Below are positions 1-64,000 of a stretch of DNA of 64,000 nt, piece after piece. The notes beneath the pieces were generated by a model. The model ran no database searches, was not told the origin of the DNA, and was given only the letters and a program-made list of their open reading frames with translations. Positions within the stretch are counted from its first letter, which is position 1, and the number at the start of each line of letters is the position of its first letter. Origin of the DNA: Gemmataceae bacterium (lineage in GTDB: Bacteria > Planctomycetota > Planctomycetia > Gemmatales > Gemmataceae); the NCBI GenBank assembly GCA_022616435.1, contig JAKEET010000045.1, positions 18,013 through 82,012 of the forward strand. The letters are read 5' to 3'. Both the position numbers and the translations under genes were made by a program.

Positions 1-1349
1 CGCGGGTGTGGATGGCCGCGGCGCAGCGGGCCCTCGGTCGCCAGGGCCAGGCCGTCGGAGCCGATCGAGCACCACGGCTGCTGCATGGCCAGGTTCATGT
101 CCTTTTCGGTGTGATGATCGAACACCGTCGGCACCGAGCCGCCCTCCTCGACCAGCAGATCGAAGAACTCCTCGACCAGGTCGGCTTTCTTCCCCTTGGT
201 GCGAGCGGCCAGGATGCGGTCCATCGTCAGGCCCTTGTAACCCGTGTTGGCGCTCACGAGCATCCGGCTCCAATCGCCGCCGACGGCCGTGTAATGGTTG
301 TACCAGCCGGGGACGCCGTGCTCGACGTCCTTTCTGATCTTGGCGCGTTCGGCCGGGTCCTTGAGCCGGGCCAGCATCTTGGCCGTGCCGCCTTCGTGGG
401 CCCAGGGCGGGATGATGCTGGCGAGGTTGTTGTGGCCGCGGGTGTAGGGATAGATGTTGGCGCCGACGTTGACGCCATCTTTGCGGGCGTCGTCGATCTT
501 CTGGATGATCAGGTTCATCCGGCCCCAGAACTGCTGATCGGCGATCTTGATGTGGATGATCTCGACGGTGACGCCCGAGCGCCGGCCGATCTCGATCGCC
601 TCCTGGATCGCCTCCAGCACGCCGACGCCCTCGGTGCGGATATGCGACGCGTAAGTGCCGCCATATTTGGCCACGACCTTGCACAATTCGACGATGTCGT
701 CGGTCGTGGCCAGCGACCCGGGCGGCATCATCAGCATGCTCGACAGGCCGGCGGCGCCCTCCTTCATCGCCTGCTCGACGAGGGCCTTCATCTCTTCGAG
801 CTGCGCCTTCGTCGGCCGGGCGTGCGACTTGCCCATGACGCACTCCCAGACCTGGCCGAGCCCGACGAACGTGGTGACGTTGGTCGATATGCCGGCCCGC
901 TCCACGACTTCGAAGTAGCCGCTCAGGGTCGTCCAGCGTACGGTCTTGCCCTGCACCTTGGCGGCACGCGGCGTCAGCTTGCCCACATACGGGGCGACCG
1001 AGCTGCCTTCGCCGAGCACCTCGGTGGTCACGCCCTGACGAATCTTGCTTTGCGCGAGGCCGTCTTCCAGGAGCGTGAAATCGGAATGCGAGTGCATGTC
1101 GATGAACCCGGGCGCGACGATCAGGCCGCGCACGTCGATCTCGCGCTTGGCCTTGCCAGTGATCTTGCCGAGGGCGACGATCTTGCCGTCGCGGATCGCC
1201 AGGTCGCCGTGGAACCACGGATTGCCGGCGCCGTCGACGATCTTGCCGTGGCGGAGGAGGAGGTCGTAGGCGATGTCCTTTTCCTGGGCGCTCAAGATGA
1301 AGGTGGCAGTGAGGAGACAGGGAAGGGCGAAAACGAGAGCGCGGCGCAT
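1..1349 (-). CDS. N-acyl-D-amino-acid deacylase (D-aminoacylase) family amidohydrolase. The N-terminal ~450 aa lie in the window and the 3' end runs off the window start
   Basis: I translated the reverse complement by hand: MRRALVFALPCLLTATFILSAQEKDIAYDLLLRHGKIVDGAGNPWFHGDLAIRDGKIVALGK...GFIDMHSHSD... It has a signal peptide and the amidohydrolase HxH metal motif typical of D-aminoacylases. The start ATG is complementary to 1347-1349. The sense-strand ORF 6..1538 reads as Ala/Arg/Gly junk. Confidence 0.8.
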   Translation of the reverse strand, partial: MRRALVFALPCLLTATFILSAQEKDIAYDLLLRHGKIVDGAGNPWFHGDLAIRDGKIVALGKITGKAKREIDVRGLIVAPGFIDMHSHSDFTLLEDGLAQSKIRQGVTTEVLGEGSSVAPYVGKLTPRAAKVQGKTVRWTTLSGYFEVVERAGISTNVTTFVGLGQVWECVMGKSHARPTKAQLEEMKALVEQAMKEGAAGLSSMLMMPPGSLATTDDIVELCKVVAKYGGTYASHIRTEGVGVLEAIQEAIEIGRRSGVTVEIIHIKIADQQFWGRMNLIIQKIDDARKDGVNVGANIYPYTRGHNNLASIIPPWAHEGGTAKMLARLKDPAERAKIRKDVEHGVPGWYNHYTAVGGDWSRMLVSANTGYKGLTMDRILAARTKGKKADLVEEFFDLLVEEGGSVPTVFDHHTEKDMNLAMQQPWCSIGSDGLALATEGPLRRGHPHP

Positions 1350-1426
1350 GGCGATCTCCGAAGTCGTAAATGGGCACCGCCCACGATACCGAAGTGTCGC
1401 GCGCTTGTCAAAAAGGGACCATACCG

Positions 1427-1537
1427 AACTCATTTAGCCGGCGAGCTTGCTCGCCGCGGTCGGGGCCAATTCTGCGACTGGGGAAATCATTCGCAAGACT
1501 GGACCAGTCCGCGGCGAGCAAGCTCGCCGGCTAAATG
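1427..1537. repeat. large perfect inverted repeat with ~29-bp arms (TCATTTAGCCGGCGAGCTTGCTCGCCGCGG / CCGCGGCGAGCAAGCTCGCCGGCTAAATGA) around a ~50-nt loop
   Basis: Read directly in the sequence between divergent/convergent genes. It lies just downstream of the stop of the 1554..2039 ORF on the minus strand. Confidence 0.7.
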
Positions 1538-1553
1538 AACCTCGCCGGTCGTT

Positions 1554-2039
1554 CTATTTCGGTGCGGATCGTTTCGGCACAGTCGGAAATCCCGCGGGCG
1601 GCAGGGCTCCTTCATCCGGCGGCACGCGCGCTTCCGGAATGTCGAGCGCCCGGCTCAGCAGGCTGCGAATTGTCAGCGTGTCGAGCGGGCTGGCCTTGAT
1701 GAGCAGCGAATTGGTCGCCGGGTCGGCGACCACACGGATGCGCTCGTTCCCAGGCATCATCGGACCGCCGCCGAACCTGCCCCTGTCGGATCGGCCGGCG
1801 TTGAACGCTTCATCCAGCACTCGTGCAACGTTGCCGGCCTGGGCGTGCTTCAAGCGCACCACGTCAAAGTCGCCGTCCGCCGCCGGCGCCTGCATCAGTC
1901 GAATCAATTCCGCGACCAGCGCCAGCACGTCCGGTTCGTCACACGTCACGATCAGCCGGTTGGCGACGGCGGTGATGACGATCGGCGCCCGGCCCTTCGC
2001 GGCCTTCGGCTCTTTGTTCGGGCCCTCGCCCTTCGCCAA
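1554..2039 (-). CDS. C-terminal fragment of a secretin-N (GspD N0/N1-like) repeat protein. It appears to continue from ORF 1939..3252 through a frameshift, and its annotated first codon is TTG
   Basis: Translation contains secretin-N-like modules (APIVITAVANRLIVTCDEPDVLALVAELIRLMQAP; NSLLIKASPLDTLTIRSLLSRAL). The frame stays open upstream of the TTG and overlaps the end of the 437-aa ORF. Confidence 0.5.
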   Translation of the reverse strand: MAKGEGPNKEPKAAKGRAPIVITAVANRLIVTCDEPDVLALVAELIRLMQAPAADGDFDVVRLKHAQAGNVARVLDEAFNAGRSDRGRFGGGPMMPGNERIRVVADPATNSLLIKASPLDTLTIRSLLSRALDIPEARVPPDEGALPPAGFPTVPKRSAPK

Positions 2040-3252
2040 CGGTTCGGGACGGACCGGCCGCCGGCCCTGTCGGCAGGATCACCTTGACCGGGTTGGACCG
2101 CATCTGCGTGAGCATGTTGTGCAGCGCCTCGGCCATCGCGCCGGCGCCGCCGCGCTCCAGGAGGAAGGTCCGCATCTTGCCCGGTGGATTCGCGCCCTCG
2201 CCGAGCAGCCGCAGCACGCTTTTCACTTCCTGCACCTGCTCGGCGCTGCCGCGTACGATCAGCGAGTTGCGGATTGGATCGGCGTCGATGAACGGCCCGC
2301 CCGATCTCGGGTCGCCGAACATGCCGCGCAGCGTGTCGGCCACCTTGGCGGCGTCGAGCGTGTTCAGTTGGAACAGCTCCGTATTGACCCGGGCGGCGTT
2401 CTCCTCGAGGTGCTGGGCGAGCGCAATATGGTCCTCGGCCGTGGCGAAGACGACGATCGAATTCGTTCCGACGGCGGAGACGCGAACCTTGGGCGAATCC
2501 TTGAAGATCTCTTGCACCAGCTTGGCGAGGCGCTCAGCCTGACCGGCGGGAACCGGGTAGGTGCGCAGGATGCCGGCCGCGGCCGGCGATTTTCCGCGGT
2601 CGTTCTCGCGCAGCTCGACCTCTTGAATCAAGTGGATCGCGCGGCGCAGATTGCTGGCGACATCGCGGACCACCAACTGGTTCGCCCGGCTCACAACGAC
2701 CACCTCGCCGAACACGCTCAACAGCTTCTTGAGTTCCGGCGCGAACTCATCAGCCGCGAGACTTTTCAAGCTGATCACGACGGAGACGATTTCCGAATTG
2801 CCGCGCTTGTCCAAGTCCGCAATCGACACGCGCGGAACCAGCGCTGAGTCGAGAGGCTGATCGGCCGACGCCAGAAGGATGGACTTGTCCCGGCGGATCA
2901 AGACGTAATTCTGTGACAAAAGGCCTTCATTGAGGAGATCGATCACTTCGCCGAGAGTGTATTTCTGGTTGGACGGCGCCGGGAAGTAGGTGAAGGTTCC
3001 CTTGGTTGGTTGAGAGCTGGCAATCACCGGCCAACCGGTGGTGCTCGACAACCATTCGAACGTAGCCGGCCAAGGAAGGGTGCGCGGCTGGAAAACGATG
3101 GTTCGTTCCTCCGCTTTGGGCTTGTCCTGCGCTGTCAGCGGTCCGGTAGGCGCCAGACAAGCGAAACCAACCACCAACACGCAACCCCGCTGCCGGGCAT
3201 TCCCGCGGATATTCATGGGTAGACTCCTGAAAGTTGTCGCGGCGACCGTCAA
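1939..3252 (-). CDS. secretin-N domain repeat protein (GspD-like N-terminal domains, signal peptide), N-terminal part. No C-terminal secretin pore domain is present
   Basis: MTVAATTFRSLPMNIRGNARQRGCVLVVGFACLAPTGPLTAQDK signal, then repeated modules ending in motifs like NSLIVRGSAEQVQEVKSVLRLL and NSIVVFATAEDHIALAQHLEE. The last ~35 aa (GPGADRHHRRRQPADRDV) look out-of-frame, consistent with a frameshift into 1554..2039. Confidence 0.6.
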   Translation of the reverse strand: MTVAATTFRSLPMNIRGNARQRGCVLVVGFACLAPTGPLTAQDKPKAEERTIVFQPRTLPWPATFEWLSSTTGWPVIASSQPTKGTFTYFPAPSNQKYTLGEVIDLLNEGLLSQNYVLIRRDKSILLASADQPLDSALVPRVSIADLDKRGNSEIVSVVISLKSLAADEFAPELKKLLSVFGEVVVVSRANQLVVRDVASNLRRAIHLIQEVELRENDRGKSPAAAGILRTYPVPAGQAERLAKLVQEIFKDSPKVRVSAVGTNSIVVFATAEDHIALAQHLEENAARVNTELFQLNTLDAAKVADTLRGMFGDPRSGGPFIDADPIRNSLIVRGSAEQVQEVKSVLRLLGEGANPPGKMRTFLLERGGAGAMAEALHNMLTQMRSNPVKVILPTGPAAGPSRTVGEGRGPEQRAEGREGPGADRHHRRRQPADRDV

Positions 3253-3350
3253 AGAGTTGAACCCACGCCGGGGCCGAAGGTCGCGAGAACTTGGCCGCCG
3301 TCATTCTTCGGTCCGAGTCAAAACGGACAGGTTGGAAAACCTATCCTACG

Positions 3351-4103
3351 TCAAATGGTGATCACCGTCCCCTGCCGCATCGGCGGCAGCGGCGCCTTGG
3401 CCAGGTCGAGCGTGTCCGGATAATGCGTGATGCGCAGCTTCTTGCGAATCGACGGCCGCACCGTCAACAAGTCGTCAAGATTGGTGTGCATGAACGCCGA
3501 GTTGGCCTCGTGGACGATCAGGTGGGCGTCGGCCAGCCAGTCGATGAGCGTCGGGTCGAACATGGTGTCGGCGCTGTAGCCCAGGCAGCGCTTGGCCGCC
3601 GTGCAACGCAACGCGATCGTCGGCACGCTGTGGATCGTCTTGCGGCACGCGATGCGAAATGGCCCGGCCTTGGTTTCCTCGCCCTCCGGCAACAAGCGCA
3701 GGTCGAAGAAATCATCCAGCGCGCGCTGCCGCGGCAAGGCGCCTGGCTTCTCGATCACCCATTCCATCGACCCTGACAGCACGCCGTTCCACAGCGAGTT
3801 GGCGACGTCGATGTGCGTGTACACGACCAGCGACCGCCCCAGGATGTAGCGGAAGTAATAACCGAGGCACTCCAGGCCGGAGACATGATCGCCGTGCAGA
3901 TGCGTGAGCACGATGGCGTCGATCTTGGAAACGTCGAACGCGACGCCGGCGGCCTGCGCCCCTTCGCGGACGATCTTGCGGATCGGATGCGGGCAATCCA
4001 CCATGAGCCAATGCCCGCCGCTTTCCAGCGCGAAGCACGAGGAGTAGTAGAGGGCCGAAAAGGCGTCGCCCGTGCCCAGACACAACAGTCGCAGATCGCT
4101 CAT
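3351..4103 (-). CDS. MBL-fold metallo-hydrolase (β-lactamase superfamily)
   Basis: MSDLRLLCLGTGDAFSALYYSSCFALESGGHWLMVDCPHPIRK...VLTHLHGDHVSGLE carries the HxHxDH motif. The ATG is the complement of 4101-4103 and overlaps the stop of the upstream cytochrome by 4 nt (ATGA coupling). The longer 469-aa ORF has a non-protein-like Arg/Pro-rich N-extension. Confidence 0.75.
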   Translation of the reverse strand: MSDLRLLCLGTGDAFSALYYSSCFALESGGHWLMVDCPHPIRKIVREGAQAAGVAFDVSKIDAIVLTHLHGDHVSGLECLGYYFRYILGRSLVVYTHIDVANSLWNGVLSGSMEWVIEKPGALPRQRALDDFFDLRLLPEGEETKAGPFRIACRKTIHSVPTIALRCTAAKRCLGYSADTMFDPTLIDWLADAHLIVHEANSAFMHTNLDDLLTVRPSIRKKLRITHYPDTLDLAKAPLPPMRQGTVITI

Positions 4104-5569
4104 GGGCTCCCCTTCAGAAATCGTTGCACATCGGGCAAGGGTCCATGCGGCGGCTGCCGAAGCGCGGCGCCGCGGCCGTGCAGCGGTTGGTCGCCGCCGT
4201 GGTAGCGGTGGCACTCGACGCAATCGTGCCGGGCGCCGCCCGCGACGCGGCCGCCGGCTGCGTGCGGCGGCGCGTGACATGTCCGGCAGAGTTTCACGCC
4301 GGGCAACAGCACATCGGCGGGGCCGCGCGATTGTTCCACATCCACATGGCACACGGCGCAGGCCACGCCGCGATGCGCGGTGTGGTCGAAGCGGGCGTGC
4401 TGGAACCAGACCGTCGGGATGTTCGCTGGGTCGATTCGCTGCGTCGCGCCGGTCTCGGTCAGCAGCGACGTGTGGCAGCGGCCGCAGGCGCCCTGGCCGA
4501 ACAGGATCGCTTCGGCGCCGCGGACATTCTCCTGAAGAATATCGGCGAGCTTCCGCGCATGCGCCTCCCGCTCGGGATTCTTGCCGGGCAACGGTCGCAG
4601 CGGCTGCTGGAGGAGCGACGCTCGATCCTTGATGAGGCGGTCGGTGAAGTAGCCGCGCAGCCAGGCGCGAACTTCGTCGGGCTGCAACCGGTGAGGGACG
4701 CTGGGTCGATCGAATCCCTTCGCCTCCTTGGCGAAATCCAGCGGATGGCACGCCTGGCAATGGCGGTCATAATGGATCGGGAGCATGTAATCCCCGGCGG
4801 CGCGGACGCGCTCGGGGGAAGCGCCGTCGGCGCGATGGCACGAAGCGCAATCGAGCTTGACGGGGTCCTTGTCGGCTTGCCCCGCCACGCGATAGCGCTC
4901 GCGGTGCTCGGGCGCGATGTCGGCGAGAACAAACGGCACACTCGTGTTCGCTTGCTCGCGAAGTCCGGCCGCGAGATGCAACTTGTGATTGAAGGCGATG
5001 CGGCCGGGGTCCTTGCCGTGCTCGCGGAGCACGCGGAACTCCGGATGGCGCTCGCCGAGGAAGCTGTCGACGTTCAGGAACGTCGTGGCGGCGCCGTCCT
5101 GGACATGGGCGGTGAGATTGCCGTGGCAGCGTGTGCACTGCTCGTTGGCGACGCGCCGCAAACCGGCGCTCCGGCCGCGATGCTCGCGATGACAGGTCGT
5201 GCAGCCGGCCACTTCCGCCGGCTTTTCGTTGTCGTGGTGGCGCGGTCCGGCATGGCAGGTTTGGCACTGCGCGTCGGCAGCGTGACTGGCGCCCAGGAGC
5301 GTGCCCGCCCAGTTCTGTCCGCTCAACGGTTGCGCGTTCGTGTGGCATGTGTCGCAGCGGTGTTCCCAGGTCGCGTGGACGTGGGCCAACGGGCCGGGCA
5401 GGTAGCGTGCGTCGCCGTGCCTGAACCATCCCCACAGCCAGAACAACGCCACCGCCGTCACCGCCGCGACGGGCAGCCACATCTGGGCCCGCGCGATCCG
5501 GTCGCGGCGACGATACCGCTCCGGCGGCACGTCGGCGAGGTTGTCCAGGATGGCGGCGTCGTGAGGCAT
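4100..5569 (-). CDS. membrane-anchored decaheme cytochrome c
   Basis: Ten CxxCH motifs (CDTCH, CQTCH, CTTCH, CTRCH, CASCH, CQACH, CGRCH, CAVCH, CRTCH, CVECH). There is an N-terminal TM helix (WLPVAAVTAVALFWLWGWF). Confidence 0.85.
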   Translation of the reverse strand: MPHDAAILDNLADVPPERYRRRDRIARAQMWLPVAAVTAVALFWLWGWFRHGDARYLPGPLAHVHATWEHRCDTCHTNAQPLSGQNWAGTLLGASHAADAQCQTCHAGPRHHDNEKPAEVAGCTTCHREHRGRSAGLRRVANEQCTRCHGNLTAHVQDGAATTFLNVDSFLGERHPEFRVLREHGKDPGRIAFNHKLHLAAGLREQANTSVPFVLADIAPEHRERYRVAGQADKDPVKLDCASCHRADGASPERVRAAGDYMLPIHYDRHCQACHPLDFAKEAKGFDRPSVPHRLQPDEVRAWLRGYFTDRLIKDRASLLQQPLRPLPGKNPEREAHARKLADILQENVRGAEAILFGQGACGRCHTSLLTETGATQRIDPANIPTVWFQHARFDHTAHRGVACAVCHVDVEQSRGPADVLLPGVKLCRTCHAPPHAAGGRVAGGARHDCVECHRYHGGDQPLHGRGAALRQPPHGPLPDVQRFLKGSP

Positions 5570-5587
5570 GTTCGGATGTCGATTCTA

Positions 5588-5626
5588 TCAGAGGCTATCC
5601 GAAAAGGGGTCAGACCCCTCAAAATC
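5588..5626. repeat. REP-like palindrome family A (…GAGGCTATCCGAAAAGGGGTCAGACCCCT…). Related copies occur at 26993-27032 and 57243-57292
   Basis: Hairpin-forming sequence immediately 3' of the stop of the 5619..6503 gene. The same core is seen at two other loci, in both orientations. Confidence 0.6.
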
Positions 5627-6503
5627 CCCCGTACCACATACTCAGCGCGACGTGTTCGATCATCAACACGAGAAGGGCCCAGGCCGCCGGACCGTGCACG
5701 AGCAGCCAGAGCCGGCCGAGCTGGTGCAAGCGATACTCCAGGTCCATCGAACGCCGCAGCTCGACGAGCCCCCACAGGTCATCGAGGATCGGTTGCTGCT
5801 TGGCGTCGGCATAGCTGCGCGTGCGCTGATACCAGTTTTCCGACAAAGCTTCCGGCTCCGCCTGGGGATGCCACACCCAGCTCCAGAAGGTCAGCGGCCG
5901 CGCCAGGCAACCCTGCACGGCCGCCCCGCAGAAGCCGCGGATCACGTCAGGGCTCTCGGCCAGTTCTTTCTTGCGAACCAGTTCTTCCGCCGCTTGCAGC
6001 ATGAAGACGCGCTGCGGCTCCAGACGCTCCAGGCCGAATTCCCGGGCCACCATGCGCGGCAGGAAGGAGTAGAGCAACTTCTGGCCGTAGAAACCGACGA
6101 CGCCGGAGATCATGACGATCCAGGTCAGCCACACCAGGGCCAGCGTCAGGGGGCTGTTGGCCCGGCCGCGGCTGTGGACGATGACCAACAAGAACGCCAG
6201 GTACGCCGCGGCGATGTGCCAGCGCAGCCAGGCGGTCATCGGTGGGCCCTGTCGATAGCGGAAGCAGCGCCTGAGGATGTGCAGGTACGGGACCAGCATG
6301 GCGACGAACGCCCCGTAGCCGGCGAGCCGCGCCGCCGCGCGCAGCCCAAACGACTCCCATTCCGGCCCCAAGGCCACGAGAATCCAGAGCAGCACGAGCG
6401 CCGCGAAGAGGCCGATCGAGCCCGGCTGCAAGATGTCCCAGGTGAGGGATCGTTTTCCAGTGGTGCGCATGCCAGCATCCAACACGGCGTCATGTCGCCG
6501 CAC
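5619..6503 (-). CDS. polytopic integral membrane protein (≥5 TM helices, conserved His in helices; possibly a b-type cytochrome/quinol-interacting subunit)
   Basis: Hydrophobic helices (IGLFAALVLLWILVALG; YGAFVAMLVPYLHIL; WHIAAAYLAFLLVIVHS; LALVWLTWIVMISGVVGFY; LWLLVHGPAAWALLVLMIEHVAL). It sits between the cNMP/Fe-S gene and the decaheme cytochrome on the same strand. Confidence 0.55.
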   Translation of the reverse strand: MRRHDAVLDAGMRTTGKRSLTWDILQPGSIGLFAALVLLWILVALGPEWESFGLRAAARLAGYGAFVAMLVPYLHILRRCFRYRQGPPMTAWLRWHIAAAYLAFLLVIVHSRGRANSPLTLALVWLTWIVMISGVVGFYGQKLLYSFLPRMVAREFGLERLEPQRVFMLQAAEELVRKKELAESPDVIRGFCGAAVQGCLARPLTFWSWVWHPQAEPEALSENWYQRTRSYADAKQQPILDDLWGLVELRRSMDLEYRLHQLGRLWLLVHGPAAWALLVLMIEHVALSMWYGGF

Positions 6504-6518
6504 TCCAAGTCGTCCCGC

Positions 6519-8747
6519 TTACTGCCGCCCCGCGAAGTTGGCCCAGCTCTTCAACTGCGGGAAATACTCGACCGGATCGACGCGCTGGGCGGCATCGTAC
6601 GGGCAGCAGGCCACGCAGGGCGGATCGTAGTCGTCGGTCAGGCACAGATCGCACTTGTTGGCCACGATCCCCGGCCGCGAGCTGGGCGCGTCCAGGGGCG
6701 ATGTCGGCTGGTACATGTCGATGACGTCGAAGGGGCATTCGCGGGCGCATTGCTGACAGCCGATGCACCGATCGCGATGGATCTGCACCGCCTGGTTTTC
6801 GAGCCAGGTGATGGCGCCCACGGGACAGACCTGCTGGCACGGCGCGTCGAGGCAGTGCAGGCAGGCGCCGGCGACTTCCCAGTGGCCGAACCGCCATTTC
6901 GGATTGGCGCGATGGAAGCGCGGCTGGCCGTCGTGGGCCTCCGCGCAGCCGCGCACGCACTGGTCGCAGCGCGTACACTTGTCCATGTCGATCAAGAGCA
7001 GGTTGCGCGTCAGCATCAGCTTGTCGGCCAGGGCTTGCGGCGGCTCTTGCGGCGGCAGCAGACGGCCGGCGCGCATGTGCTCGTCGCGCACCGACAGGAG
7101 CCGGCGTTCGCGCTGCAGCTTGGCGCCGAGAGCCTGGTACGGTCCGGCGAACAGCGACCGCAGCACGTCGCGATCGAGCCGCAGCAGCGTGGTGCTGCAC
7201 AGCGTCTCCACGGCGGCGGAGCGGACCGGCATCGCGTCGCCTTCCTCCAGGACCGCGGATTCGCCGAAGTACGCGTCGGCCTCCAGGTTGTTCACCATGG
7301 ATTGCCCGCCCGGCAGGTCGAGACTGACCCGGACCATGCCGCTCAGGAGCAGGAACAAGCAATCGGCAGGGTCGCCTTGCTTGAACACGGCCACGCCTTT
7401 CTTGTCGCTCTTCCTGTCCTTCTGTTCCAGGCGGTCGGGTTGCAGAGGCTTGCCGAACTTCTGGTGATACGCCGCCGCGAAGGCTTCCGTGAAGCCGCGA
7501 AATTCCTCGCCGGTCAACGGGAACGGCCGCGGGCTGCTCGCCACGACGCCGGGCCAAGCCGCCTCCAGCAACAAGCGATTGAGCCGGAAGACCTCACAAT
7601 CGTTGAGCGTGTCGCGCCGCTGCAACGCTTGCCGGGACTCGTCGTCGAGCGCCGACGTGGCCCGCTCGTCCGCCGCGGCCAGCAAACGCCTCCGGGTCAG
7701 CGCTCCATTGAGATGTTCGACAATGTGTGTCTTCTCCGCGAAGTCCAGGCGCTCGGCGGGTTCCTTGAGCAGCCACGGCAACGCTTTGACAAGCCGCTTG
7801 CCCAGCCGGGCCGGCCAGCCGGCGCCCGGGTCGCGCAGCGCGGCCAGCAGCCGCGGCCAGTCCAGGACGTCTTCCACGAACACGCGATCGCGAAACAAGC
7901 GGTTCCTGGCCAGCACGCTCGGCAGCGTGCTTCGCACGAACTCCGCCAGCTCGCGCTCGTAAAAGCGCGGGCTCTTCTTGATGATCTCTTCGAGGGCCTT
8001 GCGCTTGATCAGCAGCATCACGCACGGCTTGCCGCCGTCGTCCGGATCGTCGTCCGCGACCAGCGTCGCCGAGCGCGGCTGATTCCAGAGCGTGCCGGTG
8101 ATGCCCATGAAACGATCTTCGAGCGGCTTGATGTTGTTGGCCGCGTCGCGGATGGTGATGGCGGCCCGGGGGGTCGCGGCGGCTTGACCGGCGGCGGCGA
8201 CAAAGGCGCTGCTCGGGTTGGACAGCTCGCGTTCCAGGCGGTGGACCGGCGGCATGCGTCCGTGGAGGGCGCGGGCGACGTGGTTGCGAACGCGCTGGGC
8301 GGCGGCCGCCGGCAACCAATGCTCGGCGGCATCGATCAGCTTCAGCGGAAGGCCGGGGAGCCGGCGGTACAGCGGCGCCAGCCAGCCGAACCAGCCGCGT
8401 CCCGGCGGCGCGTCCTTGGGCCAGGTCGCGGCCTGGCGGAGCACGGCGTTTTCCAGCCGCCGCGCCAGCGGCTTCTCCCAGCAGCCGCGGCCGACCGGCG
8501 CCGCCGGCGGCGCGATGTCGCGGACGCCGACCCGCCCCTGGATGTGCACGGCGGCATAGTCGCTCGTGGTCCCCTTGGCCATGATGACTTCGCCGGCCGT
8601 GTACTGGATCAGGAAGAAGTGGATGCCGCGCTTGGCTTCGCCTTCCTCGTAGAACGACTTGAGAGTGGCGAGCGCCTTGGCGTCGAGACCGGGAATGCCC
8701 TGCAAGTGTTCCTGAATGGTTTGCCAATCCGCCGGGAGTTGTTGCAT
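6519..8747 (-). CDS. fusion protein with two cyclic-nucleotide-binding (cNMP/CAP-type) domains and a C-terminal 4Fe-4S ferredoxin region
   Basis: The N-terminal region (FFLIQYTAGEVIMAKGTTSDYAAVHIQGRVGV) and a second region (VAVFKQGDPADCLFLLLSGMVRVSL...AYFGESAVLE) look like cNMP-binding β-barrels. The C-terminus carries Cys clusters CTRCDQCVRGC, CLHCLDAPCQQVCP, CIGCQQCARECP and CDLCLTDDYDPPCVACCP. The antisense 1149-aa ORF 5568..9017 is rejected. Confidence 0.7.
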   Translation of the reverse strand: MQQLPADWQTIQEHLQGIPGLDAKALATLKSFYEEGEAKRGIHFFLIQYTAGEVIMAKGTTSDYAAVHIQGRVGVRDIAPPAAPVGRGCWEKPLARRLENAVLRQAATWPKDAPPGRGWFGWLAPLYRRLPGLPLKLIDAAEHWLPAAAAQRVRNHVARALHGRMPPVHRLERELSNPSSAFVAAAGQAAATPRAAITIRDAANNIKPLEDRFMGITGTLWNQPRSATLVADDDPDDGGKPCVMLLIKRKALEEIIKKSPRFYERELAEFVRSTLPSVLARNRLFRDRVFVEDVLDWPRLLAALRDPGAGWPARLGKRLVKALPWLLKEPAERLDFAEKTHIVEHLNGALTRRRLLAAADERATSALDDESRQALQRRDTLNDCEVFRLNRLLLEAAWPGVVASSPRPFPLTGEEFRGFTEAFAAAYHQKFGKPLQPDRLEQKDRKSDKKGVAVFKQGDPADCLFLLLSGMVRVSLDLPGGQSMVNNLEADAYFGESAVLEEGDAMPVRSAAVETLCSTTLLRLDRDVLRSLFAGPYQALGAKLQRERRLLSVRDEHMRAGRLLPPQEPPQALADKLMLTRNLLLIDMDKCTRCDQCVRGCAEAHDGQPRFHRANPKWRFGHWEVAGACLHCLDAPCQQVCPVGAITWLENQAVQIHRDRCIGCQQCARECPFDVIDMYQPTSPLDAPSSRPGIVANKCDLCLTDDYDPPCVACCPYDAAQRVDPVEYFPQLKSWANFAGRQ

Positions 8748-8977
8748 GACCGCTACCGCCGCCGCGCCAAGCGATTGGTGAGAGTCGCGGGGTTATCTTG
8801 GCGCGCCGGGGCCGGACAGGCAAGGATGAAAACGACCTCTCCGCGTCGCCAAGATGCGCAAGCAATGCGCGTCGCGCCGGTCAGTCACGACGAAACGCCA
8901 CGGTGGAACATGCCGGATGCTCATTCCTGCTTGACAGGCTCCGATCTGTCGAGTCATCTTAACTCACGGGGCGAGCG

Positions 8978-9052
8978 TCGCGGCGTGAGCGCGACGTGGT
9001 GTTCGAGCAGTTACTAACCCGCACACACGTCGGGCTCACGCCGCGACGCTCG
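8978..9052. repeat. REP-like palindrome family B (GGCGAGCGTCGCGGCGTGAGC … GGGCTCACGCCGCGACGCTCGCC). Related copies occur at 12537-12631 and ~47690-47760
   Basis: Inverted repeat with 21-bp arms and ~40-nt loop in the divergent intergenic region. It overlaps the 5' end of the longest ORF for the next cytochrome, which argues for a later start. Confidence 0.6.
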
Positions 9053-9070
9053 CCGTTGCTTGAGGTGAAC

Positions 9071-10495
9071 GTGCATCGGCGCCTCTTCGTACTGGGTTCC
9101 ATCCTGCTGTTCCTCGCCGCGGCGTGGGCGCGCCGCGGTCCGTCGGCTCAGGAGCCGTTGCCGCGCCGGGTTCCGACCCCTGTACGTTCCAACTTCGAGC
9201 TGCTTGGGGCCGGCTCGTGCGCCGCGCAGGCGTGCCATAACGCCGACCCTTTGAACGGGATGCAAGGCGGGGAATACCGGATCGCCTACGAGCGCGCTTT
9301 CTCGGGAGAGGCGCCGCACGTCAAGGACAAGCATGCTCAGGCGTTCGCAGTGCTTTTTGACGAACGGTCGCAGCGCATCGTTCGCCAGTGGAAAGGGCTG
9401 TCGGCAAGAGACACGGTTCATCCGGAGCGCGAAGCGTTGTGCCTTCGCTGCCACGTGCATCCGGACTACGATCGGCTTCCCGTTCGGTTCGCCGACGGCG
9501 TGGCCCAGTTTCGCCTGGAGGACGGCGTCAGTTGCGAGGCCTGTCACGGTCCGGCACAGCGCTGGCTGGCGGCGCACTTCCGGCCGGGATGGAAGAACCT
9601 GTCCTCCGCGCGCCGCGCCGAGTTCGGCATGACCGACACGCGTTCGTTGGCCGGGCGCGTGCGCATCTGCCTCGATTGTCACGGCGGCCGCCCGGACGCG
9701 CAAGTCGATCACGATCTCATCGCGGCGGGTCATCCGTGGTTGAAGTTCGAAATGGGCGATTATCACGCGCTCTGGCACAAGCATTGGGACGGCGCCAAGG
9801 ACAAGAAGCCCGGCACGGACCGGCGGGGCCGCGCCGACTTCGAGGCCCGCTTGTGGCTGGTGGGCCAGGTCGCATCCGCCAAGGCCGCGCTCGACTTGCT
9901 GGCGGCAAGGGCGCGCGATCCGAAACGTCCGTGGCCGGAATTCGCCGAGCAGGACTGCTTCGCGTGTCACCATGACTTGAGCGCGAAAGCAGGGCCGCCT
10001 GCCGAAGACGCCAGGGCCGGGGCGCCCGCCTGGAACGCGTGGTACACGGCCATGCTGCCCGCCGCGGTCGGCGAAGATGCCGCGAAGCTCGGCAAGCCGC
10101 TTGGCGAGCTGCGAACGCTGATGGCATCGTGGCGGCCGGATCGAGAGCAAGTCGCGGCACATGCTCGGGAGGCCGCCGCCCAGCTCCAGGCGTGGATCGC
10201 GGCGTGGGAACTCCACGAACCCGGGCCGCTCGCCGTCGACGCGATGACGCGACAACTGCTGGCCATGGGCGACGCACGCGCGTCACAGTCCTGGACGACG
10301 GCCGCCCAGTGGCAGCGCGCCCTATCGGGAATGGAGCGGGCGCGTCAGGATATGAAGGTGCCGGCGCCGGCCTGGTCCGTGCGGCTGCCGCTCCTGGAAA
10401 AGGCCCTGCGGCTGCCGCCCGGTTTCGCGAGTCCGCACGGCTACGATGCCGCGGCAGTCCGCGAGATCATCCGGTCCATGCACGAATCCAAGTAG
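9071..10495 (+). CDS. pentaheme cytochrome c, paralog 1 (signal peptide). The start is uncertain: GTG 9071 or 9065, and the longest ORF starts at GTG 8996
   Basis: CAAQACH, CLRCH, CEACH, CLDCH and CFACHH heme motifs. VHRRLFVLGSILLFLAAAWA is signal-like. GAGG precedes the GTG at 9071. It is paralogous to 10504..12072 and 22342..23721 (shared AAGHP[WP]L and DC[FY]ACHHDL blocks). Confidence 0.75.
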   Translation: MHRRLFVLGSILLFLAAAWARRGPSAQEPLPRRVPTPVRSNFELLGAGSCAAQACHNADPLNGMQGGEYRIAYERAFSGEAPHVKDKHAQAFAVLFDERSQRIVRQWKGLSARDTVHPEREALCLRCHVHPDYDRLPVRFADGVAQFRLEDGVSCEACHGPAQRWLAAHFRPGWKNLSSARRAEFGMTDTRSLAGRVRICLDCHGGRPDAQVDHDLIAAGHPWLKFEMGDYHALWHKHWDGAKDKKPGTDRRGRADFEARLWLVGQVASAKAALDLLAARARDPKRPWPEFAEQDCFACHHDLSAKAGPPAEDARAGAPAWNAWYTAMLPAAVGEDAAKLGKPLGELRTLMASWRPDREQVAAHAREAAAQLQAWIAAWELHEPGPLAVDAMTRQLLAMGDARASQSWTTAAQWQRALSGMERARQDMKVPAPAWSVRLPLLEKALRLPPGFASPHGYDAAAVREIIRSMHESK

Positions 10496-10503
10496 GGGGC
10501 GCC

Positions 10504-12072
10504 ATGTCCGCGAAGCTCATTCTCGCCGGCGCGGGTCTCACGTGCCTCGCGGCTTGCTTCTGGCAACCCTCGGCTCTCGAGCGCGCCGGCGCGGGAGACG
10601 GCAAACCGGCGCTCACCTACTTCGGCAACAGCACCTGCGCCGAATGCCACAACGAGGAGAAGATCCCGCCGAAGAAGAAGGTCGATTTCTCCATGCGCAC
10701 GGAGATGCACACCTGGTATCAACTCGACAAGCACAAGGACGCGATGAAGGTGCTGCTCGAGAAGCGCGGGACCCAGATCGCGGCACGCCTGGGCATCAAG
10801 GGCAAGCTGACCGACGGCAAGACCTGGAACAAGGACTGGGATCAGTGCGTGAGCTGCCACGGCGTGGTCGTGCCGCCGGGGGCCAAGCTCGACGCCTCGT
10901 TCGAGGACCACGAGGAACGCATCAGGAGCGGCGTGAGCTGCGTGTTCTGCCACGGCGCCGACGCGCGCTGGGTCGAGAAGCACGCCACCGACATCCTGGG
11001 CACGTGGGCCAAGTCCACGCGCGCGGAAAAGGAAGCCAAGCACGGCCTCGTCGATCTCTGGGACCCCGTGAAGCGCGCCGCCCTGTGCAGCGAATGCCAC
11101 ATCGGCAATGCGCGCAAGGGCAAGGTGGTCACGCACGAAATGTACGCCGCCGGCCATCCGCCCCTGCCCGGCTTCGAGATCCTGGCGTTCAGCGAGGCCA
11201 TGCCGCGGCACTGGGAGACCTGGTCCGAGAAGCTGGCGCGGCTCCCGAAAAACAAGGCGCTGTACGAACATGCCTATGAAACCAAGGCCGAGGCGTTCGA
11301 CGGCGAGCAGGTCCGGCTTCTGAACGTGTCGTCCGTGGTGGCCTTGCGGGCCGCGATGCAATTGGTCCACGATCTGGCCCGCCGGGACATCGACCATCCG
11401 AACGCCAAGGCGCCCGCCTGGCCGGCGCCCGCATGGCCGGAGCTGGCCGCGTTCGATTGCTACGCGTGCCATCACGACCTCAAGTCCGACAGTTGGCGGC
11501 ACCTGCGGACGACCGCGGGCCGGCCCGGCCGCCCGCACCTGCGTCCCTGGCCCAAGGTCTTGCCGGCCAGCGCCGCACGGCAAGCCGCCCAGCACGGCGC
11601 GGCTCCGTTGGCGGACGAATATCACAAACGCCTGAAGGACATGGGCGACGTGTTCGATCAAGCGCCGTTCGGCGACCCGCGCGCCGTCGCCGACAAGGCG
11701 GGCGCCGTGGTGACGTGGTGCGACCAGATGCTGAGCGCGTTGCCGAAGGACCAGGCCGCCGGTCGCAACGTGCTGATGGCCCTCTTGAACCGTCCGAAGG
11801 GGGAACTGCTCGATTTCGATTCGGCCCGGCAAATCGCCTGGGGCGCTCAAACCCTGCTGCCGGTCGTGGTCCCGGAGGCCGGCAAGCGTGCTGAAGTCAA
11901 AGTGCAGCTCGAGGCGCTGCGGCAGCAACTGATGTTGCAGCTTCCCAGAGGGCAAGTGCGCATCGCGGAGGACTTCTTGCCGCAGGTGTTGAAGCGCATC
12001 AGCACGTATGATCCGCGGCAGTTCCAGCAGACCATGGAAGCGCTCGCGGCGGAGGTCTTCCGCGACCGCTAG
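10504..12072 (+). CDS. pentaheme cytochrome c, paralog 2 (signal peptide)
   Basis: MSAKLILAGAGLTCLAACF signal. CAECH, CVSCH, CVFCH, CSECH and CYACHH motifs. A strong SD (AGGGGG) sits 6 nt before the ATG at 10504. The longer 677-aa ORF overlaps the previous gene and is rejected. Confidence 0.85.
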   Translation: MSAKLILAGAGLTCLAACFWQPSALERAGAGDGKPALTYFGNSTCAECHNEEKIPPKKKVDFSMRTEMHTWYQLDKHKDAMKVLLEKRGTQIAARLGIKGKLTDGKTWNKDWDQCVSCHGVVVPPGAKLDASFEDHEERIRSGVSCVFCHGADARWVEKHATDILGTWAKSTRAEKEAKHGLVDLWDPVKRAALCSECHIGNARKGKVVTHEMYAAGHPPLPGFEILAFSEAMPRHWETWSEKLARLPKNKALYEHAYETKAEAFDGEQVRLLNVSSVVALRAAMQLVHDLARRDIDHPNAKAPAWPAPAWPELAAFDCYACHHDLKSDSWRHLRTTAGRPGRPHLRPWPKVLPASAARQAAQHGAAPLADEYHKRLKDMGDVFDQAPFGDPRAVADKAGAVVTWCDQMLSALPKDQAAGRNVLMALLNRPKGELLDFDSARQIAWGAQTLLPVVVPEAGKRAEVKVQLEALRQQLMLQLPRGQVRIAEDFLPQVLKRISTYDPRQFQQTMEALAAEVFRDR

Positions 12073-12075
12073 GTG

Positions 12076-12426
12076 TCAGCGTTCCACCGGCGGCAGCGCC
12101 TTGGGCCCGTCGGTTCGATACGCCCCGGGGCCGCCTTGGTAACGCCGGCCGTGCCACCAGTTCAAGATGACGCGGCGTCGAAACTGCCCGCCTCGGTAAT
12201 CCCAACCCCACGTCCCGTCATGCGCCAGCGGCGCTTCACCCCTGCCCATCGGAGCGCCGCCGCCGACGTAGTACCCCGTGTAGCGGCCCGTGTCCGACGG
12301 CTTCGCGAAACGCGCCGTCGCTGGCCCGAAGCCGGCGCGGCGATGGTTGTCGTAGGAATCGGCAGGTTCGGCGTGAGCCGTCTGAATCATCAACAGCGCC
12401 GCCAGCCCAACAACTGTGTGTTTCAT
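12076..12426 (-). CDS. small secreted Gly/Tyr/Trp-rich hypothetical protein (~116 aa)
   Basis: MKHTVVGLAALLMIQTAHAEP signal peptide with cat at 12424-12426. The mature part is YYVGGGAPMGRGE...WGWDYRGGQFRRRVILNWWHGRRYQGGPGAYRTD. The opposite-strand 849-aa ORF is antisense junk. Confidence 0.5.
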   Translation of the reverse strand: MKHTVVGLAALLMIQTAHAEPADSYDNHRRAGFGPATARFAKPSDTGRYTGYYVGGGAPMGRGEAPLAHDGTWGWDYRGGQFRRRVILNWWHGRRYQGGPGAYRTDGPKALPPVER

Positions 12427-12536
12427 CGCGATCTCCTGCGTGGAACTCGCGCCGCCGGCGAGCGGCGCGGCGTAAGCCCGACGTGTCAGCATCTCACGAC
12501 GCGCCGGCATCCCACAATCCACGACCGCGTCGCGTC

Positions 12537-12631
12537 CACGGCGGGCTTACGCCGCGCCGCTCGCCTCTTCACGGCGGGCTTACGCCGCGCCGCTCGCCTC
12601 TTCACGGCGGGCTTACGCCGCGCCGCTCGCC
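12537..12631. repeat. tandem direct repeat, 3 x 33 bp (CACGGCGGGCTTACGCCGCGCCGCTCGCCTCTT), REP family B-related. It is not a CRISPR array because the units are adjacent with no spacers
   Basis: The units are identical and adjacent. They are located 3' of the stop of 12640..14559 on the minus strand. The ORF 12483..12692 (HGGLTPRRSPL x3) is a translation artefact of this repeat. Confidence 0.8.
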
Positions 12632-12639
12632 AAGCAGCG

Positions 12640-14559
12640 CTATCGTTCCGGGTTCCGCGGGAGCTTCAAATACGGCGGCCGGATGCCGCTGATGAAGAAC
12701 CGATCGACGCGGATCGCCGCCGGCGCGGAGTAGCCCTTGATGCCGAAGAACGTGACGACATCGTCCTGATCGACGCCGTCGCCGGAGACGCCGAACCCGC
12801 CCACGAGGATCGACTTCTTGTAGACGCCGGAGCTGCCGGGGAAGAAGACGACGCCGTTCTGGTTTTCCGGAATCCCCGGATCGCGGAAGTTCGTCCCGGG
12901 ATTGAACGCGTCAAAGCCCAGCACCGACGTGTGCGCCGCGACCGGCTGGATCGCGCCGACTTGCAGCCCGGTGATGCGGTTGGCGCCGGGATCGTTGAGG
13001 ATCGAGAACGGGCCCGGCGGCGCGCCGCTGACGCTGATCGGAAAGCGCGGATGCGACACGTACCGGAACGTGCGCGCCGTGAAGGCCACGCCCTTGGGCA
13101 ACAACTGATCCTCCGGCTGGATCGCGGCCGGGTCGTTGTAGTACGCCAGGTTGCGGGCCTTGGCGACGGCGACGTCGATCGAGAACACGGTCGCGTCCGG
13201 CATGCGATACAGGCCGAGCACCTCGCCCGTGGAATCGGTGACCGCGAAGACCATGCGGGTCCGTTCGTCCCTGGGCAGACGGATCTGGGCGCGGACGCGT
13301 TGCGCTTCTTGAATCGCCTGGCGGATGATGCGGCGCACCTCGGCGGCTTTGATGCCGGCCCCGGCATGCGGCCTGACCAGAAAGCCGGAGGGGACCGTTG
13401 CGCCGGCCTTGAACGGATCGCCCGCGGAATCAACCGGCTGGAAGCTCGCGCCTGCGAGCGTCCCCAGGCCGATGCCGAAATTGGCCTTGGCGAACGCGAC
13501 CAGGTTGGCGGGCCCGCGGTCGCCGCCGGGGCCGATCACGTCCAGCGTGATGCCGACCAGGTCGATGCGGCCATGGGGAATCGTGAAGCCCCGGAGCGCC
13601 GGGATGCCGCCGAGCGCGCCGACGGGGAAGCCGGCCGCCTTGCTGCCTCCCGCGGCGGCCAGGCCGATGAACTCGGCTTCGAGCGTGCGGTCCGGCCTGG
13701 TCGGATCGAAATCGGCGCTGAGCTTCGAGTTTTCTTCGCTGGCGAAGCCGGTGTCGCCGGGGAAGAACACGCCGATGCCGCCGACCAGCGTCCCGTGCTT
13801 GTAGATCGGGATGCCGCCGGGCAAGGTGGCGATGCCGCGCGATTGGTAGTGGTTGAGCGCCGACAGCCGATCGGCGGCGCTGAGGATGTACTCGCCGTAC
13901 GACAGGGGCGGGTCGATCTCCTTGCCGGCGGGGATGAATGCGGGGTTCACGTTGAAGCGGCTCGGCAGGGGCACGTCGTCGGCTGTGCCCTTCACGTGGT
14001 CGGCGCCGGGGTGCAGGATGCTGTCGCGGTTGCTGTGCTCGATGGCGAACAGGTCCACCTGCGGCGTGAACGCGACGTTCGGCGGGAAGTGGCCCTTGAC
14101 GCCGATGGGCGCGACGAAGCCGGGCCCGCGTTCCAGCGGATCGGTGAGGTTGGGGTTCGACTTGACTTCGCGTTCGGTGATGGTGGTCTGGCTGATGAAC
14201 TGGATGGTGCGCGAAGTCAAGGGAACGGTGTCATTGGCGAAGAACGCCGCGGTGCGCGCCTTGGCGATGGCGCCGTCGATGGCGAAGGCCTTGGTGTCCA
14301 GATCGGCCAGCAGCGCCGCGGAGACGCCGCCCTCCGTCAACACGCCCAGCAGATTGCCGCCGCGATCGACGATGGCGATGATGGCGTCGTCGCTGGCCGT
14401 CGCGACCGCGGCGCGGGCCAGCAGCCGGAACACGTTCGCCTCGGTCAGCACCGGCGGCGTCAGCGCGTTCTGGCTGGAAACCAGCGCCGGCACCGCACGA
14501 TCCTCGAGGGATTCGACGCTCAGCGGCGATCGACGGCGCGGACTCATGCTGGACGACAT
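12640..14559 (-). CDS. secreted protein with two GlcG/HbpS-like (DUF336, heme-binding) domains. The N-terminus carries an SVESLEDRAVPA motif instead of a hydrophobic signal peptide
   Basis: Two copies of the ...AIAKARTAAFF... / ...AVAKARNLAYYN... signature typical of GlcG/HbpS. The ATG at 14557-14559 is preceded by AGGAAGAGGAG, and the track ORF starts at the upstream TTG 14580. The stop is 17 bp downstream of the BBP7-like gene, so they are probably co-transcribed. Confidence 0.55.
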   Translation of the reverse strand: MSSSMSPRRRSPLSVESLEDRAVPALVSSQNALTPPVLTEANVFRLLARAAVATASDDAIIAIVDRGGNLLGVLTEGGVSAALLADLDTKAFAIDGAIAKARTAAFFANDTVPLTSRTIQFISQTTITEREVKSNPNLTDPLERGPGFVAPIGVKGHFPPNVAFTPQVDLFAIEHSNRDSILHPGADHVKGTADDVPLPSRFNVNPAFIPAGKEIDPPLSYGEYILSAADRLSALNHYQSRGIATLPGGIPIYKHGTLVGGIGVFFPGDTGFASEENSKLSADFDPTRPDRTLEAEFIGLAAAGGSKAAGFPVGALGGIPALRGFTIPHGRIDLVGITLDVIGPGGDRGPANLVAFAKANFGIGLGTLAGASFQPVDSAGDPFKAGATVPSGFLVRPHAGAGIKAAEVRRIIRQAIQEAQRVRAQIRLPRDERTRMVFAVTDSTGEVLGLYRMPDATVFSIDVAVAKARNLAYYNDPAAIQPEDQLLPKGVAFTARTFRYVSHPRFPISVSGAPPGPFSILNDPGANRITGLQVGAIQPVAAHTSVLGFDAFNPGTNFRDPGIPENQNGVVFFPGSSGVYKKSILVGGFGVSGDGVDQDDVVTFFGIKGYSAPAAIRVDRFFISGIRPPYLKLPRNPER

Positions 14560-14576
14560 CAAGTCACTCCTCTTCC

Positions 14577-15818
14577 TCAATACCGAAACTCAAACCCCCA
14601 GATCATCCCCTGCGCCCAGTAGTCCGAAGTCCGGAACGCCATGACCGGCTGCCGCGGCGTCGCCGGGCCGCCGAACGAGGCGCTCGTCGGGATCAGGTTG
14701 GGGTTCAGATTGCGGTCGATCTGCTCGCCGGGGCGGACCACGTCGCTCCAGTAGAGGAACGTGTACCCGCCGAACACGGTCAGCCGTTCGCTGATCCGCA
14801 GGCCGAGCTTGGCGCTCACCTCGGGAACCACGGCGAACGAGTCACGCGAGCACCTGCCGGAGTTCGTCGCCAGCGCGAACAACCCCGCCGGCTCGTCGGT
14901 CACCGGCGTCGTATCGATGATCGTTCGGCCGCGAACCAGGATTGTCTCGCGGACGTTGCCGAGCGCGACCTTCGACATCACCTGGAAGGTGAAACGCTTG
15001 TAGTGCAGGTCGATGCCGGCGCCCACCTGGCCGCCGAAGAAGTCGTTGTCCGCCTCGAAACGATCGAGCACGCTGACGCGGCGGCCGGCCAGCGGCCCCG
15101 CGGCCGGCGCCAGGGCCGTGCTTTCGGCGATGCTCAGTTCCTCGTCCAGGTCGAGATAGCGCAGACCGGCGAACACCGTCACATGGCAGCGTTCGCCATT
15201 GCGGAGGACGTGCTGCAGATTCAGCTCGGCCCCTTGCAGGAAACTGTCGGCGTCCACGGCGATGCTGCCGATGGCCGTGCCGGGGAAGCTCACCAGCGAG
15301 CTGTCTTCGCGCCTGTTGACGGCGTCGAAGAACGGCCGCGCCAGGATCGGGCTGCCGGGCGACGCCCGCGTGGGGCCGACGTCGCGGGCGCCGAGCAGGA
15401 AATAACTAGCGGCCAGCGACCACTCGTCGGCGGTCCCGAGCGCCATGACCACCGTGAATCGGCCGCCGTGGCGTTCCTCGAAATCGATGGCGTCGCCGTA
15501 CAGGATGCGCGTGAACTGCCTGCCCACCGCGCCTGGTCGCGGGTCCGACGTCGGCCCGGTCGTCAAGAGCGGCGGGATGCGGTCGTTCTTCGTGAACATC
15601 AAGAGGTAGTCGCCGAGGAAGCGCCAGCGGTGTTGGGCGGGTTCTTCCGCATGGATCACCGCCGCGGCTTCGTCCGTGGAAGGCGCGGCAGCTTCCGACG
15701 TTTCTTCCAGATTGCGACCCCAGGGCGGAACCAGCGCCGACTCCTGCGCGCAGACCTGACGCGGCTGCCACAGGAGCAGCACGAGAAGCAGCCAGAAACG
15801 CCGCCGGCCTTGACGCAT
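14577..15818 (-). CDS. outer-membrane β-barrel protein, BBP7-like (Planctomycete family)
   Basis: MRQGRRRFWLLLVLLLWQPRQVCAQE signal with cat at 15816-15818. Alternating amphipathic β-strands and a C-terminal ...GFEFRY. It is paralogous to 25602..26813, which ends ...QFNLRY. The 466-aa ORF has an implausible N-extension. Confidence 0.6.
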   Translation of the reverse strand: MRQGRRRFWLLLVLLLWQPRQVCAQESALVPPWGRNLEETSEAAAPSTDEAAAVIHAEEPAQHRWRFLGDYLLMFTKNDRIPPLLTTGPTSDPRPGAVGRQFTRILYGDAIDFEERHGGRFTVVMALGTADEWSLAASYFLLGARDVGPTRASPGSPILARPFFDAVNRREDSSLVSFPGTAIGSIAVDADSFLQGAELNLQHVLRNGERCHVTVFAGLRYLDLDEELSIAESTALAPAAGPLAGRRVSVLDRFEADNDFFGGQVGAGIDLHYKRFTFQVMSKVALGNVRETILVRGRTIIDTTPVTDEPAGLFALATNSGRCSRDSFAVVPEVSAKLGLRISERLTVFGGYTFLYWSDVVRPGEQIDRNLNPNLIPTSASFGGPATPRQPVMAFRTSDYWAQGMIWGFEFRY

Positions 15819-16180
15819 GACCGTCGTTCTACGATGGCGAGTTTGGGCAAAGGGTTCCCGACCTGCGGGTTGTATCGGCAGGCGGAAACCGATGCCTGAA
15901 GATGATCGCATTGCGTTCGAAATGCGTTGCGCGATGACGACACACGAGGCGCAACGCATTTTTCCGTGGTATGACACAACCTATTGCTGAGAACCATCTT
16001 AATTCGTCGCGCCGCGAAGTGAGCGCGGCGCGACGCATTTCTCGAGGCGCCTGGACTCCCGGTGCGACGTTATCCAGATTGCCCAGATTGTGAGATCGGC
16101 ACATTCGGGAGATTCGTCAAGGAATCCTTCGGCGGGCGACGATACCTGGAGAGGACGGGAAGTCTTGTCACAGGGCAGCG

Positions 16181-18217
16181 ATGGTGCGCATGGGCGGCTG
16201 CGGGAACAGATCGCGCCGGAACCGATCGCCGTGGATCGCCGGGCTCGGCCTGAGCATCTGCTTGGCCGGCGGGTGGTGCATCGGCCGCGCCCAACCTACC
16301 GACCTGCCGCCGTCCGACCGGCGGCACTCGACCCATCTCGAGGACACAGCCACTGCTCGGGCGGCCGCCGCGCCGGACTCCGAACCGGGCAACGATCGGA
16401 AAACCCCCGAGGAAGCTCCTGCGCCGGCATCGGCCCATAACAATCCGACATTCGGCTACGTGGAAGAAGAGTCCGAAAGCGCCCCGCCCGAAAGCGCCCC
16501 GCCCGAAGCGCCGCAGGTCGAGCCGATCGCCGCCCCGTTCCGCACGCCCATCGACGCCCCGCTCGGCTTTACCGGCCGGTCGGGCGTGCTGCCGCGCGAA
16601 GGGCAGACCGATCCGCGCTTCGTGCCGATGGAGGATCGCTGGCGCATCGGCTTCCCGGAGTGGGACCGCTACGGCAAGGGCCATCCGCCCGTGGACGATT
16701 ATCCCTACGTCACCGGCCGCCGCATCGACCCGTACAATCAAAACGTCCTCAAGGGCGACTTCCCGATCCTCGGCCAGAACACGTTCCTGACGATCACCGG
16801 CACGAGCCGGTCGATCTTCGAGTACCGCGAAGTCCCCATCCCGACGACGCCGTTCGAAACCACGGTCAATCCGGACAGCTTTGCCTTCTTCGGCCGGCCG
16901 AATCAGTTCGCGTACCTGCACTTCTTCGCCTTGTCGCTGGACCTGTTTCACGGCGACGCCGCCTTTCGGCCGGTCGACTGGCGCGTCAAGGTGACGCCGC
17001 TCTTCAACGTCAACTATCTCGCCGGGCAGGAAGTGGCGGTGGTGAGCCCCAACGTCCGCCGCGGCGTCGATCGCGGCCGAAGCTGGTTTGCCCTGGAAGA
17101 GTGGTTCATCGAGACCAAGCTCGCCGACCTGGGCCCCAACTACGACTTCGTCTCGATCCGGGCCGGCGCGCAGCCGTTCCTCAGCGATTTCCGCGGTTTT
17201 GTTTTCAGCGACATCAACCGCGGCGTCCGCCTGTTCGGCAACCACAACTCGAACCGGCAGCAGTTCAACGTCGCCTTCTTCGATCAGCTCGAAAAGGACA
17301 CGAACTCCGGCCTGAACACGTTCGACAGCCGCCAGCAGCGCGTCCTCATCGCCAACTACTTCGTGCAGGACTTCATCTTCCCCGGCTACACGGCCCAGTG
17401 GAGCATGCACTACAACCACGACGATCCGTCGTTCCACTTCGACAAGAACGATTTTCTGGTGCGGCCCGATCCGGTCGGCGTGTTCCAGCCGCACGGGCTG
17501 GACGTGGTCTACCTGGGCTGGACCGGCGACGGCCACATCAACCGCATCAACATCAATCACGCGTTCTACTGGGCGTTCGGCCGCGATTCGCTGAACCCGA
17601 TCGCCAACCAGGGGCAGGACATCAGCGCCCAGATGGGGGCGATCGAATTGTCGTACGACCGCGATTGGATTCGTTTTCGGACGTCGTTCCTGTGGTCGTC
17701 CGGCGACGACGACCCGCGCAACAGCCACGCCACCGGGTTCGACGGCATCTTCGACAACCCGAACTTCGCCGGCGGCGAGTTCAGCTACTGGCAGCGGCAG
17801 GCGGTGCGGCTGTTCGGCGTGAACCTGGTGAATCGCGAGAGCATTTTTCCGAATCTGCGCGCGAGCAAGATCGAAGGCCAGAGCAACTTCGTGAACCCCG
17901 GCCTGTTCCTGGTCAACGTCGGCGCCGACTTCGAGATCACGCCGAAGCTGCGGCTGATCACCAACGCGAACCTGTTGTGGTTCGAGAACACCGAGGTGTT
18001 GAAGACCTTCGTCTTCCAGGAACGCATCGAGCGGCACATCGGCGCCGATTTGAGCGCGGGCGTGGAGTACCGGCCGTTCCTCAACAACAACGTGATCTGC
18101 AACTTCGGTTTTTCGAGCCTGCTTCCCGGACAGGGCTTCAACGACCTCTACGACAACATCCGCGCCGAACGCGGCCCGCTGGTGGCGGCGTTCGTGGATT
18201 TAATTTTGACGTATTGA
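16181..18217 (+). CDS. large outer-membrane β-barrel protein (putative porin), immediately upstream of and translationally coupled to a multiheme cytochrome
   Basis: Signal peptide. Many amphipathic aromatic-rich strands (FLTITGTSRSIFEYREV; VLIANYFVQDFIFPGYTAQWSMHY; LDVVYLGWTGDGHINRININHAFYWAFG; GLFLVNVGADFEITPKLRLITNANLLWFE) and a C-terminal aromatic residue. The stop TGA 18215-18217 overlaps the ATG 18217-18219 of the next gene. Confidence 0.6.
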   Translation: MVRMGGCGNRSRRNRSPWIAGLGLSICLAGGWCIGRAQPTDLPPSDRRHSTHLEDTATARAAAAPDSEPGNDRKTPEEAPAPASAHNNPTFGYVEEESESAPPESAPPEAPQVEPIAAPFRTPIDAPLGFTGRSGVLPREGQTDPRFVPMEDRWRIGFPEWDRYGKGHPPVDDYPYVTGRRIDPYNQNVLKGDFPILGQNTFLTITGTSRSIFEYREVPIPTTPFETTVNPDSFAFFGRPNQFAYLHFFALSLDLFHGDAAFRPVDWRVKVTPLFNVNYLAGQEVAVVSPNVRRGVDRGRSWFALEEWFIETKLADLGPNYDFVSIRAGAQPFLSDFRGFVFSDINRGVRLFGNHNSNRQQFNVAFFDQLEKDTNSGLNTFDSRQQRVLIANYFVQDFIFPGYTAQWSMHYNHDDPSFHFDKNDFLVRPDPVGVFQPHGLDVVYLGWTGDGHINRININHAFYWAFGRDSLNPIANQGQDISAQMGAIELSYDRDWIRFRTSFLWSSGDDDPRNSHATGFDGIFDNPNFAGGEFSYWQRQAVRLFGVNLVNRESIFPNLRASKIEGQSNFVNPGLFLVNVGADFEITPKLRLITNANLLWFENTEVLKTFVFQERIERHIGADLSAGVEYRPFLNNNVICNFGFSSLLPGQGFNDLYDNIRAERGPLVAAFVDLILTY

Positions 18218-21200
18218 TGGAGATCGTCGTGAACGGGAATGGATTCCATCACCGGGAATTGCCGCGCCGCCTCGGCGCGTTCGCCGCCCTCGCCGTCGTC
18301 GTCGCCGCCACGGTGTTCGCGTGCCACCGGCGGCCGGACTGGTTCGCACAGAGTCACGGTCAAGAACCCGGCGCTACGTACGGCGAGGTCAACCTGCTAT
18401 TCCAATCCAAGGAGCAAGCCTTCCGCAAGAGCGTCGGCTGCATCCAGTGCCACGAAGGCGCCCACGATCCGCACTACAAGGAAACGCTGAACCTGGGCTG
18501 CTGCGATTGCCACGGCGGCGATCCCACAACGACGGTCAAGGAATACGCCCACGTGGCGCCGCGCTTCCGCGATGCGTGGAAAAACTCCGGCAACCCCGTC
18601 CGCTCGTACACGCTGCTCAATCACGAAGCGCCCGAGTTCATCCGCTTCGTCAACCCCGGCGACTTGCGCGTCGCCCACATCAGTTGCGGCACGGCCGGCT
18701 GCCACGGCGCCGAGGTGATGCAGAACAAGATGAGCATGATGACCCACGGCTGCATGCTCTGGGGCGCCGCCCTCTACAACAACGGCGCCTTTCCGCTGAA
18801 GCAGGCCCGCTACGGCGAGAGCTACAGCATCAACGGCGTGCCGCAGCGCCTGCAAACCTGGCCGCCGCCCACCGCGGAAGAGATCACCAAGAAAGGCGTC
18901 GTCCCCTATCTCGATCCCCTGCCCCGCTTCGAGATGTCGCAGCCCGGCAACATCCTCCGCTTCTTCGAGCGCGGCGGCCGCTTCTTCCCCGAGATCGGCA
19001 TCCCCGAACGCCTCGAGGAATCCGGCAAGCCGCGCACCCGCCTCAGCATTCGCGGCCTGGGGACCCTCAACCGCACCGACCCGACTTTCGTCGGCCTGCA
19101 GCGCACCCGGCTGCTCGATCCGACGCTCAACTTCCTCGGGACCAACGATCACGCCGGCGACTATCGCTCCAGCGGCTGCACCGCCTGTCACATGGTCTAC
19201 GCGAATGATCGCTCGCCGATCCACTCCGGGCCGTACGCGAAGTACGGCCACCGCGGCACGTCGGCGAGCACCGATCCGACGATTCCCAGGGACGAGCCGG
19301 GCCATCCGATCGAGCACCGGTTCACCCGCGCCATCCCGACGAGCCAGTGCATCGTCTGCCACGTCCACCCCGGCACCAGCGTCATGAACAGCTACCTCGG
19401 CTACATGTGGTGGGACGAGGAAACCGACGGCCATCTCATGTATCCGAAGAAGCAGAAGTACCCCACGGCCGAGGAGTTCGTGCAGGCGGCGCTCAACAAC
19501 CCCGACGAGGCGTCGGCCCGTGGGCTGTGGTCCGACCCGGCGTTTCTCGAACGTGTGTCGGAGCTGAACCCGCACCTGAGGCACACGCAGTTCGCGGATT
19601 TCAACGGCCACGGCTGGGTGTTCCGCGCCGTGTTCAAGAAGGACCGCCGCGGGAACTTCCTCGATCACCAGGGCAAGATCATTCCGCACGTGTCAACCCA
19701 GCACTTGATGACGGCCATGAAGGTCCCGGAATTCGCGAAGGAGAAGTACCGCCAGCCGGAAACCCCCTCACCCCCAGCCCCTCTCCCCCGCGGCGGTGGC
19801 GGGGGGCGCAACGAGGTCGTCTCCGGCCGGGCCACTCCCGTCAACCGCGACGGCATCCCGGTCCACCTGATGGACATCCATCTGGAGCGCGGCATGCACT
19901 GCGTCGATTGCCATTTCGTGCAGGACGTTCACGGCAACGGCAAGCTGTACCAGGAAGTGCGGGCCGCCATCGAAATCCAGTGCGTCGATTGCCACGGCAC
20001 GATCACGAAGTATGGCGCGTTGCGCACCAGCGGGCCGGCCGCGGAAAAGGGTCCTGACACCTTTTTCGGGCGCGACCTGACGGCGCTGCGGACGCCGTTC
20101 GGCAAACGCCGCTTCGAGCAGCGCGGCGCCAGGATCATCCAGAATTCGATGGTCGAGAAGGACCTGAGCTGGGAAGTCCCGCAAGTGAAGGACGTGATCA
20201 CGCCCGGTCATCCGCGGTACAACCAGCTCGGCCATCTTGCCAAGACCGTGCGCTTCGAGTCGCAGGACAAGAACCACTTCGCCTGGGGAAGTGTGCCCGG
20301 CGGCGACGAGTGCAAGGTCGCCCACGCCAACCAGCGGATGAGCTGCATCGCCTGCCACTCGGCGTGGAACCCGAGCTGCTTCGGCTGCCATCTGCCGCAG
20401 CGGGCCAACAAGAAGATGCCCGGCCTGCACAACGAAGGCGAGGTGACCCGCAACTACGTCGCCTACAACTTCCAGACCCTGCGCGACGACGTCTTCATGC
20501 TGGCCAGGGACGGCGACGTCACCGGCAACCGCATCGGCCCGGCCCGGTCCTCGTGCGCCATCCACGTCGGCTCGTACACCGGCAACCGCGACTCCATCTA
20601 CGTCCAGCAGCAGACCATCTCAGCCGACGGCCTCAGCGGCATCGCCTTCAGCACCAACGTCCCGCACACCGTCCGCGGCGGGCCGGCGCGCGGCAAGGAC
20701 GGCCGCTATCTCCACCCGGAGGCGTACATCGGCGGCCGCGGCGAGACCAAGCAGTGCAGCGATTGCCACGTTTCGAAGAACGAGGACAACAACGCCATCA
20801 TGGCCCAGCTCCTGATGCACGGCACCGGTTACGTGAATTTCATGGGCCGCTATTGCTGGGTGGCGGCCAAGGACCACGGACTTTTCGGCGTCGCCGTCAC
20901 CGAGCTGGACGAGCCGCAGGCGGTGATCGGCAGCTATCTCCATCGCCTGGCGTTCCCGGACTTCTTCAAGAAGCATCACGACCGCGGCTACAAGCTCGAC
21001 AAGGCCCACGAGCACCCCGGCATCGACATCGGCGACAAGTTGCGGCGCCCGCTCAAGAAGGCCAACGTGCTGCAGGTGCAGCCGCGCGGCGAGTTCTTGG
21101 TCGCGGCGTGCGGCGAGTTCGGGGTGCGGGTGTTCGACATCGCCTTCATCGACAACAAGTCGTTCTCGGAGCGGATCTTGACGGCCCCGGTGTCGCCGCT

Positions 21201-22212
21201 GGGCCAGCAATTCTACGTGAAGACGGCGTTCGCCGCCGCGGTGGCGGCGCCCTGCACGCCCGCCCCCGATCCGACGCGCAACCAGAACCCGAAGAACAAG
21301 GAGCCGCAAGTTCATCCGCTCTTCGGATACCTGTACGTGGCCGACCTGCACGAAGGCTTGATCCTGATCGGCGCCGGCACGACCATCGACGGCAACCCGA
21401 CGAACAACTTCCTGCGCCGCGAGGTGACCTTCAACCCCGACGGCCTGCTCAACGGCGCTCGCAACGTGACCATCGTGGGCAACTACGCCTACGTGTGCTG
21501 CGACGCAGGCCTGGTGGTCGTCAGCATCGACAATCCGAAGAACCCGTACGTCACCGGCGTCGTCGGCGCGCCGTTCATCCGGGGCGCGCGGGCCGTGCAG
21601 GCCCAGTTCCGCTACGCCTTCGTGTGCGACGGCGAAGGGGTGAAGGTGCTCGACATCACCGATCCGGCCAGGCCGGCGCCGGTCAGCGCCGTGCGGATTG
21701 CCGATGCCCGGAACATCTACCTGGCGCGCACCTATGCGTACGTCGCGGCCGGGCATCAAGGGTTGGTGATCCTCGACATCACGAAGCCGACGCGGCCGGC
21801 GCTCGACCAGGTGTACAACGCCGGCGGGCATCTGAATGACGTGAACGACGTGAAGCTCGGCATCACCTACGTCAGCGAGTTCGCGTACATCGCCGACGGC
21901 CACAACGGCCTGCGGGTGGTGCAGCTCACGTCGCCGGAGACGCCGGGCAACCAGGGCTTCAGTCCGCGGCCGACGCCGCACCTGGTCGCGACCTTCCCGA
22001 TCCCCGAAGGCGGGCACGCGCTGTCCGTGGGACGGGCGCTGGATCGCGACCGCGCCGTCGATGAAAGCGGCAATGCCATTGGGGTGTTCGGCCGGATCGG
22101 GGCGCGGGCCCTCAATTTCGACGAGCAGCGGAAAATGTACCTCCGCAACGGAAGCGTGTGGCGGGTAAGCGACGATCCGGCGGATGGGATGTATCGCCAT
22201 CAACAGAAATGA
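18217..22212 (+). CDS. giant multiheme cytochrome c (~10 hemes) with C-terminal LVIVD-repeat β-propeller domain
   Basis: N-terminal TM/signal (LGAFAALAVVVAATVFA). Heme motifs CIQCH, CCDCH, CTACH, CIVCH, CVDCH x2, CIACH, CFGCH and CSDCH, plus a CGTAGCH (CX4CH) site. The C-terminus has repeated YAYVCCDAGLVVVSIDNPKNP / YAFVCDGEGVKVLDITDPARP / YAYVAAGHQGLVILDITKPTRP / FAYIADGHNGLRVVQLTSPETP blocks typical of LVIVD repeats. The upstream 1850-aa track ORF beginning at 16660 is an out-of-frame extension and is rejected. Confidence 0.8.
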   Translation: MEIVVNGNGFHHRELPRRLGAFAALAVVVAATVFACHRRPDWFAQSHGQEPGATYGEVNLLFQSKEQAFRKSVGCIQCHEGAHDPHYKETLNLGCCDCHGGDPTTTVKEYAHVAPRFRDAWKNSGNPVRSYTLLNHEAPEFIRFVNPGDLRVAHISCGTAGCHGAEVMQNKMSMMTHGCMLWGAALYNNGAFPLKQARYGESYSINGVPQRLQTWPPPTAEEITKKGVVPYLDPLPRFEMSQPGNILRFFERGGRFFPEIGIPERLEESGKPRTRLSIRGLGTLNRTDPTFVGLQRTRLLDPTLNFLGTNDHAGDYRSSGCTACHMVYANDRSPIHSGPYAKYGHRGTSASTDPTIPRDEPGHPIEHRFTRAIPTSQCIVCHVHPGTSVMNSYLGYMWWDEETDGHLMYPKKQKYPTAEEFVQAALNNPDEASARGLWSDPAFLERVSELNPHLRHTQFADFNGHGWVFRAVFKKDRRGNFLDHQGKIIPHVSTQHLMTAMKVPEFAKEKYRQPETPSPPAPLPRGGGGGRNEVVSGRATPVNRDGIPVHLMDIHLERGMHCVDCHFVQDVHGNGKLYQEVRAAIEIQCVDCHGTITKYGALRTSGPAAEKGPDTFFGRDLTALRTPFGKRRFEQRGARIIQNSMVEKDLSWEVPQVKDVITPGHPRYNQLGHLAKTVRFESQDKNHFAWGSVPGGDECKVAHANQRMSCIACHSAWNPSCFGCHLPQRANKKMPGLHNEGEVTRNYVAYNFQTLRDDVFMLARDGDVTGNRIGPARSSCAIHVGSYTGNRDSIYVQQQTISADGLSGIAFSTNVPHTVRGGPARGKDGRYLHPEAYIGGRGETKQCSDCHVSKNEDNNAIMAQLLMHGTGYVNFMGRYCWVAAKDHGLFGVAVTELDEPQAVIGSYLHRLAFPDFFKKHHDRGYKLDKAHEHPGIDIGDKLRRPLKKANVLQVQPRGEFLVAACGEFGVRVFDIAFIDNKSFSERILTAPVSPLGQQFYVKTAFAAAVAAPCTPAPDPTRNQNPKNKEPQVHPLFGYLYVADLHEGLILIGAGTTIDGNPTNNFLRREVTFNPDGLLNGARNVTIVGNYAYVCCDAGLVVVSIDNPKNPYVTGVVGAPFIRGARAVQAQFRYAFVCDGEGVKVLDITDPARPAPVSAVRIADARNIYLARTYAYVAAGHQGLVILDITKPTRPALDQVYNAGGHLNDVNDVKLGITYVSEFAYIADGHNGLRVVQLTSPETPGNQGFSPRPTPHLVATFPIPEGGHALSVGRALDRDRAVDESGNAIGVFGRIGARALNFDEQRKMYLRNGSVWRVSDDPADGMYRHQQK

Positions 22213-22247
22213 TGAGACGTTTTAGGCCGGGTTGATGACGTTTAGCC

Positions 22248-22337
22248 CCGGCTCGAAGAACCGGGGCGGACAAGATCCCGCGCGTGGGATTCAGCCATTG
22301 CCAGCCGCCTGTCCGCCCCGGTTCTTCGAACCGGGGC
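22248..22337. repeat. REP-like palindrome family C (GTTTAGCCCCGG[C/T]TCG[A/C]AGAACCGGGGCGGAC arms, ~34 bp), between convergent cytochrome genes. A related tandem array is at 37199-37290
   Basis: A near-perfect inverted repeat is read directly in the sequence. It acts as a likely bidirectional terminator. Confidence 0.65.
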
Positions 22338-22341
22338 TAAA

Positions 22342-23721
22342 CTATTCGCGCAGGCGGCGAACGATCGAGCGCGGGTCCACATCGCCGCGCGGCGTGGCGT
22401 ACCCGGGCGGCAGGGCGCGCACATCCAGCAACGACTTCAAACGCTCGCCAAGGGCCGTATCCTTCGCCGTCTGGTTCAGCGCGACGAATGCCAGGTAAAG
22501 CTGCTCCGCCTCATCCCAGCTCGTGACGTTGTCCGACATCAGCAGGCCCTGGATTTTCCCAAGCGCGAACGGGCCGCCCCCATCCCAAGCGTTCACCGGG
22601 GCGTGCAACCGCCGCAACTCGACGAGGGCGGCGTCGATCTTCTCCACCGCCACATCCCGCGCCGGCCGCGGCTTCGCCATGATCCGCTTCAGCTCATCGA
22701 GCGCCGGCGTCCCTGTCGCGCCGGCAGCGCCGGCAAGCCAGCGCGGCATCGAGAAGTACCACGTCCCCCACGCCAGCGCGCCCCGGCGACCGAGTGGTCG
22801 CCGCCAGGTTGGCTCCTGCAAATCGTGGTGGCAGGCGGTGCAATCGTATTCCGCGAACTCCGGCCACACCGCAGTCGTGCGGTGCTTCAACAACTCAAGC
22901 GCGGCCGCCGCGCTCACGACCTGGCCGGCCGCCCACAGCTGGTTCTCGTTGCGCGGCCTGGGCTTCCAGTGCGGCGGCAGATTGGCGACGAACGCGCTGG
23001 CCTCGAAGGCCAGCCGTGGATGGCCGGCGGCGATCAGGTCGTGATTGACGTCGCGCACCGGCGCCCCGTTGCCAGGAGGCGCGCCGACGTGACAGCCGGC
23101 GCAAGCCTTCACGAGCGCCGCGGGGTCGCCGAGCGGAACCAGGCCGTGCTCGCGGAATTTTTCCTCGGCCGATTTCGTCTGCCATTCCTTCGTTAGATGC
23201 GCGTCGAGCCAGCGCGGCGCCGTGCCGTGACAGGCTTCGCAGCCGACGCCGGCGGCGCGTTCACGGCGGATCGAGGCGGCGTCCACCGAATCCTGGATCG
23301 GTCCGGACGCGGCCGGTTGCGTGTGGCAGCTCAGACATGCCGCGGCTTCGTGGGCCCCGCGCGGCAAGCCGAGCCGCCTGGCGATCTCCTGGGCGAGCGG
23401 CTCATGCAGCGTCCGGTAGGCGCGGGTGTGCGGATCGTGCTGGACCCACAACGTGTATTCCATCTGCCAGGAAGTCGCGCGCTCGATGGCGTCGAGGCTG
23501 CCGTGACAGGATCGGCCGGCGCACGATGCGGTCCCGGCGAAGGGACTTGACGATGTCGCCGGCGTGAGCCGCGGCGGCGCACCATCGTCCGCCTTCGGCG
23601 CCGCCACGGGCGGCCGGCGCCACCAGACGACGCCCACGATCACAAGGACCATGGCGCCGACGACCACGAGGCCGCGTGATGTCAACATGAGGACTCCGAC
23701 GTCGTTTCGCCAGGCTGGCAT
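22342..23721 (-). CDS. pentaheme cytochrome c, paralog 3 (TM/signal anchored). An alternative start is at M12 (23688)
   Basis: CAGRSCH, CLSCH, CEACH, CAGCH and CTACHH motifs. It shares the AAGHPRL and DCTACHHDL blocks with the two + strand paralogs. The sense-strand ORFs here are Arg/Ala junk. Confidence 0.8.
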   Translation of the reverse strand: MPAWRNDVGVLMLTSRGLVVVGAMVLVIVGVVWWRRPPVAAPKADDGAPPRLTPATSSSPFAGTASCAGRSCHGSLDAIERATSWQMEYTLWVQHDPHTRAYRTLHEPLAQEIARRLGLPRGAHEAAACLSCHTQPAASGPIQDSVDAASIRRERAAGVGCEACHGTAPRWLDAHLTKEWQTKSAEEKFREHGLVPLGDPAALVKACAGCHVGAPPGNGAPVRDVNHDLIAAGHPRLAFEASAFVANLPPHWKPRPRNENQLWAAGQVVSAAAALELLKHRTTAVWPEFAEYDCTACHHDLQEPTWRRPLGRRGALAWGTWYFSMPRWLAGAAGATGTPALDELKRIMAKPRPARDVAVEKIDAALVELRRLHAPVNAWDGGGPFALGKIQGLLMSDNVTSWDEAEQLYLAFVALNQTAKDTALGERLKSLLDVRALPPGYATPRGDVDPRSIVRRLRE

Positions 23722-23758
23722 TCAGTTTTCGAATGCTCCTGGATATCATGTTGGCTAT

Positions 23759-25585
23759 ATGAGTTCTGGCAATGCGAGCGCCGCTTGGGAAGTCGATATC
23801 TTCGAGAACTTCAAGTCGGTGTTCAACGTGTCGTTCGTCGGCACCCTGGAGCTGGGGCGGCAGGATCGCGGCGAGCCGGCCCCGTACGGCGTCAAGGCCG
23901 AAGGCAAGCACACGCGGCTGGTGATCGCCTATCTGGAAGAGGACCGGGTGCCGCGCCGGTACCTGCGCATCGATCCGCAGCCGAACGGGACCGTCACGAT
24001 CACCAACCTGAGTCCGCGCGTCCCGATCCGGATGGAACAGGGGCCGCTGGTCAAGCCGGACGGGCAGCTGACGCTGCCGCCGCCGTTGACGCTGCTGATC
24101 GAGCACCGGGCGGTGCGCGTGCAGCCGTCGTCGGCGTCGGCGGCCAACCTGCAATCGCTCCCCGATTCGACGATGGCGCCGTTCCAGCACGTGTCGCTGT
24201 CGGGCAACATTTCCAGCATCATCGGCAAGGGCGAGGAAAACGTCACGGGCGTGGTCCGCTGGCTGCAGGCGGCGATGGGCGTCTTGCAAAGCGCCGCCGG
24301 CTCCTCGGATTTCTTCCAGCGCGCCGCCCGCGCCGTCGTCGACCTGGTCGGCCTCGACAGTTGCCGCGTGCTGCTGCGCGAGCAAGGGGCCTGGAGAATG
24401 CAGGCGCTGCAGACCGCCGAGGGGGTGCCGCGGCTGGGCGACGCCCAGGGCAGCCGCCACATCCTCGACAAGATCCTCCAGGAGAAACGGACCTTCTGGG
24501 AGCTGCCGAGTGCGAACTTCACCGCCAGCCTGATGGGGGTCAAGGCCCTGGTGGCGGCGCCGATCCTCAGTCCCCAGGGCGACGTGATCGGCGTCCTGTA
24601 CGGCGACCGCTCGAGCAAGTCCGACGGCCTGCGGCCGATCACGCACATCGAAGCCTTGCTGGTCGAGCTGCTGGCGAGCGGCGTCGCCGCCGGGCTGGCC
24701 CGCGTCGAGCAGGAACAGGCGGCGCTGCGCGCCCAGGTGACGTTTCAGCAATATTTCACGCCGCGGCTGTCGCGGCGGCTGGCCGACAACCCGGAGCTGC
24801 TCGACCCGCGCGACGAGGAAGTCAGCGTCTTGTTCTGCGACATCCGCGCGTTCAGCCGCATCACCGAGCGCCTGGGCACCAAGCGGACGGTCAACTGGAT
24901 CGGCGACGTGCTGGGCGTGCTCTCGGAGTGCGTGATGCGCGAAGAAGGCACGCTGGTCGATTACGTCGGCGACGAATTGATGGCGATCTGGGGGGCGCCC
25001 GACGAGCAGCCGGACCACGCGCGGCGCGCGTGCCGGGCGGGCCTGGACATGCTGGCTCAGCTCCCGGCCCTCAACCAGCGCTGGCAGACGGAGCTGAGCG
25101 AGCCGATCCGCGTCGGCATCGGCATCAACAGCGGCGTGGCGTCGGTGGGCAACATCGGCTCGCACATCAAGTTCAAGTACGGTCCGCGCGGCACCATCGT
25201 CAACGTCGCCAGCCGCGTGCAAGGGGCCAACAAGTTCTGGAAGACGTCGCTCCTGGTCACCGGATCGACGCACGCCCAGCTCGACGGCGCGTTCGGCTCG
25301 CGCCGGCTCGGCGCCGTGCGCGTCGTGAACATCGCCGAGCCGGTGACGCTGCACGAAGTCGTCCCGCCCGGCCTGGCGCCGTGGCCGAAGCTGGAGCGCG
25401 ATTACGAAGCCGCGCTGGCGCACTTCGAAAAGCAAGAGTTCCGCGAGACGGTGCGCGTCCTGGGCAACCTGCTTCCCGATTATCCCGACGACGGGCCGAC
25501 CTTCGTGCTGATGGCCCGGGCCGTGCAGTGCCTCGTCGATGAGCCGGAGACCTTCGACCCGGTGTGGAGCCTGCCGGGGAAGTGA
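23759..25585 (+). CDS. class III adenylate/guanylate cyclase with N-terminal FHA-like and GAF-like regions
   Basis: The C-terminal catalytic domain has EVSVLFCDIRAFSRITERLG...LVDYVGDELMAIWGAP...IRVGIGINSGVASVGNIGS. A GAF-like block reads ALVAAPILSPQGDVIGVLYGDRS. The ATG at 23759 is preceded by a poor SD, and the track ORF begins upstream at 23564 and overlaps the divergent cytochrome. Confidence 0.75.
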   Translation: MSSGNASAAWEVDIFENFKSVFNVSFVGTLELGRQDRGEPAPYGVKAEGKHTRLVIAYLEEDRVPRRYLRIDPQPNGTVTITNLSPRVPIRMEQGPLVKPDGQLTLPPPLTLLIEHRAVRVQPSSASAANLQSLPDSTMAPFQHVSLSGNISSIIGKGEENVTGVVRWLQAAMGVLQSAAGSSDFFQRAARAVVDLVGLDSCRVLLREQGAWRMQALQTAEGVPRLGDAQGSRHILDKILQEKRTFWELPSANFTASLMGVKALVAAPILSPQGDVIGVLYGDRSSKSDGLRPITHIEALLVELLASGVAAGLARVEQEQAALRAQVTFQQYFTPRLSRRLADNPELLDPRDEEVSVLFCDIRAFSRITERLGTKRTVNWIGDVLGVLSECVMREEGTLVDYVGDELMAIWGAPDEQPDHARRACRAGLDMLAQLPALNQRWQTELSEPIRVGIGINSGVASVGNIGSHIKFKYGPRGTIVNVASRVQGANKFWKTSLLVTGSTHAQLDGAFGSRRLGAVRVVNIAEPVTLHEVVPPGLAPWPKLERDYEAALAHFEKQEFRETVRVLGNLLPDYPDDGPTFVLMARAVQCLVDEPETFDPVWSLPGK

Positions 25586-25601
25586 CTGCCGCTTGACAGC
25601 A

Positions 25602-26813
25602 TCAATACCGCAGGTTGAACTGCACGAGCGCTTCCACGTCGTAGGGCCGCGGGCCAGTGACCGGCGTCGCCACGCCCAGGGTCAGCAGCGATCGCGCGCC
25701 GACGCCGAGGTGGACGCCGCCGGTGAGGACCACCAGGTCGAGGCCGCGAATCTCGTCGTTTTGGCTGCGGTGGTCGAGCGGCGTGGTCACGTGGACTTCA
25801 AGGGCGGGGATGACCGAGCGGACAAAGCCGTAGCGTTCCAGGAGCTGATAGCCGAAGCCGACGTCGTTGAACCAGACGGTGAGGTCGTTGTCATCGGTCG
25901 GAATGGCGATCGACGTGAAGCCGTAGACCAGCCGCCGGCCGCTGTTGATCTGGTAGCCCAGGAACGGCTGGATGAGGGTGGTGTGCAGCTCGCCGCTGGG
26001 GGTTTCGATATCGGGCCCGGTGGGGGCGGTGACGGCCAGGCCGAGGGACATGCCGGAGCCGGACTCGCGCTCCAGGAACGCCTCCGGCGCCCACTTGACG
26101 ATGAACGAGATGTCGCCGAGGTCCGCGTCCTCGAAGTCGCCGGTCTGCTGGAAGATCGGCACGCGGATGCCGAGCGAGAAGCGGTCGTCGAGGAACGATT
26201 TTTCCAGGCCGAAGGTCTCGCGATGGATGTCGCCGCGCGGCGCCGCGGCGCCGGGGACGAAGACGTCGGCGTCGAAGGTCTGGCCGCGGACGACGACCTT
26301 TTGGGTGGAGGCTTGGAGCGCATCGGCGCCGTCCGCGGGGCCCTGGACGTTGTTGTAATAGTTGTACGTGAAGTAGGCACGGGTGCCGGGCATGACCGTT
26401 TCGTTCTCGCCGATCTTGATGCCGCCGCGGCTGGCGACCGCGACACGGACCTTGCGCGTGCCGGTGAAGGGGACGTCGATGGTTCGCGTCGAATCCGGGA
26501 TCCGGAGCTTGGCCAGGGCGGGGATCGGGACGAGGACGAGGCTGTAGATGCCTTGATCGCCCATCATCTGGGGATACTGCGGGCGGGGCGCTTCGGCGAA
26601 TTGCGGCGGCGCCTCGGTCAAGTCGATCTGCGGCGGCGCGGTCTTGTCCTTATCCTTCTCCGGTTGCTGCTGCACCACCACGATGATCGGCGCGCCGGAG
26701 TTCACCGGCATCGGCGCCGATTTGGCCACTCCGGGCTCCAGGGCCGCGACGCCATGGGTTGCCAGGCAGAAGAACGTCAGGCCGCAAGCGAGCAGCGCCC
26801 ATCTCATGGTCAA
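25602..26813 (-). CDS. outer-membrane β-barrel protein, BBP7-like paralog
   Basis: MTMRWALLACGLTFFCLATHGVAA signal, a Pro/Gln-rich linker, β-strand pattern and C-terminal ...VQFNLRY. It is similar to 14577..15818. Confidence 0.6.
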   Translation of the reverse strand: MTMRWALLACGLTFFCLATHGVAALEPGVAKSAPMPVNSGAPIIVVVQQQPEKDKDKTAPPQIDLTEAPPQFAEAPRPQYPQMMGDQGIYSLVLVPIPALAKLRIPDSTRTIDVPFTGTRKVRVAVASRGGIKIGENETVMPGTRAYFTYNYYNNVQGPADGADALQASTQKVVVRGQTFDADVFVPGAAAPRGDIHRETFGLEKSFLDDRFSLGIRVPIFQQTGDFEDADLGDISFIVKWAPEAFLERESGSGMSLGLAVTAPTGPDIETPSGELHTTLIQPFLGYQINSGRRLVYGFTSIAIPTDDNDLTVWFNDVGFGYQLLERYGFVRSVIPALEVHVTTPLDHRSQNDEIRGLDLVVLTGGVHLGVGARSLLTLGVATPVTGPRPYDVEALVQFNLRY

Positions 26814-26992
26814 TCCTCAACCACGGGGCGGCACCCGACACATCCGCGCCAGGCGCCTGGATGCGACGTGTGCCGGTTCGGGGGAAGTTACGGTCAATAT
26901 CGGTTGCAGCGGCCGCGCGCGCGCAAACAACAAGAACTGCCGAGAACATGGGGCGTTTCGTCCGGGCAAGCTGTGGCGCTTGTGCCGAACAA

Positions 26993-27031
26993 ACGGCGGG
27001 AAAGGGGTCCGTCCCCTTTCCGGATAGCCTG

Positions 27032-27032
<1 letters not shown>
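26993..27032. repeat. REP-like palindrome family A copy (GGGAAAGGGGTCCGTCCCCTTTCCGGATAGCC)
   Basis: Hairpin directly 3' of the kinase stop codon. It is the reverse-orientation variant of the 5588 and 57243 copies. Confidence 0.6.
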
Positions 27033-30682
<3,650 letters not shown>

Positions 30683-31004
30683 CTGATCAGCCCTCTCCGT
30701 TCATCGCGAGGCTTCTATCTTGTCTATCCACTATTTGGGACGAAAGCGGCCTTCGGATCGATTGTGTCAGAGTCGTGGCATGGCCGCAAGGTTGAGTCAG
30801 GACATCTTGTTGGGCGGCTTGCCGTTTAGCGCTCACAGCATCCTGCGAGCGCGAAACGGCAAGCCGATGTCAACTCGCGAACCTTGGAGAATGTGCCGGA
30901 GTCTGCATTCCATGCGAACCGCCCGGCCGGCGGCGCTCGCGGCCCCGCAACGCGGTTGGCGGCGCGCGTTCCGTGAACGGGTTCTAACGACGGCGGTTGG
31001 CAAC

Positions 31005-31076
31005 GCGTGGTTAGCTCATTGGTAGAGCGCTAGGCTCAGGACCTAGAAGTAGTGGGTTCAACTCCCGCACCACGCT
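31005..31076 (+). tRNA. tRNA with anticodon CAG (which would read Leu CUG) but a class-I body with a 5-nt variable loop and U73 discriminator. The identity is atypical
   Basis: Manual fold: acceptor GCGTGGT/ACCACGC, D-arm TAGCTCATTGGTAGAGC, anticodon stem CTAGG/CCTAG with loop CTCAGGA (U33, G37), variable AAGTA, T-arm GTGGG-TTCAACT-CCCGC. CCA is not encoded. Confidence 0.65.
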
Positions 31077-31448
31077 CGGGGATTTCCTCGAGCACACGTA
31101 GACGCCTGAAAAGCGTTTAACCACAAGCCCGCGGGAGGCGGGCGCCCGGAGGATCTGCCGCCGTGGGGGAGGTTCCAACCTGCCCCACCTAAGCAACATG
31201 AGTCGCGGCCCTGCAGTGCGTGGATACCGCTGGGGCAGCCTCGGCAGGCCGGCAGACTCCGCCGGCGAATCTCGTGCGGCAACGCCCGCCGCATGGCTCG
31301 CTGGCCACTCTGCGACGCCCGTCGAAGGCCGCGCCAGCTCAAGCGCCACTCCGCCGCGGCACGTGGGATCGCCGGGCTGCCCCGCTTCCCAACGGCGTTT
31401 TTTTTTCGTGGGGCAAGCGAGCTGTTTGCCCCGGAGAGGAGGTCGCCC

Positions 31449-32552
31449 ATGATCCTCAAGCTCATCAAGATCCAGCGCTACGACGTGGGTCTGTACTTCA
31501 AGGACGGCGCGTTCCGCGGCCTGCTCGACGCCGGTTGGCACGTGTTGTTCCACCCGCTCGGCCGGGTCCGCGTCGATGTGGTGTCGCTGCGCTCGCCGTG
31601 GCTTTTGCACGACAAGCTCGACGTCATCGTGAAGTCGGGCGTCCTCGACGGCCGGGCCAAGGTCGTAGACCTCAAGGACTACGAGCGCGGCCTGGTGTGG
31701 ATCGACGGCCGGTTCGCCCAGGTGCTGCCGGCCGGCCTGTTCGCCTACTGGACGACGATGCGCGACGTGAAGATCGAAGTTGTCGATGCGCGGGCCGTGC
31801 GCTTCGTGCACCGCGACCTGGCGGTCATCGCGGCGTCGCCGGCGGTCGAGCGCGTGCTCGTCCAGCACACGATCCCGGCGGGCCACGTCGGCGCTCTCTA
31901 CCAGGACGGCGAGTTCATCGAGACGCTGCTGGCGGGCCGGCACGCCTTCTGGAAGGGCATTGCCGATGTGAAGCTCGTGCCGATTGACACGCGCGAGTCG
32001 ATCCTCGACGTCGCCGGCCAGGAGATCATGACGGCCGACAAGGTCACGCTGCGGCTCAATGCGCTGGTGACCTACCGGATCACGGACGCCCAGTTGGCGC
32101 TCGGCGTGGCCGATGACGCCCGCCAGGCGCTGTACCGCGAGACGCAGCTCGTGTTGCGCGCGCTGCTCGGCGCTCGCGAGCTGGACGGCTTCCTGGCCGA
32201 CAAGGACGGCGTCGTCACGGAGCTGGAGCAGGGCCTGCGGCGCCGGGCGCCGGCCCTGGGCGTGGACGTGATCTCGGTCGGCATCCGCGACGTCATCTTG
32301 CCGGGCGAGATGAAGGACCTGCTCAACAAGGTGACGGAAGCCAAGAAGGCGGCCGAGGCCAACCTGATCGCGCGGCGTGAGGAAACGGCCGCGATGCGCA
32401 GCCAGGCCAACACGGCCAAGCTGCTCCAGGACAACCCGACGCTCATGCGGCTGCGTGAGCTGGAGGTCCTGGAAAAGGTGGCCGCCACGTCGAAGCTGAA
32501 CGTCGTGCTCGGCGACAAGGGATTGACGGAGCGCGTCGTGAACGTGTTGTAA
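31449..32552 (+). CDS. SPFH/Band-7 (stomatin/prohibitin-like) domain protein
   Basis: MILKLIKIQRYDVGLYFKDGAF... and the coiled-coil-rich C-terminus are typical of SPFH proteins. A strong SD (GGAGAGGAGG) precedes the ATG 31449. The track ORF begins upstream at 31293 with a junk extension. Confidence 0.7.
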   Translation: MILKLIKIQRYDVGLYFKDGAFRGLLDAGWHVLFHPLGRVRVDVVSLRSPWLLHDKLDVIVKSGVLDGRAKVVDLKDYERGLVWIDGRFAQVLPAGLFAYWTTMRDVKIEVVDARAVRFVHRDLAVIAASPAVERVLVQHTIPAGHVGALYQDGEFIETLLAGRHAFWKGIADVKLVPIDTRESILDVAGQEIMTADKVTLRLNALVTYRITDAQLALGVADDARQALYRETQLVLRALLGARELDGFLADKDGVVTELEQGLRRRAPALGVDVISVGIRDVILPGEMKDLLNKVTEAKKAAEANLIARREETAAMRSQANTAKLLQDNPTLMRLRELEVLEKVAATSKLNVVLGDKGLTERVVNVL

Positions 32553-32744
32553 CGTAAGAATCACCACGGATTTCACGGTTCACACGGATCATGAAGGACT
32601 CTTCGATCCGTGTGATCCGTGGAATCTGTGGTTTGCCTGGTTTGGTCGCCATCCGTCGTTTTCGCTGGAAATCTGGTTGCGGCCATCGCATTCGGCGGGT
32701 ACACTTCCATTGTCAACTTCAAGCAGCCTGCCTGGGGGGATCAC

Positions 32745-33050
32745 ATGGAACAACGATTCGAAGGCAGCCCGCGCGCCATGATCTACTTGCAGGGGCGGCG
32801 CGTGCACCGGACCGAGGTCTACCACGATTGGGGCCTGCGCCTCCAGTGGGTGATCCGCCGCAACGGCCAGGTGATCGCCACCGTCCCCGCTCGCGCCGAC
32901 GCCAGCTACGAGCACCCCGACGCGGCGCCCGGCAACTACGAGATCGTCTTGCAATCGTGGAAGTACGTCAACTACCGCAAGAACCCGCAAGGCGAATTCA
33001 CCGACAGCCGGTTCATCGATATCTCGAACCAGGTGTCGTACACCGTTTGA
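32745..33050 (+). CDS. small hypothetical protein (~101 aa). The longest ORF starts at 32619
   Basis: The ATG 32745 is preceded by GGGGGGA. Translation is protein-like (MEQRFEGSPRAMIYLQGRRVHRTEVYHDWGLRLQWVIRRNGQ...). Confidence 0.4.
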   Translation: MEQRFEGSPRAMIYLQGRRVHRTEVYHDWGLRLQWVIRRNGQVIATVPARADASYEHPDAAPGNYEIVLQSWKYVNYRKNPQGEFTDSRFIDISNQVSYTV

Positions 33051-33062
33051 ATCCCGCCCGCA

Positions 33063-33120
33063 TTCGCCGCTTGCGGCTTAGCGCTCGCGCCAACCTACCG
33101 CAAACGCTAAGCCGCAAGCG
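33063..33120. repeat. REP-like palindrome family D (CCGCTTGCGGCTTAGCGCTCGCG … CGCTAAGCCGCAAGCGG). Related copies occur at 43491-43544 (inside a CDS) and ~41405-41460
   Basis: 17-bp inverted arms are read directly. It is intergenic between 32745..33050 and the DUF1501 gene. Confidence 0.65.
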
Positions 33121-33153
33121 GCATCACGATTCCTCCGCAAGGAGCGCCTTCCC

Positions 33154-34539
33154 ATGTTGAATATCGGCAACGTCAAGGTTCCGGTGTGCCACGGCCACGG
33201 CTTCAGCCGCCGCAGCTTTTTGCAGGCCGGTACGGCGGGCATGGCCGGCATGGTGTTGCCGAACTTGCTTGGTCTTGGATCGGCCGGCGCCGTCGAATCA
33301 CGCCGCGCCCGCATCAAGAACTGCATCACGATCTTCCTCGTTGGCTCGCCGGGCCACCTCGACACCTGGGACATGAAGCCCGACGCTCCGGAGAACGTGC
33401 GCGGCAAGTTCAAGCCGATCCGCACCAACGTCGCCGGCGTGCAGATCTGCGAGCACTTCCCGCTCATGGCGCGAATGATGAACAAGGTGTCGCTGATCCG
33501 CAGCCTGCACCACCGCACCGGCGCCACCCACGAGAACGGCCAGCGCTGGATGATGACCGGCCACGACTTCAACGCCGACAGCATGAAGCCGCACTGCGGC
33601 AGCGTGGTGTCGCGCATGTTCGGCCAGAAGAGCGAATTGCCGGCCAACGTGGTCCTTCCCGGCCCGATCGGCAACACCGGCGCCGGCCCGCTCCATGGCC
33701 AGACCGCGGCGCACCTCGGCAGCGCTCACGAACCGTTCTTCCTGAACGCCGATCCGGCGGCCCGCGATTTCCGGGTCGGCGATCTGGAAGCGCCCGCGGG
33801 CACGTCGGCCTCACGGCTCGACGCGCGCCGGCAACTGCTCGATCAGCTCGACCAGATTCAACGCCGCACCGAGACGCGCAGCACGCAGATGCACGATAGC
33901 TCCTATGAACGGGCCTTTCGCTTGCTGACATCCCAGCGCGCCAAGGACGCGTTCGATCTGGACAAGGAGCCGCACCGTTTGCGCGATCGCTATGGCCGCA
34001 ATACGTTCGGGCAAAGTTGCCTGATGGCCCGCCGGCTGATCGAGGGCGGCGTCCGCTACGTGACCGTCAATCACTTCGACACGGTCTTCAACCTGACCTG
34101 CTGGGACATGCACGCCGACGGCGGCGGTTTGAACAATACTTATCTCGACTACGAGCGCCACCTGTGCCCGCAGTTCGACTGGGCCTTCACCGCCCTGATC
34201 GAGGACCTGGAACAACGCGGCCTGCTGCAAGAGACGGTCGTCGCCGTGCTGAGCGAGTTCGGCCGCACGCCGCAAGTGAACGGCCGCGGCGGCCGCGACC
34301 ACTACCCGCAGGCCTGGACCAACTTCCTGTGCGGCGGCAACATCCGCGGCGGCCAGGTGGTCGGCGCCACCGACCGCATCGGCTCGCGGCCGATCGACAG
34401 CCCGGTCGAGCCGCCGCAGATCCTGGCCACGATCTACCACGGCATGGGCATCGATCTCGACAACACCATGATGCCCGGCCCCGGCGAACGGCCGATCCGG
34501 CTGGTGGAAGCGGAGCCGATCCGGCAGTTGTTTGTGTGA
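33154..34539 (+). CDS. DUF1501 family protein (sulfatase-like, Tat signal), Planctomycete hallmark
   Basis: Tat motif SRRSFLQAGTAGMAGM and conserved DUF1501 blocks (TIFLVGSPGHLDTWDMKP; RSLHHRTGATHENG; HYPQAWTNFLCGGNIRGGQVVGATD). Confidence 0.85.
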   Translation: MLNIGNVKVPVCHGHGFSRRSFLQAGTAGMAGMVLPNLLGLGSAGAVESRRARIKNCITIFLVGSPGHLDTWDMKPDAPENVRGKFKPIRTNVAGVQICEHFPLMARMMNKVSLIRSLHHRTGATHENGQRWMMTGHDFNADSMKPHCGSVVSRMFGQKSELPANVVLPGPIGNTGAGPLHGQTAAHLGSAHEPFFLNADPAARDFRVGDLEAPAGTSASRLDARRQLLDQLDQIQRRTETRSTQMHDSSYERAFRLLTSQRAKDAFDLDKEPHRLRDRYGRNTFGQSCLMARRLIEGGVRYVTVNHFDTVFNLTCWDMHADGGGLNNTYLDYERHLCPQFDWAFTALIEDLEQRGLLQETVVAVLSEFGRTPQVNGRGGRDHYPQAWTNFLCGGNIRGGQVVGATDRIGSRPIDSPVEPPQILATIYHGMGIDLDNTMMPGPGERPIRLVEAEPIRQLFV

Positions 34540-34878
34540 GCGCGGATCGAATGCGTAACGCTGACTCGCGAGAAGCCCATGCATCAAACCGATGAAGCAG
34601 TCTCCAATGATAACGGCGACGCCAACTGTCTGAATGAAGCTGCTTTGCTAAGTGAAGCGGCTCTCGCTGAAGACTGGAATCGGCCTGAGGAGGATGCGGC
34701 GTGGTCGTACCTTCGCCGCGCAGAATAGCCAAGTGCGTTCGATCTTCGGCACACACGCACGCCAGCCTGTTGCTGAGATCCGTCGGAACCCTGACCGATC
34801 CCGCCTTTGATGTCTCATCGCGAGTGTCGTACAACTGTTCCTTCCCCGCAACAAGCCGTAATCGCAGATTTGTCAGTC

Positions 34879-37197
34879 ATGCATGCCGAATCTACTCGTA
34901 GTCAGTTAGCTGTGCTAACCTTGCTGGCTCTTGGTCTGCCGCTCGGAGCTGCCGAGCCCGCCCTCCGCAACCTCAACGTCCGCGGCCTGCAGATCAACGG
35001 CACCACGACGCTCGTCTGCGACGGCGACGACTTCGGCAAGGCGCCGCGCCTGCTGTTGCCGTTCCGCGCCAAGCAAGTCCTCAAGCCCGGCTCGACCGAC
35101 AAGCAAGCCACGTTCGACGTCACGCTGTCCGACGAGGTTGTTCCCGGCTATCACCATGTGCGCATCGTCACGGACGGCGGCGTCAGCCTGCCGGTCGTCG
35201 TCGCCGTCGATCGTCTGCCGCAGCGTCCCTTCACCGCCTCCATCGACCCGTTGCCCGTGGCCCTGCACGGTTCCGTCGGCGGCAGTCAGACTCTCGAAAC
35301 CAGGTTCACCGGCAAAGCCGGCCAGAAGGTGATGGTCGAAGTCGAGGCGCAACGCTTGGGAAGCAAGTTGCGGCCGATCCTGCACCTGAACAGTCCGAAG
35401 AACCTGCAGCTCGCGTGGGCGTGGGGAACGCCAGCGCTGTTCGGCGACACCCGGCTGGAAGCGACGCTGCCCGCGGACGGTGTGTATTCCGTCACGCTGC
35501 ATGACGCCGAATATGCGGCGCCGGCCCCGAACTTCTTCCGCCTGCGGATCGGCCAGTGGGCCTACGTGGATCAAGTGTTCCCGCCGGCCGTGCGCATCGG
35601 CTCGAAGCAAGGGCTCGAGGCCATTGGCCGATCGTCGCGCGCACCCACGGATCACGTCGAGTCCATCACCCCCGGCATCGTCCCGCTTGGCTTCCACGGA
35701 ATCGACGAGAGCGGTCCGCAGCCGTTTGTGATCATCAGTCCGCATCCAGAGGTCAATGAGCAGCTCGCCCCCGGAAAGCTGCTGGAGATCCCGACGAGGC
35801 CGCAAGGTGTGAATGGACGCCTGAGCGCGCCGTTCGAGGAGGATCGCTTCAAGCTCGCCGTGGTTCCGCTGACCAAGATCCGCTTCGACGTTTTTGCCGA
35901 GCGTCTCGGCTCGCCGATCGATGTCGCCCTGGTAATCCGGAATGAAAAAGGCGACCAGCTCGCTCGTGCCGAGGACGGCGCCGGCACCCTCGATCCGGCG
36001 CTGGAGTACGCCGTGCCGGACAAGGTGACGACGGTCATCGTCGGCATCGTCGATGCCCAGGGACGCGGCGGCCCGCGCGGCATCTACCGCCTGGCCATCA
36101 AGCCGCAGTCGCCGGCGGTGTTGTACGACTGCAAACTCAGCACACCGGTCCAGCGCGTGACGCTGCCTCTGGGCGGCCGCAGCGTCATTCCTGTGGTGGT
36201 CGAGCGCCGCGGCTTTCAGGGTGAGATTGAATTGTCGCCGATCGTCTTCCTCCATGACGCAACCAAGGCGATCAAGTTCGAAGGAACGGTCATTCCCGAT
36301 GGCGCCGATGGCACGCTGCTCTCCTTGACGCGGAACGATTCGCCATTCGAGGCCTTCGTCAGCAGGTTGCGCGGCCGCGACGCCGGCGACAGAGAGCAGC
36401 CGGTGATCGTCAAGGGCCATCCGCTGGAGCGCCTGCAACCGTGGCTGGCGACGGAGATCGCGGTCGCCCCGAGCGCCGCGAAGGCCGCCGATTTCCAGGT
36501 TGCCTTCGGCAGCTTGCCGTCGGACGCCGCCATCGTCCCCGGCAACAAGCTCAAGCTGCCGATCAACGTGACCCGTACGAACCCGAAGACGGTCGTGAAG
36601 CTCACGCTGCTGACGAGCCAGCTGGCGCCGCTGGTCAACAACCAGCCCGATCCGAACAAGACGATCCGGCAGGAAAAGCCGGTCGAGCTGGGCGACAAGG
36701 CAGCGAGCGGTGAGTTGGACGTCGTCGTGCCGGTCGAGTTGCCGTCTCCCGTCTACGACATCGCCGTGCAAGCGGAGCTGTTGACGCCGGATAAGAAGAT
36801 CGTGCTGGCCAGCGCCGTCACGCCGGTGCGTCGCTTGCCTGTGCGTTTGCCATTGGTGGTGAGCCTCGATGGCCCTGCTCGAATTGACGTCGCGCTGGAT
36901 GCGAAGAAGGGCGCCACGCTGAAGGTTCCCGGCAAGATCGAACGTCGCGAAAGCCTGAAGGGCGACGTGGCCGTGACCCTGACCGGACTGCCGCCCGGCG
37001 CGAAGGCCGACGCGGTCACCGTGAAGGCCGACGCGATCGCATTCACGCTGAACGTCGCGCTGCCGCCGAATGTGCCGGCCGGCGAGGTCCGGGGCCTGAA
37101 ACTCGCCGCCAGCGCCGCGCCCGATCCGAAACAGCCCGCCCGTCGCGTCAAGAGCCGCGACGTGGAGGTGACCCTGGTCGTGAAGACCGCGAAATAA
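34879..37197 (+). CDS. large secreted hypothetical protein (772 aa, signal peptide). It sits between the DUF1501 and DUF1549/DUF1553 genes
   Basis: MHAESTRSQLAVLTLLALGLPLGAAEP signal with ATG 34879. There is no family I can name. The antisense 1641-aa ORF 34915..39840 is rejected. Confidence 0.55.
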   Translation: MHAESTRSQLAVLTLLALGLPLGAAEPALRNLNVRGLQINGTTTLVCDGDDFGKAPRLLLPFRAKQVLKPGSTDKQATFDVTLSDEVVPGYHHVRIVTDGGVSLPVVVAVDRLPQRPFTASIDPLPVALHGSVGGSQTLETRFTGKAGQKVMVEVEAQRLGSKLRPILHLNSPKNLQLAWAWGTPALFGDTRLEATLPADGVYSVTLHDAEYAAPAPNFFRLRIGQWAYVDQVFPPAVRIGSKQGLEAIGRSSRAPTDHVESITPGIVPLGFHGIDESGPQPFVIISPHPEVNEQLAPGKLLEIPTRPQGVNGRLSAPFEEDRFKLAVVPLTKIRFDVFAERLGSPIDVALVIRNEKGDQLARAEDGAGTLDPALEYAVPDKVTTVIVGIVDAQGRGGPRGIYRLAIKPQSPAVLYDCKLSTPVQRVTLPLGGRSVIPVVVERRGFQGEIELSPIVFLHDATKAIKFEGTVIPDGADGTLLSLTRNDSPFEAFVSRLRGRDAGDREQPVIVKGHPLERLQPWLATEIAVAPSAAKAADFQVAFGSLPSDAAIVPGNKLKLPINVTRTNPKTVVKLTLLTSQLAPLVNNQPDPNKTIRQEKPVELGDKAASGELDVVVPVELPSPVYDIAVQAELLTPDKKIVLASAVTPVRRLPVRLPLVVSLDGPARIDVALDAKKGATLKVPGKIERRESLKGDVAVTLTGLPPGAKADAVTVKADAIAFTLNVALPPNVPAGEVRGLKLAASAAPDPKQPARRVKSRDVEVTLVVKTAK

Positions 37198-37198
37198 C

Positions 37199-37290
37199 CG
37201 GCATTCGTTTAGCCCCGGTTCGCAGAACCGGGACGGACGGTTCGCAGAACCGGGACGGACGGTTCGCAGAACCGGGGCGGACCGACGACC
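37199..37290. repeat. tandem array of REP family C hairpins (GTTTAGCCCCGGTTCGCAGAACCGGGACGGAC followed by 2 more GGTTCGCAGAACCGGG[A/G]CGGAC units)
   Basis: Each unit is itself a short palindrome (CCCGGTTC-GCA-GAACCGGG). It sits directly after the stop of 34879..37197. Confidence 0.7.
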
Positions 37291-37359
37291 GACCGAAACT
37301 GATATACTCATCGGGGACCCTGCCCGCGTCGCTCTGCGAGCGGTGACCAAAAACTTGAG

Positions 37360-39828
37360 GTGATTGACATGGTTGCGCGCTGGCCAGTCCTCGTCGCGGT
37401 TGCCCTTGGCGTCTCGGCCGTCCGAGATGCCGGCGCTCAAGATCCCATGCCCGCGCCCGCATCGATCACGGTCCAGCCGGCCACCCTGGAATTGCGCCAG
37501 CACCGCCAGCCGCACTCCCTTCAAGTGCTCGGCGTTTCCGCCGACGGCTACTCCGTCGATCTCCGCGCTCAAGCGAAATTCACCAGCGCCCATCCCGCCG
37601 TCGCGGCCGTCGATCCTCAGGGCTGGGTGCAGCCGAAGTCGAACGGCCAAACCACGATCACGGTCGTCGCCGCCGGGCAAACGCGAACGGTGCCGGTGAA
37701 GGTCCAGCTTCCCGCGACCGAGCCGCCGCTGAGCTTTCGCCACGAAGTCATGGCGGTGCTGTCCCGCGCCGGCTGCAACCAGGGGGCCTGCCACGGCTAC
37801 TCGCTCGGCAAGAACGGCTTCAAGCTGTCGCTGCGCGGCTCGGACCCGGAGCCGGATTATTTCGCCATCGCCCGCGAGCTCAATAGCCGGCGCGTGAACT
37901 TCATTGCGCCCGCCGCCAGCCTGGTCGTCGCCAAGGCCCGCGGCGAGGTCCCGCACGAAGGCGGCGTGCGCTTCTCGCGCGCCAGCCTCGAAAACGACAT
38001 CCTCGTGAGATGGATTCAACACGGCGCTCCGAACGATCTGGCGGACAAGGCCCATGTCGTCGGCGTGCGTCTCGTCCCGGACAAGCTCGTGCTGCAACCC
38101 GGCCAGAAACATCGTCTCCAATTCCTGGCCACCTATGACGACGGCACGGTTCGCGATGTGACGCGCCTCGGCATTCTGTCGGCGAACAACACGCAATTCG
38201 CGGATGTGGATGAAGAAGGCGTCGTCACCGCCGGCGACGCCGGCGAGACTGTCATCGTCGGCCGCTTCGAGCGAACCTTCGCCGCATCGAGCGTCATGGT
38301 GCTCAAGCCCGATGCGGCGTTCAAATCCACGCCGGTCCCGCAAGACCACCTGATCGACAAGCACGTCGTCGACAAACTCAACCGCGTGAAGATCACGCCT
38401 TCGCCGCCGGCCGGGGATGAGGAGTTCCTGCGCCGCGTGTTTCTCGACCTGATCGGCGTGCAGCCCAAGCCGGATGAAGTCCGCGCGTTCCTGGCCGACA
38501 AGAACCCGAAGAAACGCGAGCAGATCATCGACAGCCTGTTCGCCCGGCCGGAATTCGTCGATCACTGGTCGCTCAAGTGGGGCGACCTGCTGCAGAACTC
38601 GCGCAACGCGGTCAGCCAGCAATCGGTGTACCTGTTCCGCGAGTTCATCCGCAGCGCCGTCGCCTCGAACATGCCGCTCGACGAATTCGCGCGCAAGCTG
38701 GTCACGGCCCGCGGCGGCGCCGTCGATAACCCCGCCAGCGTTTACTTCGCCATCAGCAAGGACACCAACGACACCGTCGAGCGCGCCACGCAAGTCTTCT
38801 GCGGCGTGCGCATGCTGTGCGCCCGCTGCCATTCGCATCCGCTCGAAAACTGGACGCAGGCCGATTACTACGGCCTGGCCAGCTTCTTCACGCAGGTGAG
38901 TCCGCGCCAGGACGGCCGGCTTCGCAATGTCGGCAACGCCAAGCTGATCCAGGTGAACCGCGCCGCCGGCGACGCGACCAACCCGCGCACCAATCGGCCG
39001 CAGCCGCCGCGCTTCCTGGGCGGCGTCGAGCCAACGCTGGCCGCCGGCGTCGATCGCCGCGAGGCCTACGCGAAATGGTTGACGGCGCCCGACAATCCGT
39101 TCTTCGCCCGCGGCCTGGTGAACCGCTACTGGAGCTACTTCTTCCATCGCGGCATCATCGACCCCGTGGACGACATCCGCAGCACCAACCCGCCGATCAA
39201 TCCCGCGCTGCTCGACGCCTTGACGAAGGACTTCATCGACGCGAAATTCGATGTGCGTCACCTGATGCGCCGCATCGCCACGTCGGCGACCTACCAGCGG
39301 ACCAGCGTTCCCAACGCGTCGAACAAGTACGACGAGCAGAACTTCTCGCACGCCATCCCGCGGCGCGTGCCGGCCGAGGCGCTGCTCGACTCGCTCGTCC
39401 AGGCCACCGGCGTCCCGGAGAACTTCGGCGGCGCCCCCGGCGGCTTCCGGGCCGCCCAGTTGCCCGACGGCAACGTCGACAGCGACTTCTTGAAGCTCTT
39501 CGGCAAGGCGCAACGCATGGAGGCCTGCGAGTGCGAGCGCGACAACACCTCGAACATGCTGCAGGCGCTGCACTTCATCAACGGCAAGACGATCCTGAGC
39601 CGCGTGCAGAATCCGGCCGGCCGCGTCATGCAGCTCTTGAAGCAGAAACTGCCGGACGACAAGCTCGTGACCGAGCTGTTCCTGTGGTCGCTGGCCCGGC
39701 ACCCGCGCCCGGAGGAGTTGAAGGTGACGGTCGAGTTCTTCCGCTCCTATGGCGACCGGAAGGCTGAAGCCGCTCAAGACCTGTTCTGGGCGCTCTTGAA
39801 CAGCCGCGACTTCTTGATGGTGCATTGA
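37360..39828 (+). CDS. DUF1549/DUF1553 (PSD1/PSCyt-type) protein, Planctomycete hallmark
   Basis: CNQGACHGYSLGKNGFKLSLRG (DUF1549 block) near the N-terminus and a DUF1553-like C-terminal region (CECERDNTSNMLQALHFINGKTI...DLFWALLNSRDFLMVH). Signal peptide present. Confidence 0.85.
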   Translation: MIDMVARWPVLVAVALGVSAVRDAGAQDPMPAPASITVQPATLELRQHRQPHSLQVLGVSADGYSVDLRAQAKFTSAHPAVAAVDPQGWVQPKSNGQTTITVVAAGQTRTVPVKVQLPATEPPLSFRHEVMAVLSRAGCNQGACHGYSLGKNGFKLSLRGSDPEPDYFAIARELNSRRVNFIAPAASLVVAKARGEVPHEGGVRFSRASLENDILVRWIQHGAPNDLADKAHVVGVRLVPDKLVLQPGQKHRLQFLATYDDGTVRDVTRLGILSANNTQFADVDEEGVVTAGDAGETVIVGRFERTFAASSVMVLKPDAAFKSTPVPQDHLIDKHVVDKLNRVKITPSPPAGDEEFLRRVFLDLIGVQPKPDEVRAFLADKNPKKREQIIDSLFARPEFVDHWSLKWGDLLQNSRNAVSQQSVYLFREFIRSAVASNMPLDEFARKLVTARGGAVDNPASVYFAISKDTNDTVERATQVFCGVRMLCARCHSHPLENWTQADYYGLASFFTQVSPRQDGRLRNVGNAKLIQVNRAAGDATNPRTNRPQPPRFLGGVEPTLAAGVDRREAYAKWLTAPDNPFFARGLVNRYWSYFFHRGIIDPVDDIRSTNPPINPALLDALTKDFIDAKFDVRHLMRRIATSATYQRTSVPNASNKYDEQNFSHAIPRRVPAEALLDSLVQATGVPENFGGAPGGFRAAQLPDGNVDSDFLKLFGKAQRMEACECERDNTSNMLQALHFINGKTILSRVQNPAGRVMQLLKQKLPDDKLVTELFLWSLARHPRPEELKVTVEFFRSYGDRKAEAAQDLFWALLNSRDFLMVH

Positions 39829-39924
39829 GCCGCGGAACACTAATCCGCGCTAATCTTCGCTCATGGAACGGGATCAGTGTCGATTCGTGGCGATTAGCGT
39901 TCCCCCATGACCGGTTGATGGAAC

Positions 39925-41406
39925 ATGTCCATCTCCCTTGTTCATGTTCTGCGGTCAACGGTCCAGCAACGAGCACCGCTTCCTGCGCTCGTGGTCCAAG
40001 GTCGAACCTTGTCATACTCGGAGCTGGACGCCCTGGCGCGCCGCGGCGCCGCGTTGCTGCAAAGTTTGGGTGTCGAACCCGGTGACCGCGTCGTCGTGTG
40101 CACCGCCAACAAGCTGGCGTTCCTCATTGGCCATCTGGCGACGCTGTACGCCGGCGGCATCTCGTTGCCTCTGAACCCACGCTTCACGCGCGAGGAGCTT
40201 CGGTTCTTCCTCGGCGACAGCGGCGCCCGCGTTGCCTTGGTCGATGATTCGGTTCGACCCGTTGTTGATTCACTGCAACCGGAATTGCCGGAGTTGCGCG
40301 CGGTCATTCCCGACGTCGCGATCGTGGACACGCCGCTGGGCGTCTATCGGGAACCGGCCATCGCGGCGAGCGATCCGTGCCTGATCGTCTACAGCTCCGG
40401 CACCACCGGCTGGCCGAAAGGGATCGTGCACACCCACGCCAATGTCGCGTCGAGCCTGGTCGCGCTGCAACGCTGCTGGCGGTTCACGCCCGACGATGTC
40501 GTTCTCAACGTGCTGCCCCTTTTTCACATCCACGGCTTGTCGTTCGCGACCCAGCTCACGCTCATGACCGGCGGCTGCGTGATCCTCGATGACTTCCATC
40601 CGCACGAAACCCTCGAGCGTCTCGCCGACTGCACCATCTTCATGGCGGTACCGACCATCTACTATCGATTCCTGGAAGAGCCGACGTTCCGCGACGCCGC
40701 CCGAACCTGGTCGAAGGTCAGGCTCTTCACGTGCGGCTCGGCGCCGATTCGCGCCGAAGTGCTGCCGGAACTGGAAGCGATCCTCGGCCGGCCGGTCATC
40801 AATCGTTACGGCATGACCGAGGCGTTCGTGATCACCAGCCTGCCGCTCGACGGACCCTGGCCGTGCGGTTCCGTCGGGCTGCCGCTCGACGGCGTCGAAG
40901 TGCGGGTGATGATGGAAGACCGTGCGGCCGAGCCGGGCGAAGTCGGCGCCGTGCAACTGCGCGGGCCGAACCTGTTTCGTGAATACTGGCGGCAGCCCGA
41001 AGCGACGCGCGCCGCCTTCGCCAGCGGCTGGTTCGACACCGGCGATCTCGGCTCGCGCGACGCCGCCGGGTTCCTCACGCTCGTCGGCCGCAAGCACGAT
41101 CTGATCATCACCAGCGGCTTCAACGTCTATCCGCAGGTGGTCGAGCGCGTCATCAACAGTTGCCCCGGCGTGCGCGAGTCGGCCGTGGTGGGCGTTGCCG
41201 ACGCGCGCAAGGGCGAACGCGTGGCCGCCGCCGTCGTCCGCGATGACCAGACGCTCGACGAAGATCAATTGCGCATGTTCTGGAATGAGCGGCTCGTTGA
41301 TTACCAACGGCCCAGGGACATCCTGTTCGTGGATGCACTGCCGCGCAATGCGCTTGGCAAAGTGCTGCGCCGCGCGCTGCGCGATCGGATAGAACAATCG
41401 ACATGA
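39925..41406 (+). CDS. AMP-dependent synthetase/ligase (acyl-CoA synthetase family)
   Basis: YSSGTTGWPKG (AMP-binding motif), YGMTE, GWFDTGD and ...LPRNALGKVLRRAL. Confidence 0.85.
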   Translation: MSISLVHVLRSTVQQRAPLPALVVQGRTLSYSELDALARRGAALLQSLGVEPGDRVVVCTANKLAFLIGHLATLYAGGISLPLNPRFTREELRFFLGDSGARVALVDDSVRPVVDSLQPELPELRAVIPDVAIVDTPLGVYREPAIAASDPCLIVYSSGTTGWPKGIVHTHANVASSLVALQRCWRFTPDDVVLNVLPLFHIHGLSFATQLTLMTGGCVILDDFHPHETLERLADCTIFMAVPTIYYRFLEEPTFRDAARTWSKVRLFTCGSAPIRAEVLPELEAILGRPVINRYGMTEAFVITSLPLDGPWPCGSVGLPLDGVEVRVMMEDRAAEPGEVGAVQLRGPNLFREYWRQPEATRAAFASGWFDTGDLGSRDAAGFLTLVGRKHDLIITSGFNVYPQVVERVINSCPGVRESAVVGVADARKGERVAAAVVRDDQTLDEDQLRMFWNERLVDYQRPRDILFVDALPRNALGKVLRRALRDRIEQST

Positions 41407-41488
41407 CGCCGCTGGCGGCTTGGCGCTCGCGATTCTGGCCGGACGCGCGAGCGCGAAACAGCAAGCGAGCTGACCTTGTGGGATTCTG

Positions 41489-42730
41489 ATGCTGCCCAAA
41501 CCCTGGACCCAGCGCCTCGCCGCCGTGCGAGCGACCGCCGTCAACCGCGTGCTGCAGGAAGCGCGGCAAGTGCAGGCGGAAGGCCGCTCGCTGGTGTCGC
41601 TGATGCGCGGCCAGCCGGATACGCCGACGCCCGGCCACATCGTCGAGGCGGCAATCAAGGCCTTGCGCGACGGCCACACTGGTTATCCGGACAACCAGGG
41701 CGAGCCGATCCTGCGGCAAGCGGTCGCTGCGAAACTGGAGCGCGAGCAGGGATTGAAATACGATCCCGACCGCGAAATCCTGATCACCGACGGCGCCACG
41801 GCCGGCCTGTTCTGCGCCCTGGGAATCTTGCTGCAGCCCGACGACAACGTCCTGTTGCCCGATCCGATTTATGATGCGTACGCTTCGCCGATTGCGCTTT
41901 GGGGAGGCCGCCCCCTGGCTGTTCGCTCCAGAATCCGCGACGGCCGCTTCACGCTGGAGCACGACCTCCTGAAGTCGATCTGCACGCCGCGCTCGCGAGC
42001 GCTTCTCTTGAACACGCCCTGGAACCCGACCGGAACCGTGTTGACGCGCGACGAACTGGCCGCATGCGTCGCATTTGCGGAGCGGGCCGACCTCTACGTC
42101 ATCAGCGACGAAATCTACGAGAACCTGATCTACGACGGGCGGCGGCACGTCTCCCCGGCTGCCATCTCGCCGGAAGCCAGGAAACGCACGCTGATCGTCA
42201 ACAGTCTGTCCAAGACGTATGCCATGACGGGCTGGCGCGTCGGCTATTGCGCGGGGCCGGCCGAGATCATCCAGGCGATGTACCTGGTGCTGCAGCAATT
42301 CAGCCGCGGCCCGGCCACGTTCGTGCAGCACGCGGCGGCCGCGGCGCTGAACGGCGCTCAAGCGTGCGTCCAGGCCATGAGGGCGGAGTATCAAGCGCGT
42401 CGCGATCGCGTGGTGGAAGCGCTGCGCGGCTTGCCGCCCGGGCGCCTGGAGGACGGCTCGGTCGCCAAGACTTGGAACAATGAGCCGCTGGTCCCTGAAG
42501 GAGGCCTCTTTGTGATGCTCGATCTGCGCGGGCTTGGAATGCGGTCCGACGACGTGCGTCGCTTTCTGCTCCGCGAAGCCGGCGTGGTCGTCATCCACGG
42601 CGCCGCCTACGGCGACGGCGGCGAACATACCCTGCGCATTTCGTTCGCGGCTGGCGGCACGGTGCTCGAGCAGGGCCTGCAGCGACTGCGCGAAGGATTA
42701 CTCCGGCTTGCGTCCCGCACGATGCCCTAG
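41489..42730 (+). CDS. class I/II PLP-dependent aminotransferase
   Basis: NSLSKTYAMTGWRVGY (PLP-Lys region). Overall aspartate/aromatic aminotransferase-like layout. Confidence 0.8.
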   Translation: MLPKPWTQRLAAVRATAVNRVLQEARQVQAEGRSLVSLMRGQPDTPTPGHIVEAAIKALRDGHTGYPDNQGEPILRQAVAAKLEREQGLKYDPDREILITDGATAGLFCALGILLQPDDNVLLPDPIYDAYASPIALWGGRPLAVRSRIRDGRFTLEHDLLKSICTPRSRALLLNTPWNPTGTVLTRDELAACVAFAERADLYVISDEIYENLIYDGRRHVSPAAISPEARKRTLIVNSLSKTYAMTGWRVGYCAGPAEIIQAMYLVLQQFSRGPATFVQHAAAAALNGAQACVQAMRAEYQARRDRVVEALRGLPPGRLEDGSVAKTWNNEPLVPEGGLFVMLDLRGLGMRSDDVRRFLLREAGVVVIHGAAYGDGGEHTLRISFAAGGTVLEQGLQRLREGLLRLASRTMP

Positions 42731-42739
42731 CTCCAAATC

Positions 42740-45700
42740 ATGAGTCTCGCGTCCCTGCCGCTGGTCGATGGTCCATCGGCCGCCGATCGGCGATCGGTGG
42801 ATGCCGCCGCGGTGCGGGGCGCCTTGACGTCCGCCGTTTCCGGCGAAGTCCGCTTCGAGCGACTCGATCGCGCCCTGTACTCCACCGACGCCAGCGTCTT
42901 CCAGATCGTACCGCTCGGCGTCGTCATTCCCAAGTCTCGCGCCGACGTGATTGCCACGCTCGAAACCTGCGCCCGCTTCGGCGTGCCGATCACCGCCCGC
43001 GGCGGCGGCACCTCGCAGGCCGGCCAGTGCATCGGCGCCGGCGTCATCCTCGACTTCTCGAAATACCTGAACCGGATTCTCGAAGTGAACCCGGCCGAAC
43101 AGTGGGTGCGCGTCGAGCCCGGCTGCGTACTCGACGATCTCAATCATCATGTGAAACCGCACGGCCTGCTGTTCGCGCCCGACATCTCCACCGCCAACCG
43201 CGCCACCATCGGCGGCATGATCGCCAACAATTCCTCCGGCACGCACTCGCTGATCCACGGCAAGACCATCGATCACCTGCTCGAGCTGACGGTACTGCTC
43301 GCCGACGGCAGCCTCGTTCATTGCCGACCTTTGAACGAAGCAGCGCTTGCGGCGAAGTGCCGGCAGACCGATCTAGAGGGGAGCGGTTATCAGGTGGTTC
43401 GACGATTGGCGACGGAACACGCGGACGAAATCGACCGCCGCTTTCCGAAGATATTGCGCCGCGTTGGGGGGTATAATCTGGATCGCTTCGCCGCTTGCGG
43501 CTTAGCGCTCGCGGTGTCCGACACGAGCGCTAAGCCGCAAGCGGCGGAATTCAACCTTGCCGATCTCTTCGTCGGCGCCGAAGGCACGCTCGGCATCGTC
43601 CTCGAAGCGAAGCTGCGCCTCGTGGAACTTCCCAAAACCAAGGCCCTGCTCGTCGTGCAGTTCGCGGGTTTGCTGGAAGCCCTGGCCGCGACGCCGGCGA
43701 TCTTGACGCATCGTCCCGCCGCCGTCGAAGTCATGGATCGCTTCATCCTCGACTGCACGCAACTCAATCCCGAAGCGAGCCGGCTGCGCGACTTCATCCA
43801 GGGCGATCCGGGCGCGATCCTGATCATCGAGTTCTATGGCGACCAGGCAGCCGAGCTGCCGCCGCGCCTCGAAGCGCTGGAAGCTGACCTCCGTTCCCGC
43901 AACTTCGGCTACCACCACCATCGCGCCGTCGATCCGGCGGCCCAGGCCCGCATCTGGAAGCTGCGCACGCTGGCGCTCGGCCTGTCGATGGCGGAAAAAG
44001 GCGACGCCAAGGCGATCTCGTTCGTCGAAGACACCGCCGTCGATCCGGAGCGGCTGCGCGACTACATCGGAGAGTTCTTGCAAGTCATCGAACGCCATGG
44101 GACCAAGGCCGGCGTCTATGCCCACGCCTCGGTCGGCTGTTTGCACGTCCGGCCCATCATCAATCTGAAAACCGACGACGGCGTCCGCCGCTTCCAAGCG
44201 ATCGCGGATGAAGTCGCCGACCTGGTCCTGAAGTACGGCGGCGCTCTGTCCGGCGAGCACGGCGACGGCCTGGTCCGCAGCCCGTTCCAGGAAAAAATGT
44301 TCGGCCCGATACTGTACCAAGCGTTTCGCGAGATCAAGCGCACGTTCGATCCGCAGAACCTGCTCAACCCCGGCAAGATCGTCGATGCGCCGCCGCTGAC
44401 CGCCAACCTGCGCTACGGGCCTGCGTACGTCACCCCGGACGTGGCGACCACCTTCGACTTCTCGAGCGACGGCGGCCTGACGCGCGCCGCGGAGTTGTGC
44501 GCCGGCATCGGTGAATGCCGCAAGACCCGCGCAGGGACGATGTGCCCTTCGTATCACGCGATCCGCGACGAGCTGCACAGCACCCGCGGCCGGGCCAACA
44601 CGCTGCGGCTGGCGCTCACCGGGCAGCTCGACCTGAACGGCCTGACCGACCCCGCCGTTCATGCCGCCATGGATCTTTGCCTGGAATGCAAAGCGTGCAA
44701 GAGCGAATGCCCGACCAACGTGGACATGGCGCGATTGAAGGCGGAGTTCCTGCACCAGCATCACGCGAAGCACGGCCTGCCCTGGCGAAGCTGGCTGTTC
44801 GGCAATGTTGCCGCGCTCGGGAAATGGGGCTGTCGTCTGACGCCGGTCTCGAACTGGTTGACACGCAATCGTTCTACTCGGTGGCTGAACGACAAGCTGC
44901 TCGGCATCGACCGACGGCGACCGCCGCCGCGGTTTGCATCACGGAAGGACCGGGCCGCCCTTGCGGACTTTCTGTTCACCGCCTGCCAGGACCGCGATCA
45001 GCCGCCCAGGCAAAACGTCGTATTCTTCCCGGACACGTTCGTGCGCTACTACGAACCGGCCGTCGGGCTGGCCGCCTGTCAGCTGCTGGATCAGCTCGGG
45101 TGCGGCATCTACCTCGATTTCGAGCTCGACTGCTGGGACTCGATCCCGACTCCGCCCCTGAGCGATCTGTTCCCGCGTGCGCGCTGCTGCGGCCGGCCGT
45201 ACATCTCCAACGGCATGCTCGATCAGGCAATCCGCTGCGCCAGCGCCAACATCGAATGGCTGTACCCGCTCGCGGCCGAGGGCAATCCCATCGTCGCCTG
45301 CGAGCCGAGCTGCATCTTGACGATCAAGGACGACTACCCTGCCCTGCTGCGCGGCGAGCTGCGCCGGCAAGCCGAGGCGGTCGCGGCGCGATGCGTCACG
45401 TTCGAGGAGTTTGTCGGGGAGCAATTCGCGACAACGGGCCAAACGTTGCAGCCGGGCCCGAAGAAAATCCTCGTGCAGGGTCATTGCCACCAGCGTTCGC
45501 TGGCCGGCATGAGCGCGACGCTTCGGCTACTGCGCCGCATCCCGGGCGCCGAAGTCATCGATCTCGATGCCGGCTGCTGCGGCATGGCCGGGTCGTTCGG
45601 CTACGAGAACGAGCACTACGAGATTTCGCGCCTCGTCGGCGAGCAGCGATTGTTCCCGGCAGTGCGCCAGGCTGATCCGGAGCAGGCTGAGCCGGAGCAG

Positions 45701-45802
45701 GCGATCGTGGCGCCGGGCTTTTCGTGCCGATTGCAAATCGAGCATTTCACGGGACGACAAGCGGTGCATCCGGCGATGTTGTTGCGCACCAGCATGTTAT
45801 GA
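42740..45802 (+). CDS. FAD-linked oxidase (GlcD-like) fused to 4Fe-4S and CCG cysteine-rich (GlcF/GlpC-like) domains, ~1020 aa
   Basis: FAD-binding PCMH region (VIPKSRADVIATLETCARFGVPITARGGGTSQAGQ). 4Fe-4S motif CLECKACKSECP. C-terminal CCG-type repeats (CEPSC...; DAGCCGMAGSFGYE). Confidence 0.8.
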   Translation: MSLASLPLVDGPSAADRRSVDAAAVRGALTSAVSGEVRFERLDRALYSTDASVFQIVPLGVVIPKSRADVIATLETCARFGVPITARGGGTSQAGQCIGAGVILDFSKYLNRILEVNPAEQWVRVEPGCVLDDLNHHVKPHGLLFAPDISTANRATIGGMIANNSSGTHSLIHGKTIDHLLELTVLLADGSLVHCRPLNEAALAAKCRQTDLEGSGYQVVRRLATEHADEIDRRFPKILRRVGGYNLDRFAACGLALAVSDTSAKPQAAEFNLADLFVGAEGTLGIVLEAKLRLVELPKTKALLVVQFAGLLEALAATPAILTHRPAAVEVMDRFILDCTQLNPEASRLRDFIQGDPGAILIIEFYGDQAAELPPRLEALEADLRSRNFGYHHHRAVDPAAQARIWKLRTLALGLSMAEKGDAKAISFVEDTAVDPERLRDYIGEFLQVIERHGTKAGVYAHASVGCLHVRPIINLKTDDGVRRFQAIADEVADLVLKYGGALSGEHGDGLVRSPFQEKMFGPILYQAFREIKRTFDPQNLLNPGKIVDAPPLTANLRYGPAYVTPDVATTFDFSSDGGLTRAAELCAGIGECRKTRAGTMCPSYHAIRDELHSTRGRANTLRLALTGQLDLNGLTDPAVHAAMDLCLECKACKSECPTNVDMARLKAEFLHQHHAKHGLPWRSWLFGNVAALGKWGCRLTPVSNWLTRNRSTRWLNDKLLGIDRRRPPPRFASRKDRAALADFLFTACQDRDQPPRQNVVFFPDTFVRYYEPAVGLAACQLLDQLGCGIYLDFELDCWDSIPTPPLSDLFPRARCCGRPYISNGMLDQAIRCASANIEWLYPLAAEGNPIVACEPSCILTIKDDYPALLRGELRRQAEAVAARCVTFEEFVGEQFATTGQTLQPGPKKILVQGHCHQRSLAGMSATLRLLRRIPGAEVIDLDAGCCGMAGSFGYENEHYEISRLVGEQRLFPAVRQADPEQAEPEQAIVAPGFSCRLQIEHFTGRQAVHPAMLLRTSML
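43491..43544. repeat. 54-bp perfect palindrome of REP family D, inserted in-frame (18 codons, ...FAACGLALAVSDTSAKPQAA...) within the FAD/Fe-S oxidase CDS
   Basis: CCGCTTGCGGCTTAGCGCTC-GCGGTGTCCGACAC-GAGCGCTAAGCCGCAAGCGG. The arms are identical to the intergenic copy at 33063-33120. The CDS frame is preserved. Confidence 0.7.
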
Positions 45803-46046
45803 CTTGCCGAGGGATCTTTACACTCCTCAGATTAGGTGCTTTCCCGTAGTCGCAGATGCAACATGTTCCAGATCAACGAGTTAAGCATTTCTTCTCATCG
45901 GGCAGTTTCGGACCACCATCTGGTTCGCTGAGACTAACAAGTTGTAATTGGTTATGCGTCAATGAGTTATACCTCGGCACACGCGCAGCGCGGACATTTC
46001 TTCTCACGACGGGCCTGCTCGTGAGATGAGATGAGAAGAAACAGCC

Positions 46047-47357
46047 TCACCACAGCAACCCGTACAGCACATAGCACCACACCGCCCCGACCACCGACAT
46101 CGCCAGCCCCCACAAGAGCATCTTCACGAACACCTTCTGCCGGTCTTCCTCCGGCCCGGCGCCGGCGATGCACAGCGCCCCGATCGTGGACAAGGGCGAC
46201 GAATCGACCAGGTGCCCGGCCACGATCACGGCCAGCGCCAGGGCCAACGGATCGCTGTCGGGCAGGCGCTCGGCGATCCCCGAGACCATCTGCAGGAACA
46301 CCGGCAACACGACCGCCGAGGTGCTGCTGTAGACCGACACGATCGCCGCCACGAAGCCGAGCACGGCCGGGGCGGTTTGCGGTGTGGAGATCTGCACCAC
46401 GAGCTGGGCGAACAGCTCGTTGCCGCCGGTCTTTTCGAGCAGGGCCGTCAGGACATTGATGCCGCACACCATCAAGATGACGCTCCAGGGCATTTTCTTG
46501 ACCGCGTCGCGGTCGTCGGCCAGTCCGGTGACGGCCAGGATGATCGCACAGGCAAACGCTCCCATGCCGACGTGGACTCCACCCAGAAGCACCGCGATCA
46601 AGAGCGTGCCGATCAAGCCGATGGTCAGCCAGTGCGCTGCCTCGAATCGGTGTTCGCGGACGGGCTGATCCTCGGCGGCGGCCGGCGCCGCGTACCAGCG
46701 CAACAGCAGCGGCAAGCCGCCGAAGATCACGAACGCCAGCGCCGCCACGGCCGCGTGGGCAATGAGATTGTGGACGAACATCTCGCTGGTGTGATCGGGC
46801 AGACGGATCTTGGACATCTGCGTGTCGGCGATGATCCCGGTCGGCGAGATCGGCGACAGCGCGCCGGCCAGCGAGCCATGGCCGACGACGATCGCCATCA
46901 AGGCCGCCGGGATCCGCGCCTTGCCGGCAATGTTCATGGCGGTCGGCGCGATCAGCGCCGCGGCGGCGATGTTCCCGGCGCCGACCATCGCGAACCCGGC
47001 CGCCAGCAGGAAGAACATCCACGGCATCAAGCCGACGTTGCCGCGGCACAGCCCGATGGCGGCGTGGGCGATCCGGTCGAGCGTGCCGTTCACCTGGGCT
47101 TGCGTGAACAGCAAGCTGACGCCGCAGAGCGTCAAGAACAGATCGATGGGAAACCCGCCGACCACGTCGCGCATGAGCTCGCGCGTGGTGAGGTTGACGC
47201 CGTAGAGCGGCCGCAGGTACATGCCGATGATCCAGGCCAGGGCGATGGCCAGGAAGCCCGGATGCACGCGGTTGGTGCAGCTCAGGACGATGACGATGAA
47301 CAGCGCGATCAGCGAGACCCAGGCCAGGCTCATGAGGATGCCTCGGTAAGAGTTCAT
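46047..47357 (-). CDS. anion permease (ArsB/NhaD-CitMHS superfamily-like), ~12 TM
   Basis: MNSYRGILMSLAWVSLIALFIVIVL... is highly hydrophobic with internal-repeat topology. cat at 47355-47357. The 503-aa ORF in the other frame (45967..47478) is Arg/Gly-rich junk. Confidence 0.65.
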   Translation of the reverse strand: MNSYRGILMSLAWVSLIALFIVIVLSCTNRVHPGFLAIALAWIIGMYLRPLYGVNLTTRELMRDVVGGFPIDLFLTLCGVSLLFTQAQVNGTLDRIAHAAIGLCRGNVGLMPWMFFLLAAGFAMVGAGNIAAAALIAPTAMNIAGKARIPAALMAIVVGHGSLAGALSPISPTGIIADTQMSKIRLPDHTSEMFVHNLIAHAAVAALAFVIFGGLPLLLRWYAAPAAAEDQPVREHRFEAAHWLTIGLIGTLLIAVLLGGVHVGMGAFACAIILAVTGLADDRDAVKKMPWSVILMVCGINVLTALLEKTGGNELFAQLVVQISTPQTAPAVLGFVAAIVSVYSSTSAVVLPVFLQMVSGIAERLPDSDPLALALAVIVAGHLVDSSPLSTIGALCIAGAGPEEDRQKVFVKMLLWGLAMSVVGAVWCYVLYGLLW

Positions 47358-47588
47358 CGCAGTATGGCCCGGCGCGAGGACTTTCGCAAGGAAATGCCGG
47401 CGTCCCGTGCGGAAGTGAACCTGGGCGGCGGCCGCGCGTCTCTTTGGAAGGCCCGATTGCCGGTGTTGAGCGGCACACGAGCCTTTGCTAGAATGCGTAG
47501 GTAGCCGGATTCTGATCATGAATCAGAGCCGGCCGAGCCGATCTTGCCAACAGCAGGCTCGGACTTATGATTGGCTCAGCCAATCCAC

Positions 47589-47663
47589 GGTGGGTGTAGC
47601 TCAGCTGGTTAGAGCGTCAGACTGTGGATCTGAATGTCGGGGGTTCGAGTCCCCTCACCCACC
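47589..47663 (+). tRNA. tRNA-His (anticodon GTG) with encoded G-1
   Basis: G-1 + acceptor GTGGGTG/CACCCAC, D-arm TAGCTCAGCTGGTTAGAGC, anticodon loop CTGTGGA, T-arm GGGGG-TTCGAGT-CCCCT, discriminator C. Confidence 0.85.
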
Positions 47664-47933
47664 CTTTGCTCATCCTCGGCAGCCGGCGAGCGTTGAAGCG
47701 TAAGCTCAACGCGCTCGCCTCCACGTCGGGCTTACGCCGCGACGCTCGCCTCCCATTTTTCTGGAAAGTCTGAACAAGAATGGTTATCTTCTGAGGAACT
47801 ACGTGACGCTGCTCGCGTATGCCGAGGTCATTCGCAAGGTCCTGCCCGGAGAACGCCGCCGCGAGGTTGCTTCGGTCAGGCGTCTGACCTCGGAAAGTTG
47901 ATTCCCACCGACGATTCCTTCCTCGAGGACGCC

Positions 47934-48548
47934 ATGGCCAAGAAAAAGACCGTGATCACCCCGGAGTACGACGCCATTCGCCCGACGCTCGACACGGGCG
48001 ACATTGTCCTGTTCGGCGGCAAGGGGGCGCTCAGCCAAGGGATCAAATGGTTCACGCGGAGCCGCTGGTCGCATGTGGGCATGGTGATCCAGCTGGAGTG
48101 GGGCGTCTTTCTGTGGGAATCGACGACGCTGACCGACCTCGAGGATTTCGACACCGGCACGATGACCGAGGGCGTGCAGCTCGTGGTGCTCAGCGAACGG
48201 ATCAAGAAGTACGACGGCGAGATCGCGGTCCGCCGGCTGGAATGCGAGCGGACCGCCGCCATGCTCGACAACCTGAAGCAATTGCGTCTGGAGCTGCGCG
48301 GCAAACCGTACGAGAAGGCCAAGATCGAGCTGATCAAGGCGGCCTACGACGGCCCGTGGGGCGACAACATCGAGGACCTCTCCAGCCTGTTCTGCAGCGA
48401 GATGGTCGCGGAGGCTTACCAGGCCATGGAGCTGCTGGGCGAGGATAAGCCATCCAATGAATACACGCCGGCCGACTTTTCGACGGAGACAGAGCTGGAC
48501 TTGCTGGGCGACGCCCGCCTGCACAAGGAGAAGCTGATCAAGGCGTGA
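47934..48548 (+). CDS. YiiX/YaeF-like permuted papain-fold amidase (DUF830/C92 family-like)
   Basis: [29 protein letters not shown] signature. A GAGGA SD precedes ATG 47934. Local GC is lower than the surrounding genome. Confidence 0.5.
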
Positions 48549-48582
48549 CCGTACTCATTCCACTCGATCCAAGGAGCTTCCG

Positions 48583-49911
48583 ATGCGTCATTCCCTGGTA
48601 ACCCGCCGCGATTTCCTGGCCGCCAGCGCGGGCGCCCTGGCCACGGCGCCGGCATGTCTGCGGGCGCAGGACGCCAACAGTCGCCTCAACATCGCCATCA
48701 TCGGCTCCGGCGGCCGCGGCGGCGGCAATCTTTCGAGCGTCAGCTCCGAGAACATCGTGGCCCTGTGCGACGTGAGTCAGAACGCCCTCGATGCCGCCGG
48801 GGCCAGGTTCCCCAAGGCGCGCAAGGAACGTGACTTCCGCCGGCTGTTCGACCATCAGCGCGAGTTCGACGCCGTCGTCGTCAGCACTTGCGAGCACACG
48901 CACGCTTTCGCCACCATGCTGGCGTTGCGGCACAACAAGCACGTCTACTGCGAGAAGCCGCTGACGCACGGCATCTGGGAAGCGCGGCGGATTCGCGAGG
49001 TCGCCGCCCAGACCAAGGTGGCCACCCAGATGGGCATCCAGATCCACGCCACCGAGAACTACCGCCGCGTGGTCGAGCTGGTGCGCGCCCAGGTCGTCGG
49101 ACCGATTCGCGAGGCCCACGTGTGGGTCGGCCGGGTCTGGGGCTGGCAGAGCGCCGAAGCCGCCAAGCGGAACCGCGACATCATTCACACCGTGGACCGG
49201 CCCAAGGAAGAGATGCCGGTTCCCGCGGGGCTCGACTGGGAGTTGTGGCTCGGCCCGGCGCCCTACCGCCCGTTCCATTCGGTCTACGTGCCGGGGCCGC
49301 GCTGGTATCGCTGGTGGGACTTCGGCTCGGGGACAATGAGCGACCTGGGGAGCCACTGGGTCGATCTGCCGTTCTGGGCCTTGCAACTCGAGGCGCCGTT
49401 GACGGTCGAAGGCAGCGGACCGCCGCCGCACCGCGAGATCGCGCCGGCGTCGATGAGCGCGACCTACGAGTACGGCCCGCGCGGCCAGCTGCCGCCGGTG
49501 CGGCTCACCTGGTATCAAGGCGAAGACAAGCCGCGCATCTGGCGCGACCGCGGCATCCCGCAATGGGACAGCGGCTGCCTGTTCATCGGCGCCAAGGGGA
49601 TGATCCTCGCCAACTACGGCCGCTACGTGTTGCTGCCCGAAGAAGCGTTCCGCGACACGCGCTTGCCCGAGCCGACGTTGCCGCGCGTGCGCAGCCATCA
49701 CGCGGAGTGGATCGACTGCTGCAAATCGGGCCGCGAGTGCTCCGCGAACTTCACCTATTCGGGCTGGCTGACCGAAGCGAATCATTTAGGGAGCGTCGCC
49801 TATCGCCTGGGCAGGAAACTGGAATGGGATGCCAGGAACCTGCGGGCGACGAATGCGCCGGAGGCGAACGCTTTGATCCGGAGGGGATATCGTAAGGGAT
49901 GGGAACTATAG
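48583..49911 (+). CDS. Gfo/Idh/MocA family oxidoreductase with Tat signal
   Basis: [13 protein letters not shown] Tat motif. NAD-binding N-terminus ([12 protein letters not shown]...[12 protein letters not shown]). ...[15 protein letters not shown]. Confidence 0.8.
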
Positions 49912-49952
49912 ATCGACCGGAACCGCCAGTCCATTTATTGGAGATCGCACTG

Positions 49953-50891
49953 ATGAAAGCTTTCCGCCGCGCTGTGTTGCTCGCACTTCTGTTCTGCTGG
50001 TTCGCCGGCCCGCTGGCCGCGGGCGACAAGGACAAGGACATCTTCAACTACGTCGCCCAGAAGAAGGCGCCCGAGAGCGTCAAGAAGATCGTGTTCGTCG
50101 CCGACACCAGCCCGCACGGTCCGCGCGGCAACCATGAGTTCATGGCCGGCGCCGTCTACATGGCCCGCACCCTCAACGCCCATTACGACAACGTCTACGC
50201 CACCGTCCATCCGCAGTACCAGTGGCCCAAGGATCTGGCCCATGCCGACGCCATCATCGTGCTGCTCAATCACGGCGGCTCGGCGGTCAACCCGGCGGTG
50301 CGGGCGGCGGTCGAGCGCGGCGCCGGCTTCATGGCGATCCACTACGGCGTCGAGGTCAACAAGGGCAAGCAGGGCGACGCGTTCCTCCAATGGATCGGCG
50401 GTTATTTCGAAACCTACTGGTCGGTCAATCCGTGGTGGACGCCGACGTTCGACAAGATCCCCAAGCACGAGACCACGCGCGGCGTCAAGCCGTTCACGGT
50501 CAACGACGAATGGTACTATCACATGCGCTTCGTCAGCGACATGAAGAACGTGACGCCGATCCTGACCGCCACGCCGCCGCTCAAGACGCTCGGCAACAGC
50601 GACAAGCCGTCGGCCCGCGGCGGCAACCCGGACGTCTTCAAGGCCGTCAAGGACGGCGCGCCGCAGCACATGGCCTGGGCCTACGTCCGCCCCGACGGCA
50701 ACCGCGGCTTCGGCTTCACCGGTTACCACCGCTACGAGAACCTGCAGAACGACAGCTTCCGCACGCTGCTCTTGAACGCCGTGGCGTGGGTCACGAAGCT
50801 CGACGTGCCGGCCGCCGGCGTGCCGTCAAGGACGCCGACCAAGGATGAACTGGAGAAACTCGCGGATGAGGCACTGCGGTGGCGGAAGTAG
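49953..50891 (+). CDS. ThuA-domain protein (type-1 glutamine-amidotransferase-like), signal peptide
   Basis: MKAFRRAVLLALLFCWFAGPLAA signal. ThuA-like blocks (KKIVFVADTSPHG...; DAIIVLLNHGG). Pairing with an upstream Gfo/Idh/MocA gene is common. Confidence 0.65.
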   Translation: MKAFRRAVLLALLFCWFAGPLAAGDKDKDIFNYVAQKKAPESVKKIVFVADTSPHGPRGNHEFMAGAVYMARTLNAHYDNVYATVHPQYQWPKDLAHADAIIVLLNHGGSAVNPAVRAAVERGAGFMAIHYGVEVNKGKQGDAFLQWIGGYFETYWSVNPWWTPTFDKIPKHETTRGVKPFTVNDEWYYHMRFVSDMKNVTPILTATPPLKTLGNSDKPSARGGNPDVFKAVKDGAPQHMAWAYVRPDGNRGFGFTGYHRYENLQNDSFRTLLLNAVAWVTKLDVPAAGVPSRTPTKDELEKLADEALRWRK

Positions 50892-50976
50892 CATTGGGCG
50901 CCATGCCCACGCAAGTCCGTGGGCATGGCGCCCAAGTCCTTCGAACCTGAAAGCCTGACGGTGACACAGCGCTTAG

Positions 50977-52509
50977 GTGGCTTCGCTTATGCCCGCTCCG
51001 GAATCATCCAGGTCGTGGGCTTGGCGTTGTGCCGTGCTCGCTCTTGCTTGTCAATGTCTGACTATCCTTTTCCCCCCGCGCGTCCCGCTGGTCGATTGGC
51101 CCAACCACATGGCCCGGCACGTGCTGGAAGCCGATGGGCTGGCGGGTCGTGAGCTTCCCTCGTTCTACGCGATCGACTATCGCGTGCTGCCGAACCTGGG
51201 GGGCGACCTGGTGATGCCGCTGTTGCTGCTCGTGCTCGAACCGCCGGCGGCAAGCAAGCTCTTTCTGACGCTCGCCGTTCTCGTGTACTGGCTCGGACCG
51301 ACGCTGTACATCTTGCAAGCCAACAACTTCAGACCACACGCGTTGTGGGCGGCGCTGCTCTTGTTGCCATGGAGCTTTTCGAGCCAGTTCTTCTGGGGGT
51401 TCCTGAACTACTATTCCGGACTCGGACTGGCGTTTCTGCTGCTGACCCACGGCGTGCGGATGCATCGTCGTCAATCCGTCCGAGGCTGGGAATGGCTCGT
51501 CCATGCGGCGCTCGTGGCCTTGTTGTTCCTGTGGCATCTGGCGGCCTGGGGCATGTACGGCGTCCTCATGGGCAGCCACGTGATTGCCGATCTTGTCACT
51601 CGGTACCGAGGCGGTTCGACGATGGGCGTCCTCGCCAAGGGCGTCGTTGCGTTTGGCGCCGTGTGTCTGCCGAGCATGGTGCTGGCAGCGATCTACGTTT
51701 CCGAAAAAACCGGCGACGGCGTCGGCGCAACCGACTGGGGCACGGTCGTTCGCAAGCTATACATGCCGCTGACCTTGTTCCGCGGCTACGATTACCGGGC
51801 GGACGGCGTCGCGGCGGCGGCCTGGCTCGCTGCGGCGCTATTCATGTTTGCGGGAAGGCGTCGCGATCCCGGCGAAACGCCGCAAGGCGCAACGCCGCAA
51901 GTCTCGTTCGCGGCGCCATGGATCGGTTTCATCCTGCTCACCGCGTTGTACGTCGCGATTCCGTTTCAGCTTGGCGGAACCAGCGATACCGATTCGCGCT
52001 TGCTGCCCGCCATGCTGGTGTGCGCCCTGGCATGGCTTGGCTCGCAACCGCTCCGTCGCGTCGGCCTGGGATTGACGTTCCTGGCGATCTGCTTCGTCAT
52101 CCGCCAGGGGAGCATCATCCGCGCCTGGCACGAACATTCGCGCCGGCTGGACGTTCATGCCAAGGCTTTCGATCATCTAAAACTGAACAGCCGCGTTCTG
52201 CCCTTGGTGCTCGTGCCGCAGTCGAAGGACTATCCCGAGATTCACTTCCCTTGCTGGGCCGTTGTCGAACACCGGGCGTTCGTGCCCACCCTGTTCGCCT
52301 TTCGCGACCAGCAACCCCTGCGCATCGTTCCGCCGGTCCCGGTTGCGACGACCAGGACGGACGCCGGTTGGCAGTTGGACGAGCCTCTCGTGCGGCAACT
52401 CTACGACTTCGTCTGGATTTACAACCCGGACAACGCTACCGTGCTGGTCCCCGCGTCGTTCGAACTGACGTTCGCGGCCGACGGGCTGGAGCTGTGGCGT
52501 GTGCGCTGA
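50977..52509 (+). CDS. polytopic membrane protein (≥10 TM; possibly a glycosyltransferase-39/ArnT-like fold)
   Basis: Highly hydrophobic translation with many aromatic-rich helices. No family assigned. Confidence 0.5.
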   Translation: MASLMPAPESSRSWAWRCAVLALACQCLTILFPPRVPLVDWPNHMARHVLEADGLAGRELPSFYAIDYRVLPNLGGDLVMPLLLLVLEPPAASKLFLTLAVLVYWLGPTLYILQANNFRPHALWAALLLLPWSFSSQFFWGFLNYYSGLGLAFLLLTHGVRMHRRQSVRGWEWLVHAALVALLFLWHLAAWGMYGVLMGSHVIADLVTRYRGGSTMGVLAKGVVAFGAVCLPSMVLAAIYVSEKTGDGVGATDWGTVVRKLYMPLTLFRGYDYRADGVAAAAWLAAALFMFAGRRRDPGETPQGATPQVSFAAPWIGFILLTALYVAIPFQLGGTSDTDSRLLPAMLVCALAWLGSQPLRRVGLGLTFLAICFVIRQGSIIRAWHEHSRRLDVHAKAFDHLKLNSRVLPLVLVPQSKDYPEIHFPCWAVVEHRAFVPTLFAFRDQQPLRIVPPVPVATTRTDAGWQLDEPLVRQLYDFVWIYNPDNATVLVPASFELTFAADGLELWRVR

Positions 52510-52538
52510 CTCGGCAAGACCGGGGCTGAATCGCCCGG

Positions 52539-52653
52539 CCGCGTTTGCTCCGCTGGACGCACGACCTATGCTTGGTCCAGAGTCGCGGCCCGGCCGCAGG
52601 AATCGCCGGCCTGCCGCTGGCCACGGCGCTTCGGACCAGGAATCGATTTCAAT
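52539..52653. repeat. direct repeat copy 1 (~115 bp, ~80% identical to 53311-53427). Together they flank the DUF4058-like gene
   Basis: Shared blocks GCCGCGTTTGC...ACCTATGCTTGGTCCAG...GGAC[C/A]AGGAATCGATTTCA[A/T]TG are read in both copies. Confidence 0.65.
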
Positions 52654-52727
52654 GCGCGGACGAGGGCCGGCTTCGCTTGCCCTGGCGCAGCGGTTACAAT
52701 GGGGGTGTGCTTTCTGGAGAACTGCGT

Positions 52728-53537
52728 ATGCCTGTCCATGACTGGACGCTGGTCGAAGCCGGCATTGATCATGCTTTTCACACCGCTTGGGTCACCGAGA
52801 TTCAGAAGGCCCTGAACGACGGTGTGCTGCCTGCCGGCTTCTATGCGTTGGCCGAACAACATTTCGGTCGACCGATTGCCGATGTGTCGACCCTGCATAC
52901 CAGCGATCCGGGTCAAGAGCCAGCGCCATTTCCTTCGGAGCGGGGAGGCATCGCTGTTGCCGACGCGCCGCCCAAAGCGCGCCTCAAGCAGTCGGTGGAC
53001 CGGCCGGCGGCGCTGACACATCGGCGCAGCCTCGCGATTCGTCATGTGAGCGGCCATCGCTTGGTCGCGCTCTTGGAAATCGTTTCGCCGGCCAACAAGG
53101 ATCGCGGCAGCAGTGTCGAGGCATTCTTGGAGAAAATCATGTCGGCATTGGACGTTGGCGTACACGTGACGTTGGCGGACCTGATTCCCCCAGGTCCGCA
53201 CGATCCGAAAGGACTGCACGGCGCCATGCTGGAGCGACTTGAACCGGCCCAGGATACGTTCGAGCTTCTCCCCGACGAACCGCTCACTCTGGCCACGTCC
53301 GCCGCGTTTGCACCTGTCAGCGCCACAACCTATGCTTGGTCCAGGATCGCCGCCCGATCGAAGATCGCCGGCTCTTCCTGCTGGCGGCGTATTGGCGCCG
53401 CCCGTCGGACAAGGAATCGATTTCATGAATCCTTTGGACGTGTCGGTGATCGTGCCGACCTATCGCGAAGCGGAAAACCTGCCGGTGCTGGTCCCTCGGA
53501 TCGCGACTGCTTTGCAGGAAGCGCAGCTCACGTTTGA
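52728..53537 (+). CDS. DUF4058-like protein. The 3' ~75 codons read into repeat copy 2 and overlap the GT start, so the C-terminus is probably not native
   Basis: MPVHDWTLVEAGIDHAFHTAWVTEIQKALNDGVLPAGFYALAEQHF resembles the DUF4058 N-terminal block (W..FH..LI...L...LP..YYA..E). The ATG 52728 follows TACAAT-like sequence. Confidence 0.4.
   Translation: MPVHDWTLVEAGIDHAFHTAWVTEIQKALNDGVLPAGFYALAEQHFGRPIADVSTLHTSDPGQEPAPFPSERGGIAVADAPPKARLKQSVDRPAALTHRRSLAIRHVSGHRLVALLEIVSPANKDRGSSVEAFLEKIMSALDVGVHVTLADLIPPGPHDPKGLHGAMLERLEPAQDTFELLPDEPLTLATSAAFAPVSATTYAWSRIAARSKIAGSSCWRRIGAARRTRNRFHESFGRVGDRADLSRSGKPAGAGPSDRDCFAGSAAHV
53311..53427. repeat. direct repeat copy 2. It also forms the 5' leader and start codon of the GT2 gene
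   Basis: See copy 1. The copy ends at ...GGACAAGGAATCGATTTCATG, which is the GT start. Confidence 0.65.
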
Positions 53538-54555
53538 GATCGTCATCGTCGATGACAACAGTCCGGACGCGACGCCGCGAGTCTGCGCGGACTTGGCGGC
53601 GCGGTTCCCGGTCCGGCTCGAGACGCGCACGACCGAGCGCGGCCTGTCGAGCGCCGTCATGCACGGCATGAACGTGGCCCGCGGCGATGTCCTGGTGTGC
53701 ATGGACGCCGACCTGTCGCACCCGCCGGAGAAAGTGCCGGAGCTGGTCAGGACCTTGAATGAGGGCGCCGACTTCGTCCTCGGCAGCCGCTACGTCAAGG
53801 GCGGCGCCACCGCCGAGGGCTGGGGCTTGTTTCGCTGGCTGAATTCCAAGGTCGCCACGCTCATGGCCTGGCCGCTCACGGCGACCTCCGATCCCATGGC
53901 CGGCTTCTTCGCCATCGGCCGCGATACGTTTGAGGCGGCCCGGAACCTCGATCCGATCGGCTACAAGATTGCCCTGGAATTGCTCGTCAAATGCCGCTGC
54001 CGGGACGTGCGCGAAGTGCCCATCCATTTCGAGAACCGCCTGCACGGCGCCAGCAAGCTGTCGTTCCAGGAACAAGTCAACTACCTGCGGCACCTGAAGC
54101 GGCTCTACGAGTTCAAGTTCGGCGCCCTGGCCAGGCTAGCCCAGTTCTTGCTCATCGGCGGCACCGGCATGGTCGTCGATCTCGCTTTCTACGTGCTGTT
54201 GCTGGGCTGGCTGCCTCTGGGCCTCGCCCGCGCCGCGGCGATCTGGGTGGCAATGACCTGGAATTACTGGCTCAATCGCCGCATCACGTTCTCGTTCGCG
54301 CGCCGCCGGGCGGTCTTGCCGCAGTATGCCATGTTCTGCCTGTCGTGCGGCCTCGGCGCGGCGGTGAACTGGTCGGTGTCGCTCGCGCTGTCCAGCCTGC
54401 TGACGGTGTTCGGCGGCCGGCCGCTCCTGGCCGCGGTCGTCGGCATCATCGCGGGAAGCTTGTTCAACTTCATCTTGTGCAACACCGCGGTGTTCCATCG
54501 CACCAAGCCGGCGCCGGAGTCGGTTGGCGAACCCGTGCTGGTTGACAATCCCTGA
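53425..54555 (+). CDS. family 2 glycosyltransferase (polyprenol-phosphate sugar transferase, DPM1/GtrB-like) fused to a GtrA-like C-terminal membrane domain
   Basis: SVIVPTYREAENL and VIVDDNSPD...DADLSHPPE motifs. The C-terminus has 4 TM helices (GtrA-like). Confidence 0.85.
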   Translation: MNPLDVSVIVPTYREAENLPVLVPRIATALQEAQLTFEIVIVDDNSPDATPRVCADLAARFPVRLETRTTERGLSSAVMHGMNVARGDVLVCMDADLSHPPEKVPELVRTLNEGADFVLGSRYVKGGATAEGWGLFRWLNSKVATLMAWPLTATSDPMAGFFAIGRDTFEAARNLDPIGYKIALELLVKCRCRDVREVPIHFENRLHGASKLSFQEQVNYLRHLKRLYEFKFGALARLAQFLLIGGTGMVVDLAFYVLLLGWLPLGLARAAAIWVAMTWNYWLNRRITFSFARRRAVLPQYAMFCLSCGLGAAVNWSVSLALSSLLTVFGGRPLLAAVVGIIAGSLFNFILCNTAVFHRTKPAPESVGEPVLVDNP

Positions 54556-54560
54556 GTTTC

Positions 54561-55769
54561 TCACGGTCCCCTGGGTTCTCGCACGCCTGCCAGCAGCACG
54601 ACGGCCACCAGCGCCAGCCCCGCGCCGCAGCCGAACGCCGCCCAGACTCCGAAATACTGGTACAGCGCGCCGAACAGCAAGCTCGACGGCAGCGTGGCGA
54701 TGCCGATGGCGCAGTGGAACCAGCCGAAGGCCAGTCCTTTGCGCTCGCTGCCGGCGAGGTTGACAACCAGCGTCTTCTCCGCCGGCTCCGTCAGCCCGTA
54801 GAACAGGGCGTACGCCAGGAAGCAGGCCCACGCTTCCCACGCCGCCGTCGCCCAGGCAAACGCCACGTAAATGCCGGCATACATGCACCAGCCGAGCATG
54901 AGGAACGGCCGCGGACCGAGCGCGTCCACGGCGCGGCCCAGGATCAGGTTGCTCGAGCTCTTGACGATGTGGAAGACGCACCACAAGACCGGCAGCAGCA
55001 CGGCCGGCACCCCCAGCTCCCCGGCCCGCACGAGCAGAAACGTGTCGCTCGAATTCCCCAGGGTGAACACGACCAGGGCCAGCAGATACAATCGGAAGTT
55101 CCGATCGAACGGTTGCAGCGACAATCGGACCCGTTCCTTGGTCGGCTCGGTGGGCAGCGGCTCGGTCGCCGCCGTCTCGCGCAGCCCGAACATCAATAAC
55201 CCAAGAACGAGCAAGCCCGGCACGAGCGTCAGCAGGAACAGCGTGCGCAGCGAGTCCGGCCACAGCCAGAGAAACCCGAACGCCAGCAGCGGACCGATGG
55301 CCGCGCCGAGATGATCCATCGCGCGATGGAAGCCGAACGCCCGGCCGCGGCTCGCCGGCTCGGTGGCGTCGGCGATCAAGGCGTCGCGCGGCGCCGTGCG
55401 CACGCCCTTGCCGATGCGATCGCTGATGCGGATGACGAATAGCTGCCAGGGCGCCACGATCACGCCGATCACGGGACGTGTCAGCACAGCGAGCGAATAG
55501 CCGAACAGCACGAAGCCTTTGCGGCGGCCGGCCTGGTCGGATCGCCCGCCCGACCAGAGCTTCAGGAAGCTGGCGACGGAATCGGCGGCCCCTTCGATGA
55601 CGCCGAGGTGAAACTTGTTGCCCGCAAGGACCGTCAGCAAGAACCCCGGCAGCAGCGGATAGATCATCTCGCTGGCGATGTCGTTGACGAGGCTGACGCC
55701 GCCGAGGACCTTGACGTTGCGCGGCAGCGGCGGAGCGGGACCGGCGGCGGCAGTGGCAGGTGGATTCAT
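54561..55769 (-). CDS. MFS transporter
   Basis: 12-TM hydrophobic profile with MFS-like loop motifs (GRAVDALGPRP, DRIGKGVRTAPRDALIAD). Confidence 0.75.
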   Translation of the reverse strand: MNPPATAAAGPAPPLPRNVKVLGGVSLVNDIASEMIYPLLPGFLLTVLAGNKFHLGVIEGAADSVASFLKLWSGGRSDQAGRRKGFVLFGYSLAVLTRPVIGVIVAPWQLFVIRISDRIGKGVRTAPRDALIADATEPASRGRAFGFHRAMDHLGAAIGPLLAFGFLWLWPDSLRTLFLLTLVPGLLVLGLLMFGLRETAATEPLPTEPTKERVRLSLQPFDRNFRLYLLALVVFTLGNSSDTFLLVRAGELGVPAVLLPVLWCVFHIVKSSSNLILGRAVDALGPRPFLMLGWCMYAGIYVAFAWATAAWEAWACFLAYALFYGLTEPAEKTLVVNLAGSERKGLAFGWFHCAIGIATLPSSLLFGALYQYFGVWAAFGCGAGLALVAVVLLAGVREPRGP

Positions 55770-55780
55770 CGAGGAACGAG

Positions 55781-55871
55781 CGGAGAGGGCGGGATTCGAA
55801 CCCGCGGTAAGGATTTGACTCCCTACACCGGTTTAGCAAACCGGCGCTATCGGCCACTCAGCCACCTCTCC
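55781..55871 (-). tRNA. tRNA-Ser (anticodon GCT), class II with long variable arm
   Basis: Reverse complement GGAGAGGTGGCTGAGTGGCCGATAGCGCCGGTTTGCTAAACCGG-TGTAGGGAGTCAAATCCTTACCGC-GGGTTCGAATCCCGCCCTCTCCG. Anticodon loop TTGCTAA. Confidence 0.85.
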
Positions 55872-56038
55872 GGCGGCGCGGTTGCTTGAATCGCATTTTA
55901 GCGTGCGGTGCGTGGCTCGGCAAAGGCAATTGCGGCGCTCCGACCGGACAGGGCACGTTCTTTGGCATGGCAGCCGCCCGTCCCGCCCATTATCATCATC
56001 AGTGAGCGCCTGTCGGTCTGTAGTGAAGGATACCGTGC

Positions 56039-57241
56039 ATGTCGTTCTACCGTTTGATCTTCTACCACGCGATGCTCGGCGGCTGGGCCGCGTTCTTCGG
56101 CTGGCTGGTGAGCGAGGTGTTCCTGCTGCGGCGTTCGGGCGACCTGGGCACGTTGCCCGTGTTCTTCACCTCGGCCCTGGTCGGCGCGGCCATCGGCGCC
56201 GGCATCGCGCTGGTCACCGCGGTCGCCAACGGCCATTTCAAGGGCGTTGTCGTCCGATCTGTTTTCTGCCTGGCGGGCGGCTTCGCCGGCGGCGCGATGG
56301 GCGGCCTCATCGGCAACGTCATCTATAGCGTGTTGCCGTATTCGATCGTGCGCGTTCTCGGCTGGATGCTGATGGGGCTGGGGATCGGCGGCGTGGAAGG
56401 CCTGTTCGATCGCTCGGTCAAGAAGATTCGCAACGGCCTGATCGGCGGGGCCATCGGCGGCTTCCTCGGCGGCTTGTGTTTCGATCCCGTGGTCCGCTTC
56501 GTCGGCGGCAACATGTCCGGCCGGGCCATCGCCTTCGTCATCCTCGGCATGTGCATCGGCCTGTTCATCGGGCTGGCGCAGATCATCCTGCGCGAGGCCT
56601 GGCTCACGGTCGAGCAGGGTTTTCGTCCCGGCCGGCAATTCGTGCTCAACATCCCGGTCACCATCCTGGGAACGTCGGAAAAGGCGCAATTGTCGTTCAT
56701 CGCCTATGGCGCGAAAGGGGTCGAGCCGATCCACCTGCGCATCGAGCAGCAACCGGACGGCCATTTTTTGGTGCGCGACAACGGTTCGCGGACCGGCACG
56801 TTCGTCAACGGCCGGCGCGTGCAGGAAGAAGTGCTGCACCACGACGACGTGATCCAGCTGGGCCCGAACCTGGTGCGGTTCCGCGAGGCGGTCCGGCATG
56901 TGTCGGCCGACGGCGGCGCGCGGCGTAGGCCGCAGCCGGCCGTTGCGTTGCCGGAAGCGACGCCGATCATGGCGACACCGCCGCCCGTCCCGGCCCCAGG
57001 GGCGATCAAGTCCGGACCGCCGCCCGTGCCGGCGCCGGCCTCAGGGGCGATCAAGCCGGGGCCGGCGCGTGCGCCGGTGGCGCAGCAAGTAGCGATTCAG
57101 CCTGCGGCCGCCGCGCCGCCGGCGCCCAAGCCGGCGTCGGCTGGGCCGCGCGGCAAGCCGTGCCCCAAATGCGCCAAGCCGGGCACGCCGATCCCAGGGA
57201 CCGGCCACCATCTGTGCATGAGCTGCGATCTGAAGTATTGA
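56039..57241 (+). CDS. membrane protein with N-terminal TM bundle, central FHA domain, Pro-rich linker and C-terminal zinc-ribbon (CPKC...CMSC)
   Basis: FHA-like block GRQFVLNIPVTILGTSEKAQLSFIAYGAKGVEPIHLRIEQQPDGHFLVRDNGSRTGTFVNGRRV. Multiple glycine-zipper TM helices. Confidence 0.7.
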   Translation: MSFYRLIFYHAMLGGWAAFFGWLVSEVFLLRRSGDLGTLPVFFTSALVGAAIGAGIALVTAVANGHFKGVVVRSVFCLAGGFAGGAMGGLIGNVIYSVLPYSIVRVLGWMLMGLGIGGVEGLFDRSVKKIRNGLIGGAIGGFLGGLCFDPVVRFVGGNMSGRAIAFVILGMCIGLFIGLAQIILREAWLTVEQGFRPGRQFVLNIPVTILGTSEKAQLSFIAYGAKGVEPIHLRIEQQPDGHFLVRDNGSRTGTFVNGRRVQEEVLHHDDVIQLGPNLVRFREAVRHVSADGGARRRPQPAVALPEATPIMATPPPVPAPGAIKSGPPPVPAPASGAIKPGPARAPVAQQVAIQPAAAAPPAPKPASAGPRGKPCPKCAKPGTPIPGTGHHLCMSCDLKY

Positions 57242-57242
57242 G

Positions 57243-57292
57243 CGGCGATCCGAAAAGGGGGTCAGACCCCTTTTCGGATCGCCTCTGAAAGG
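57243..57292. repeat. REP-like palindrome family A copy (GATCCGAAAAGGGGGTCAGACCCCTTTTCGGATCGCCTCTGAAAGGATA)
   Basis: Perfect hairpin directly after the FHA-gene stop. It shares its core with the 5588 and 26993 copies. Confidence 0.65.
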
Positions 57293-57298
57293 ATAACG

Positions 57299-58462
57299 AT
57301 GCAACGCCTCATCGATGCCGGAGTTCTCGGGGTCCTGGTGTTCGCCCTCTTGCTCGTCGTCCTCGTCGACAAGCTGCTCAGCGGCCGGGACACGAGCGAC
57401 CAGCGCGTCATCTCGCAACCCGCGAACGTGACCCCATTCAAGGTGGCGACCCGGCCGCTGCGTCTGGCGGTGACCGATTCCCAAAAAGACAAGGACGGCC
57501 GCATCTGGGACGACATGGGCAAGCTGTTGTCGTCGCTGGGCGAAGGCTACCAGTTCACGCAGTTCCACGCCCGGCAGCTCCTGGACGGGAAGAAGATGGC
57601 CGACTTCGACGTCCTGTTTCTCACCTGCGCTCCCGGCGGGGCCGATCCGATTTTCGACGGCACCCCCCTGCGTGTCGAGCCGGCGTTTGCCGAGAACCTG
57701 CGCAACTTTGTCGCGCAAGGGGGCACGCTGTACGCCTCCGACTGGCGTTACGATGCGCTCGAAGCCGCCTTTCCCGACGTGGCCTCGCTCCGGCTCAAGG
57801 ATGACGGCCGCGCCCAATCCGTAACCGCCGACGTGGTCGATCCTGGTCTGCGCGACATGCTGCAGCTCGACACGGTCCCGCTCAATTTCGACCTGGACAA
57901 GTGGAAGACCGCCGCCTTCGCCGGCGACCGCGTCAAGGTGCTGATCGAAGGGAAGTATCAGCGGCAGCGCGGCGGCGTCAGCCGGGCGCCGCTGCTGGTG
58001 AGGTTCCAGTTCGGCAAAGGGACCGTGATCTTCACGTCGTTCCACAACGAGCGCCAGAACAGTGTCATCGAGCAGCAGTTGCTGAAGTACCTGGTGTTCA
58101 GCGCCGTCACCGCCCAGATCGACAATCAGGTGAACCGGACCCTGATTGAAGGGGGTTTCGCGCCCCAGAAACAGAACCTGCTGAGCGCCACCAAGGACAA
58201 TCCGCAGGTGACCTACACCTACCAGAGCACCAAGGCCGGAAAGATCCAGTTCGTGCTCGGCTTCCAGGACCGCGGCGCCAAGCTGCGTCTCGCCGTGGTC
58301 AGCCCCGGCGGCAAGAAGACCGAGCACGTCGGCACGTCCACGTTCGCCATCGAGGAGACCAGCACCGGACCCGGCGAATGGCGCTACACGGTCACGGCGA
58401 TCGAGCGGCCGTTTGACGAGTTTCCGTTCACGGTGACGGTGGCCGAGTCGGAAGGGCCGTGA
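57299..58462 (+). CDS. hypothetical protein with N-terminal TM anchor (387 aa), possibly co-transcribed with the FHA protein
   Basis: MQRLIDAGVLGVLVFALLLVVLV anchor. The rest is protein-like with no family assigned. Confidence 0.5.
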   Translation: MQRLIDAGVLGVLVFALLLVVLVDKLLSGRDTSDQRVISQPANVTPFKVATRPLRLAVTDSQKDKDGRIWDDMGKLLSSLGEGYQFTQFHARQLLDGKKMADFDVLFLTCAPGGADPIFDGTPLRVEPAFAENLRNFVAQGGTLYASDWRYDALEAAFPDVASLRLKDDGRAQSVTADVVDPGLRDMLQLDTVPLNFDLDKWKTAAFAGDRVKVLIEGKYQRQRGGVSRAPLLVRFQFGKGTVIFTSFHNERQNSVIEQQLLKYLVFSAVTAQIDNQVNRTLIEGGFAPQKQNLLSATKDNPQVTYTYQSTKAGKIQFVLGFQDRGAKLRLAVVSPGGKKTEHVGTSTFAIEETSTGPGEWRYTVTAIERPFDEFPFTVTVAESEGP

Positions 58463-58466
58463 TGAG

Positions 58467-58655
58467 GAGTTGAACCACAGAGACGCGAGGCACAGAGACG
58501 ACAAGATCAGATTCAATCACGAAATTCAATCACGAAAACACGAAAAGACGAAAGAAGTTGTGGAGCTTGACTTGCCCATGCCTATCATTTCGTGATTTCG
58601 TACTGTCGTGTTTTCGTGATTCTGTTTTCTCCGTGCCTCCGTGTCCTGTGGCTCA
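58467..58655. promoter_or_regulatory. AT-richer intergenic region forming a long imperfect inverted repeat, with tandem AATCACGAAA/TTCGTGATT motifs, upstream of the MATE transporter gene
   Basis: Left arm CACAGAGACGCGAGGCACAGAGACGAC...ATTCAATCACGAAATTCAATCACGAAAACACGAAAAGACGAAAG. Right arm ...CATTTCGTGATTTCGTACTGTCGTGTTTTCGTGATTCTG...CCGTGCCTCCGTGTCCTGTG. The centre contains TTGACT. Confidence 0.45.
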
Positions 58656-58687
58656 GCTCTTTTCCATGAGGTTCGAGAACATCGTTC

Positions 58688-60175
58688 ATGGACGGAATGG
58701 ACGATAGCGACGCGAACATTGCACGGCCGGCGGTGTCCACTCCTGCTATGACGCCGGCTGCCGCGGTTTCCCGGGAACAATCGCTGCCGTTGCCATCCTG
58801 GCGCCTGGTGATCGCGCTGGCGCTGCCGGTGCTCGGTCAGCAGGGGTTGAGTTTCCTCGTCTATCTCTCCGATCGCTACCTGGCAGGACATATCGACAAC
58901 GTCGCTGACCTCGCGGCGCTGCAAGCGGCGCAAACGACCGCACACTACCTGTCCTGGGCCATCACCTGCTACACGGTGCTGGTGACGGTGGGCAGCACGG
59001 CCCTGGTGGCCCGCTTCGTGGGCGCCGGCGATCGCGAGCAGGCCATCGACGTGACGCACCAGTCCATCCTGCTGGCCGTGATCCTGGGCGCCATGGGCAC
59101 GCTGTTCGCGCTGTGCGGCGGCATTCCGCTCCTGACGGACATCGTCCAGCAGCACGGCGCGGCCGCGGAGTACGCGGAAGGATTCTTGCGGCCGCTGTTC
59201 TTCCTGCTCGTCTTTCAGATCGTCGAGGTGGCGGGGATTGCCTGCCTGGTCGGGGCCGGCGACACGCGTACCGGCCTTTGGGTGCTGGGCGGCGTGGCGC
59301 TCGTCAATATCCCGCTGGCGTGGGGATTCTGCCGGGGGCTGGGAGGCCTGCCGGAGCTGGGCTTCGTCGGCATCGCCCTGGGAACGGCGCTCAGCCACAC
59401 GCTCGGTTGCTTGGCGGTCGTCTGCGTGCTGGCCCGCGGTCGGTTCGGTCTGGCGCTTTCCTGGCGGAGGTTCAAGCCGCGATTCGATCTGATGCGCCGG
59501 ATGCTCCGCGTCAGCATTCCGGCCGGGTTTGACAGCATGTCGGTCGTCGTGGGCCAGTTCTGGTTTCTGGGCATCGTCAACGTCATGGGCAAGGTGGTGG
59601 GCGCCGCCCACGGCATCGCCCTGGTCTGGGAAGGGCTCGGTTACCTGTCGGGCGCGGCGTTCGGGACGGCGGCGATGACGCTGGTGGGTCAGAACCTCGG
59701 GGCCGGCCGGCCGCAGGAAGCGGCGCGGGCGGGCTGGCGCGCCTTTGCGCTCGCTGCGATCGTGATGAGCATCATGGGGGCGATTTTCTTCACGTTCGCC
59801 CACGGCATGTTCCGCGTGTTTTGCCCGCAGCCGGACCAGCAGCCGATCATCGACGCCGGCGTGCCGGCGCTGCGGCTGGTCGCGTTCACCATGCCGTGCC
59901 TGGCCGCGACCATCGTGTTCACGAGCGCCCTGCGCGGCGCCGGCGACACCCGCGTCCCGGTGCTGTTCACCTGGATCGGGTTCTTCGCGGTGCGCATTCC
60001 ACTGGCCTATTTCCTGACAACGTCCGCGGTCAATCTGGGGCCGCTCGGCGTCTGGCCGGGCCTGGACCTCGGCCTGCTCGGCGCCTGGTGGGCGATGTTC
60101 GCGGACCTGATCATCCGCGGGCTGTTCTTCTTGTATCGGTTTGCCCACGGCGCCTGGACGAAACAGAAGGTCTAG
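58688..60175 (+). CDS. MATE family efflux transporter. An alternative start is at 58748
   Basis: 12-TM profile. MATE-like blocks (ALALPVLGQQGLSFLVYLSDRYLAGH; LRGAGDTRVPV). The antisense 558-aa ORF is rejected. Confidence 0.8.
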   Translation: MDGMDDSDANIARPAVSTPAMTPAAAVSREQSLPLPSWRLVIALALPVLGQQGLSFLVYLSDRYLAGHIDNVADLAALQAAQTTAHYLSWAITCYTVLVTVGSTALVARFVGAGDREQAIDVTHQSILLAVILGAMGTLFALCGGIPLLTDIVQQHGAAAEYAEGFLRPLFFLLVFQIVEVAGIACLVGAGDTRTGLWVLGGVALVNIPLAWGFCRGLGGLPELGFVGIALGTALSHTLGCLAVVCVLARGRFGLALSWRRFKPRFDLMRRMLRVSIPAGFDSMSVVVGQFWFLGIVNVMGKVVGAAHGIALVWEGLGYLSGAAFGTAAMTLVGQNLGAGRPQEAARAGWRAFALAAIVMSIMGAIFFTFAHGMFRVFCPQPDQQPIIDAGVPALRLVAFTMPCLAATIVFTSALRGAGDTRVPVLFTWIGFFAVRIPLAYFLTTSAVNLGPLGVWPGLDLGLLGAWWAMFADLIIRGLFFLYRFAHGAWTKQKV

Positions 60176-60207
60176 ATGAGCGCGCGTGATCCGCTGCACC
60201 AACCCGA

Positions 60208-60268
60208 AGCGTAAGCGAGGGATTGGTACTCCCCTCGCTTACGCTTCGGGTTGGTGTCCGGTCAACTT
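60208..60268. repeat. perfect 25-bp-arm palindrome (CACCAACCCGAAGCGTAAGCGAGGG-ATTGGTACT-CCCCTCGCTTACGCTTCGGGTTGGTG) 3' of the MATE gene
   Basis: Read directly. A likely terminator/REP element. Confidence 0.7.
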
Positions 60269-60395
60269 GGAAAGCGTTGGAAAGCCCGTCCCCCAGCGGT
60301 TCACGCGCGCGCAAGTTCGGGCCGCCCCTGCGTTCTCCGCTGAATACGAAGCTCGCCCACAAGACTCCCACCAGAACTTCCAAAAGGAGATTGCC

Positions 60396-60734
60396 GTGTC
60401 CCGATTGATGTCCTTCTTCGCTCTTGGCGCAGTGGCCCTGGGCTTTTCGCTTGCCACCCCCGCGACCAGCCAGGCCCAGACCCGCTTCGGATTGCATGTT
60501 GGCGTGGGTCCGGTCCATGTCGATGTGAATCGCGGTTACTACAGCTACTCTCCCAGCTATTCGCGGTACGATCCGCGTTTCCATCCGGGCCGTCACCACC
60601 ATCACGGCCGGCACCACCACCGCGATGTCATCGTGGTGCCCAGCTACTATCACTGGACGCCGGGTCTGGGCTACCACACCCACGGCACGATCGTCGTCCC
60701 GCCCCGCGTTCCCGTGTACGTTCGGCCGTATTGA
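60396..60734 (+). CDS. small secreted His-rich protein (~112 aa), GTG start
   Basis: AAGGAGA SD 5 nt before GTG 60396. The signal is SRLMSFFALGAVALGFSLATPATSQAQ. The mature part contains HPGRHHHHGRHHHRD and Tyr/Pro-rich repeats. It is followed by a canonical terminator. Confidence 0.55.
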   Translation: MSRLMSFFALGAVALGFSLATPATSQAQTRFGLHVGVGPVHVDVNRGYYSYSPSYSRYDPRFHPGRHHHHGRHHHRDVIVVPSYYHWTPGLGYHTHGTIVVPPRVPVYVRPY

Positions 60735-60757
60735 TCGAAACGCCGGCGGTTTGAACC

Positions 60758-60786
60758 AACGCCTGACTCCGTCAGGCGTTTTTTTG
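60758..60786 (+). terminator. rho-independent terminator (AACGCCTGAC-TCC-GTCAGGCGTT + TTTTTTTG)
   Basis: 10-bp perfect stem with a 3-nt loop, followed by a T-tract. Confidence 0.8.
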
Positions 60787-60919
60787 TTGCGCCGCCCGGC
60801 TGCCGCCCGTCCGGCACGTCGAGAAAGGTTTCGCGCCGTTGATCCCGGGAGGCGGACAAAATGAAGAAATGGATTGCAAACCCGCCGGGGGCAGCGTAGC
60901 GTAGTAATATCCAGATTCC

Positions 60920-61393
60920 GTGAAGGTTGTGATGCTGCGCTACTTCGGCCACCTCCGAATCAGCCGTTGGACAAGAATTATTCTTGCCGTGGTCGGGGTG
61001 TCGATTGCGGCGGACAGCCGTGCACATGCAGGTTGCGGCGAGCACACGTTCGTTTCCTTCGCATCCTTTACGCAAGAAACAAGTTCCACCGGCCAGCATT
61101 CAACCTCGGCGCCAGCCCAAGTCAAGCGGACCGGCGCGTTGCCGTGCGGCCAGTGTCCGCGCGCGCCGCTGCCGGAACCGTGTCGCGGCCCGTCCTGCTC
61201 GGGGCAAAACCTGCCCGACGGACTGCCCACGACGACAACGACGACAAGCCACCGCGAATCGCAGCCGACCGCATTCGTCGCGATGTTGGCGGCTTGCACG
61301 CCGCCAGACGGCGGCGAGCGCCACTGCATTGACGATACGTTCGAACCGATCACCTCCACCGATTCCATTTTCCATCCGCCGCGCATGGGATAG
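60920..61393 (+). CDS. possible small Cys- and Thr-rich secreted protein. Low confidence because its codon usage is atypical for this genome
   Basis: ORF with a hydrophobic N-terminus (ILAVVGVSIAA), Cys pairs (CGQCP, CRGPSC) and a poly-Thr linker. Many A/T-ending codons, unlike neighbouring genes. Confidence 0.25.
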   Translation: MKVVMLRYFGHLRISRWTRIILAVVGVSIAADSRAHAGCGEHTFVSFASFTQETSSTGQHSTSAPAQVKRTGALPCGQCPRAPLPEPCRGPSCSGQNLPDGLPTTTTTTSHRESQPTAFVAMLAACTPPDGGERHCIDDTFEPITSTDSIFHPPRMG

Positions 61394-61588
61394 ATCCGCT
61401 TGCGGCAAGCTAGCGCGCTGGGGCCATGTCCCGAGTCTGCGCGCGCCGTCCGGCCATTGCTGCCGTTCGGCGTGAATCGGACCGCAAAGCGGACGCCTCC
61501 GGACGTGTTCCAGGGGCGAATTTCTCCCAAGAAACAACCAGAGAAGTAGTCGTCCCATGCATTCATTCTCATTGTCTGGAGGTCCAAG

Positions 61589-62548
61589 ATGAATCGTCGC
61601 GGTTTCACGTTGATCGAGCTGCTGGTGGTGATTGCCATCATCGCCATCCTCATCGCGCTCCTGGTCCCGGCCGTGCAAAAGGTCCGCGAGGCGGCCGCAC
61701 GCACGCAGTGCCAGAACAACCTCAAGCAGCTGGCCCTGGCGTCCCACAATCACTGCGACGCCCGCAAGGCCTTCCCGCCCGGCGGCGGCGCCTTCATGGG
61801 CGGCAACCTCGCCAACCAACGGTTCTCGGCGCACAGCTACCTGCTCCCGTACCTCGAGCAGGACGCGGTGTATCGCCTCATCCATTTCACGGTGAGTCCC
61901 GACGCCGCCGCCAACGCCGCGGCCAGGGCCCAGGTGATTCCGGGATTCCTGTGCCCGTCCGATCCGCAGGGCATCGCCCCCAGCGGCTGGGCCGGCAACA
62001 ACTACGTGGCCAACTACAGCGCCGACATCCGCTGGCAGCAGGACCAGTCCGGAGCGAGCGGCGTGTACTGGTTTGCCAGCACGACCACCATGATGGGCGC
62101 CAACTTCTCCGACCTCAGAGACGGCAGCAGCAATACGGCGGCGTTCAGCGAGCGCCTCAAGGGGGACTGGAGCAACGCCGTGGCGACGGCCCGCACCGAT
62201 TTCTTCAACCCGGGCGCATCGCCGACAACCCGCGACCAGGCCATGAACGCATGCGAAGGGCTGGATCCGACCAACCTGGCTCTTCAGCAACGGTCCGACG
62301 GCGGGGGCTACTGGCTGCGCGGCTGGCACATGACCCTGTACACGCACGTGTCTCCGCCCAACGCGCGGGCATGTAATTTCAACAAGAACGCGACCGCGAC
62401 CATGCCGGCCAGCAGCGCCCACACCAACGGCCTGAACGTGGCCTTGTGCGACGGCTCGGTGCGCTTCGTGAGCAATTCGGTCAGCCTGGCCACCTGGCGG
62501 GCTCTGGGCTCGCGCGGCGGCGGCGAGGTGCTGAGCAACGATTTCTAG
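61589..62548 (+). CDS. DUF1559 protein with prepilin-type N-terminal cleavage/methylation domain and C-terminal H-X9-DG motif
   Basis: [54 protein letters not shown].... The C-terminus reads ...[21 protein letters not shown] (H-X9-DG). Confidence 0.9.
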
Positions 62549-62580
62549 GGGTCAGAGGTCAGGGGTCAGGAGTCAGAATC

Positions 62581-62988
62581 ATGCCCGCATCCGTTTCCCA
62601 ACAACACCTGCCTTGGCGACGGTCGATGGTGGCCGGCGCGGCCTGCCTGGTCTGCGGCCTGGTCGGCTGCAGCCGCGGTTCGCTGCCCGAGCAAGCAGAT
62701 CCCGACAAGGCCAAGCGGGCACTGCGGACGGCGCTGGCTGCCTGGAAAAAGGGCGAATCCATCGAGGCGTTGGCCAAGGGCTCGCCGCCGATCTACTTCA
62801 ACGATCCGAAAGTCCAGAAGGGTCTGCGCCTTGCGTCCTACGAAGTCAACGACAGCCATGAGTTCTTTGGCCAATCCGTCCGCGTCACGGTGAAGGCCAC
62901 CTTCGAACGAGACGACGGCGATGCCAAGGAGCGGCAACTGACCTACCTGGTGGACACGGCGCCGGTGGTCGTCATCGTGCCCGACTGA
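62581..62988 (+). CDS. small lipoprotein (lipobox LVGC), commonly found 3' of DUF1559 genes
   Basis: MPASVSQQHLPWRRSMVAGAACLVCGLVGCS... The ATG is at 62581. The longest ORF starts at 62446 in a GC-junk extension. Confidence 0.6.
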   Translation: MPASVSQQHLPWRRSMVAGAACLVCGLVGCSRGSLPEQADPDKAKRALRTALAAWKKGESIEALAKGSPPIYFNDPKVQKGLRLASYEVNDSHEFFGQSVRVTVKATFERDDGDAKERQLTYLVDTAPVVVIVPD

Positions 62989-63054
62989 TCTGCGCGGCCC
63001 GATGGCGCCGTGGCGTTGGCGCCGTGGCCGATTACGCCTCAACAGGAGAAACCG

Positions 63055-64000
63055 ATGAAAACTCGCATATGGTTCACCCTCGCCCTGCTGGCCGCGCCGG
63101 CGGCGCCGGCCCTGGCCGATCCCCCGGTGACCAGCAACGACGCGCCCGCTCCCGGACCCGTGCAACTCCGCATGTGGCTGGAGGCGATGGTGCAGGCGCC
63201 GTGGGCGGAGTGCTTCGGTCCGGATTTCCGCCGCTCCGAGGCGCTGCGGATGCTGCTCGCCGTGCAACGAAATCAAAAACTCGGCCCCGGCGTCGGCTGG
63301 TATGACCCCAGCCGGCGGACGCTGGATTGGCAATGGCTCGCCGCCCGCTTTGACGCCGACGCCGACGGCCACGTCGTTGCCAAGGAACAAAACGGCGCCG
63401 CCGACCTCTTCGCCGTGCTCGACCGCGACCGGGACGGAGCCGTGACCCGCGACGATCTCGATTGGTCGCAGAACTCCGCCTGGGTGCGCAACGACGCGCT
63501 GTCGCTGCGGTTCCTGCGCCTGATCGACTCCAACGGCAACGGCCGCGTCACCGACAAGGAATGGCTGGCGATGTTCAAGAAGATGGCCAAGGACCGGGAT
63601 CATTTCAACGCCGAGGACATGCGCTACGCGTTCATGGCCAGCGACCGCAACCGCGGCGGCGACGGCAAGGGCAAACGCGTCTTCAAGAAACACTGGCTCC
63701 GGTGCCTGGTCGAAGGCGATCTCGGTTCGCCGTTCGAGGGGCCGCGCCCCGGACAGGTTGCGCCCGACTTCACGTTGCCGACCCCCGACGGCCAGAAGCA
63801 GATCACGCTCTCGGATTATCGCGGCAAGAAGCCGGTGGTGCTCATCTTCGGCAGCTTCACCTGAGGACCGTACCGGGCCCAGTTTGGCGCCCTGGAGGAA
63901 CTCAACAAGCGCTATGGCGATCGCGCCGAATTCATTGCCGTGTACGTCCGCGAGGCCCATCCGACCGACGGGGCCAGTTCGCCGCAAAACGCGAAGGCCG
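63055..64000 (+). CDS. EF-hand (x3) + thioredoxin-fold (redoxin/deiodinase-like) protein with an in-frame TGA at 63862-63864 in the active-site position (candidate selenocysteine; ...VVLIFGSFT-U-GPYRAQFGALEEL...). The 3' end is beyond the window
   Basis: AGGAGAA SD before ATG 63055. Signal peptide present. EF loops DADADGHVVAKE, DRDRDGAVTRDD and DSNGNGRVTDKE. The redoxin N-terminus reads APDFTLPTPDGQKQITLSDYRGKKPVVLIFGSFT, then TGA, then an in-frame continuation GPYRAQFGALEELNKRYGDRAEFIAVYVREAHPTDG that is protein-like and matches the FGS[CA]TUPPF...EAHxSDG pattern of deiodinase-like selenoproteins. A candidate SECIS hairpin GGGCCCAGTTTGGCGCCC sits at 63875-63892. Confidence 0.55.

Follow-up and report, generated by a model that had tools for sequence, protein, structure and literature searches.

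Related species usually have different REPIN sequences, and the REP/RAYT systems have reportedly been described also by Nunvar 2010 and Ton-Hoang 2012. Rickettsia palindromic elements (RPE-1 and others), said to have been presented by Ogata et al. 2000 and Claverie and Ogata 2003, are about 100–150 bp long, add 30–50 residues and occur in reduced alpha-proteobacterial genomes (Rickettsiales); we know of no cognate transposase for them. These RPE lengths and the taxon are partly drawn from PMC3733652, i.e. the survey of GTAG- and CGTC-tagged REP super-families by Di Nocera et al. 2013, in which REPs lying wholly within ORFs of known proteins were reported, and different REPs were located at about the same recB site in two Xanthomonas species. 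REPINs and their RAYTs were treated by Bertels and Rainey 2011 (PMC3116915), and bacterial MITEs with reading frames (Nezha, ERIC, Correia) by Delihas 2007/2011 (PMC3184786). A MITE has a non-palindromic core flanked by terminal inverted repeats, and its target-site duplications are made by a DDE transposase. In the literature found on Planctomycete palindromic repeats there were only general REP/RAYT papers and a note on class 3 TnpA(Y1) in Planctomycetes, and the family reported here was described in none of them.

In the 64-kb Gemmataceae window, i.e. the whole stretch of DNA analysed, inverted-repeat search located a palindrome with arms of 23 nt, 100% complementary, around a 12-nt loop inside an intact gene (Table 1). 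The 54-nt core, CCGCTTGCGGCTTAGCGCTC-GCGGTGTCCGACAC-GAGCGCTAAGCCGCAAGCGG, represents codons 251–268 of the host gene and is translated from the plus strand as (F)AACGLALAVSDTSAKPQAA(E), in frame with the ORF. The sequence-only reading had claimed a 54-bp in-frame palindrome that leaves the 1020-aa ORF unbroken, and both points were borne out, with arms extending beyond the core and a continuous ORF retaining all its domains. Folded as RNA, the element reached −55.7 kcal/mol, against −28.4±3.1 for shuffled sequences (z = −8.9; 0/200 shuffles as good). A Rfam scan of the whole window returned three tRNAs only and no match at the element, which is thus not a described RNA family.

Table 1. Location of the host gene, the in-frame element and related palindromes in the window.
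Feature	Position	Strand	Details
Host gene, YdiJ-like FAD-linked oxidase / 4Fe-4S / CCG-domain dehydrogenase	42740..45802	+	intact, 1020 aa
In-frame palindromic element (REPIN-type doublet)	43489..43546	.	54-nt core 43491-43544
Left arm of element	43489-43511		
Loop of element	43512-43523		
Right arm of element	43524-43546		
Intergenic copy, same family	33066..33122	.	exact 17-mer arms
Diverged palindrome, sister family	41410..41467	.	inner stem GCGCTCGCG/CGCGAGCGC common, outer stem different
Diverged palindrome, same sister family as 41410..41467	30815..30866	.	CGGCTTGCCGTTTAGCGCTC.../...GAGCGCGAAACGGCAAGCCG

The exact 17-mer arm CCGCTTGCGGCTTAGCG occurred four times in the window, twice in each of two elements, and with up to three mismatches six matches were obtained against 0.58 expected (none of 100 shuffles reached six). 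The second element begins 16 nt past the stop codon of ORF 32619–33050 and ends 31 nt ahead of the ATG of a DUF1501 gene (33154–34539). Its left arm matches that of the in-gene element over 24 nt and its right arm over 18 nt. The claimed match of the arms to an intergenic copy was confirmed, but the position of this copy, given as 33063–33120, had to be corrected to that in Table 1. The two diverged palindromes are intergenic as well, one located between genes for an AMP-binding enzyme (39925–41406) and an aminotransferase (41489–42730), the other between the start of a Ser/Thr kinase gene (27032–30682, minus strand) and a tRNA (31005–31076). About 15 other strong palindromes were identified in the window, all of them intergenic, and the element in the YdiJ-like gene is the sole intragenic one.

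In GTDB species genomes, the exact 17-nt arm was present in more than 116 stretches, and among the matches listed nearly all were from Planctomycetota. It was also met in non-Planctomycete MAGs and within signal-peptide-like coding sequence (AACGLA), and these single-arm matches were set aside as chance or contamination. Because chance alone should give about 70 matches to a 17-mer in 2 x 596 Gb (our calculation from the collection size), family statistics were taken from two-arm copies only. There were 27 such complete copies with a modal length of 54 nt (9/27), and their inner stems varied with compensation (CTCG/CGAG, TTCGC/GCGAA, CTCAGCA/TGCTGAG, CAACC/GGTTG). Under a GC3-based gene model, 24–25 of 25 full copies in other genomes were intergenic. 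The in-gene element is a canonical 54-nt member of this dispersed palindrome family.

In related genomes the family was associated with RAYT-like genes encoding proteins of about 200–218 aa (MxQPLVIAHHLIW..WLPNDPRGSGS..MPDHVH..RKHKH..YxEKNP), which match Pfam Y1_Tnp and score 50.6 bits against the NCBIfam model ‘REP-associated tyrosine transposase’ (REP_Tyr_transpos; cut-off 80); the JGI name of this transposase family is RayT. Complete family hairpins were found on both sides of the RAYT-like gene in the Gemmataceae loci L205/L206, L208 and L209/L210, with exact arms in L205, and an arm or variant flanked the gene in L011, L033, L202 and L203. RAYT-flanking copies or arm variants were identified in related Gemmataceae and in other Planctomycetota, and the exact 17-mer is common to genomes from Phycisphaerae through Gemmataceae, though the RAYTs of these classes are only about 60% identical. 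Within the 64-kb window, no RAYT gene was found among ORFs in gene-free gaps, by a six-frame HUH...Y regular expression, or by tblastn with two RAYT proteins. The mobility of the family presumably depends on a Y1/HUH tyrosine transposase of the RAYT type.

The family thus resembles REP/REPIN-RAYT systems in its short GC-rich palindromic unit, which occurs in many copies and in inverted doublets that form a long hairpin, in the mostly extragenic location of the copies, just past stop codons or ahead of start codons, and, in related genomes, in copies that lie on either side of a gene for a Y1/HUH transposase about 200 aa long. Unlike in the usual REP, the unit is very short, being a 12-nt mini-palindrome GCCGC-TT-GCGGC plus TTAGCG, and unlike in the usual REPIN, an exact 17-mer is common to classes of one phylum and the window copy is intragenic. 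The family also differs from the tagged super-families (PMC3733652), since no conserved terminal tetranucleotide (GTAG/CTAC or CGTC/GACG) was found next to the 27 full copies and some 160 occurrences of the arm; the flanks were either variable or T-rich at one end and A-rich at the opposite end. Like the REPs inside genes surveyed by Di Nocera et al. 2013, the element lies wholly within the ORF of a known protein, and different repeats at about one site, as in recB, are a feature of both. It belongs to another super-family, however, and at least seven unrelated families are present at one loop in the orthologs, with extra hot spots in the gene at residues ~631 and ~891. Like the MITEs with reading frames, it is small, non-autonomous and readable within a gene; unlike them, the whole element is one hairpin without duplication, and the combination of terminal inverted repeats, core and target-site duplication was not observed. 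The analogy to RPEs drawn in the sequence-only reading holds for behaviour, as the element is an in-frame palindrome with a length that is a multiple of three, located in a conserved, apparently functional gene with an intact ORF, forming a surface peptide in a loop (insert pLDDT <50), absent from distant orthologs, and with intergenic copies too. The analogy does not extend to membership: there is no sequence relationship to RPE-1 to RPE-8, and the element is a RAYT-associated REPIN-type doublet of 54 nt without a Rfam match at the site, in the large genome of a free-living Planctomycete.

The host protein matches P0001, ‘FAD-binding protein [Gemmataceae bacterium]’, with 100% identity, and the host gene has a GC3 of 0.82 and an aminotransferase gene upstream, a synteny common to the orthologs. 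FAD_binding_4, FAD-oxidase_C, 4Fe-4S dicluster and CCG domains were all found in the polypeptide by Pfam, and this architecture is consistent with the YdiJ (D-2-hydroxyglutarate dehydrogenase) family, in which one polypeptide of about 1000 aa holds all four domains. The best NCBIfam match was YdiJ, whose score of 626 bits falls short of the equivalog cut-off (1350), so the protein is named YdiJ-like only, with no substrate assigned. All invariant columns of the family alignment are retained. In the AlphaFold model (mean pLDDT 82), residues 255–267, i.e. most of the insert, are predicted with pLDDT <50, and in the PDB alignment residues 196–265 form an excursion absent from D-lactate dehydrogenase.

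Alignment to homologs had been set beforehand as the test for an insertion. Distant orthologs (37–56% identity) have only 7–10 residues between GGYNLDxF and FNLAxLxVGSEGT, many Gemmataceae orthologs have a loop of 3–9 residues, and the closest homolog, P0002 (85%), is without the element; the segment is therefore an insertion. The 18 codons ascribed to it are correct as a length, not as a gain, because the native loop of 4–7 residues is gone and the net increase over short-loop orthologs is about 14–17 residues. The same residues, named in advance as a sign of native sequence if found in homologs from distant taxa, were absent there. A similar peptide, AACG(L/V)A...(K/T)PQA(A), was present at the loop in about 16 of 120 close homologs (66–81% identity, all Gemmataceae-like), in which the DNA contained the same palindrome, perfect or decayed, and no native motif. 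The same element was located at the same site in L119 and L121, which are independent assemblies from other samples, decayed copies were found at the loop in L117 and L197, and P0014 shows an apparent excision scar (AFAAPQAA). In P0055, a type-1 insert was noted at protein level in a third clade. A 3-bp target-site duplication formed by the flanking TTC codons was considered and rejected, as both are native Phe codons present in empty-site orthologs. No target-site duplication was seen at the element, nor an empty-site allele within the same species, which leaves transposition a presumed route.

The loop has received palindromes repeatedly. At least seven unrelated families were identified in frame at the same loop of Gemmataceae orthologs (L118/L182; L131/L132/L137; L139; L161; L171; L181; and the family of the window element), with junctions varying by 0–5 codons, and close relatives of a single clade differ in the family present at the loop. 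Apart from the element's own family, only that of L171 matched the window, in the two diverged copies of Table 1, and the others were absent from it (14-mer, ≤1 mismatch). The arms of L119 and L121 are identical at 45/48 positions and the centre at 5/9, when the gene has a nucleotide identity of 0.75 and a synonymous-site identity of 0.65 (excess of arm identity, P = 9e-4 and 3e-6); the same junctions and similar centre indicate common descent of these two copies. L197 (P0004, 81% amino-acid identity over the alignment) agrees with the window copy in its junctions and in its length of 20 codons, but its right arm is decayed. If the L197 and window copies share descent, the probability of zero changes in 46 arm bases is about 0.001–0.008, and the perfect window copy beside the decayed one would have to be explained by a recent second insertion, by gene conversion or by selection acting on the hairpin, a pattern that simple neutral tolerance would not predict. 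The recurrent hot-spot loop and the arms conserved above the background divergence of the gene go beyond the known cases.

Entry of a REPIN and its in-frame tolerance at a permissive loop is the best explanation, to which we assign a probability of about 0.8. In this reading, the 54–58 nt palindrome is a REPIN-type doublet in which a short REP with the core GCCGCTTGCGGCTTAGCG occurs twice, inverted, around a short spacer, the GCCGCTTGCGGC hairpin being the presumed RAYT substrate. One copy entered the YdiJ-like gene, probably by RAYT-mediated single-strand transposition, at the expense of the short native loop between GGYNLDxF and FNLAxLFVGxEGT. It would have survived because the canonical family length of 54 nt is a multiple of three, because the frame GCC GCT TGC GGC TTA GCG ... 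GCT AAG CCG CAA GCG GCG avoids TAG and TAA, which the arms hold in other frames than the one used, and because the peripheral, disordered loop may tolerate almost any peptide. The element would then be translated as about 18 extra residues, probably neutral for the enzyme and most likely without a new function, and the hot spot would be explained by selection for a permissive site, without targeting.

Arm conservation above background between L119 and L121, the perfect complementarity of the window copy beside the apparently orthologous decayed copy in L197, and the high stability (−55.7 kcal/mol) would also suit a hairpin selected for a role at RNA or DNA level instead of a tolerated passenger, candidate roles being the pausing of ribosomes between the FAD-binding domain and the cap domain, a signal for mRNA processing or stability, or a binding site for a RAYT-like or host factor. 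This is very unlikely, since many orthologs, P0002 included, are without the element and have unrelated palindromes or a short loop only, so the hairpin is not needed for the gene to work; the decayed L117 and L197 copies and the apparent scar in P0014 likewise show its dispensability, and the arm conservation is explained equally well by re-insertion, or by gene conversion with the many copies in the genome as donors. It is unlikely, too, that the loop (~250–270) and the secondary sites at ~631 and ~891 are actively targeted or maintained for REPIN-type hairpins. What suggests it are arms that are conserved or perfect though synonymous sites of the gene are near saturation, the same junction recurring in separate lineages, and one palindrome family replacing another at the loop. 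To our knowledge, no such relationship between host and element has been reported for REPINs, whose location is taken to be strictly extragenic.

As to the entry route, homologous or microhomology recombination or gene conversion in place of a transposase would also explain the repeated palindrome replacement at the loop. The native loop was replaced, not interrupted, target-site duplication is absent, different families occupy the loop within one clade of close relatives, and the junctions TT(C/T)|GCCGC (left) and GCGGC|AA(A/C) (right) extend the palindrome in L119, L123 and L140, which fits microhomology. We hold this route to be unlikely, as the first arrival in a repeat-free loop requires a non-homologous step and the link between the family and RAYT genes is tight; moreover, IS200/IS605-type Y1 transposases leave no target duplication either. 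A native, fast-evolving loop with a coincidental palindrome and match, or an assembly artefact of a MAG at a repeat, is scarcely credible. The loop is indeed hypervariable in length and sequence, metagenome bins are prone to misassembly at repeats, and about 70 isolated 17-mer matches are expected by chance in 596 Gb, but a 23-nt perfect inverted repeat with 24 + 18 nt in common with a second locus, with dozens of matching hairpins in other genomes and with the modal length of the family cannot be chance. The ORF is continuous with all invariant alignment columns kept, and the independent assemblies L119 and L121 have the same element at the same site.

The element corresponds, in a Planctomycete, to the Rickettsia palindromic elements and to the REPs that Di Nocera et al. 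2013 reported inside genes. Functional genes with in-frame palindromic repeats were known mainly from Rickettsia and the survey of tagged REPs, and the present case extends them to Planctomycetota. The locus links an in-gene copy, a cognate RAYT-type transposase family and a natural replicate (at least seven hairpin families at one loop), and it suits questions on how hairpins get into coding sequence, why a site is permissive, and whether intragenic copies are homogenised or selected. Planctomycete peptides of the type AACGLALA...AKPQAA, RAGGVxPL...APRSP and PLSP..GERG are repeat-encoded and not motifs, and such peptides make loops look more variable than they are when sequences are aligned or structures modelled. 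If the loop were actively targeted or maintained, the REPINs of Planctomycetota, together with a RAYT conserved across the phylum, would act as a constant source of diversity in protein loops or, alternatively, intragenic REPINs would be cis-regulatory hairpins.

The palindrome proposed at 43491-43544 was borne out by the window DNA, where an inverted-repeat search gave two 23-nt arms of 100% complementarity (43489-43511 and 43524-43546) around a 12-nt loop. RNA folding energy of the element was -55.7 kcal/mol against -28.4 +/- 3.1 in dinucleotide shuffles (z = -8.9). The exact 17-mer arm CCGCTTGCGGCTTAGCG was located at 33067, 33105 (minus strand), 43491 and 43528 (minus strand), and with 2-3 mismatches at 30815 and 41409, i.e. 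six matches against 0.58 expected, a number reached by no shuffle. Each arm holds the mini-palindrome GCCGC-TT-GCGGC, and the architecture is therefore that of a REP (unit) and REPIN (inverted doublet). The element forms codons 251-268 of the 1020-aa ORF 42740-45802, in frame as the sequence-only reading had it; the intergenic copy named there is also real, although it lies three bases off the claimed coordinates.

The host ORF frame was scored as coding by codon-position GC (GC3 = 0.82), and its product has an identical counterpart among deposited proteins, P0001, named "FAD-binding protein [Gemmataceae bacterium]". The top NCBIfam match was D-2-hydroxyglutarate dehydrogenase YdiJ with 626 bits, below the equivalog cut-off of 1350, and the nearest solved structures were D-lactate dehydrogenase and glycolate oxidase. 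In addition to the Pfam domains tabulated, a CCG domain was identified. Pairing with the upstream aminotransferase gene is kept in orthologous loci, and the loop comparisons below are therefore between orthologs. Near the C-terminus, a tandem 15-nt duplication (CCGGAGCAGGCTGAG CCGGAGCAGGCG, 45677-45703) codes for PEQAE-PEQA, where the family consensus is shorter.

The segment is an insertion in the host gene, as had been claimed. Metagenome orthologs at 37-56% identity have a loop of 7-10 residues between GGYNLDxF and FNLAxLFVGSEGTLG (e.g. EFTPADKPLNL, EFVDPAPFNL), the closest homolog P0002 (85%) is without the element, and in P0006 the loop is LTSQ alone. Among 120 homologs of 66-100% identity, this loop is the sole hypervariable spot in that part of the protein, with lengths from 3 to >45 residues (median 9). 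Native loop residues are absent, so the element replaced the loop rather than simply interrupting it, with a net gain of ~14-17 residues. In the PDB alignment, host residues 196-265 stand opposite about 9 residues in D-lactate dehydrogenase, so that the loop ends a family-specific excursion; the AlphaFold model (94 sequences, mean pLDDT 82.3, pTM 0.83) has pLDDT <50 at residues 255-267.

At the DNA level, other perfect or near-perfect palindromes occupy the same loop in orthologs, every one in frame; together with the present family they make up at least 7 families. Their left junctions fall 0-5 codons past the conserved Phe codon, a spread which argues for filtering by a permissive site and not for a precise target. 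In a neighbour-joining tree, four insert types and one empty site are mixed in the clade nearest the window, so insert turnover is fast. At the protein level, the P0014 loop AFAAPQAANLA and similar loops of P0029, P0063 and P0068 retain AA..PQAA and look as if the type-1 hairpin (that of the window) had been partly or fully deleted; AFAAPQAA of P0014 looks like a hairpin-excision scar, and the four loops may be scars of excision or slippage. Secondary in-frame sites exist in the same gene family at residues ~631 and ~891-894 (query numbering), and a further one was seen at the C-terminus (L118/L182).

The ortholog loci L119 and L121 have common junctions and a similar centre, so the insertion is shared by descent. 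Their arms are identical at 45/48 positions and their centres at 5/9, against 75% nucleotide identity of the genes (P = 9e-4) and 65% at synonymous third positions (P = 3e-6). L197 matches the window copy in junctions and length, but its right arm has decayed (identical to the window at 36/45 positions), whereas the copy in the window is perfect. Each of three processes could account for this pattern: gene conversion from copies elsewhere in the genome, renewed insertion at that position, or selection for the hairpin.

When one genome per GTDB species was scanned for the arm, at least 116 stretches matched, and those listed were nearly all from Planctomycetota (Gemmataceae/Gemmatales, Singulisphaera, Pirellulales, Lacipirellulaceae, Phycisphaerae, Tepidisphaerae). 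About 70 matches were calculated as the chance expectation for a random 17-mer in this collection, so the family statistics rest on two-arm copies only. Among the matches listed there were 27 of these, with a modal length of 54 nt (9/27), equal to the in-gene copy, and with inner stems that differ while complementarity is kept (CTCG/CGAG, TTCGC/GCGAA, CTCAGCA/TGCTGAG, CAACC/GGTTG). Among the 25 full copies listed from other genomes, a gene model built on GC3 placed 24-25 between genes, usually shortly before an ATG or shortly past a stop. In Phycisphaerae, the arm was seen singly, lacking an inverted partner, within C-rich or CCCCAA-type tracts; here the core takes another form in the genome, perhaps that of REP singlets.

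The HUH...Y pattern search of all fetched loci found two arm-flanked ORFs (L011, L033), whose proteins match Pfam Y1_Tnp and, below cut-off, NCBIfam "REP-associated tyrosine transposase" (RAYT); the RAYT-like family has ~3000 members and the JGI name RayT. In L011 the TAA stop (2731-2733) lies inside the downstream inverted arm (CGC TAA GCC GCA AGC GG), and the stop codon thus comes from the repeat itself. In Gemmataceae, hairpins also flank the genes of P0305, P0278 (in a MAG shared with arm loci L015 and L043) and P0341, and arm variants flank those of L202 and L203. Hairpin-flanked RAYT-like genes are the REPtron arrangement. The same REP core flanks such Y1 genes in Gemmataceae, Planctomycetaceae and Phycisphaerales, with the exact 17-mer kept though these transposases are only about 60% identical, a conservation which looks unusual. 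No RAYT gene was found in the window, and we infer a cognate one in the source organism. Arm-like sequence was also seen in frame inside RAYT-like genes at one conserved place (SR(L/S)RLSA); it may represent a REP lodged within the gene of its own transposase, or serve autoregulation. DUF1501 and PSCyt/PSD1 genes were repeatedly seen beside RAYT genes and members of this REPIN family; the adjacency may be coincidence, both gene families being very abundant in Planctomycetes.

The intergenic gaps of the window are filled by some 15 strong palindromes from several families, and 43489-43546 alone is intragenic. By the GC3 model, almost every intergenic gap holds a GC-rich one, of unrelated families (e.g. 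GGCGAGCG..CGTAAGCCC; GTTTAGCCCCGG..; CACCAACCCGAAGCGTAAGCGAGGG), and hairpin repeats seem to saturate the genome. Of the three tRNA genes in the window, two lie within about 20-140 nt of a palindromic repeat.

Coordinates of repeats, flanking genes and host protein domains
Feature	Sequence	Position	Remark
Intergenic copy	window	33066-33122	upstream of DUF1501 gene 33154-34539
Aminotransferase, class I/II	window	41489-42730	upstream of host gene
Intergenic palindromes	window	1430-1538, 8970-9054, 12457-12598, 22240-22342, 32563-32632, 37205-37285, 47685-47750, 50894-50935, 57238-57289, 58528-58621, 60197-60256
Palindromes by tRNA	window	30815-30866; 47685-47750	tRNA 31005-31076; 47590-47663
FAD_binding_4	host protein	58-195	Pfam
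FAD-oxidase_C	host protein	298-547	Pfam
4Fe-4S dicluster	host protein	about 584-662	Pfam
Present family	window, L119, L121	loop	variant in L123, L140; decayed in L117, L197
Other palindrome	L118/L182	loop	25-28 nt arms, CTAGCCCGCAGCGCAAGCAAGGGC
Other palindrome	L131/L132, L137	loop	arm GAGCGGGGGRCGTWAGCCCCCTG
Other palindrome	L139	loop	arm GACTCCCGAAGTCG; decayed in L198
Other palindrome	L161	loop	arm CTCTTTCTCCCCTCTCCCC
Other palindrome	L171	loop	arm TTTACGTTTCGCGCTCGCTCG
Other palindrome	L181	loop	34-nt arms
Other palindrome	L200	loop	imperfect
Type-1 variant	L123	~631	second copy of its own variant, same AACG...PQAA frame (AACGVA..TPQAA)
Another palindrome	L197	~631
Palindromes	L118/L182, L168, L138	~891-894
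RAYT arms	L011	2717-2733, 3350-3366	one 25 nt before ATG
RAYT full hairpin	L033	7293-7343	13 nt before ATG
P0305 hairpins	L205 (L205/L206)	1111-1184, 1860-1935	complete, exact arms; 16 nt before ATG, 8 nt after stop; DUF1501 gene adjoins RAYT
P0278 hairpins	L208	1145-1186, 1876-1916	both sides; arms 17-mer exact or one mismatch; order PSCyt/PSD1 gene - RAYT - DUF1501 gene
P0341 hairpin and arm	L209 (L209/L210)	1127-1181, 1865-1881	variant arm CCGCTTGCGGCTTCGCG; full hairpin before ATG, single inverted arm after stop
Arm-like, in RAYT gene	L033	7746-7762	exact
Arm-like, in RAYT gene	L011; L203; L208	2919-2935; 1905-1921; 1593-1609	1-3 mismatches
Single arms, Phycisphaerae	L012	1743, 5661, 7346
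Single arms, Phycisphaerae	L070	71, 197, 3084
Single arms, Phycisphaerae	L002, L007, L046, L094

The analogy drawn to Rickettsia palindromic elements holds for behaviour, as an in-frame palindrome in a host gene, yet the element is not one of them. Di Nocera et al. reported the like for some GTAG/CGTC REPs, with two species of Xanthomonas carrying different REPs at about one and the same position of recB (PMC3733652). Identity as a MITE was rejected. The element belongs, as a REPIN, to a RAYT-associated family that has neither the GTAG nor the CGTC tag. The searchable literature gave no account of this family, nor of palindromes inside genes in Planctomycetota, and what is new is the link to the transposase family, the REP core conserved across the phylum, and the loop as a recurrent hot spot.

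Follow-up and report, generated by a model that had tools for sequence, protein, structure and literature searches.

In the 64,000-nucleotide stretch of DNA analysed here (the window), a gene of the DUF4058 family lies between a membrane-protein gene and a glycosyltransferase gene, enclosed by two direct copies of a segment of about 120 nt. All features are on the forward strand. The upstream gene (50977–52509) encodes a multi-pass membrane protein of 510 residues, counted from a GTG codon; gene callers begin at 51109, which gives 466 residues, and this is the called gene seen in L169 and L170. The protein could be assigned to no family, with neither a Pfam nor an NCBIfam match. The downstream gene (53425–54555) encodes a GT2 glycosyltransferase fused to a GtrA-like membrane domain (PF00535, 112 bits; PF04138, 71 bits). 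Its nearest NCBIfam models, ArnC-like and dolichyl-phosphate hexose transferases, all score under their cut-offs, and the product is predicted to be of the polyprenyl-phosphate sugar transferase type.

The repeat copies are located at 52538–52654 (copy 1, DR1, 117 nt) and 53301–53427 (copy 2, DR2, 127 nt), with 649 nt between them that carry the DUF4058 gene. Copy 1 is intergenic and begins 29 nt past the stop codon of the membrane-protein gene (52507–52509), in agreement with the sequence-only reading of this DNA. A repeat search resolved three collinear blocks of 14, 40 and 26 nt (93%, 83% and 88% identity, respectively), which a gapped local alignment merges into 52538–52651 versus 53301–53425. 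The pair has a blastn E-value of 1e-15 in a search space of 430 × 700 nt, and the two best-conserved cores occur twice each in the 64-kb window versus 0.07 and 0.00 occurrences expected by chance. The direct repeats of about 115 bp claimed around the DUF4058 reading frame are thus real, with copy 2 starting at 53301 instead of 53311. The identity of about 80% given for them holds inside the ungapped blocks (~80–90%), whereas over the full length it is 74% (96/130) with six gap openings. Both copies contain an ATG (52652–52654 and 53425–53427); the second one ends copy 2 and is, as had been stated, the start codon of the GT2-GtrA gene.

The insert starts with an upstream region (52655–52727) that contains a -10 box, TACAAT (52695–52700), and a Shine-Dalgarno-like GGAG. 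The DUF4058-derived part of the reading frame follows (52728–53303) and corresponds to residues 1–192 of a family of ~250 residues. A tail of 77 codons (53304–53537) is read from leader copy 2 and the first 112 nt of the GT2 gene in another frame. An additional ORF of 29 codons read from the sequence (52652–52741) begins at the duplicated GT2 start codon, ends 11 nt beyond the DUF4058 ATG and is probably a by-product of the insertion. A TANAAT box at -60 to -25 (mode -38) is present in 42 of 65 DUF4058 loci versus 0 of 65 in a control window, and 58 of the 65 have a Shine-Dalgarno-like motif upstream of the gene. With a -10 box and a Shine-Dalgarno motif typical of the family, the cassette in the window appears to carry its own promoter.

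Two independent Logan assemblies from different runs (L169, L170) match the window at 100% identity over 6.5–6.9 kb across the structure, which rules out an assembly artefact. Insert and flanks have equal GC content, and hence there is no compositional sign of a recent foreign origin. Other signs of mobility were not seen: the site has no tRNA, the ends of the insert lack inverted repeats, and none of the six neighbouring genes tested encodes a transposase or integrase domain.

The DUF4058 gene and its 3' end

The DUF4058 assignment is borne out by the Pfam profile PF13267, which matches the frame from the ATG at 52728 with 31.1 bits (cut-off 25, E = 1.9e-7). A protein search returned 1867 homologous matches, the best of which is 66% identical. 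These homologues are 247–259 residues long and span only 72% of the window protein; the subfamily alignment breaks after the residues LTLATSA. A tblastn search with the full-length relative P0012 stops in the window at residue 192 (nt 53306) and reaches residues ~243–253 in all other loci not cut by a contig end (in L098 via a frameshift). Homology is lost at residue ~192 (nt ~53303), the left edge of copy 2, where the DUF4058 consensus (…TAC GCC GCC GG…) and the leader have the microhomology GCCGC in common. Fifty-four relatives keep a further ~55–60 residues, including the invariant F215, Y230, G236, P238 and W241. As judged from these alignments, the window protein lacks the C-terminal subdomain and would not be a full-length domain (~250 residues in the subfamily).

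The frame does read through copy 2 at its 3' end, as had been noticed, to a stop codon at 53535–53537. For the resulting 77-codon tail the search found no homologues, and only the identical protein P0001 covers it. The remark that the ORF resembles DUF4058 in its N-terminal half only is right in so far as the truncation is real; in part, the short match is a property of the Pfam profile, and full-length P0012 also matches only profile positions 16–164 of 254. We flag the annotated 269-residue 'DUF4058 family protein' as a truncated fusion ORF.

A structure model of a full-length relative has a PD-(D/E)XK restriction-endonuclease fold closest to Uma2/DUF820, with a structural core that is superimposable on solved PD-(D/E)XK members. 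The segment missing from the window protein comprises four strands and two helices in this model (pLDDT above 90), and the window protein is predicted to keep the restriction-endonuclease-like core. Acidic and basic residues conserved in the family alignment include E116, K123, D124 and D150; a metal-dependent nuclease activity is putative. The Uma2/DUF820/TT1808 proteins are themselves predicted endonucleases (PF05685; PDB entries 1wdj and 3ot2); they show no sequence match to DUF4058, which Pfam keeps separate. DUF4058 differs from them by an extra C-terminal subdomain of ~60 residues, which the window copy has lost. No sequence-level relative came out of a PDB profile search, and neither the PADLOC defence-system models nor the NCBIfam models matched DUF4058. 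The family was not found in the viral contigs or plasmids searched, so there is no sign of phage or plasmid carriage. A literature search found no paper that mentions DUF4058.

Related loci with a single leader

Species-representative genomes searched with the GT2 protein yielded 80 loci (best identity 63%), none of them with the membrane-protein or the DUF4058 gene. Related loci with the orthologous gene pair came from metagenome and Logan contigs. In two of these, the metagenome contigs L081 and L088, the orthologous membrane-protein gene (74% and 71% amino acid identity) is followed by the GT2 gene (86% and 84%) after a gap of 124 and 98 nt, respectively, that holds a single leader and no DUF4058 gene. 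They are empty sites for the DUF4058 insert and provide the comparison with orthologous loci lacking the cassette that had been proposed. The leader is also single in L082, L084 and L087, while L083 was left out as uninformative, its contig beginning 44 nt before GT2. The comparison with these contigs indicates that the single-leader arrangement is ancestral.

Both window copies align with the single leaders of all five loci. They are closer to each other (74%) than to the orthologous leaders (62–70%), and for this reason the duplication appears to have arisen in the lineage of the window. A lineage-specific middle segment is common to both copies and absent from all five orthologous leaders. 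The strong divergence of the repeats suggests that the event is old rather than recent. We also considered that the cassette and both leaders were ancestral to the whole group, and that recombination between the copies deleted the cassette in L081 and L088, which would mimic an empty site. Recombination between direct repeats deletes precisely, and the repeats are old, with a divergence nearing that between the window and L081 leaders. This history is nevertheless very unlikely: at least two lineages would have had to lose the cassette precisely and independently of each other, L082, L084 and L087 are single-leader as well, and the segments that the window copies share to the exclusion of the five orthologous leaders conflict with it.

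Copy 1 contains a -35-like TTTGCT (52544–52549), a -10-like TATGCT (52567–52572) and a Shine-Dalgarno-like AGGA; the counterparts in copy 2 are TTTGCA (53307–53312), TATGCT (53331–53336) and AAGGA. The core CACGACCTATGCTTGGTCCAG of copy 1 is identical in the orthologous leaders of L081 and L088. Copy 2 is best regarded as the conserved, working leader of the GT2-GtrA gene. A scan for consensus promoters and terminators found none, including no sigma-70-like site, and it is from conservation only that the leader is read as promoter-like. A structured cis-regulatory RNA (riboswitch or leader) was dropped as a candidate: an Rfam scan of 50500–55500 gave no match at E-values up to 1, and the folds of both copies (z-scores -0.74 and -0.48) and of two orthologous leaders are no better than those of shuffled sequences (z from -0.7 to +0.6 over the four).

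The same data bear on a reading without any insertion, which takes the repeat for a cis-regulatory element placed independently before two genes, be it an operator, a dispersed repeat or a structured leader RNA. The blocks best conserved between the copies (TTTGC, ACCTATGCTTGG and GGAATCGAT) are indeed those conserved among the orthologous leaders. Besides the missing Rfam match and fold, however, stretches that are not conserved are also common to both copies, copy 2 takes the place of the 3' end of the DUF4058 gene, and the repeat occurs just twice in 64 kb and in 0 of 64 other DUF4058 upstream regions. We consider this reading barely credible.

The 192 residues retained in the window protein are changed at 7 of 91 highly conserved positions, a number inside the range of the family (mean 3.8, maximum 11). 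The 576-nt DUF4058 coding part is free of frameshifts, versus repeats that are 26% diverged with six gaps. This contrast fits a gene that was functional for long and truncated late; it also fits repeats that already differed at integration. The latter would be the case in a Campbell-type integration, in which a circle of leader copy and cassette, excised in a related strain through recombination of its flanking repeats, was taken up and recombined homologously with the resident leader, so that the two copies were different from the first day. In favour of this route, the repeats have diverged far beyond what the frameshift-free coding part would lead one to expect under equal neutral decay, and a cycle of invasion, amplification and release has been proposed for restriction-modification units by Furuta et al. 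(PMC2853133). Yet even on this route the leader must once have been duplicated de novo. Moreover, the orthologous leaders are equally far from either copy (66–67% to L081), as for a duplication in place, and no closer cassette-carrying relative was found. We therefore judge it quite unlikely.

Flanking repeats at other DUF4058 loci

Among 57 other DUF4058 loci, three have flanking direct repeats of 80–190 nt and a fourth (L103) has a repeat of 33 nt. Repeats of at least 65 bits were observed at 4 of 58 testable DUF4058 loci (the window, L089, L126 and L136) versus 10 of 1476 control positions (0.7%), which are random positions and not matched accessory genes (Fisher p = 0.0014; 0.011 without the window). 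The sequence-only reading had suggested a search for DUF4058 copies with the same flanking repeat. Repeats do exist elsewhere, with sequences that are unrelated from locus to locus, and the leader repeat of the window is absent from 64 other DUF4058 upstream regions. Since they are unrelated, the repeats derive from the target and are not part of the element.

The repeat covers the 3' end of the upstream gene in L089 and L103, the stretch directly after the stop codon of the upstream gene in L126, and the leader of the downstream gene as far as its start codon in the window and L136. At L126 and L136 there are three local copies of the 'flanking' repeat, with differing content between them; these two may be local repeat families or tandem duplications and not simple target duplications. 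The clean cases are therefore two long ones (the window and L089) and one short one (L103). The window is the only repeat-flanked locus with an empty-site comparison; for L089, the C-terminus encoded by its kinase gene served as a protein query and gave no close orthologue. L103 and L104 have a gene in common at 92.6% identity, but from 14 nt ahead of the ATG and from 18 nt beyond the stop codon the flanks are not related, which suggests the same gene in different contexts. The relative P0067, present on 22 contigs, has one single context and no flanking repeat.

The right junction of the window insert also allows for one-step template switching (MMBIR/FoSTeS). In such an event the replication fork would jump from the leader to a DUF4058 gene elsewhere and, via GCCGC, back to where the leader starts, copying ~650 nt and leaving the leader duplicated in tandem around a templated insert that was truncated from the outset; the protein would be uninvolved. 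The microhomology shared by DUF4058 consensus and leader, the arbitrary insert ends without inverted repeats and the incomplete gene are all in accord with this. It leaves unexplained, though, why, in unrelated organisms, this architecture is ~10-fold more frequent at DUF4058 loci than at control positions and why the inserts at other loci hold a whole gene with its promoter, and no donor copy is known, the best relative of the window insert being 66% identical. Template switching is an unlikely source of the structure.

The excess at other loci raises a broader idea, namely that DUF4058 genes are self-propagating single-gene elements of Planctomycetota, in which the Uma2-like PD-(D/E)XK nuclease would make widely staggered breaks, or set off repair synthesis in some other way, and the gene and its promoter would thus be pasted in together with an 80–190-nt target duplication. 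The duplication would keep the neighbouring genes intact. Because the inserts are without defined ends, the event has no mechanistic link to the DUF4058 protein that the data would show, and we regard this idea as rather doubtful.

Known systems and proposed history

Classical insertion sequences and transposons typically duplicate 2–14 bp of target. Like them, the insert in the window is flanked by duplicated target; unlike them, it has a duplication of 117–127 nt, with other lengths at other loci, no terminal inverted repeats and no transposase, and the element ends are not fixed, as seen where the similarity of L103 and L104 stops. A transposon or insertion sequence was rejected on these grounds, that is, for lack of a transposase, terminal inverted repeats and a short target duplication of fixed length. 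Integron cassettes and attC arrays resemble the DUF4058 loci as single-gene units of ~0.9 kb with repeats of ~80–140 nt between them, and at L126 and L136 three repeat copies have different genes in between. In contrast to integron cassettes, the window repeat serves the neighbouring gene as its resident leader and occurs at the empty sites too, it forms no significant hairpin, the neighbours tested are without an integrase domain, and DUF4058 cassettes appear to carry their own promoter. The leader identity of the repeat, its folds and the neighbours led us to reject this candidate as well.

The insertion of restriction-modification genes with long target duplication was reportedly described by Nobusato et al. 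in 2000. Such insertions are known from genome comparisons, mostly for restriction-modification genes. Furuta et al. (2010) defined them for genes of types I–IV by a duplication of more than 30 bp and no other mobile element (PMC2853133). Published duplications range from 46 to over 400 bp, with repeats 90% or more identical, and parts of the proposed restriction-modification life cycle are, according to these authors, still without experimental evidence (PMC2853133). The locus has several features of this type. A short insert with a gene of restriction-endonuclease fold lies between direct copies of well over 30 bp (117 and 127 nt), both of which align with a target that is single-copy in related genomes. 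The insert is absent from the orthologous sites in L081 and L088, where both flanks align. As in the published cases, the flanking genes are intact and the repeat length varies (33 to ~190 nt over the DUF4058 loci). Regarding other mobility and copy number, the 64-kb window has two copies of the repeat, without inverted repeats, a tRNA, or transposase or integrase domains in the six neighbours.

There are also differences. Restriction and modification homologues are expected together in the insert under the published definition, whereas the 649-nt insert of the window holds a DUF4058 fragment only: a solitary Uma2-like PD-(D/E)XK gene with no methyltransferase. None of the published cases is from the phylum of this planctomycete host, the repeats are old, with an identity of 74% left between them, and the truncation of the gene falls at the repeat junction. 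The insertion in the window thus follows the published mode without being a restriction-modification unit.

Based on the empty sites in L081 and L088, the proposal that an insertion or duplication event, possibly of a small mobile cassette, duplicated the upstream region of its target is supported. We consider the insertion of a DUF4058 cassette with long target duplication the best explanation of the locus, with a probability of roughly 0.7, and infer the following direction and two-step history. The ancestral state given by the comparison is the membrane-protein gene, one leader of ~100–125 nt with a promoter-like core and a ribosome-binding site, and the GT2-GtrA gene. In this Gemmataceae lineage, a DUF4058 cassette, consisting of ~75 nt of its own upstream region with TACAAT and the gene, would have entered the leader, so that at least 117 nt of it, through the GT2 start codon, came to stand on either side of the insert. 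A later deletion mediated by the GCCGC microhomology could then have taken away the last ~55–60 codons together with the left-hand portion of copy 2, unless the fragment was truncated already when it was inserted. Any part of the nuclease in these steps is hypothetical.

The GT2 gene was not separated from its control region by the insertion, because a complete leader is still in front of it. The leader duplication thereby explains how a foreign gene could settle in a control region without cutting GT2 from its promoter-like leader. The same footprint for solitary nuclease-like genes of ~250 residues in an unrelated phylum would suggest that it is a restriction-type nuclease, and not the methyltransferase, that matters when genes move in this way, and it would give a testable function to a large family of unknown function. 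If DUF4058 genes do propagate themselves, insertion with long target duplication would no longer be confined to restriction-modification units but would include a solitary nuclease gene, and the family would offer a compact system for working out the mechanism of long target duplication.

Direct repeats and the gene between them

In this high-GC DNA, a gap of 915 nt separates a gene for a multi-pass membrane protein of 510 aa (+ strand, start at 50977, stop codon 52507–52509 in the ORF list; no family match in Pfam or NCBIfam) from that of a GT2 glycosyltransferase fused to a GtrA-type membrane domain (Pfam, NCBIfam; + strand, ATG at 53425, end at 54555). Both repeats lie in this gap, and a DUF4058 ORF begins there. 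A repeat search yielded three collinear blocks (14 nt at 93%, 40 nt at 83% and 26 nt at 88% identity), which a gapped alignment merges into 52538–52651 against 53301–53425. Including the ATG after each copy, the repeats comprise 117 nt (copy 1) and 127 nt (copy 2), with an overall identity of 74% (96/130), six gap openings and a blastn E-value of 1e-15. The two best-conserved cores occur exactly twice each in the 64 kb (chance expectation 0.07 and 0.00). The whole structure is 100% identical in two Logan assemblies of different sequencing runs and is therefore not an assembly artefact. Repeat search, gapped alignment, blastn and both assemblies thus confirm the direct repeats described in the sequence-only reading. 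The proteins of the window have identical counterparts among entries named "MAG: Gemmataceae bacterium", which lie on a contig of 224 kb. Both independent Logan contigs terminate at window position 55807, inside a tRNA-Ser(GCT) gene (55780–55871, − strand).

The insert between the copies spans 649 nt (52652 to 53300). Its upstream part of ~75 nt contains a TACAAT box (52695–52700) and GGAG. Judged by motif counts, this stretch is the upstream signature of the DUF4058 family: TANAAT is present at −60 to −25 (mode −38) in 42 of 65 DUF4058 loci versus 0/65 in a control window, and a Shine-Dalgarno-like motif in 58/65. The DUF4058 ORF starts at 52728 (+ strand), encodes 269 aa and matches the Pfam model above threshold, in agreement with the earlier assignment. 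Its closest homologues (66% identity, 247–259 aa) cover only 72% of it. In the alignment homology stops after LTLATSA (residue ~192, nt ~53303), where the homologues go on with a conserved stretch of ~55–60 aa (…PLFLRPDRYVNVPLEPTYQAAY.GMPAFWRDVLE), whereas leader copy 2 and, in another frame, the GT2 start supply the unrelated residues that follow in the window ORF. Among 80 further metagenome loci, all copies uncut by a contig end reach residue ~243–253 (one, L098, only via a frameshift); the internal stop of homology at residue 192 is confined to the window copy.

The earlier observation that only the N-terminal half resembles DUF4058 is partly a property of the profile. Pfam PF13267 aligns only residues ~12–160 of the planctomycete subfamily, and the full-length relative P0012 likewise matches profile positions 16–164 of 254. 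Domain coverage alone is therefore unfit for calling truncations in this family; by homologue alignment, the truncation is nevertheless real. In an AlphaFold2 model of P0012 built from 54 homologues (pLDDT 83.6, pTM 0.85), residues ~193–250, which are missing in the window copy, make up four strands and two helices (pLDDT above 90); the window copy is thus predicted to have lost a folded subdomain. The sequence GCCGC is common to both junction partners (family consensus …TAC GCC GCC GG… and leader …CCGGCCGCGTTTGC), a microhomology that suggests an illegitimate join. The retained 192 residues give no clear sign of decay: 7 of 91 highly conserved positions are altered, which is within the family range. 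Searches for defence-system, NCBIfam and PDB sequence matches to the DUF4058 protein gave none, and a literature search found no paper mentioning the family.

Leader of the GT2 gene and empty sites in relatives

A protein search identified GT2 relatives (77–86% identity) on short metagenome contigs. Two of these carry the same gene pair: in L081 a membrane-protein orthologue (74% identity) is followed by 124 nt and GT2, in L088 (71% identity) by 98 nt and GT2. Both are without a DUF4058 gene and contain a single leader, composed of TTTGC, 16–17 nt on an invariant ACCTATGCTTGG, a variable stretch and GAAGGAATCGA-N5-ATG. Three others (L082, L084, L087) have different upstream neighbours, yet one leader each. 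The repeat is thus the leader of the GT2 gene, single-copy in relatives. The window copies are 74% identical to each other versus 62–70% to each of the five orthologous leaders, and share a middle segment absent from all five; the duplication therefore probably arose in the window's own lineage. Since the margin is small, it presumably happened long ago. The proposed insertion or duplication event is supported by this comparison with loci lacking the cassette: L081 and L088 represent empty sites, and both window copies align to their single leader.

The conserved leader core may be read as a promoter with a −35-like TTTGCY and a −10-like TATGCT, followed by a ribosome-binding site; a consensus scan of the locus called no sigma-70-type site. 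A structured RNA was rejected because the leader has no Rfam match and shuffled sequence folded just as well as the four leaders examined. Directly upstream of the GT2 leader, ~40 nt of the membrane-protein gene 3' end (GACTTCGT.TGGATT..C.A..CGGA.AACGCTA.CGT) are kept in relatives without that gene (L082 1085–1125; L084 ~975–1015; L087 ~1215–1255; corresponding to 52395–52440 in the window). This stretch could be either a remnant of the ancestral gene pair or a regulatory stretch for GT2.

Flanking repeats at other DUF4058 loci

For the 58 DUF4058 loci with enough flanks we compared 400 nt upstream with the 3' end of the gene plus 450 nt downstream. Same-strand repeats were found in the window (127 aligned columns, 73% in this alignment), L089 (~150–190 nt, gapped, ~76%), L126 (81 nt, 84%), L136 (80 nt, 96%) and L103 (33 nt, 85%). 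As a control, the same test was run at 1476 random positions within 1.24 Mb of DNA, mostly planctomycete, where it reached the threshold of 65 bits or more 10 times (0.7%; Fisher's p = 0.0014 for DUF4058 loci versus control, 0.011 without the window). According to a separate whole-locus scan, repeats of this kind at the same control loci mostly reflect paralogues or repetition inside large proteins. One control locus, L063, has a 96-nt direct repeat (80%; 5880–5974 and 7513–7608) on either side of one gene. Its open frame of 417 aa contains two HxK…D motifs and is phospholipase D/Nuc-like by eye; it is possibly a further nuclease-type gene flanked by a long duplication.

From locus to locus the repeat sequences bear no relation to one another; they therefore stem from the target and not from an element. 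In L089 and L103 the repeated segment is the end of the upstream gene, stop included (last 105 and 33 nt, respectively); in L126 it is the DNA that immediately follows the upstream stop; and in the window and L136 it is the leader as far as the A of the downstream start codon. Between the long repeats of the three full-length cases (L089, L126, L136) lie 850–926 nt, always made up of ~100–130 nt of upstream DNA, the gene and 65 nt or less; the upstream DNA of L089 and L126 has a −10 box. The DUF4058 genes of L103 (2231–3018) and L104 (819–1605), from sister samples, are 92.6% identical. Their similarity extends only 14 nt upstream of the ATG and 18 nt past the stop, beyond which the flanks are unrelated; this is therefore the same gene in different contexts, with no fixed element ends. 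The usual TACAAT box is missing in L103.

In L126 and L136 the repeat is present three times locally, with differing content between copies. The order in L126 is repeat, DUF4058, repeat, two small genes, repeat (copies 280–425, 1249–1329, 2127–2270), and in L136 repeat, DUF4058, repeat, truncated gene, repeat, same gene start (copies 1–83, 934–1017, 1317–1395). Local repeat families or tandem duplications may underlie both layouts, and the clean cases are therefore the window and L089 (long) and L103 (short). The L126 layout resembles a cassette array; an additional ~55 nt, including an inverted repeat with 10-nt arms (AACGCAGATT…AATCTGCGTT), is common to its copies 1 and 3 and absent from copy 2. 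The L136 repeat contains an 18-bp perfect hairpin stem and precedes the truncated ORF, which by eye is like the N-terminus of an IS200/RAYT-type transposase (no Pfam match); the unit of repeat and ORF start (~384 nt) is tandemly duplicated. Among the repeat-flanked loci, an empty-site comparison exists for the window only; a search for an L089 empty site found no close relative. DUF4058 genes can also be stably embedded: another family member, P0067, has one and the same context on 22 contigs and no flanking repeat. We found no DUF4058 gene on viral contigs or plasmids. Two contigs carry adjoining DUF4058 genes, convergent in L096 (392–1150, +; 1220–1954, −) and in tandem in L149 (712–1449, 1474–2229); these paralogues are 47–57% identical to the query.

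Proposed long target duplication and probable history of the locus

Furuta, Abe and Kobayashi defined "insertion with long target duplication" for type I–IV restriction-modification genes and credited its discovery to an earlier Helicobacter comparison (PMC2853133). The locus shares several features with those cases: the insert carries a gene of predicted restriction fold, an empty site exists at which the target is single-copy, and the length of the repeat varies. Both repeats align to this target, and each exceeds 30 bp, as in their definition. No inverted repeats were found at the insert ends and no transposase or integrase domain in the six neighbouring genes tested, and the repeat has only two copies in the 64-kb window. 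In contrast to their R + M pair, the insert holds a solitary nuclease-like gene only. The locus thus seems to work like the published cases, but is not a restriction-modification unit. Target duplications of transposons are far shorter than these direct repeats. The locus was rejected as a classical transposon, as an integron cassette and as a site-specific integration at a tRNA, the defining features of each being absent.

The leader copies differ by 26% and six indels, and the 576-nt coding part is free of frameshifts. With copies identical at the outset, selection would have had to act on the gene during most of the period since the event, and a later microhomology-mediated deletion would then have removed the 3' end of the gene and whatever lay left of the present copy 2. 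Alternatively, the unit may have come from a diverged relative and integrated in circular form; its copies would then never have been identical and the event could be younger.

Copy 1 keeps the conserved promoter-like core, ribosome-binding site and ATG. This duplicated GT2 start codon opens a 29-codon ORF (52652–52741) with its stop 11 nt past the DUF4058 ATG (52728), and translational coupling between the two is possible. A consensus scan found no terminator-like site in the stretch leading from copy 1 to GT2. The GT2 gene still has its own complete leader; the duplication would thus have made an insertion inside the control region tolerable.

A role of the DUF4058 protein in driving its own insertion is putative. 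The locus is probably a further example of a known but little-studied kind of rearrangement, and the recurrence of flanking repeats hints, with moderate support, that solitary nuclease-like genes may travel by long target duplication as a whole family.

Follow-up and report, generated by a model that had tools for sequence, protein, structure and literature searches.

We have found that a conspicuous palindrome located between a conserved hypothetical gene and an efflux gene of a Gemmataceae bacterium probably belongs, as a copy in two layers and without a gene, to a widespread family of palindromic repeats whose full-length form carries a GxxExxY gene. The palindrome is imperfect, ~200 nt long, and extends from position 58464 to 58662 of the window, i.e., the whole 64-kb stretch of DNA analyzed. 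An initial annotation had delimited it as 58467-58655, slightly short of the stem found here, and had described it as AT-richer than a genome of 68% GC. The GC content is indeed only 0.40–0.50 across 58450-58699, compared with 0.66 for the whole window, so the background figure given then was slightly high. Folding of 58460-58665, the check that had been proposed, gave a single long imperfect hairpin of -90.5 kcal/mol on the + strand (shuffle mean -52.8, z -8.9) and a fold of -84.8 kcal/mol (z -7.5) on the - strand, and none of 200 shuffled sequences folded as well on either strand.

The upstream gene (57299-58462, + strand), delimited by the ORF list, the codon-position GC profile and synteny, codes for a conserved hypothetical protein of 387 aa in which no Pfam domain was detected. 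Among its 767 homologues the 100% match is a hypothetical protein named "Gemmataceae bacterium" (a MAG). Its TGA stop codon occupies 58460-58462 and the stem of the palindrome begins one base past it. At the other side the stem ends 25 nt before the ATG of the downstream gene (58688-60175, + strand), which codes for 495 aa and is, as had been annotated, a MATE-family efflux gene (PF01554 MatE, E 3.3e-37). Its start was called identically on the Logan contigs L001 and L002, and the look-up of the exact protein found no identical entry on record. The neighborhood comprises genes for a glycosyltransferase, an MFS transporter, an FHA-domain protein, the hypothetical protein, the MATE protein, a DUF1559 protein and an EF-hand/redoxin protein, and the order FHA, hypothetical, MATE is kept in relatives. 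About a dozen other strong hairpins are found in the window, mostly intergenic, and several of them appear just 3' of stop codons when the coordinates are compared by eye. One of these hairpins (32563-32632) is built in the same style as the palindrome, ACCACGGATTTCACGG...ATCTGTGGT.

The palindrome is made of two layers, an inner compact hairpin of CACGAAA units (58524-58625) and outer arms of AACC-ACAGAG units. The outer left arm, GAGGAGTTGAACCACAGAGACGCGAGGCACAGAGACGACAAGATCAG (58464-58510), is of the AACC-ACAGAG octamer-unit type and pairs in the fold with 58622-58662, the outer right arm CTGTTTTCTCCGTGCCTCCGTGTCCTGTGGCTCAGCTCTTT, which is the complement of CACGGAG/CACAGAG units and finishes in a short T run. 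Next to the outer left arm there is a 13-nt tandem duplication, detected by direct-repeat search and as a gap against the closest relative; the first copy of ATTCAATCACGAA is at 58511-58523 and the second at 58524-58536, followed by AATCACGAAA / AAACACGAAA units. The inner left arm AATCACGAAAACACGAAAAGACGAAAG (58528-58554) has its fourth unit degenerate when compared with the family consensus AATCACGAAAACACGAAAnnnCGAAAnCACGAAA. Then comes a loop of 33 nt (58555-58587) that contains no ORF, and in it lies, at 58567-58572, the TTGACT that the initial annotation had placed in the center. The inner right arm TTTCGTGATTTCGTACTGTCGTGTTTTCGTGATT (58588-58621), delimited by alignment to the covariance model described below, differs by one base from the right arm of a Fimbriiglobus copy (L054) when both are read by eye. 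The direct repeats that had been noticed in the left arm, and their complements in the right one, were recovered by the repeat search: ATTCAATCACGAA twice, AATCACGAAA-type units, and the complement TTTCGTGATT at 58588-58597 and 58612-58621. With up to one mismatch, AATCACGAAA appears seven times in the window, five of them inside the palindrome (shuffle mean 2.2), and each of the two arms contains the 16-mer AATCACGAAAACACGA. The spacer that precedes the MATE start codon (58663-58687, + strand, ...CCATGAGGTTCGAGAACATCGTTC) is common to the window and to the closest relative and therefore lies outside the palindrome.

The inner hairpin was placed with a covariance model (R1) made with 38 hairpins of similar type, all of them from other genomes. 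Searched without filters, the model matched 58524-58625 over its full length and on both strands (64.8 bits, E 1.2e-11), and this was the only significant match, and the only CACGAAA copy, in the 64-kb window. In 697 kb of foreign loci that we fetched, the same model found about 80 distinct copies with scores between 34 and 97 bits, and the window copy is in the middle of this range. A typical member has about 90 nt and consists of a AATCACGAAAA-CACGAAAG-nnCGAAAn-CACGAAA arm, a short variable loop and the complement of the arm, and the window hairpin fits this description. In species-representative genomes, at least 119 stretches contain the 18-nt core SAATCACGAAAACACGAM, so that, far from the lack of other occurrences that had been contemplated for it, the sequence recurs very many times elsewhere. 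Among the core matches listed, most are from Planctomycetota (Gemmataceae, Pirellulales, Singulisphaera, Schlesneria, Fimbriiglobus and Thermoguttaceae) and from Desulfobacterales/Thermodesulfobacteriota, and others from Acidobacteria, Binatia, Chthoniobacteraceae and Omnitrophota. Some genomes contain several core copies, with four loci coming from a single MAG (MFD03804.bin.1.170), and second hairpin copies were found within 8 kb at five loci (L023, L066, L078, L105 and L107). Rfam has no family of this kind: the scan of the palindrome with Rfam 15 gave only chance-level miRNA-precursor and snoRNA models (23 bits vs 211), and 16 loci with canonical CACGAAA copies gave no match at the gathering score.

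We have compared the same junction in relatives of the source genome. In the closest one (L211, 88% amino acid identity) the same nested two-layer hairpin is found at the same junction, folding to -98.8 kcal/mol (z -10.9) and matching R1 with 73.5 bits, better preserved than the window copy. In L003, where the upstream protein is 84% identical, and in L005 and L006 (68%) there is no spacer, and the hypothetical gene overlaps the MATE gene in a TGATG. In L004 (83%) the two genes are separated by an unrelated spacer of 517 bp containing an ORF of 136 aa, which matched nothing in Pfam or NCBIfam and lacks octamer-type arms, and L007 to L009 (65%) have an unrelated spacer of 234 bp. R1 had no matches in L003, L004, L005 or L007. 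Since the nested hairpin is shared with L211 and the other junctions show the TGATG overlap or unrelated spacers, its entry is placed before the window and L211 lineages split, and we read it as a lineage-specific insertion already present at that time. The composite hairpin would have been inserted between the two genes in the common ancestor with L211, the closest relative sampled. The alignment of the window with L211 gives no clean boundary for the insertion. The hexamer ATGAGG occurs to the left (58463-58468) and to the right (58666-58671), neither copy abutting the palindrome and the second being in the spacer shared with L211.

From the same alignment, the window copy appears to have been decaying since the split. 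Whole units have been gained or lost, the 13-nt duplication is absent from the L211 element, the inner loop sequence is not conserved, and T-to-C changes in the right arm are unmatched in the left arm. The decay would thus have proceeded by insertion and deletion of units, by the duplication and by substitutions that are not compensated. The element would be selfish or neutral for the host and carried passively at the junction. Likely side effects are that the ancestral TGATG translational coupling would have been broken and that a stem-loop of -90 kcal/mol would now be set between the two cistrons.

These comparisons bear directly on two of the functions that were suggested initially, an sRNA gene or an operator array of the TetR/MarR type controlling the exporter. 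In their favor, 10-nt motifs are repeated and inverted ahead of an efflux gene, and TTGACT is central to them. The genes within about 5 kb of the palindrome, however, contain no regulator or transcription-factor domain, the orthologous MATE loci (L003, L004, L005 and L007) lack the palindrome, and the same motif is found beside unrelated genes in several phyla. Scanning of 58300-58800 called no promoter-like or terminator-like site, with no -10 element to match the TTGACT, and the Rfam matches were those of chance level already mentioned. Both readings are contradicted by the comparative data and we give them hardly any credence.

A different possibility is that the hairpin serves the host as RNA, as a terminator or attenuator, as an mRNA-stabilizing structure or as an RNase III site, either evolved for that role or co-opted. 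Its position, starting one base after a stop codon and ending in CTCTTTTCC, would suit such a role, as would its retention in two lineages and the other strong hairpins of the window, mostly intergenic and several of them just 3' of stop codons. In the family as a whole, many members lie between an A run and a T run, and the distance of the compact hairpins to the nearest stop codon has a median of about 47 nt (by crude gene calls). Yet an intrinsic terminator is defined by a short stem-loop rich in G+C with a U tract immediately after it, whereas the stem here has about 90 pairs, is AT-rich and is followed only by TTTT, and the scan called no terminator-like site. Ordinary terminators do not form a sequence family that extends across phyla beside unrelated genes, and this one is absent from most of the orthologous loci and differs from L211 by uncompensated changes. 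Besides, with crude ORF calls, the compact hairpins have no bias to the 3' ends of genes and the orientations of the flanking genes are those of ordinary intergenic regions. If selection acted on the RNA, an asymmetry of G.U wobbles between strands would be expected, and none was detected in 61 elements (88 sense vs 92 antisense, p 0.82). Service to the host in termination, attenuation or processing thus finds no positive support, and we regard it as rather improbable.

A clue to the nature of the family came from two loci, one of Planctomycetota (L079) and one of a delta-proteobacterium (L031), in which the CACGAAA arms are about 400 nt apart and surround a single ORF. In both cases the ORF codes for a GxxExxY protein (TIGR04256, E 2.5e-37 and 1e-43; PF13366, PDDEXK_3), a family assigned to the PD-(D/E)XK nuclease superfamily. 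Canonical CACGAAA arms flank also P0127 from a Gemmataceae (L209), 89% identical to the L079 protein, and the CACGAAA-clade proteins that are 72–89% identical to the latter are named from Gemmataceae MAGs. Such full-length elements measure 430–590 bp, with one small GxxExxY gene between the arms. The sequence of the arms can vary. Other GxxExxY genes have arms of CACAGAG or CACGAAG type. The MAG of L079 has a second GxxExxY gene, on a different contig (L015), with arms AACCACAGAGTCACAGAGAACACAGAG and their complement, and the gene of L017 has ACCACGAAGAACACGAAG and complement. In the alignment of four of these proteins (L079, L031, L015 and L017), D68, E78 and K80 (L079 numbering), which constitute the PD-(D/E)XK motif, are invariant. 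No relative of known structure was found for GxxExxY by sequence in the PDB. The AlphaFold model of P0121 (pLDDT 63.5) retrieved nothing from the PDB below E 0.26 with Foldseek, and the top neighbors, which are not significant, are PD-(D/E)XK nucleases that include the homing endonuclease I-Bth0305I (E 0.26).

We fetched 80 metagenomic GxxExxY loci, of which 77 were usable, and aligned the upstream flank of each gene with its downstream flank in reverse complement, accepting an inverted repeat when its score exceeded by more than 8 the highest of 20 shuffles. Flanking inverted repeats exceeded this cut-off in 50 of the 77 loci, a sample formed by relatives of four arm-flanked queries and hence not drawn at random from the family at large, for which one search gave 3,570 matches. 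The arm units are tandem, of 8–9 nt and purine-rich (for example CACGAAAA, CACAGAGN, CACGGAGN, CACGAAGN, CACGAAAN, CGCAAAGN, CGCAGAGN, GCCAAGNN and CCAGGAAN), and the arrays open at their outer edge with (T)NAACC or TCACC. Each arm matched its own partner with a median score of 38, compared with 17 for non-partners, and the own partner was the best of the 77 in 32 cases. The protein clusters coincide with the type of arm: the CACGAAA-armed proteins cluster all together, and the same is true of the GCCAAG, CGCAAAG, CACGAAG and CAGGAA groups. A general search for periodic-armed inverted repeats located 250–1300 bp apart returned, barring evident false pairs, GxxExxY as the only ORFs enclosed, and no transposase gene between arms. 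The edges of 31 full-length elements showed no target-site duplication or direct repeats. In the literature, a search of open full texts found no description of GxxExxY, PF13366 or TIGR04256 with flanking repeats, nor was the association described in open full texts on the repeat strings, on MITEs in Planctomycetes or on nucleases with inverted repeats. A survey of PD-(D/E)XK proteins in 2012 typed PF13366 as "Unknown" and reported multiple horizontal transfers.

The outer layer of the window palindrome leads to the same gene family by a different arm type. Its arms are not of CACGAAA type, and the sequence GTTGAACCACAGAGACGCGAGGCACAGAGA of the outer left arm is identical at 29 of 31 positions to the upstream flank of the L199 GxxExxY gene (score 50, maximum of shuffled queries 30). 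The reverse complement of the outer right arm (...CTGTGGCTCA) matches in the same way the flanks of the GxxExxY genes of L199 and L165 (score 42, shuffled maximum 32), and the layer resembles also a GxxExxY flank in L182. The inner arms are those found around the GxxExxY genes of L079, L031 and L209. Because the outer arms match GxxExxY flanks of the ACAGAG type, the CACGAAA hairpin sits in the apex of an ACAGAG-type hairpin, one element nested in another. What looks like the same nesting was seen by eye in the sequences of L037 and L055. The loop of the window element has no ORF and a tblastn search found no GxxExxY gene anywhere in the 64-kb window, so it is a gene-less derivative and not a full cassette.

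The gene-less element could be what is left in place of a full-length GxxExxY cassette, or of two nested ones, that lost the ORF between the arms and never moved without its gene. DNA enclosed by long inverted repeats is known to be prone to deletion, the arms are the same as those of the ORF-bearing elements, and the ...tcATG... present in the loop of many compact copies could be the relic of a start codon. Against this, the same sample has roughly 80 compact copies for 2–3 CACGAAA elements with an ORF, and the size of the compact copies is stereotyped at about 90 nt and their loops are alike within genomes, a combination better explained by copying of the compact form than by many independent deletions. 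In addition, L211 already has the gene-less nested form. We therefore consider a remnant formed in place unlikely, and favor the reading of the palindrome as a copy of a dispersed repeat. The gene-less hairpins might be spread or maintained in trans by the cognate GxxExxY nuclease. That the nuclease recognizes and spreads its own arms is what we infer from three facts taken together: the arms bracket the gene, the arm type follows the protein clade, and the compact copies far outnumber the gene-bearing ones.

Of the three functions suggested in the initial annotation, a MITE is the closest, given that the palindrome is a non-coding insertion of a family that is dispersed and multi-copy in other genomes; neither a target-site duplication nor a transposase was seen. 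Terminal inverted repeats, a size within the 50–500 bp range and the lack of an ORF are compatible with a classical MITE derived from a DDE transposon, for example one with Mu- or Tn-like ends containing repeated transposase-binding sites. However, the gene found between such arms is only GxxExxY and never a transposase, and a period of 8–9 nt with many interchangeable unit types that track the GxxExxY clades is a poor fit to a single transposase, making this origin very improbable. A parent-like full-length element does exist, and it codes for a putative PD-(D/E)XK nuclease and not for a recognized transposase. Repeated ACGAAA-type motifs resemble the MuA-binding sites of phage Mu ends, a resemblance that served only as a lead; it was dropped, as no transposase and no TG...CA termini with duplications were seen.

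Among described systems, the nearest in logic is REPIN-RAYT, in which REP doublets form hairpins and the gene of a REP-associated tyrosine transposase is flanked by the same repeats (Bertels and Rainey, 2011, PMC3116915). The two have in common short intergenic hairpins that lack a gene and are numerous, and a small nuclease gene of low copy number with those repeats on its flanks; in both, the repeat type co-varies with the enzyme lineage and there is no target-site duplication. The enzyme is different, a GxxExxY protein of the PD-(D/E)XK type here and an HUH/Y1 transposase in RAYTs. REPs are 20–40 nt long with a GTAG or CGTC tag (PMC3733652), whereas the arms described here are tandem 8–9-nt purine-rich units, and neither layer of the window palindrome has an unpaired GTAG or CGTC tag. 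Besides, one arm type is here common to several phyla, and the mobility and activity of our elements are putative.

The palindrome also resembles MITEs and the ERIC/IRU, Correia/NEMIS, RUP and Nezha repeats in being a non-coding element of 70–300 bp with terminal inverted repeats or palindromic as a whole. It shares with them intergenic, co-transcribed positions and presence or absence among relatives. Unlike in all of these, no target-site duplication and no transposase-bearing parent insertion sequence was found, its arms are internally periodic, and the elements nest in one another's loops. The intervening sequences of 23S rRNA with an ORF, such as the Coxiella burnetii IVS with its S23p ORF (PMC4990558), are similarly selfish, measure about 430 nt and have one small ORF within long complementary flanks that pair into a stem in the transcript of the host. 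They are located in rRNA helices, are excised by RNase III and code for a four-helix bundle, whereas the elements described here are between protein genes and the wobble-pair test detected no RNA-specific signal. Free-standing homing-endonuclease genes are comparable as small nuclease genes inserted selfishly between host genes, and I-Bth0305I, a PD-(D/E)XK homing endonuclease, is the best structural neighbor of the model, at a value that is not significant (E 0.26). The GxxExxY elements differ from them in having no defined target allele, in their own inverted-repeat arms and in the abundance of gene-less derivatives.

As far as this locus is concerned, the result is a deflationary one: the exporter is probably not controlled by the palindrome, which should not be taken in annotation as a sign of regulation. 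What appears to be new, as judged from the open full texts, is the link of the hairpin repeats to GxxExxY genes, since palindromic non-autonomous repeats partnered with a nuclease gene are a known kind. We would tentatively go one step further. It is quite conceivable that GxxExxY proteins and octamer-repeat palindromes constitute an undescribed class of selfish elements that crosses phyla, with single-gene cassettes of about 450–590 bp accompanied by swarms of gene-less hairpins, each nuclease lineage recognizing its own arm type, and with elements landing preferentially just after genes or in each other's loops, without target-site duplication. There are practical consequences as well: assemblies can break at these repeats, which can also look like terminators or miRNA-like hairpins and set apart genes that were once coupled. 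A nuclease family of unknown function gains a concrete genomic partner, and a class of conspicuous AT-rich hairpins in planctomycetes, whose genomes are GC-rich, and in sulfate reducers would be explained. Should the nuclease indeed act on its own arms, this would be a second, mechanistically independent partnership between repeat and enzyme in the style of REPIN-RAYT.

The junction between the hypothetical gene and the MATE gene is a hotspot. Among the loci fetched from other genomes and metagenomes (L-numbers), L004 carries at this point (2651-3167) an unrelated insert containing an ORF of 136 aa, for which no match was found in Pfam or NCBIfam. Three others (L007-L009) have a 234-bp AT-rich spacer with two copies of the repeat GTAGGTGTCCAA (4144-4377 in L007), and the hypothetical-MATE spacer is absent in L003, L005 and L006. 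One gene upstream, the FHA-hypothetical junction of the window likewise carries a hairpin (57245-57285). In L211, the closest relative sampled, the palindrome located between the FHA and hypothetical genes (about 212-268) differs from that of the window; it starts with GTAGCGGAATTCG... and resembles GTAG-tagged REP sequences.

We have found a second hairpin in the window (32563-32632) similar in style to the main CACGAAA element, gene-less, with CACGGAT units and arms ACCACGGATTTCACGGTTCACACGGATC / GATCCGTGTGATCCGTGGAATCTGTGGT. A Band_7/SPFH gene has its stop codon 11 nt before this hairpin, which scored only 10 bits with R1, the covariance model built from 38 foreign CACGAAA compact hairpins. 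After the orthologous gene of another Gemmataceae genome (L049, 925-1032) a small terminator-like hairpin is followed by one of the CACGAAA type, indicating that the arm type at a single spot differs from genome to genome.

The arms around GxxExxY genes also varied in their arrangement. In L210, from a Gemmataceae, the gene has at each side a complete compact hairpin (1389-1478 and 1875-1960, with R1 scores of 48 and 53 bits) instead of single arms, and in L163 the left arm is found three times in tandem and the right arm twice. In L015 (5202-5697) the inverted repeat extends beyond the ACAGAG units into ...GAAGAAGAACTAAC / GTTAGTTCTTCTTC..., so that the repeat could provide both convergent neighbour genes with one and the same ending, Lys-Lys-Asn-stop.

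Other arms appeared in 'inside-out' order, i.e., a T-rich arm, 50-70 nt and an A-rich arm (L064 at about 560-700, L084, L124 and L126). In L124 such a unit, together with its 70-nt spacer, flanks a 1-kb gene of the opposite strand at both sides (3220-3345 and about 4330-4452), which looks like a cassette array. Lone CACGAAA arms, with no partner arm in the vicinity, were detected within tandem repeats in L042 (1985-2405, three copies with a period of about 200 bp) and L082 (3131-3577, two copies, about 430 bp).

The window contains further repeats. Long G+C-rich hairpins with the common motif GTTTAGCC(CC)GG..., e.g., GTTTAGCCCCGGCTCGAAGAACCGGGGCGGACA, located at 1430-1538, 22240-22342 and 37205-37285, show no sequence relationship with the CACGAAA type and seem to make up a separate intergenic repeat family in the source genome. 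Hairpins with arms GGCGAGCG(T/G)CGCGGCGT(G/A)AGC(G/C)CGACGTG were found at 8970-9054 and 12457-12631, the latter with a single left arm followed by three right arms in tandem, spaced by 33 nt. Finally, shortly 3' of the MATE stop codon there is a perfect hairpin with 25-nt arms (CACCAACCCGAAGCGTAAGCGAGGG..., 60197-60256). Its core GAAGCGTAAGCGAGG...CCTCGCTTACGCTTC recurs as a hairpin in L047 (about 5330-5400), within an element with CACGAAA arms from a Singulisphaera MAG, indicating a third repeat type shared between genera.

Follow-up and report, generated by a model that had tools for sequence, protein, structure and literature searches.

A stretch of 64,000 nucleotides of Gemmataceae DNA (hereafter the window) ends within a gene whose annotated product stops at a TGA codon, and the question raised by this locus is whether that codon terminates translation or encodes selenocysteine (Sec). 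The open reading frame from ATG 63055 meets TGA 63862-63864 directly after ...KKPVVLIFGSFT, past which the frame stays open for 45 further codons up to the window end (GPYRAQFGALEELNKRYGDRAEFIAVYVREAHPTDGASSPQNAKA). Translation bears out the original prediction of an ORF that stops after VVLIFGSFT and is followed by a protein-like open frame. On the sequence comparisons described below, TGA 63862 is almost certainly a selenocysteine codon, in the gene of a predicted secreted, Ca2+-binding relative of the deiodinases.

Reading frame and gene organization

If the TGA is decoded as Sec, the sequence from 63055 onward encodes one protein of ~410 residues, the last ~95 of which lie beyond the window. 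Read-through homologues measure 406-412 aa and their C-terminal half is conserved. Because the gene is cut at the window end, the C-terminal half of the window protein and its candidate resolving Cys are deduced from these homologues only. The features of the locus are collected in Table 1.

The TGA could instead be a true stop. A 269-aa secreted EF-hand protein would then be followed by a short deiodinase-like gene of its own, or a nonsense mutation would have turned the locus into a pseudogene. Annotation follows this reading both in the source record and in the output of all gene callers, the product being a 269-aa truncated “redoxin domain-containing protein” (P0001, MCI0681487.1). In related loci, gene callers do predict a downstream fragment after the TGA, giving paired fragments, and in the window an in-frame GTG lies downstream of the TGA at 63940-63942. 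The earlier statement that the downstream frame has no alternative start hence holds for ATG and fails for GTG.

Table 1. Coordinates of the predicted selenoprotein gene, its elements and its upstream neighbours in the window.
Feature	Position	Strand	Basis
DUF1559 protein with prepilin-type N-methylation motif	61589..62548	+	Pfam SBP_bac_10/DUF1559 (5.5e-46) and N_methyl
Small putative lipoprotein, lipobox-like LVGC	62626..62988	+	ORF list; start uncertain, 62581 or 62626
Shine-Dalgarno-like AGGAGA	63044..63049	+	5 nt upstream of ATG 63055; direct sequence reading
Predicted EF-hand/deiodinase-family selenoprotein gene, 5′ part	63055..64000	+	315 of ~410 codons; window end cuts gene
Predicted signal peptide, MKTRIWFTLALLAAPAAPALA followed by DPP	63055..63117	+	Hydrophobic N-terminus and AxA-like site, conserved in homologues; inference
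EF-hand loop 1, DADADGHVVAKE	63352..63387	+	Canonical 12-residue loop pattern; Pfam EF-hand matches
EF-hand loop 2, DRDRDGAVTRDD	63421..63456	+	Canonical loop pattern; Pfam
EF-hand loop 3, DSNGNGRVTDKE	63526..63561	+	Canonical loop pattern; Pfam
Deiodinase-like thioredoxin-fold domain, N-terminal half, truncated	63718..64000	+	Pfam T4_deiodinase, residues 205-312
UGA, predicted selenocysteine codon, residue 270 (FGSFT-U-GPYR)	63862..63864	+	Codon comparison and Cys alignment
Bacterial SECIS-like hairpin	63873..63895	+	MFE structures; covariation across family
EAHPTDG motif (E300, H302)	63952..63972	+	Homologous to EAHPSDG of DIO3

Protein architecture and family assignment

The three EF-hands proposed for the N-terminal region were recovered as three canonical loops, both by the loop pattern and by Pfam EF-hand matches, and these Ca2+ loops are conserved in most family members. 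The window protein scores 59.5 bits against Pfam T4_deiodinase (PF00837; cut-off 27, E = 3.9e-16) and, despite its truncation, 276.6 bits against NCBIfam NF038285 (cut-off 250). The latter match spans residues 60-314, EF-hands included, and covers model positions 7-260 of 347. FGSFT-U (residues 265-270) aligns to FGSCT-C(U) of DIO3, while EAHPTDG (residues 300-306) is invariant in alignment A1 and aligns to EEAHPSDG of the DIO3 structure 4TR3. The deiodinase signature is present, although in the variant form FGSFT-U-GPY...REAHPTDG and not as the FGS[CA]TUPPF...EAHxSDG initially quoted.

The fold was approached through P0013, a full-length Cys-type homologue that is 51% identical to the window protein. 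The best solved-structure match to its sequence is mouse DIO3 (4TR3, E = 1.9e-22), with 32% identity across ~175 aligned columns. Its AF2 model (pLDDT 81, pTM 0.82) likewise has 4TR3 as the top Foldseek match (E = 2e-9, target TM 0.78), followed by DIO2 (9H48). Iodothyronine deiodinases are hence the best alignment by sequence and, via P0013, by predicted fold, in agreement with the redoxin/deiodinase-like thioredoxin fold that had been predicted. Judged from its sequence, the window gene is a member of the bacterial deiodinase-like selenoprotein family, within the Planctomycetota EF-hand subfamily modelled by NF038285. A true stop at the TGA would cut this thioredoxin fold before its nucleophile.

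Selenocysteine decoding could be real and the enzyme nevertheless an antioxidant, resembling peroxiredoxins or thiol-disulfide oxidoreductases, with structural EF-hands and neither Ca2+ regulation nor dehalogenase activity. In agreement with such a function, the window protein exceeds the Pfam cut-offs for Redoxin and for AhpC-TSA, the latter with 38.1 bits against a cut-off of 26, well under the T4_deiodinase score, and structures of ResA, DsbE and AhpE are also close fold matches to the P0013 model. A redox function was argued to be probable for bacterial deiodinase-like proteins, because bacteria are not expected to have thyroid hormones (PMC1088965). However, the deiodinases still rank first in the sequence and the fold comparisons, and the S-x-T-U, E-A-H and G-R-G-P motifs common to DIO3 are conserved. 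The peroxiredoxin motif PxxxTxxC is absent from the window protein, in which Thr directly precedes Sec and no Pro occurs at -7, and CxxC is absent as well, the active site being U-G-P-Y. As for the EF-hands, a structural role is favoured by the usually high extracytoplasmic Ca2+, whereas the three conserved Ca2+ loops and the inter-domain model (pTM 0.82) are compatible with coupling between the domains, without proving it. Taken together, the antioxidant function has somewhat less than an even chance of being correct.

Comparison of the homologous codon

Across 84 related loci and the window, TGA occupies the homologous position 83 times, TGC eight times and TGT once, the ratio of 83:9 being a biased frequency because the pattern used for the genome scan, KPVVLIFGS, favoured Sec-type sequences. 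The TGA loci belong to several Planctomycetota lineages (Gemmataceae, Isosphaeraceae and Pirellulales) and to a few other phyla. At this exact catalytic codon TAA and TAG were never found, which argues against a true stop. Among the best 120 homologues, all of the 67 short ones stop at ...FG[SN]FT, and all of the 53 full-length ones carry Cys at the TGA column. Cys orthologues at the same codon are thus present in 53/53 full-length homologues and in the nine TGC/TGT loci.

The region beyond the codon behaves as coding sequence of the same gene. The tblastn alignment of the window to the homologous locus L001 is unbroken through the TGA, and 30 of the 45 downstream residues match the L001 homologue (own count) versus 63% identity overall, meaning that the frame after the TGA is conserved about equally to the frame before it. 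The best relative in the genome-contig scan is 62% identical. The absence of TAA and TAG at this codon in the loci compared, together with this downstream conservation, supports the proposal that TGA replaces the active-site Cys.

Sec-type and Cys-type genes also differ in the surroundings of the codon. Sec-type genes combine FGSFT-U with hairpin codons for RxQxG and a Cys at +65, whereas Cys-type genes carry FGNFT-C and are devoid of the hairpin. The candidate resolving Cys at +65 is found in 74/75 Sec-type members versus 26/53 Cys-type members. These differences bear on the suggestion that TGC or TGT was turned into TGA by an error of sequencing or assembly, and that the protein is really a Cys-type member of the deiodinase family. 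TGA is one base away from either Cys codon and the sequence comes from a metagenome-assembled genome, but the two types differ systematically near the codon, the window gene has the full Sec-type signature around its TGA, and the same TGA occurs in dozens of independent assemblies. A read error is thus extremely improbable.

Reassignment of TGA in the genetic code was also considered and rejected, since TGA serves as an ordinary stop in the window and ends its coding-like frames more often than any other stop codon. Another candidate selenoprotein, formed by segments 56027-57241 and 57242-58462 that are divided by a TGA in one frame, was rejected as well: the second segment has a start of its own and a hydrophobic stretch at the N-terminus, hence these are two separate genes. 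A second deiodinase-like gene was looked for within the 64-kb window and was not found.

A SECIS-like hairpin downstream of the TGA

A hairpin with a GUU loop had been predicted 10 nt 3′ of the TGA, and its position was confirmed, the stem beginning with 63875 at this distance from the codon. The core helix shared by the family pairs 63875-63881 with 63885-63891 around the apical loop GUU at 63882-63884. In the window, C63888 and U63893 are bulged and the pairs C63873-G63895 and C63874-G63894 are added. This hairpin is off the family register, having two in-register mismatches that are rescued by the bulged C. Taken alone, in DNA this rich in GC, it shows no extra stability relative to shuffled sequence (z = -0.81 and -0.18). 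Its significance comes only from the comparison across homologues, and the single-sequence folding energy was set aside.

Over the family, 91.2% of the cells of the 7-bp helix are paired (76-77 sequences), and six of the seven pairs change on both sides, with 83 such cells. None of 500 shuffles reached the observed values, and sliding the partner strand reduced pairing to at most 58.5%. The triloop starts with G in all 75 sequences compared. The helix has a mean of 6.4 of 7 pairs in Sec-type genes versus 2.3 of 7 in Cys-type genes. The hairpin is thus SECIS-like, as first proposed, in being conserved through compensatory changes across homologues and absent from Cys-type genes; no Rfam family matches it. 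A covarying hairpin placed after the TGA and missing from Cys-type genes is a further argument against a true stop, which, with the codon comparison, is left very improbable, although more probable than a read error.

Selenocysteine machinery

Motif and tblastn scans for SelA, SelB and SelD, together with Rfam, found no selA, selB, selD or tRNA-Sec within the 64-kb window, which is in keeping with a true stop; the only Rfam hits in the window are three tRNAs, all ordinary. In Gemmata obscuriglobus, a full set of Sec-insertion genes was reported (PMC4807772). At one related locus (L076), the genes for tRNA-SeC, selB, selA and selD are located ~4 kb from a deiodinase-like family member. At another, a Gemmataceae MAG locus (L067), selD lies ~4.6 kb from a family member, and its own catalytic position is an in-frame TGA with a strong hairpin behind it. 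The 120 closest SelD homologues include 117 that begin past the position of this TGA codon, their N-termini missing, and three full-length ones with Cys (two) or Arg (one) at that codon. A search for SelA with a query taken from L076 gave mostly Brocadia-like proteins among its best 120 and none that was Gemmataceae-named, and is thus uninformative on the Gemmataceae.

Upstream neighbours

A DUF1559 gene precedes the selenoprotein gene in the window, and a DUF1559 neighbour is present in 25/91 family loci, forming a recurrent cassette. The putative lipoprotein gene lies between the two, and its homologues occupy the same position in 22/91 loci; the lipoprotein itself has no Pfam match. The EF-hand/deiodinase subfamily often occurs in tandem copies and often behind a DUF1559 gene.

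Proposed mechanism

The hairpin at 63875-63891 would act as a bacterial SECIS element, to which SelB-GTP carrying Sec-tRNA(Sec) would bind, bringing Sec to the UGA. Since the protein has a predicted signal peptide, it is probably exported. Its predicted order is a signal peptide, a helical domain with three EF-hand Ca2+ loops and a C-terminal thioredoxin fold of the deiodinase family, in which Sec270 would occupy the position of the catalytic Sec in mammalian DIO1-3. The electrophile attacked by the selenolate may be the oxygen of a peroxide or an aryl-bound halogen. Once oxidised, the selenium could be resolved by the Cys 65 residues downstream, giving a selenenylsulfide, and an extracytoplasmic thiol reductant would recycle the enzyme. 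The EF-hand domain is predicted to bind Ca2+ and may stabilise or gate the catalytic domain. As a whole, the combination of Sec decoding, a SECIS element, an exported EF-hand/deiodinase protein, the proposed chemistry and membership of a known family is the best explanation of the locus, with a probability of about 0.9. Experimental characterisation of the EF-hand subfamily, or of any bacterial deiodinase-like member, was not found in the literature searched.

Relation to known systems

The deiodinase-like selenoproteins of bacteria, together with their Cys homologues and bacterial SECIS elements, were described in 2005 (Zhang, Fomenko and Gladyshev, PMC1088965); in reviews the family appears with the motif UxxC and as a single PF00837 domain (PMC9312934, PMC13188914). 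The window protein resembles these proteins in its PF00837 match, in a Sec at the DIO catalytic position, in its Cys homologues and in a SECIS hairpin just after the UGA with a G in the small apical loop. In contrast to the reviewed UxxC, its motif is U-G-P-[YF]-R, in which position +3 is not Cys, and it differs from the reviewed single-domain family by three EF-hands within an N-terminal region of ~200 residues and by a signal peptide. No mention of a fusion between EF-hands and a deiodinase-like selenoprotein was found in the literature searched. In NF038285 (“deiodinase_rel”), NCBI gives the name “deiodinase family protein” to the full-length Cys-type homologues, whereas Sec-type members, including MCI0681487.1, are annotated as a truncated “redoxin domain-containing protein” or “hypothetical protein”; public annotation therefore misses the selenocysteine.

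The FGSxT-U, EAHPxDG and GGRGP motifs are common to DIO1-3 and P0013. Unlike the window protein, the animal enzymes are membrane-anchored, lack EF-hands, depend on a eukaryotic 3′-UTR SECIS and have thyroid hormones as substrates. At the position aligned with the histidine of the DIO3 QHR motif (His219), only some family members have His.

Two proteins provide precedents for the association of EF-hands with redox activity. SELENON is an ER membrane protein with the motif SCUG. It contains an EF-hand and a Sec-bearing thioredoxin-like domain, and couples Ca2+ sensing to redox activity (PMC10650576). Its single EF-hand is atypical and its domain belongs to another thioredoxin-like family, whereas the window protein has three canonical EF-hands, and no homology between the two was detected in the searches run. 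Calredoxin of Chlamydomonas, located in the chloroplast, carries four EF-hands, and its thioredoxin active site is CxxC without Sec, in a fold that is not of the deiodinase family. As in the window protein, its EF-hand domain is followed by the thioredoxin fold (PDB 5E37), and P0013 has a weak whole-sequence match to it across both parts (E = 2.7e-5).

Significance

The claim that an EF-hand-regulated Sec redox enzyme would be novel was overstated, as it is preceded by the curated NF038285, by the 2005 description (PMC1088965), by SELENON (PMC10650576) and by calredoxin (5E37). The finding is real yet of no new kind, because the bacterial deiodinase-like selenoprotein family has been known since 2005. 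The window gene is a new, mis-annotated member of it, with SELENON and calredoxin as EF-hand redox precedents. Because the gene models of 67 of the best 120 homologues and of the window gene are split or cut short where the Sec codon lies, the selenoproteomes of Planctomycetota are under-counted, and a TGA followed by the hairpin encoded within RxQxG gives a simple rule for repairing such gene models.

A more specific role can be imagined, in which the subfamily is a Ca2+-gated, exported selenoenzyme of Planctomycetota that dehalogenates halogenated phenolics, or performs other DIO-like chemistry, via Sec and the Cys at +65, and works with the DUF1559 pseudopilin-like protein and the lipoprotein. 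This proposal is speculative and unlikely to be right in full. If it were true, it would give the greatly expanded DUF1559 family its first functional lead and would point to deiodinase chemistry of bacterial origin.

The proteins of the subfamily, apparently exported, join EF-hands, predicted to bind Ca2+, to a selenol active site of the deiodinase type. While introducing no new principle, the subfamily offers a bacterial model in which deiodinase chemistry and the coupling of Ca2+ with redox activity are tractable.

The reading frame and the domains of the encoded protein

As originally predicted, the ORF is ended by an in-frame TGA and its frame remains open beyond it, both of which are seen in the translation (KKPVVLIFGSFT before the TGA and GPYRAQFGALEELNKRYGDRAEFIAVYVREAHPTDGASSPQNAKA after it). 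Because no other stop is found up to base 63999, the gene runs off the end of the window. An in-frame GTG is present downstream at 63940, and internal starts of this kind are used by gene callers in related loci; the prediction that there is no alternative start, true only for ATG, is hence the one minor exception among otherwise correct descriptive statements. The encoded protein starts with a signal-peptide-like hydrophobic N-terminus (MKTRIWFTLALLAAPAAPALA followed by DPP), similar to those of its homologues, followed by an EF-hand region, in which the three expected EF-hands were recovered as canonical 12-residue loops, and by a deiodinase fold.

Features of the window gene and of related loci
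Feature	Sequence	Position	Strand	Remark
AGGAGA	window	63044-63049	+	read from sequence
ATG start of EF-hand/deiodinase gene	window	63055	+	five bases 3' of AGGAGA
EF-hand loops (n=3)	window	63352-63387, 63421-63456, 63526-63561	+	
In-frame TGA ending the ORF	window	63862-63864	+	ORF list
Hairpin, GUU loop	window	starts 10 nt after TGA	+	
Core helix	window	63875-63881 with 63885-63891	+	A2 alignment, columns 20-26 and 30-36
Tandem Sec-type paralogues	L001	8395, 10799, 12097		likewise L002, L014
Tandem Sec-type paralogues	L005	10796, 12084		
tRNA-SeC	L076	1158-1253	-	
selB	L076	1255-3165	-	
selA	L076	3174-4598	-	
ORF, may be yedF-like	L076	4622-5335		read from sequence
selD, Cys-type	L076	5332-6387		
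selD	L067	4475-5530		in-frame TGA 4529-4531; ~4.6 kb from another deiodinase-family member

The TGA as a probable selenocysteine codon

A search of 5.8 billion proteins (E <= 1e-5) returned 1417 homologues. The database copy of the window protein (MCI0681487.1, [quoted passage not shown]) is 100% identical and stops at the TGA after 269 aa. The best 120 of the 1417 homologues fall into two length classes: the 67 proteins of ~265 aa all stop at ...FG[SN]FT, and the 53 of ~400 aa all carry an invariant Cys immediately after this position, which is the outcome of the check for Cys orthologues that had been proposed. In four retrieved related loci, the short genes end at a TGA, and read-through leads to proteins of 406-412 aa whose C-terminal half is strongly conserved.

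Scanning one genome per GTDB species provided 80 further loci, mainly from Gemmataceae, Isosphaeraceae, Pirellulales and other Planctomycetota, as well as shorter, deiodinase-only genes from Acidobacteria, Chthonomonadia, Anaerolineales and others. Over all loci and the window, the catalytic codon is TGA in 83 cases, TGC in 8 and TGT in 1, a ratio that is a biased frequency since the scan pattern favoured Sec-type sequences (TGA at this codon); the absence of any TAA or TAG is still telling. Elsewhere in the window TGA is the usual terminator, which means that there is no reassignment of the genetic code. The finding stands and its original interpretation is supported, with a probability of roughly 0.9 that the UGA at 63862 encodes selenocysteine.

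In the alignment of read-through proteins, Sec-type members display FGSFT-U, while Cys-type members display FGNFT-C together with DGW; after EAHPx, the closest Sec-type relatives of the window gene have DGA, not DGW. Three contigs labelled as "uncultured Alcaligenaceae bacterium" MAGs (L012, L013 and L079) carry typical Planctomycetota-type members of the family, which suggests that they are mislabelled or mis-binned.

The hairpin downstream of the TGA

The GUU-loop hairpin noted from the sequence is present in the fold. The 60-base segments around the TGA of 77 distinct Sec-type genes could be aligned without gaps (A2). In the core helix, 91.2% of the cells are paired and six of the seven pairs vary on both sides, with 83 double-change cells; none of 500 column shuffles matched the observed percentage paired, double-change cell count or covariation score. 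Pairing falls to 23-58% when the 3' arm is shifted by one to three bases, and RNAalifold recovers the identical helix. The wobble base of an Arg codon pairs with the second base of an I/V/T/A codon five codons on, such that covariation joins a synonymous site to amino-acid-changing sites, which protein constraint alone does not explain. The apical loop has three bases, with G first in 75/75 sequences. Cys-type genes keep a mean of 2.3 in-register pairs out of 7, versus 6.4 in Sec-type genes, even where the similar peptide RSQ[AS]G is retained.

Seven sequences, the window hairpin among them, form a subgroup with CGGGCCCAGUNUGG[CU]GC[CU]CU, which shows two in-register mismatches and an alternative fold with one bulged base and two extra outer pairs. 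Judged by itself, the window hairpin is not more stable than shuffled sequence (z = -0.81, -0.18), and nothing in Rfam matches at its position.

Selenocysteine machinery in relatives

Neither tRNA-Sec nor SelA, SelB or SelD was found in the 64-kb window, whose three tRNAs are all ordinary. In L076, a Planctomycetota MAG, tRNA-SeC, selB, selA, the candidate yedF-like gene and selD lie in a row (1158-6387), ~4 kb upstream of a short deiodinase-like gene containing a TGA (at 10112). In L067, a Gemmataceae MAG, the catalytic codon of selD is itself an in-frame TGA (SCAG-U-AGKL), after which comes a strong 9-bp hairpin (z = -2.8). Because 117 of its 120 closest homologues are called only from beyond this codon, Sec-type SelD seems to be the rule in this clade and to be systematically mis-called; the catalytic residue is Cys in two of the three full-length proteins and Arg in the third. 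A full Sec-insertion gene set was also described in Gemmata obscuriglobus (PMC4807772). The Sec genes of these relatives lend indirect support to Sec decoding in the window gene.

Gene neighbourhood

The window gene is the last of a three-gene cassette (61589-64000), preceded first by a DUF1559 protein that bears a prepilin N-methylation motif and then by a ~120-aa putative lipoprotein, for which a Pfam scan gave no match. The cassette is also found in L001, L003, L004, L005, L014, L016, L022, L025, L028, L035, L049 and L064. Of 91 family loci, 25 have a DUF1559 homologue no more than 3 kb upstream and 22 have the small protein, among them genomes whose DUF1559 homologue shares only ~43% identity. 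DUF1559 genes are very numerous in Planctomycetota, hence part of this recurrence could be due to chance.

In the closest relatives, Sec-type paralogues stand in tandem, two or three to a locus, and every copy has a TGA and a hairpin of its own; the window ends before the position where one could show. Read-through of the third paralogue leads to a 716-aa protein, whose extra C-terminal region of ~300 residues shows no more than a sub-threshold CMD/AhpD-like match (14.2 bits, cut-off 23).

A second selenoprotein was considered at 56027-57241 and 57242-58462 (+), coding-like segments in the same frame parted only by a TGA. It was rejected: the latter carries a separate Met and a hydrophobic stretch at its N-terminus, and the former ends after a Cys-rich tail, indicating two ordinary adjacent genes. 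CxxCH haem-binding motifs, seen by eye in translations, are abundant in several large ORFs (4100-5584 (-), 8963-12072 (+) and ~18200-22212 (+)), which suggests multihaem cytochromes c.

Fold and possible activity

Profile searches used the 315-residue window fragment with the stop replaced by Cys. Pfam T4_deiodinase matches it (E = 3.9e-16), with weaker matches to AhpC-TSA and Redoxin, and several EF-hand models match as well. NCBIfam NF038285, "deiodinase family protein", scores 276.6 bits, above its curated cut-off of 250. Its match spans residues 60-314 and thus takes in the EF-hand region; a curated family for the EF-hand and deiodinase architecture exists already.

The closest full-length homologue (P0013, 415 aa, 51% identity) is Cys-type. 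Against all PDB sequences it retrieves mouse DIO3 first (4TR3, E = 1.9e-22), then DIO2 (9H48, E = 1e-13), with the common motifs FGSxT-C/U, EAHPxDG and GGRGP. Its AlphaFold2 model, built from 53 homologues (pLDDT 81, pTM 0.82), best matches the same two structures, followed by the thioredoxin-fold proteins ResA, DsbE and AhpE. The predicted deiodinase assignment is thus borne out by profiles, sequence and model. The peroxiredoxin motif PxxxTxxC is absent from the window protein, and DIO-like motifs are conserved in the family.

A Cys located 65 residues past the active site is present in 74/75 Sec-type proteins versus 26/53 Cys-type proteins, where Phe is the common alternative. In the probable mechanism, SelB would bind the hairpin to insert Sec at the UGA, and the protein would be exported, its EF-hands binding Ca2+, which may regulate the enzyme or just stabilise it. 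Attack of the selenolate on a peroxide or aryl halide may follow; the oxidised selenium would be resolved by the +65 Cys into a selenenylsulfide, to be recycled by a thiol reductant. Any specific chemistry, dehalogenation included, is proposed with much lower confidence than Sec decoding, and a simple antioxidant or thiol-oxidoreductase function is a serious competitor, to which we give somewhat less than an even chance.

Relation to known selenoproteins

The 2005 Sargasso Sea study (PMC1088965) already described a bacterial selenoprotein family of deiodinase-like proteins, along with its Cys homologues and bacterial SECIS elements, and reviews of 2022 and 2026 give the family as PF00837 with a UxxC motif (PMC9312934; PMC13188914). 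The window subfamily differs by its U-G-P-[YF]-R motif and by the addition of a predicted signal peptide and an EF-hand region. A literature search found no paper on the EF-hand/deiodinase fusion; NF038285 nevertheless models it. EF-hands are also coupled to a Sec-containing, thioredoxin-like redox site in eukaryotic SELENON (PMC10650576) and to thioredoxin in calredoxin (5E37), both analogues and not relatives of the window protein. With this curated model and these precedents, the suggestion that an EF-hand-regulated Sec redox enzyme would be novel is overstated. The window protein is an unrecognised, mis-annotated addition to a known selenoprotein family rather than a new type of system.
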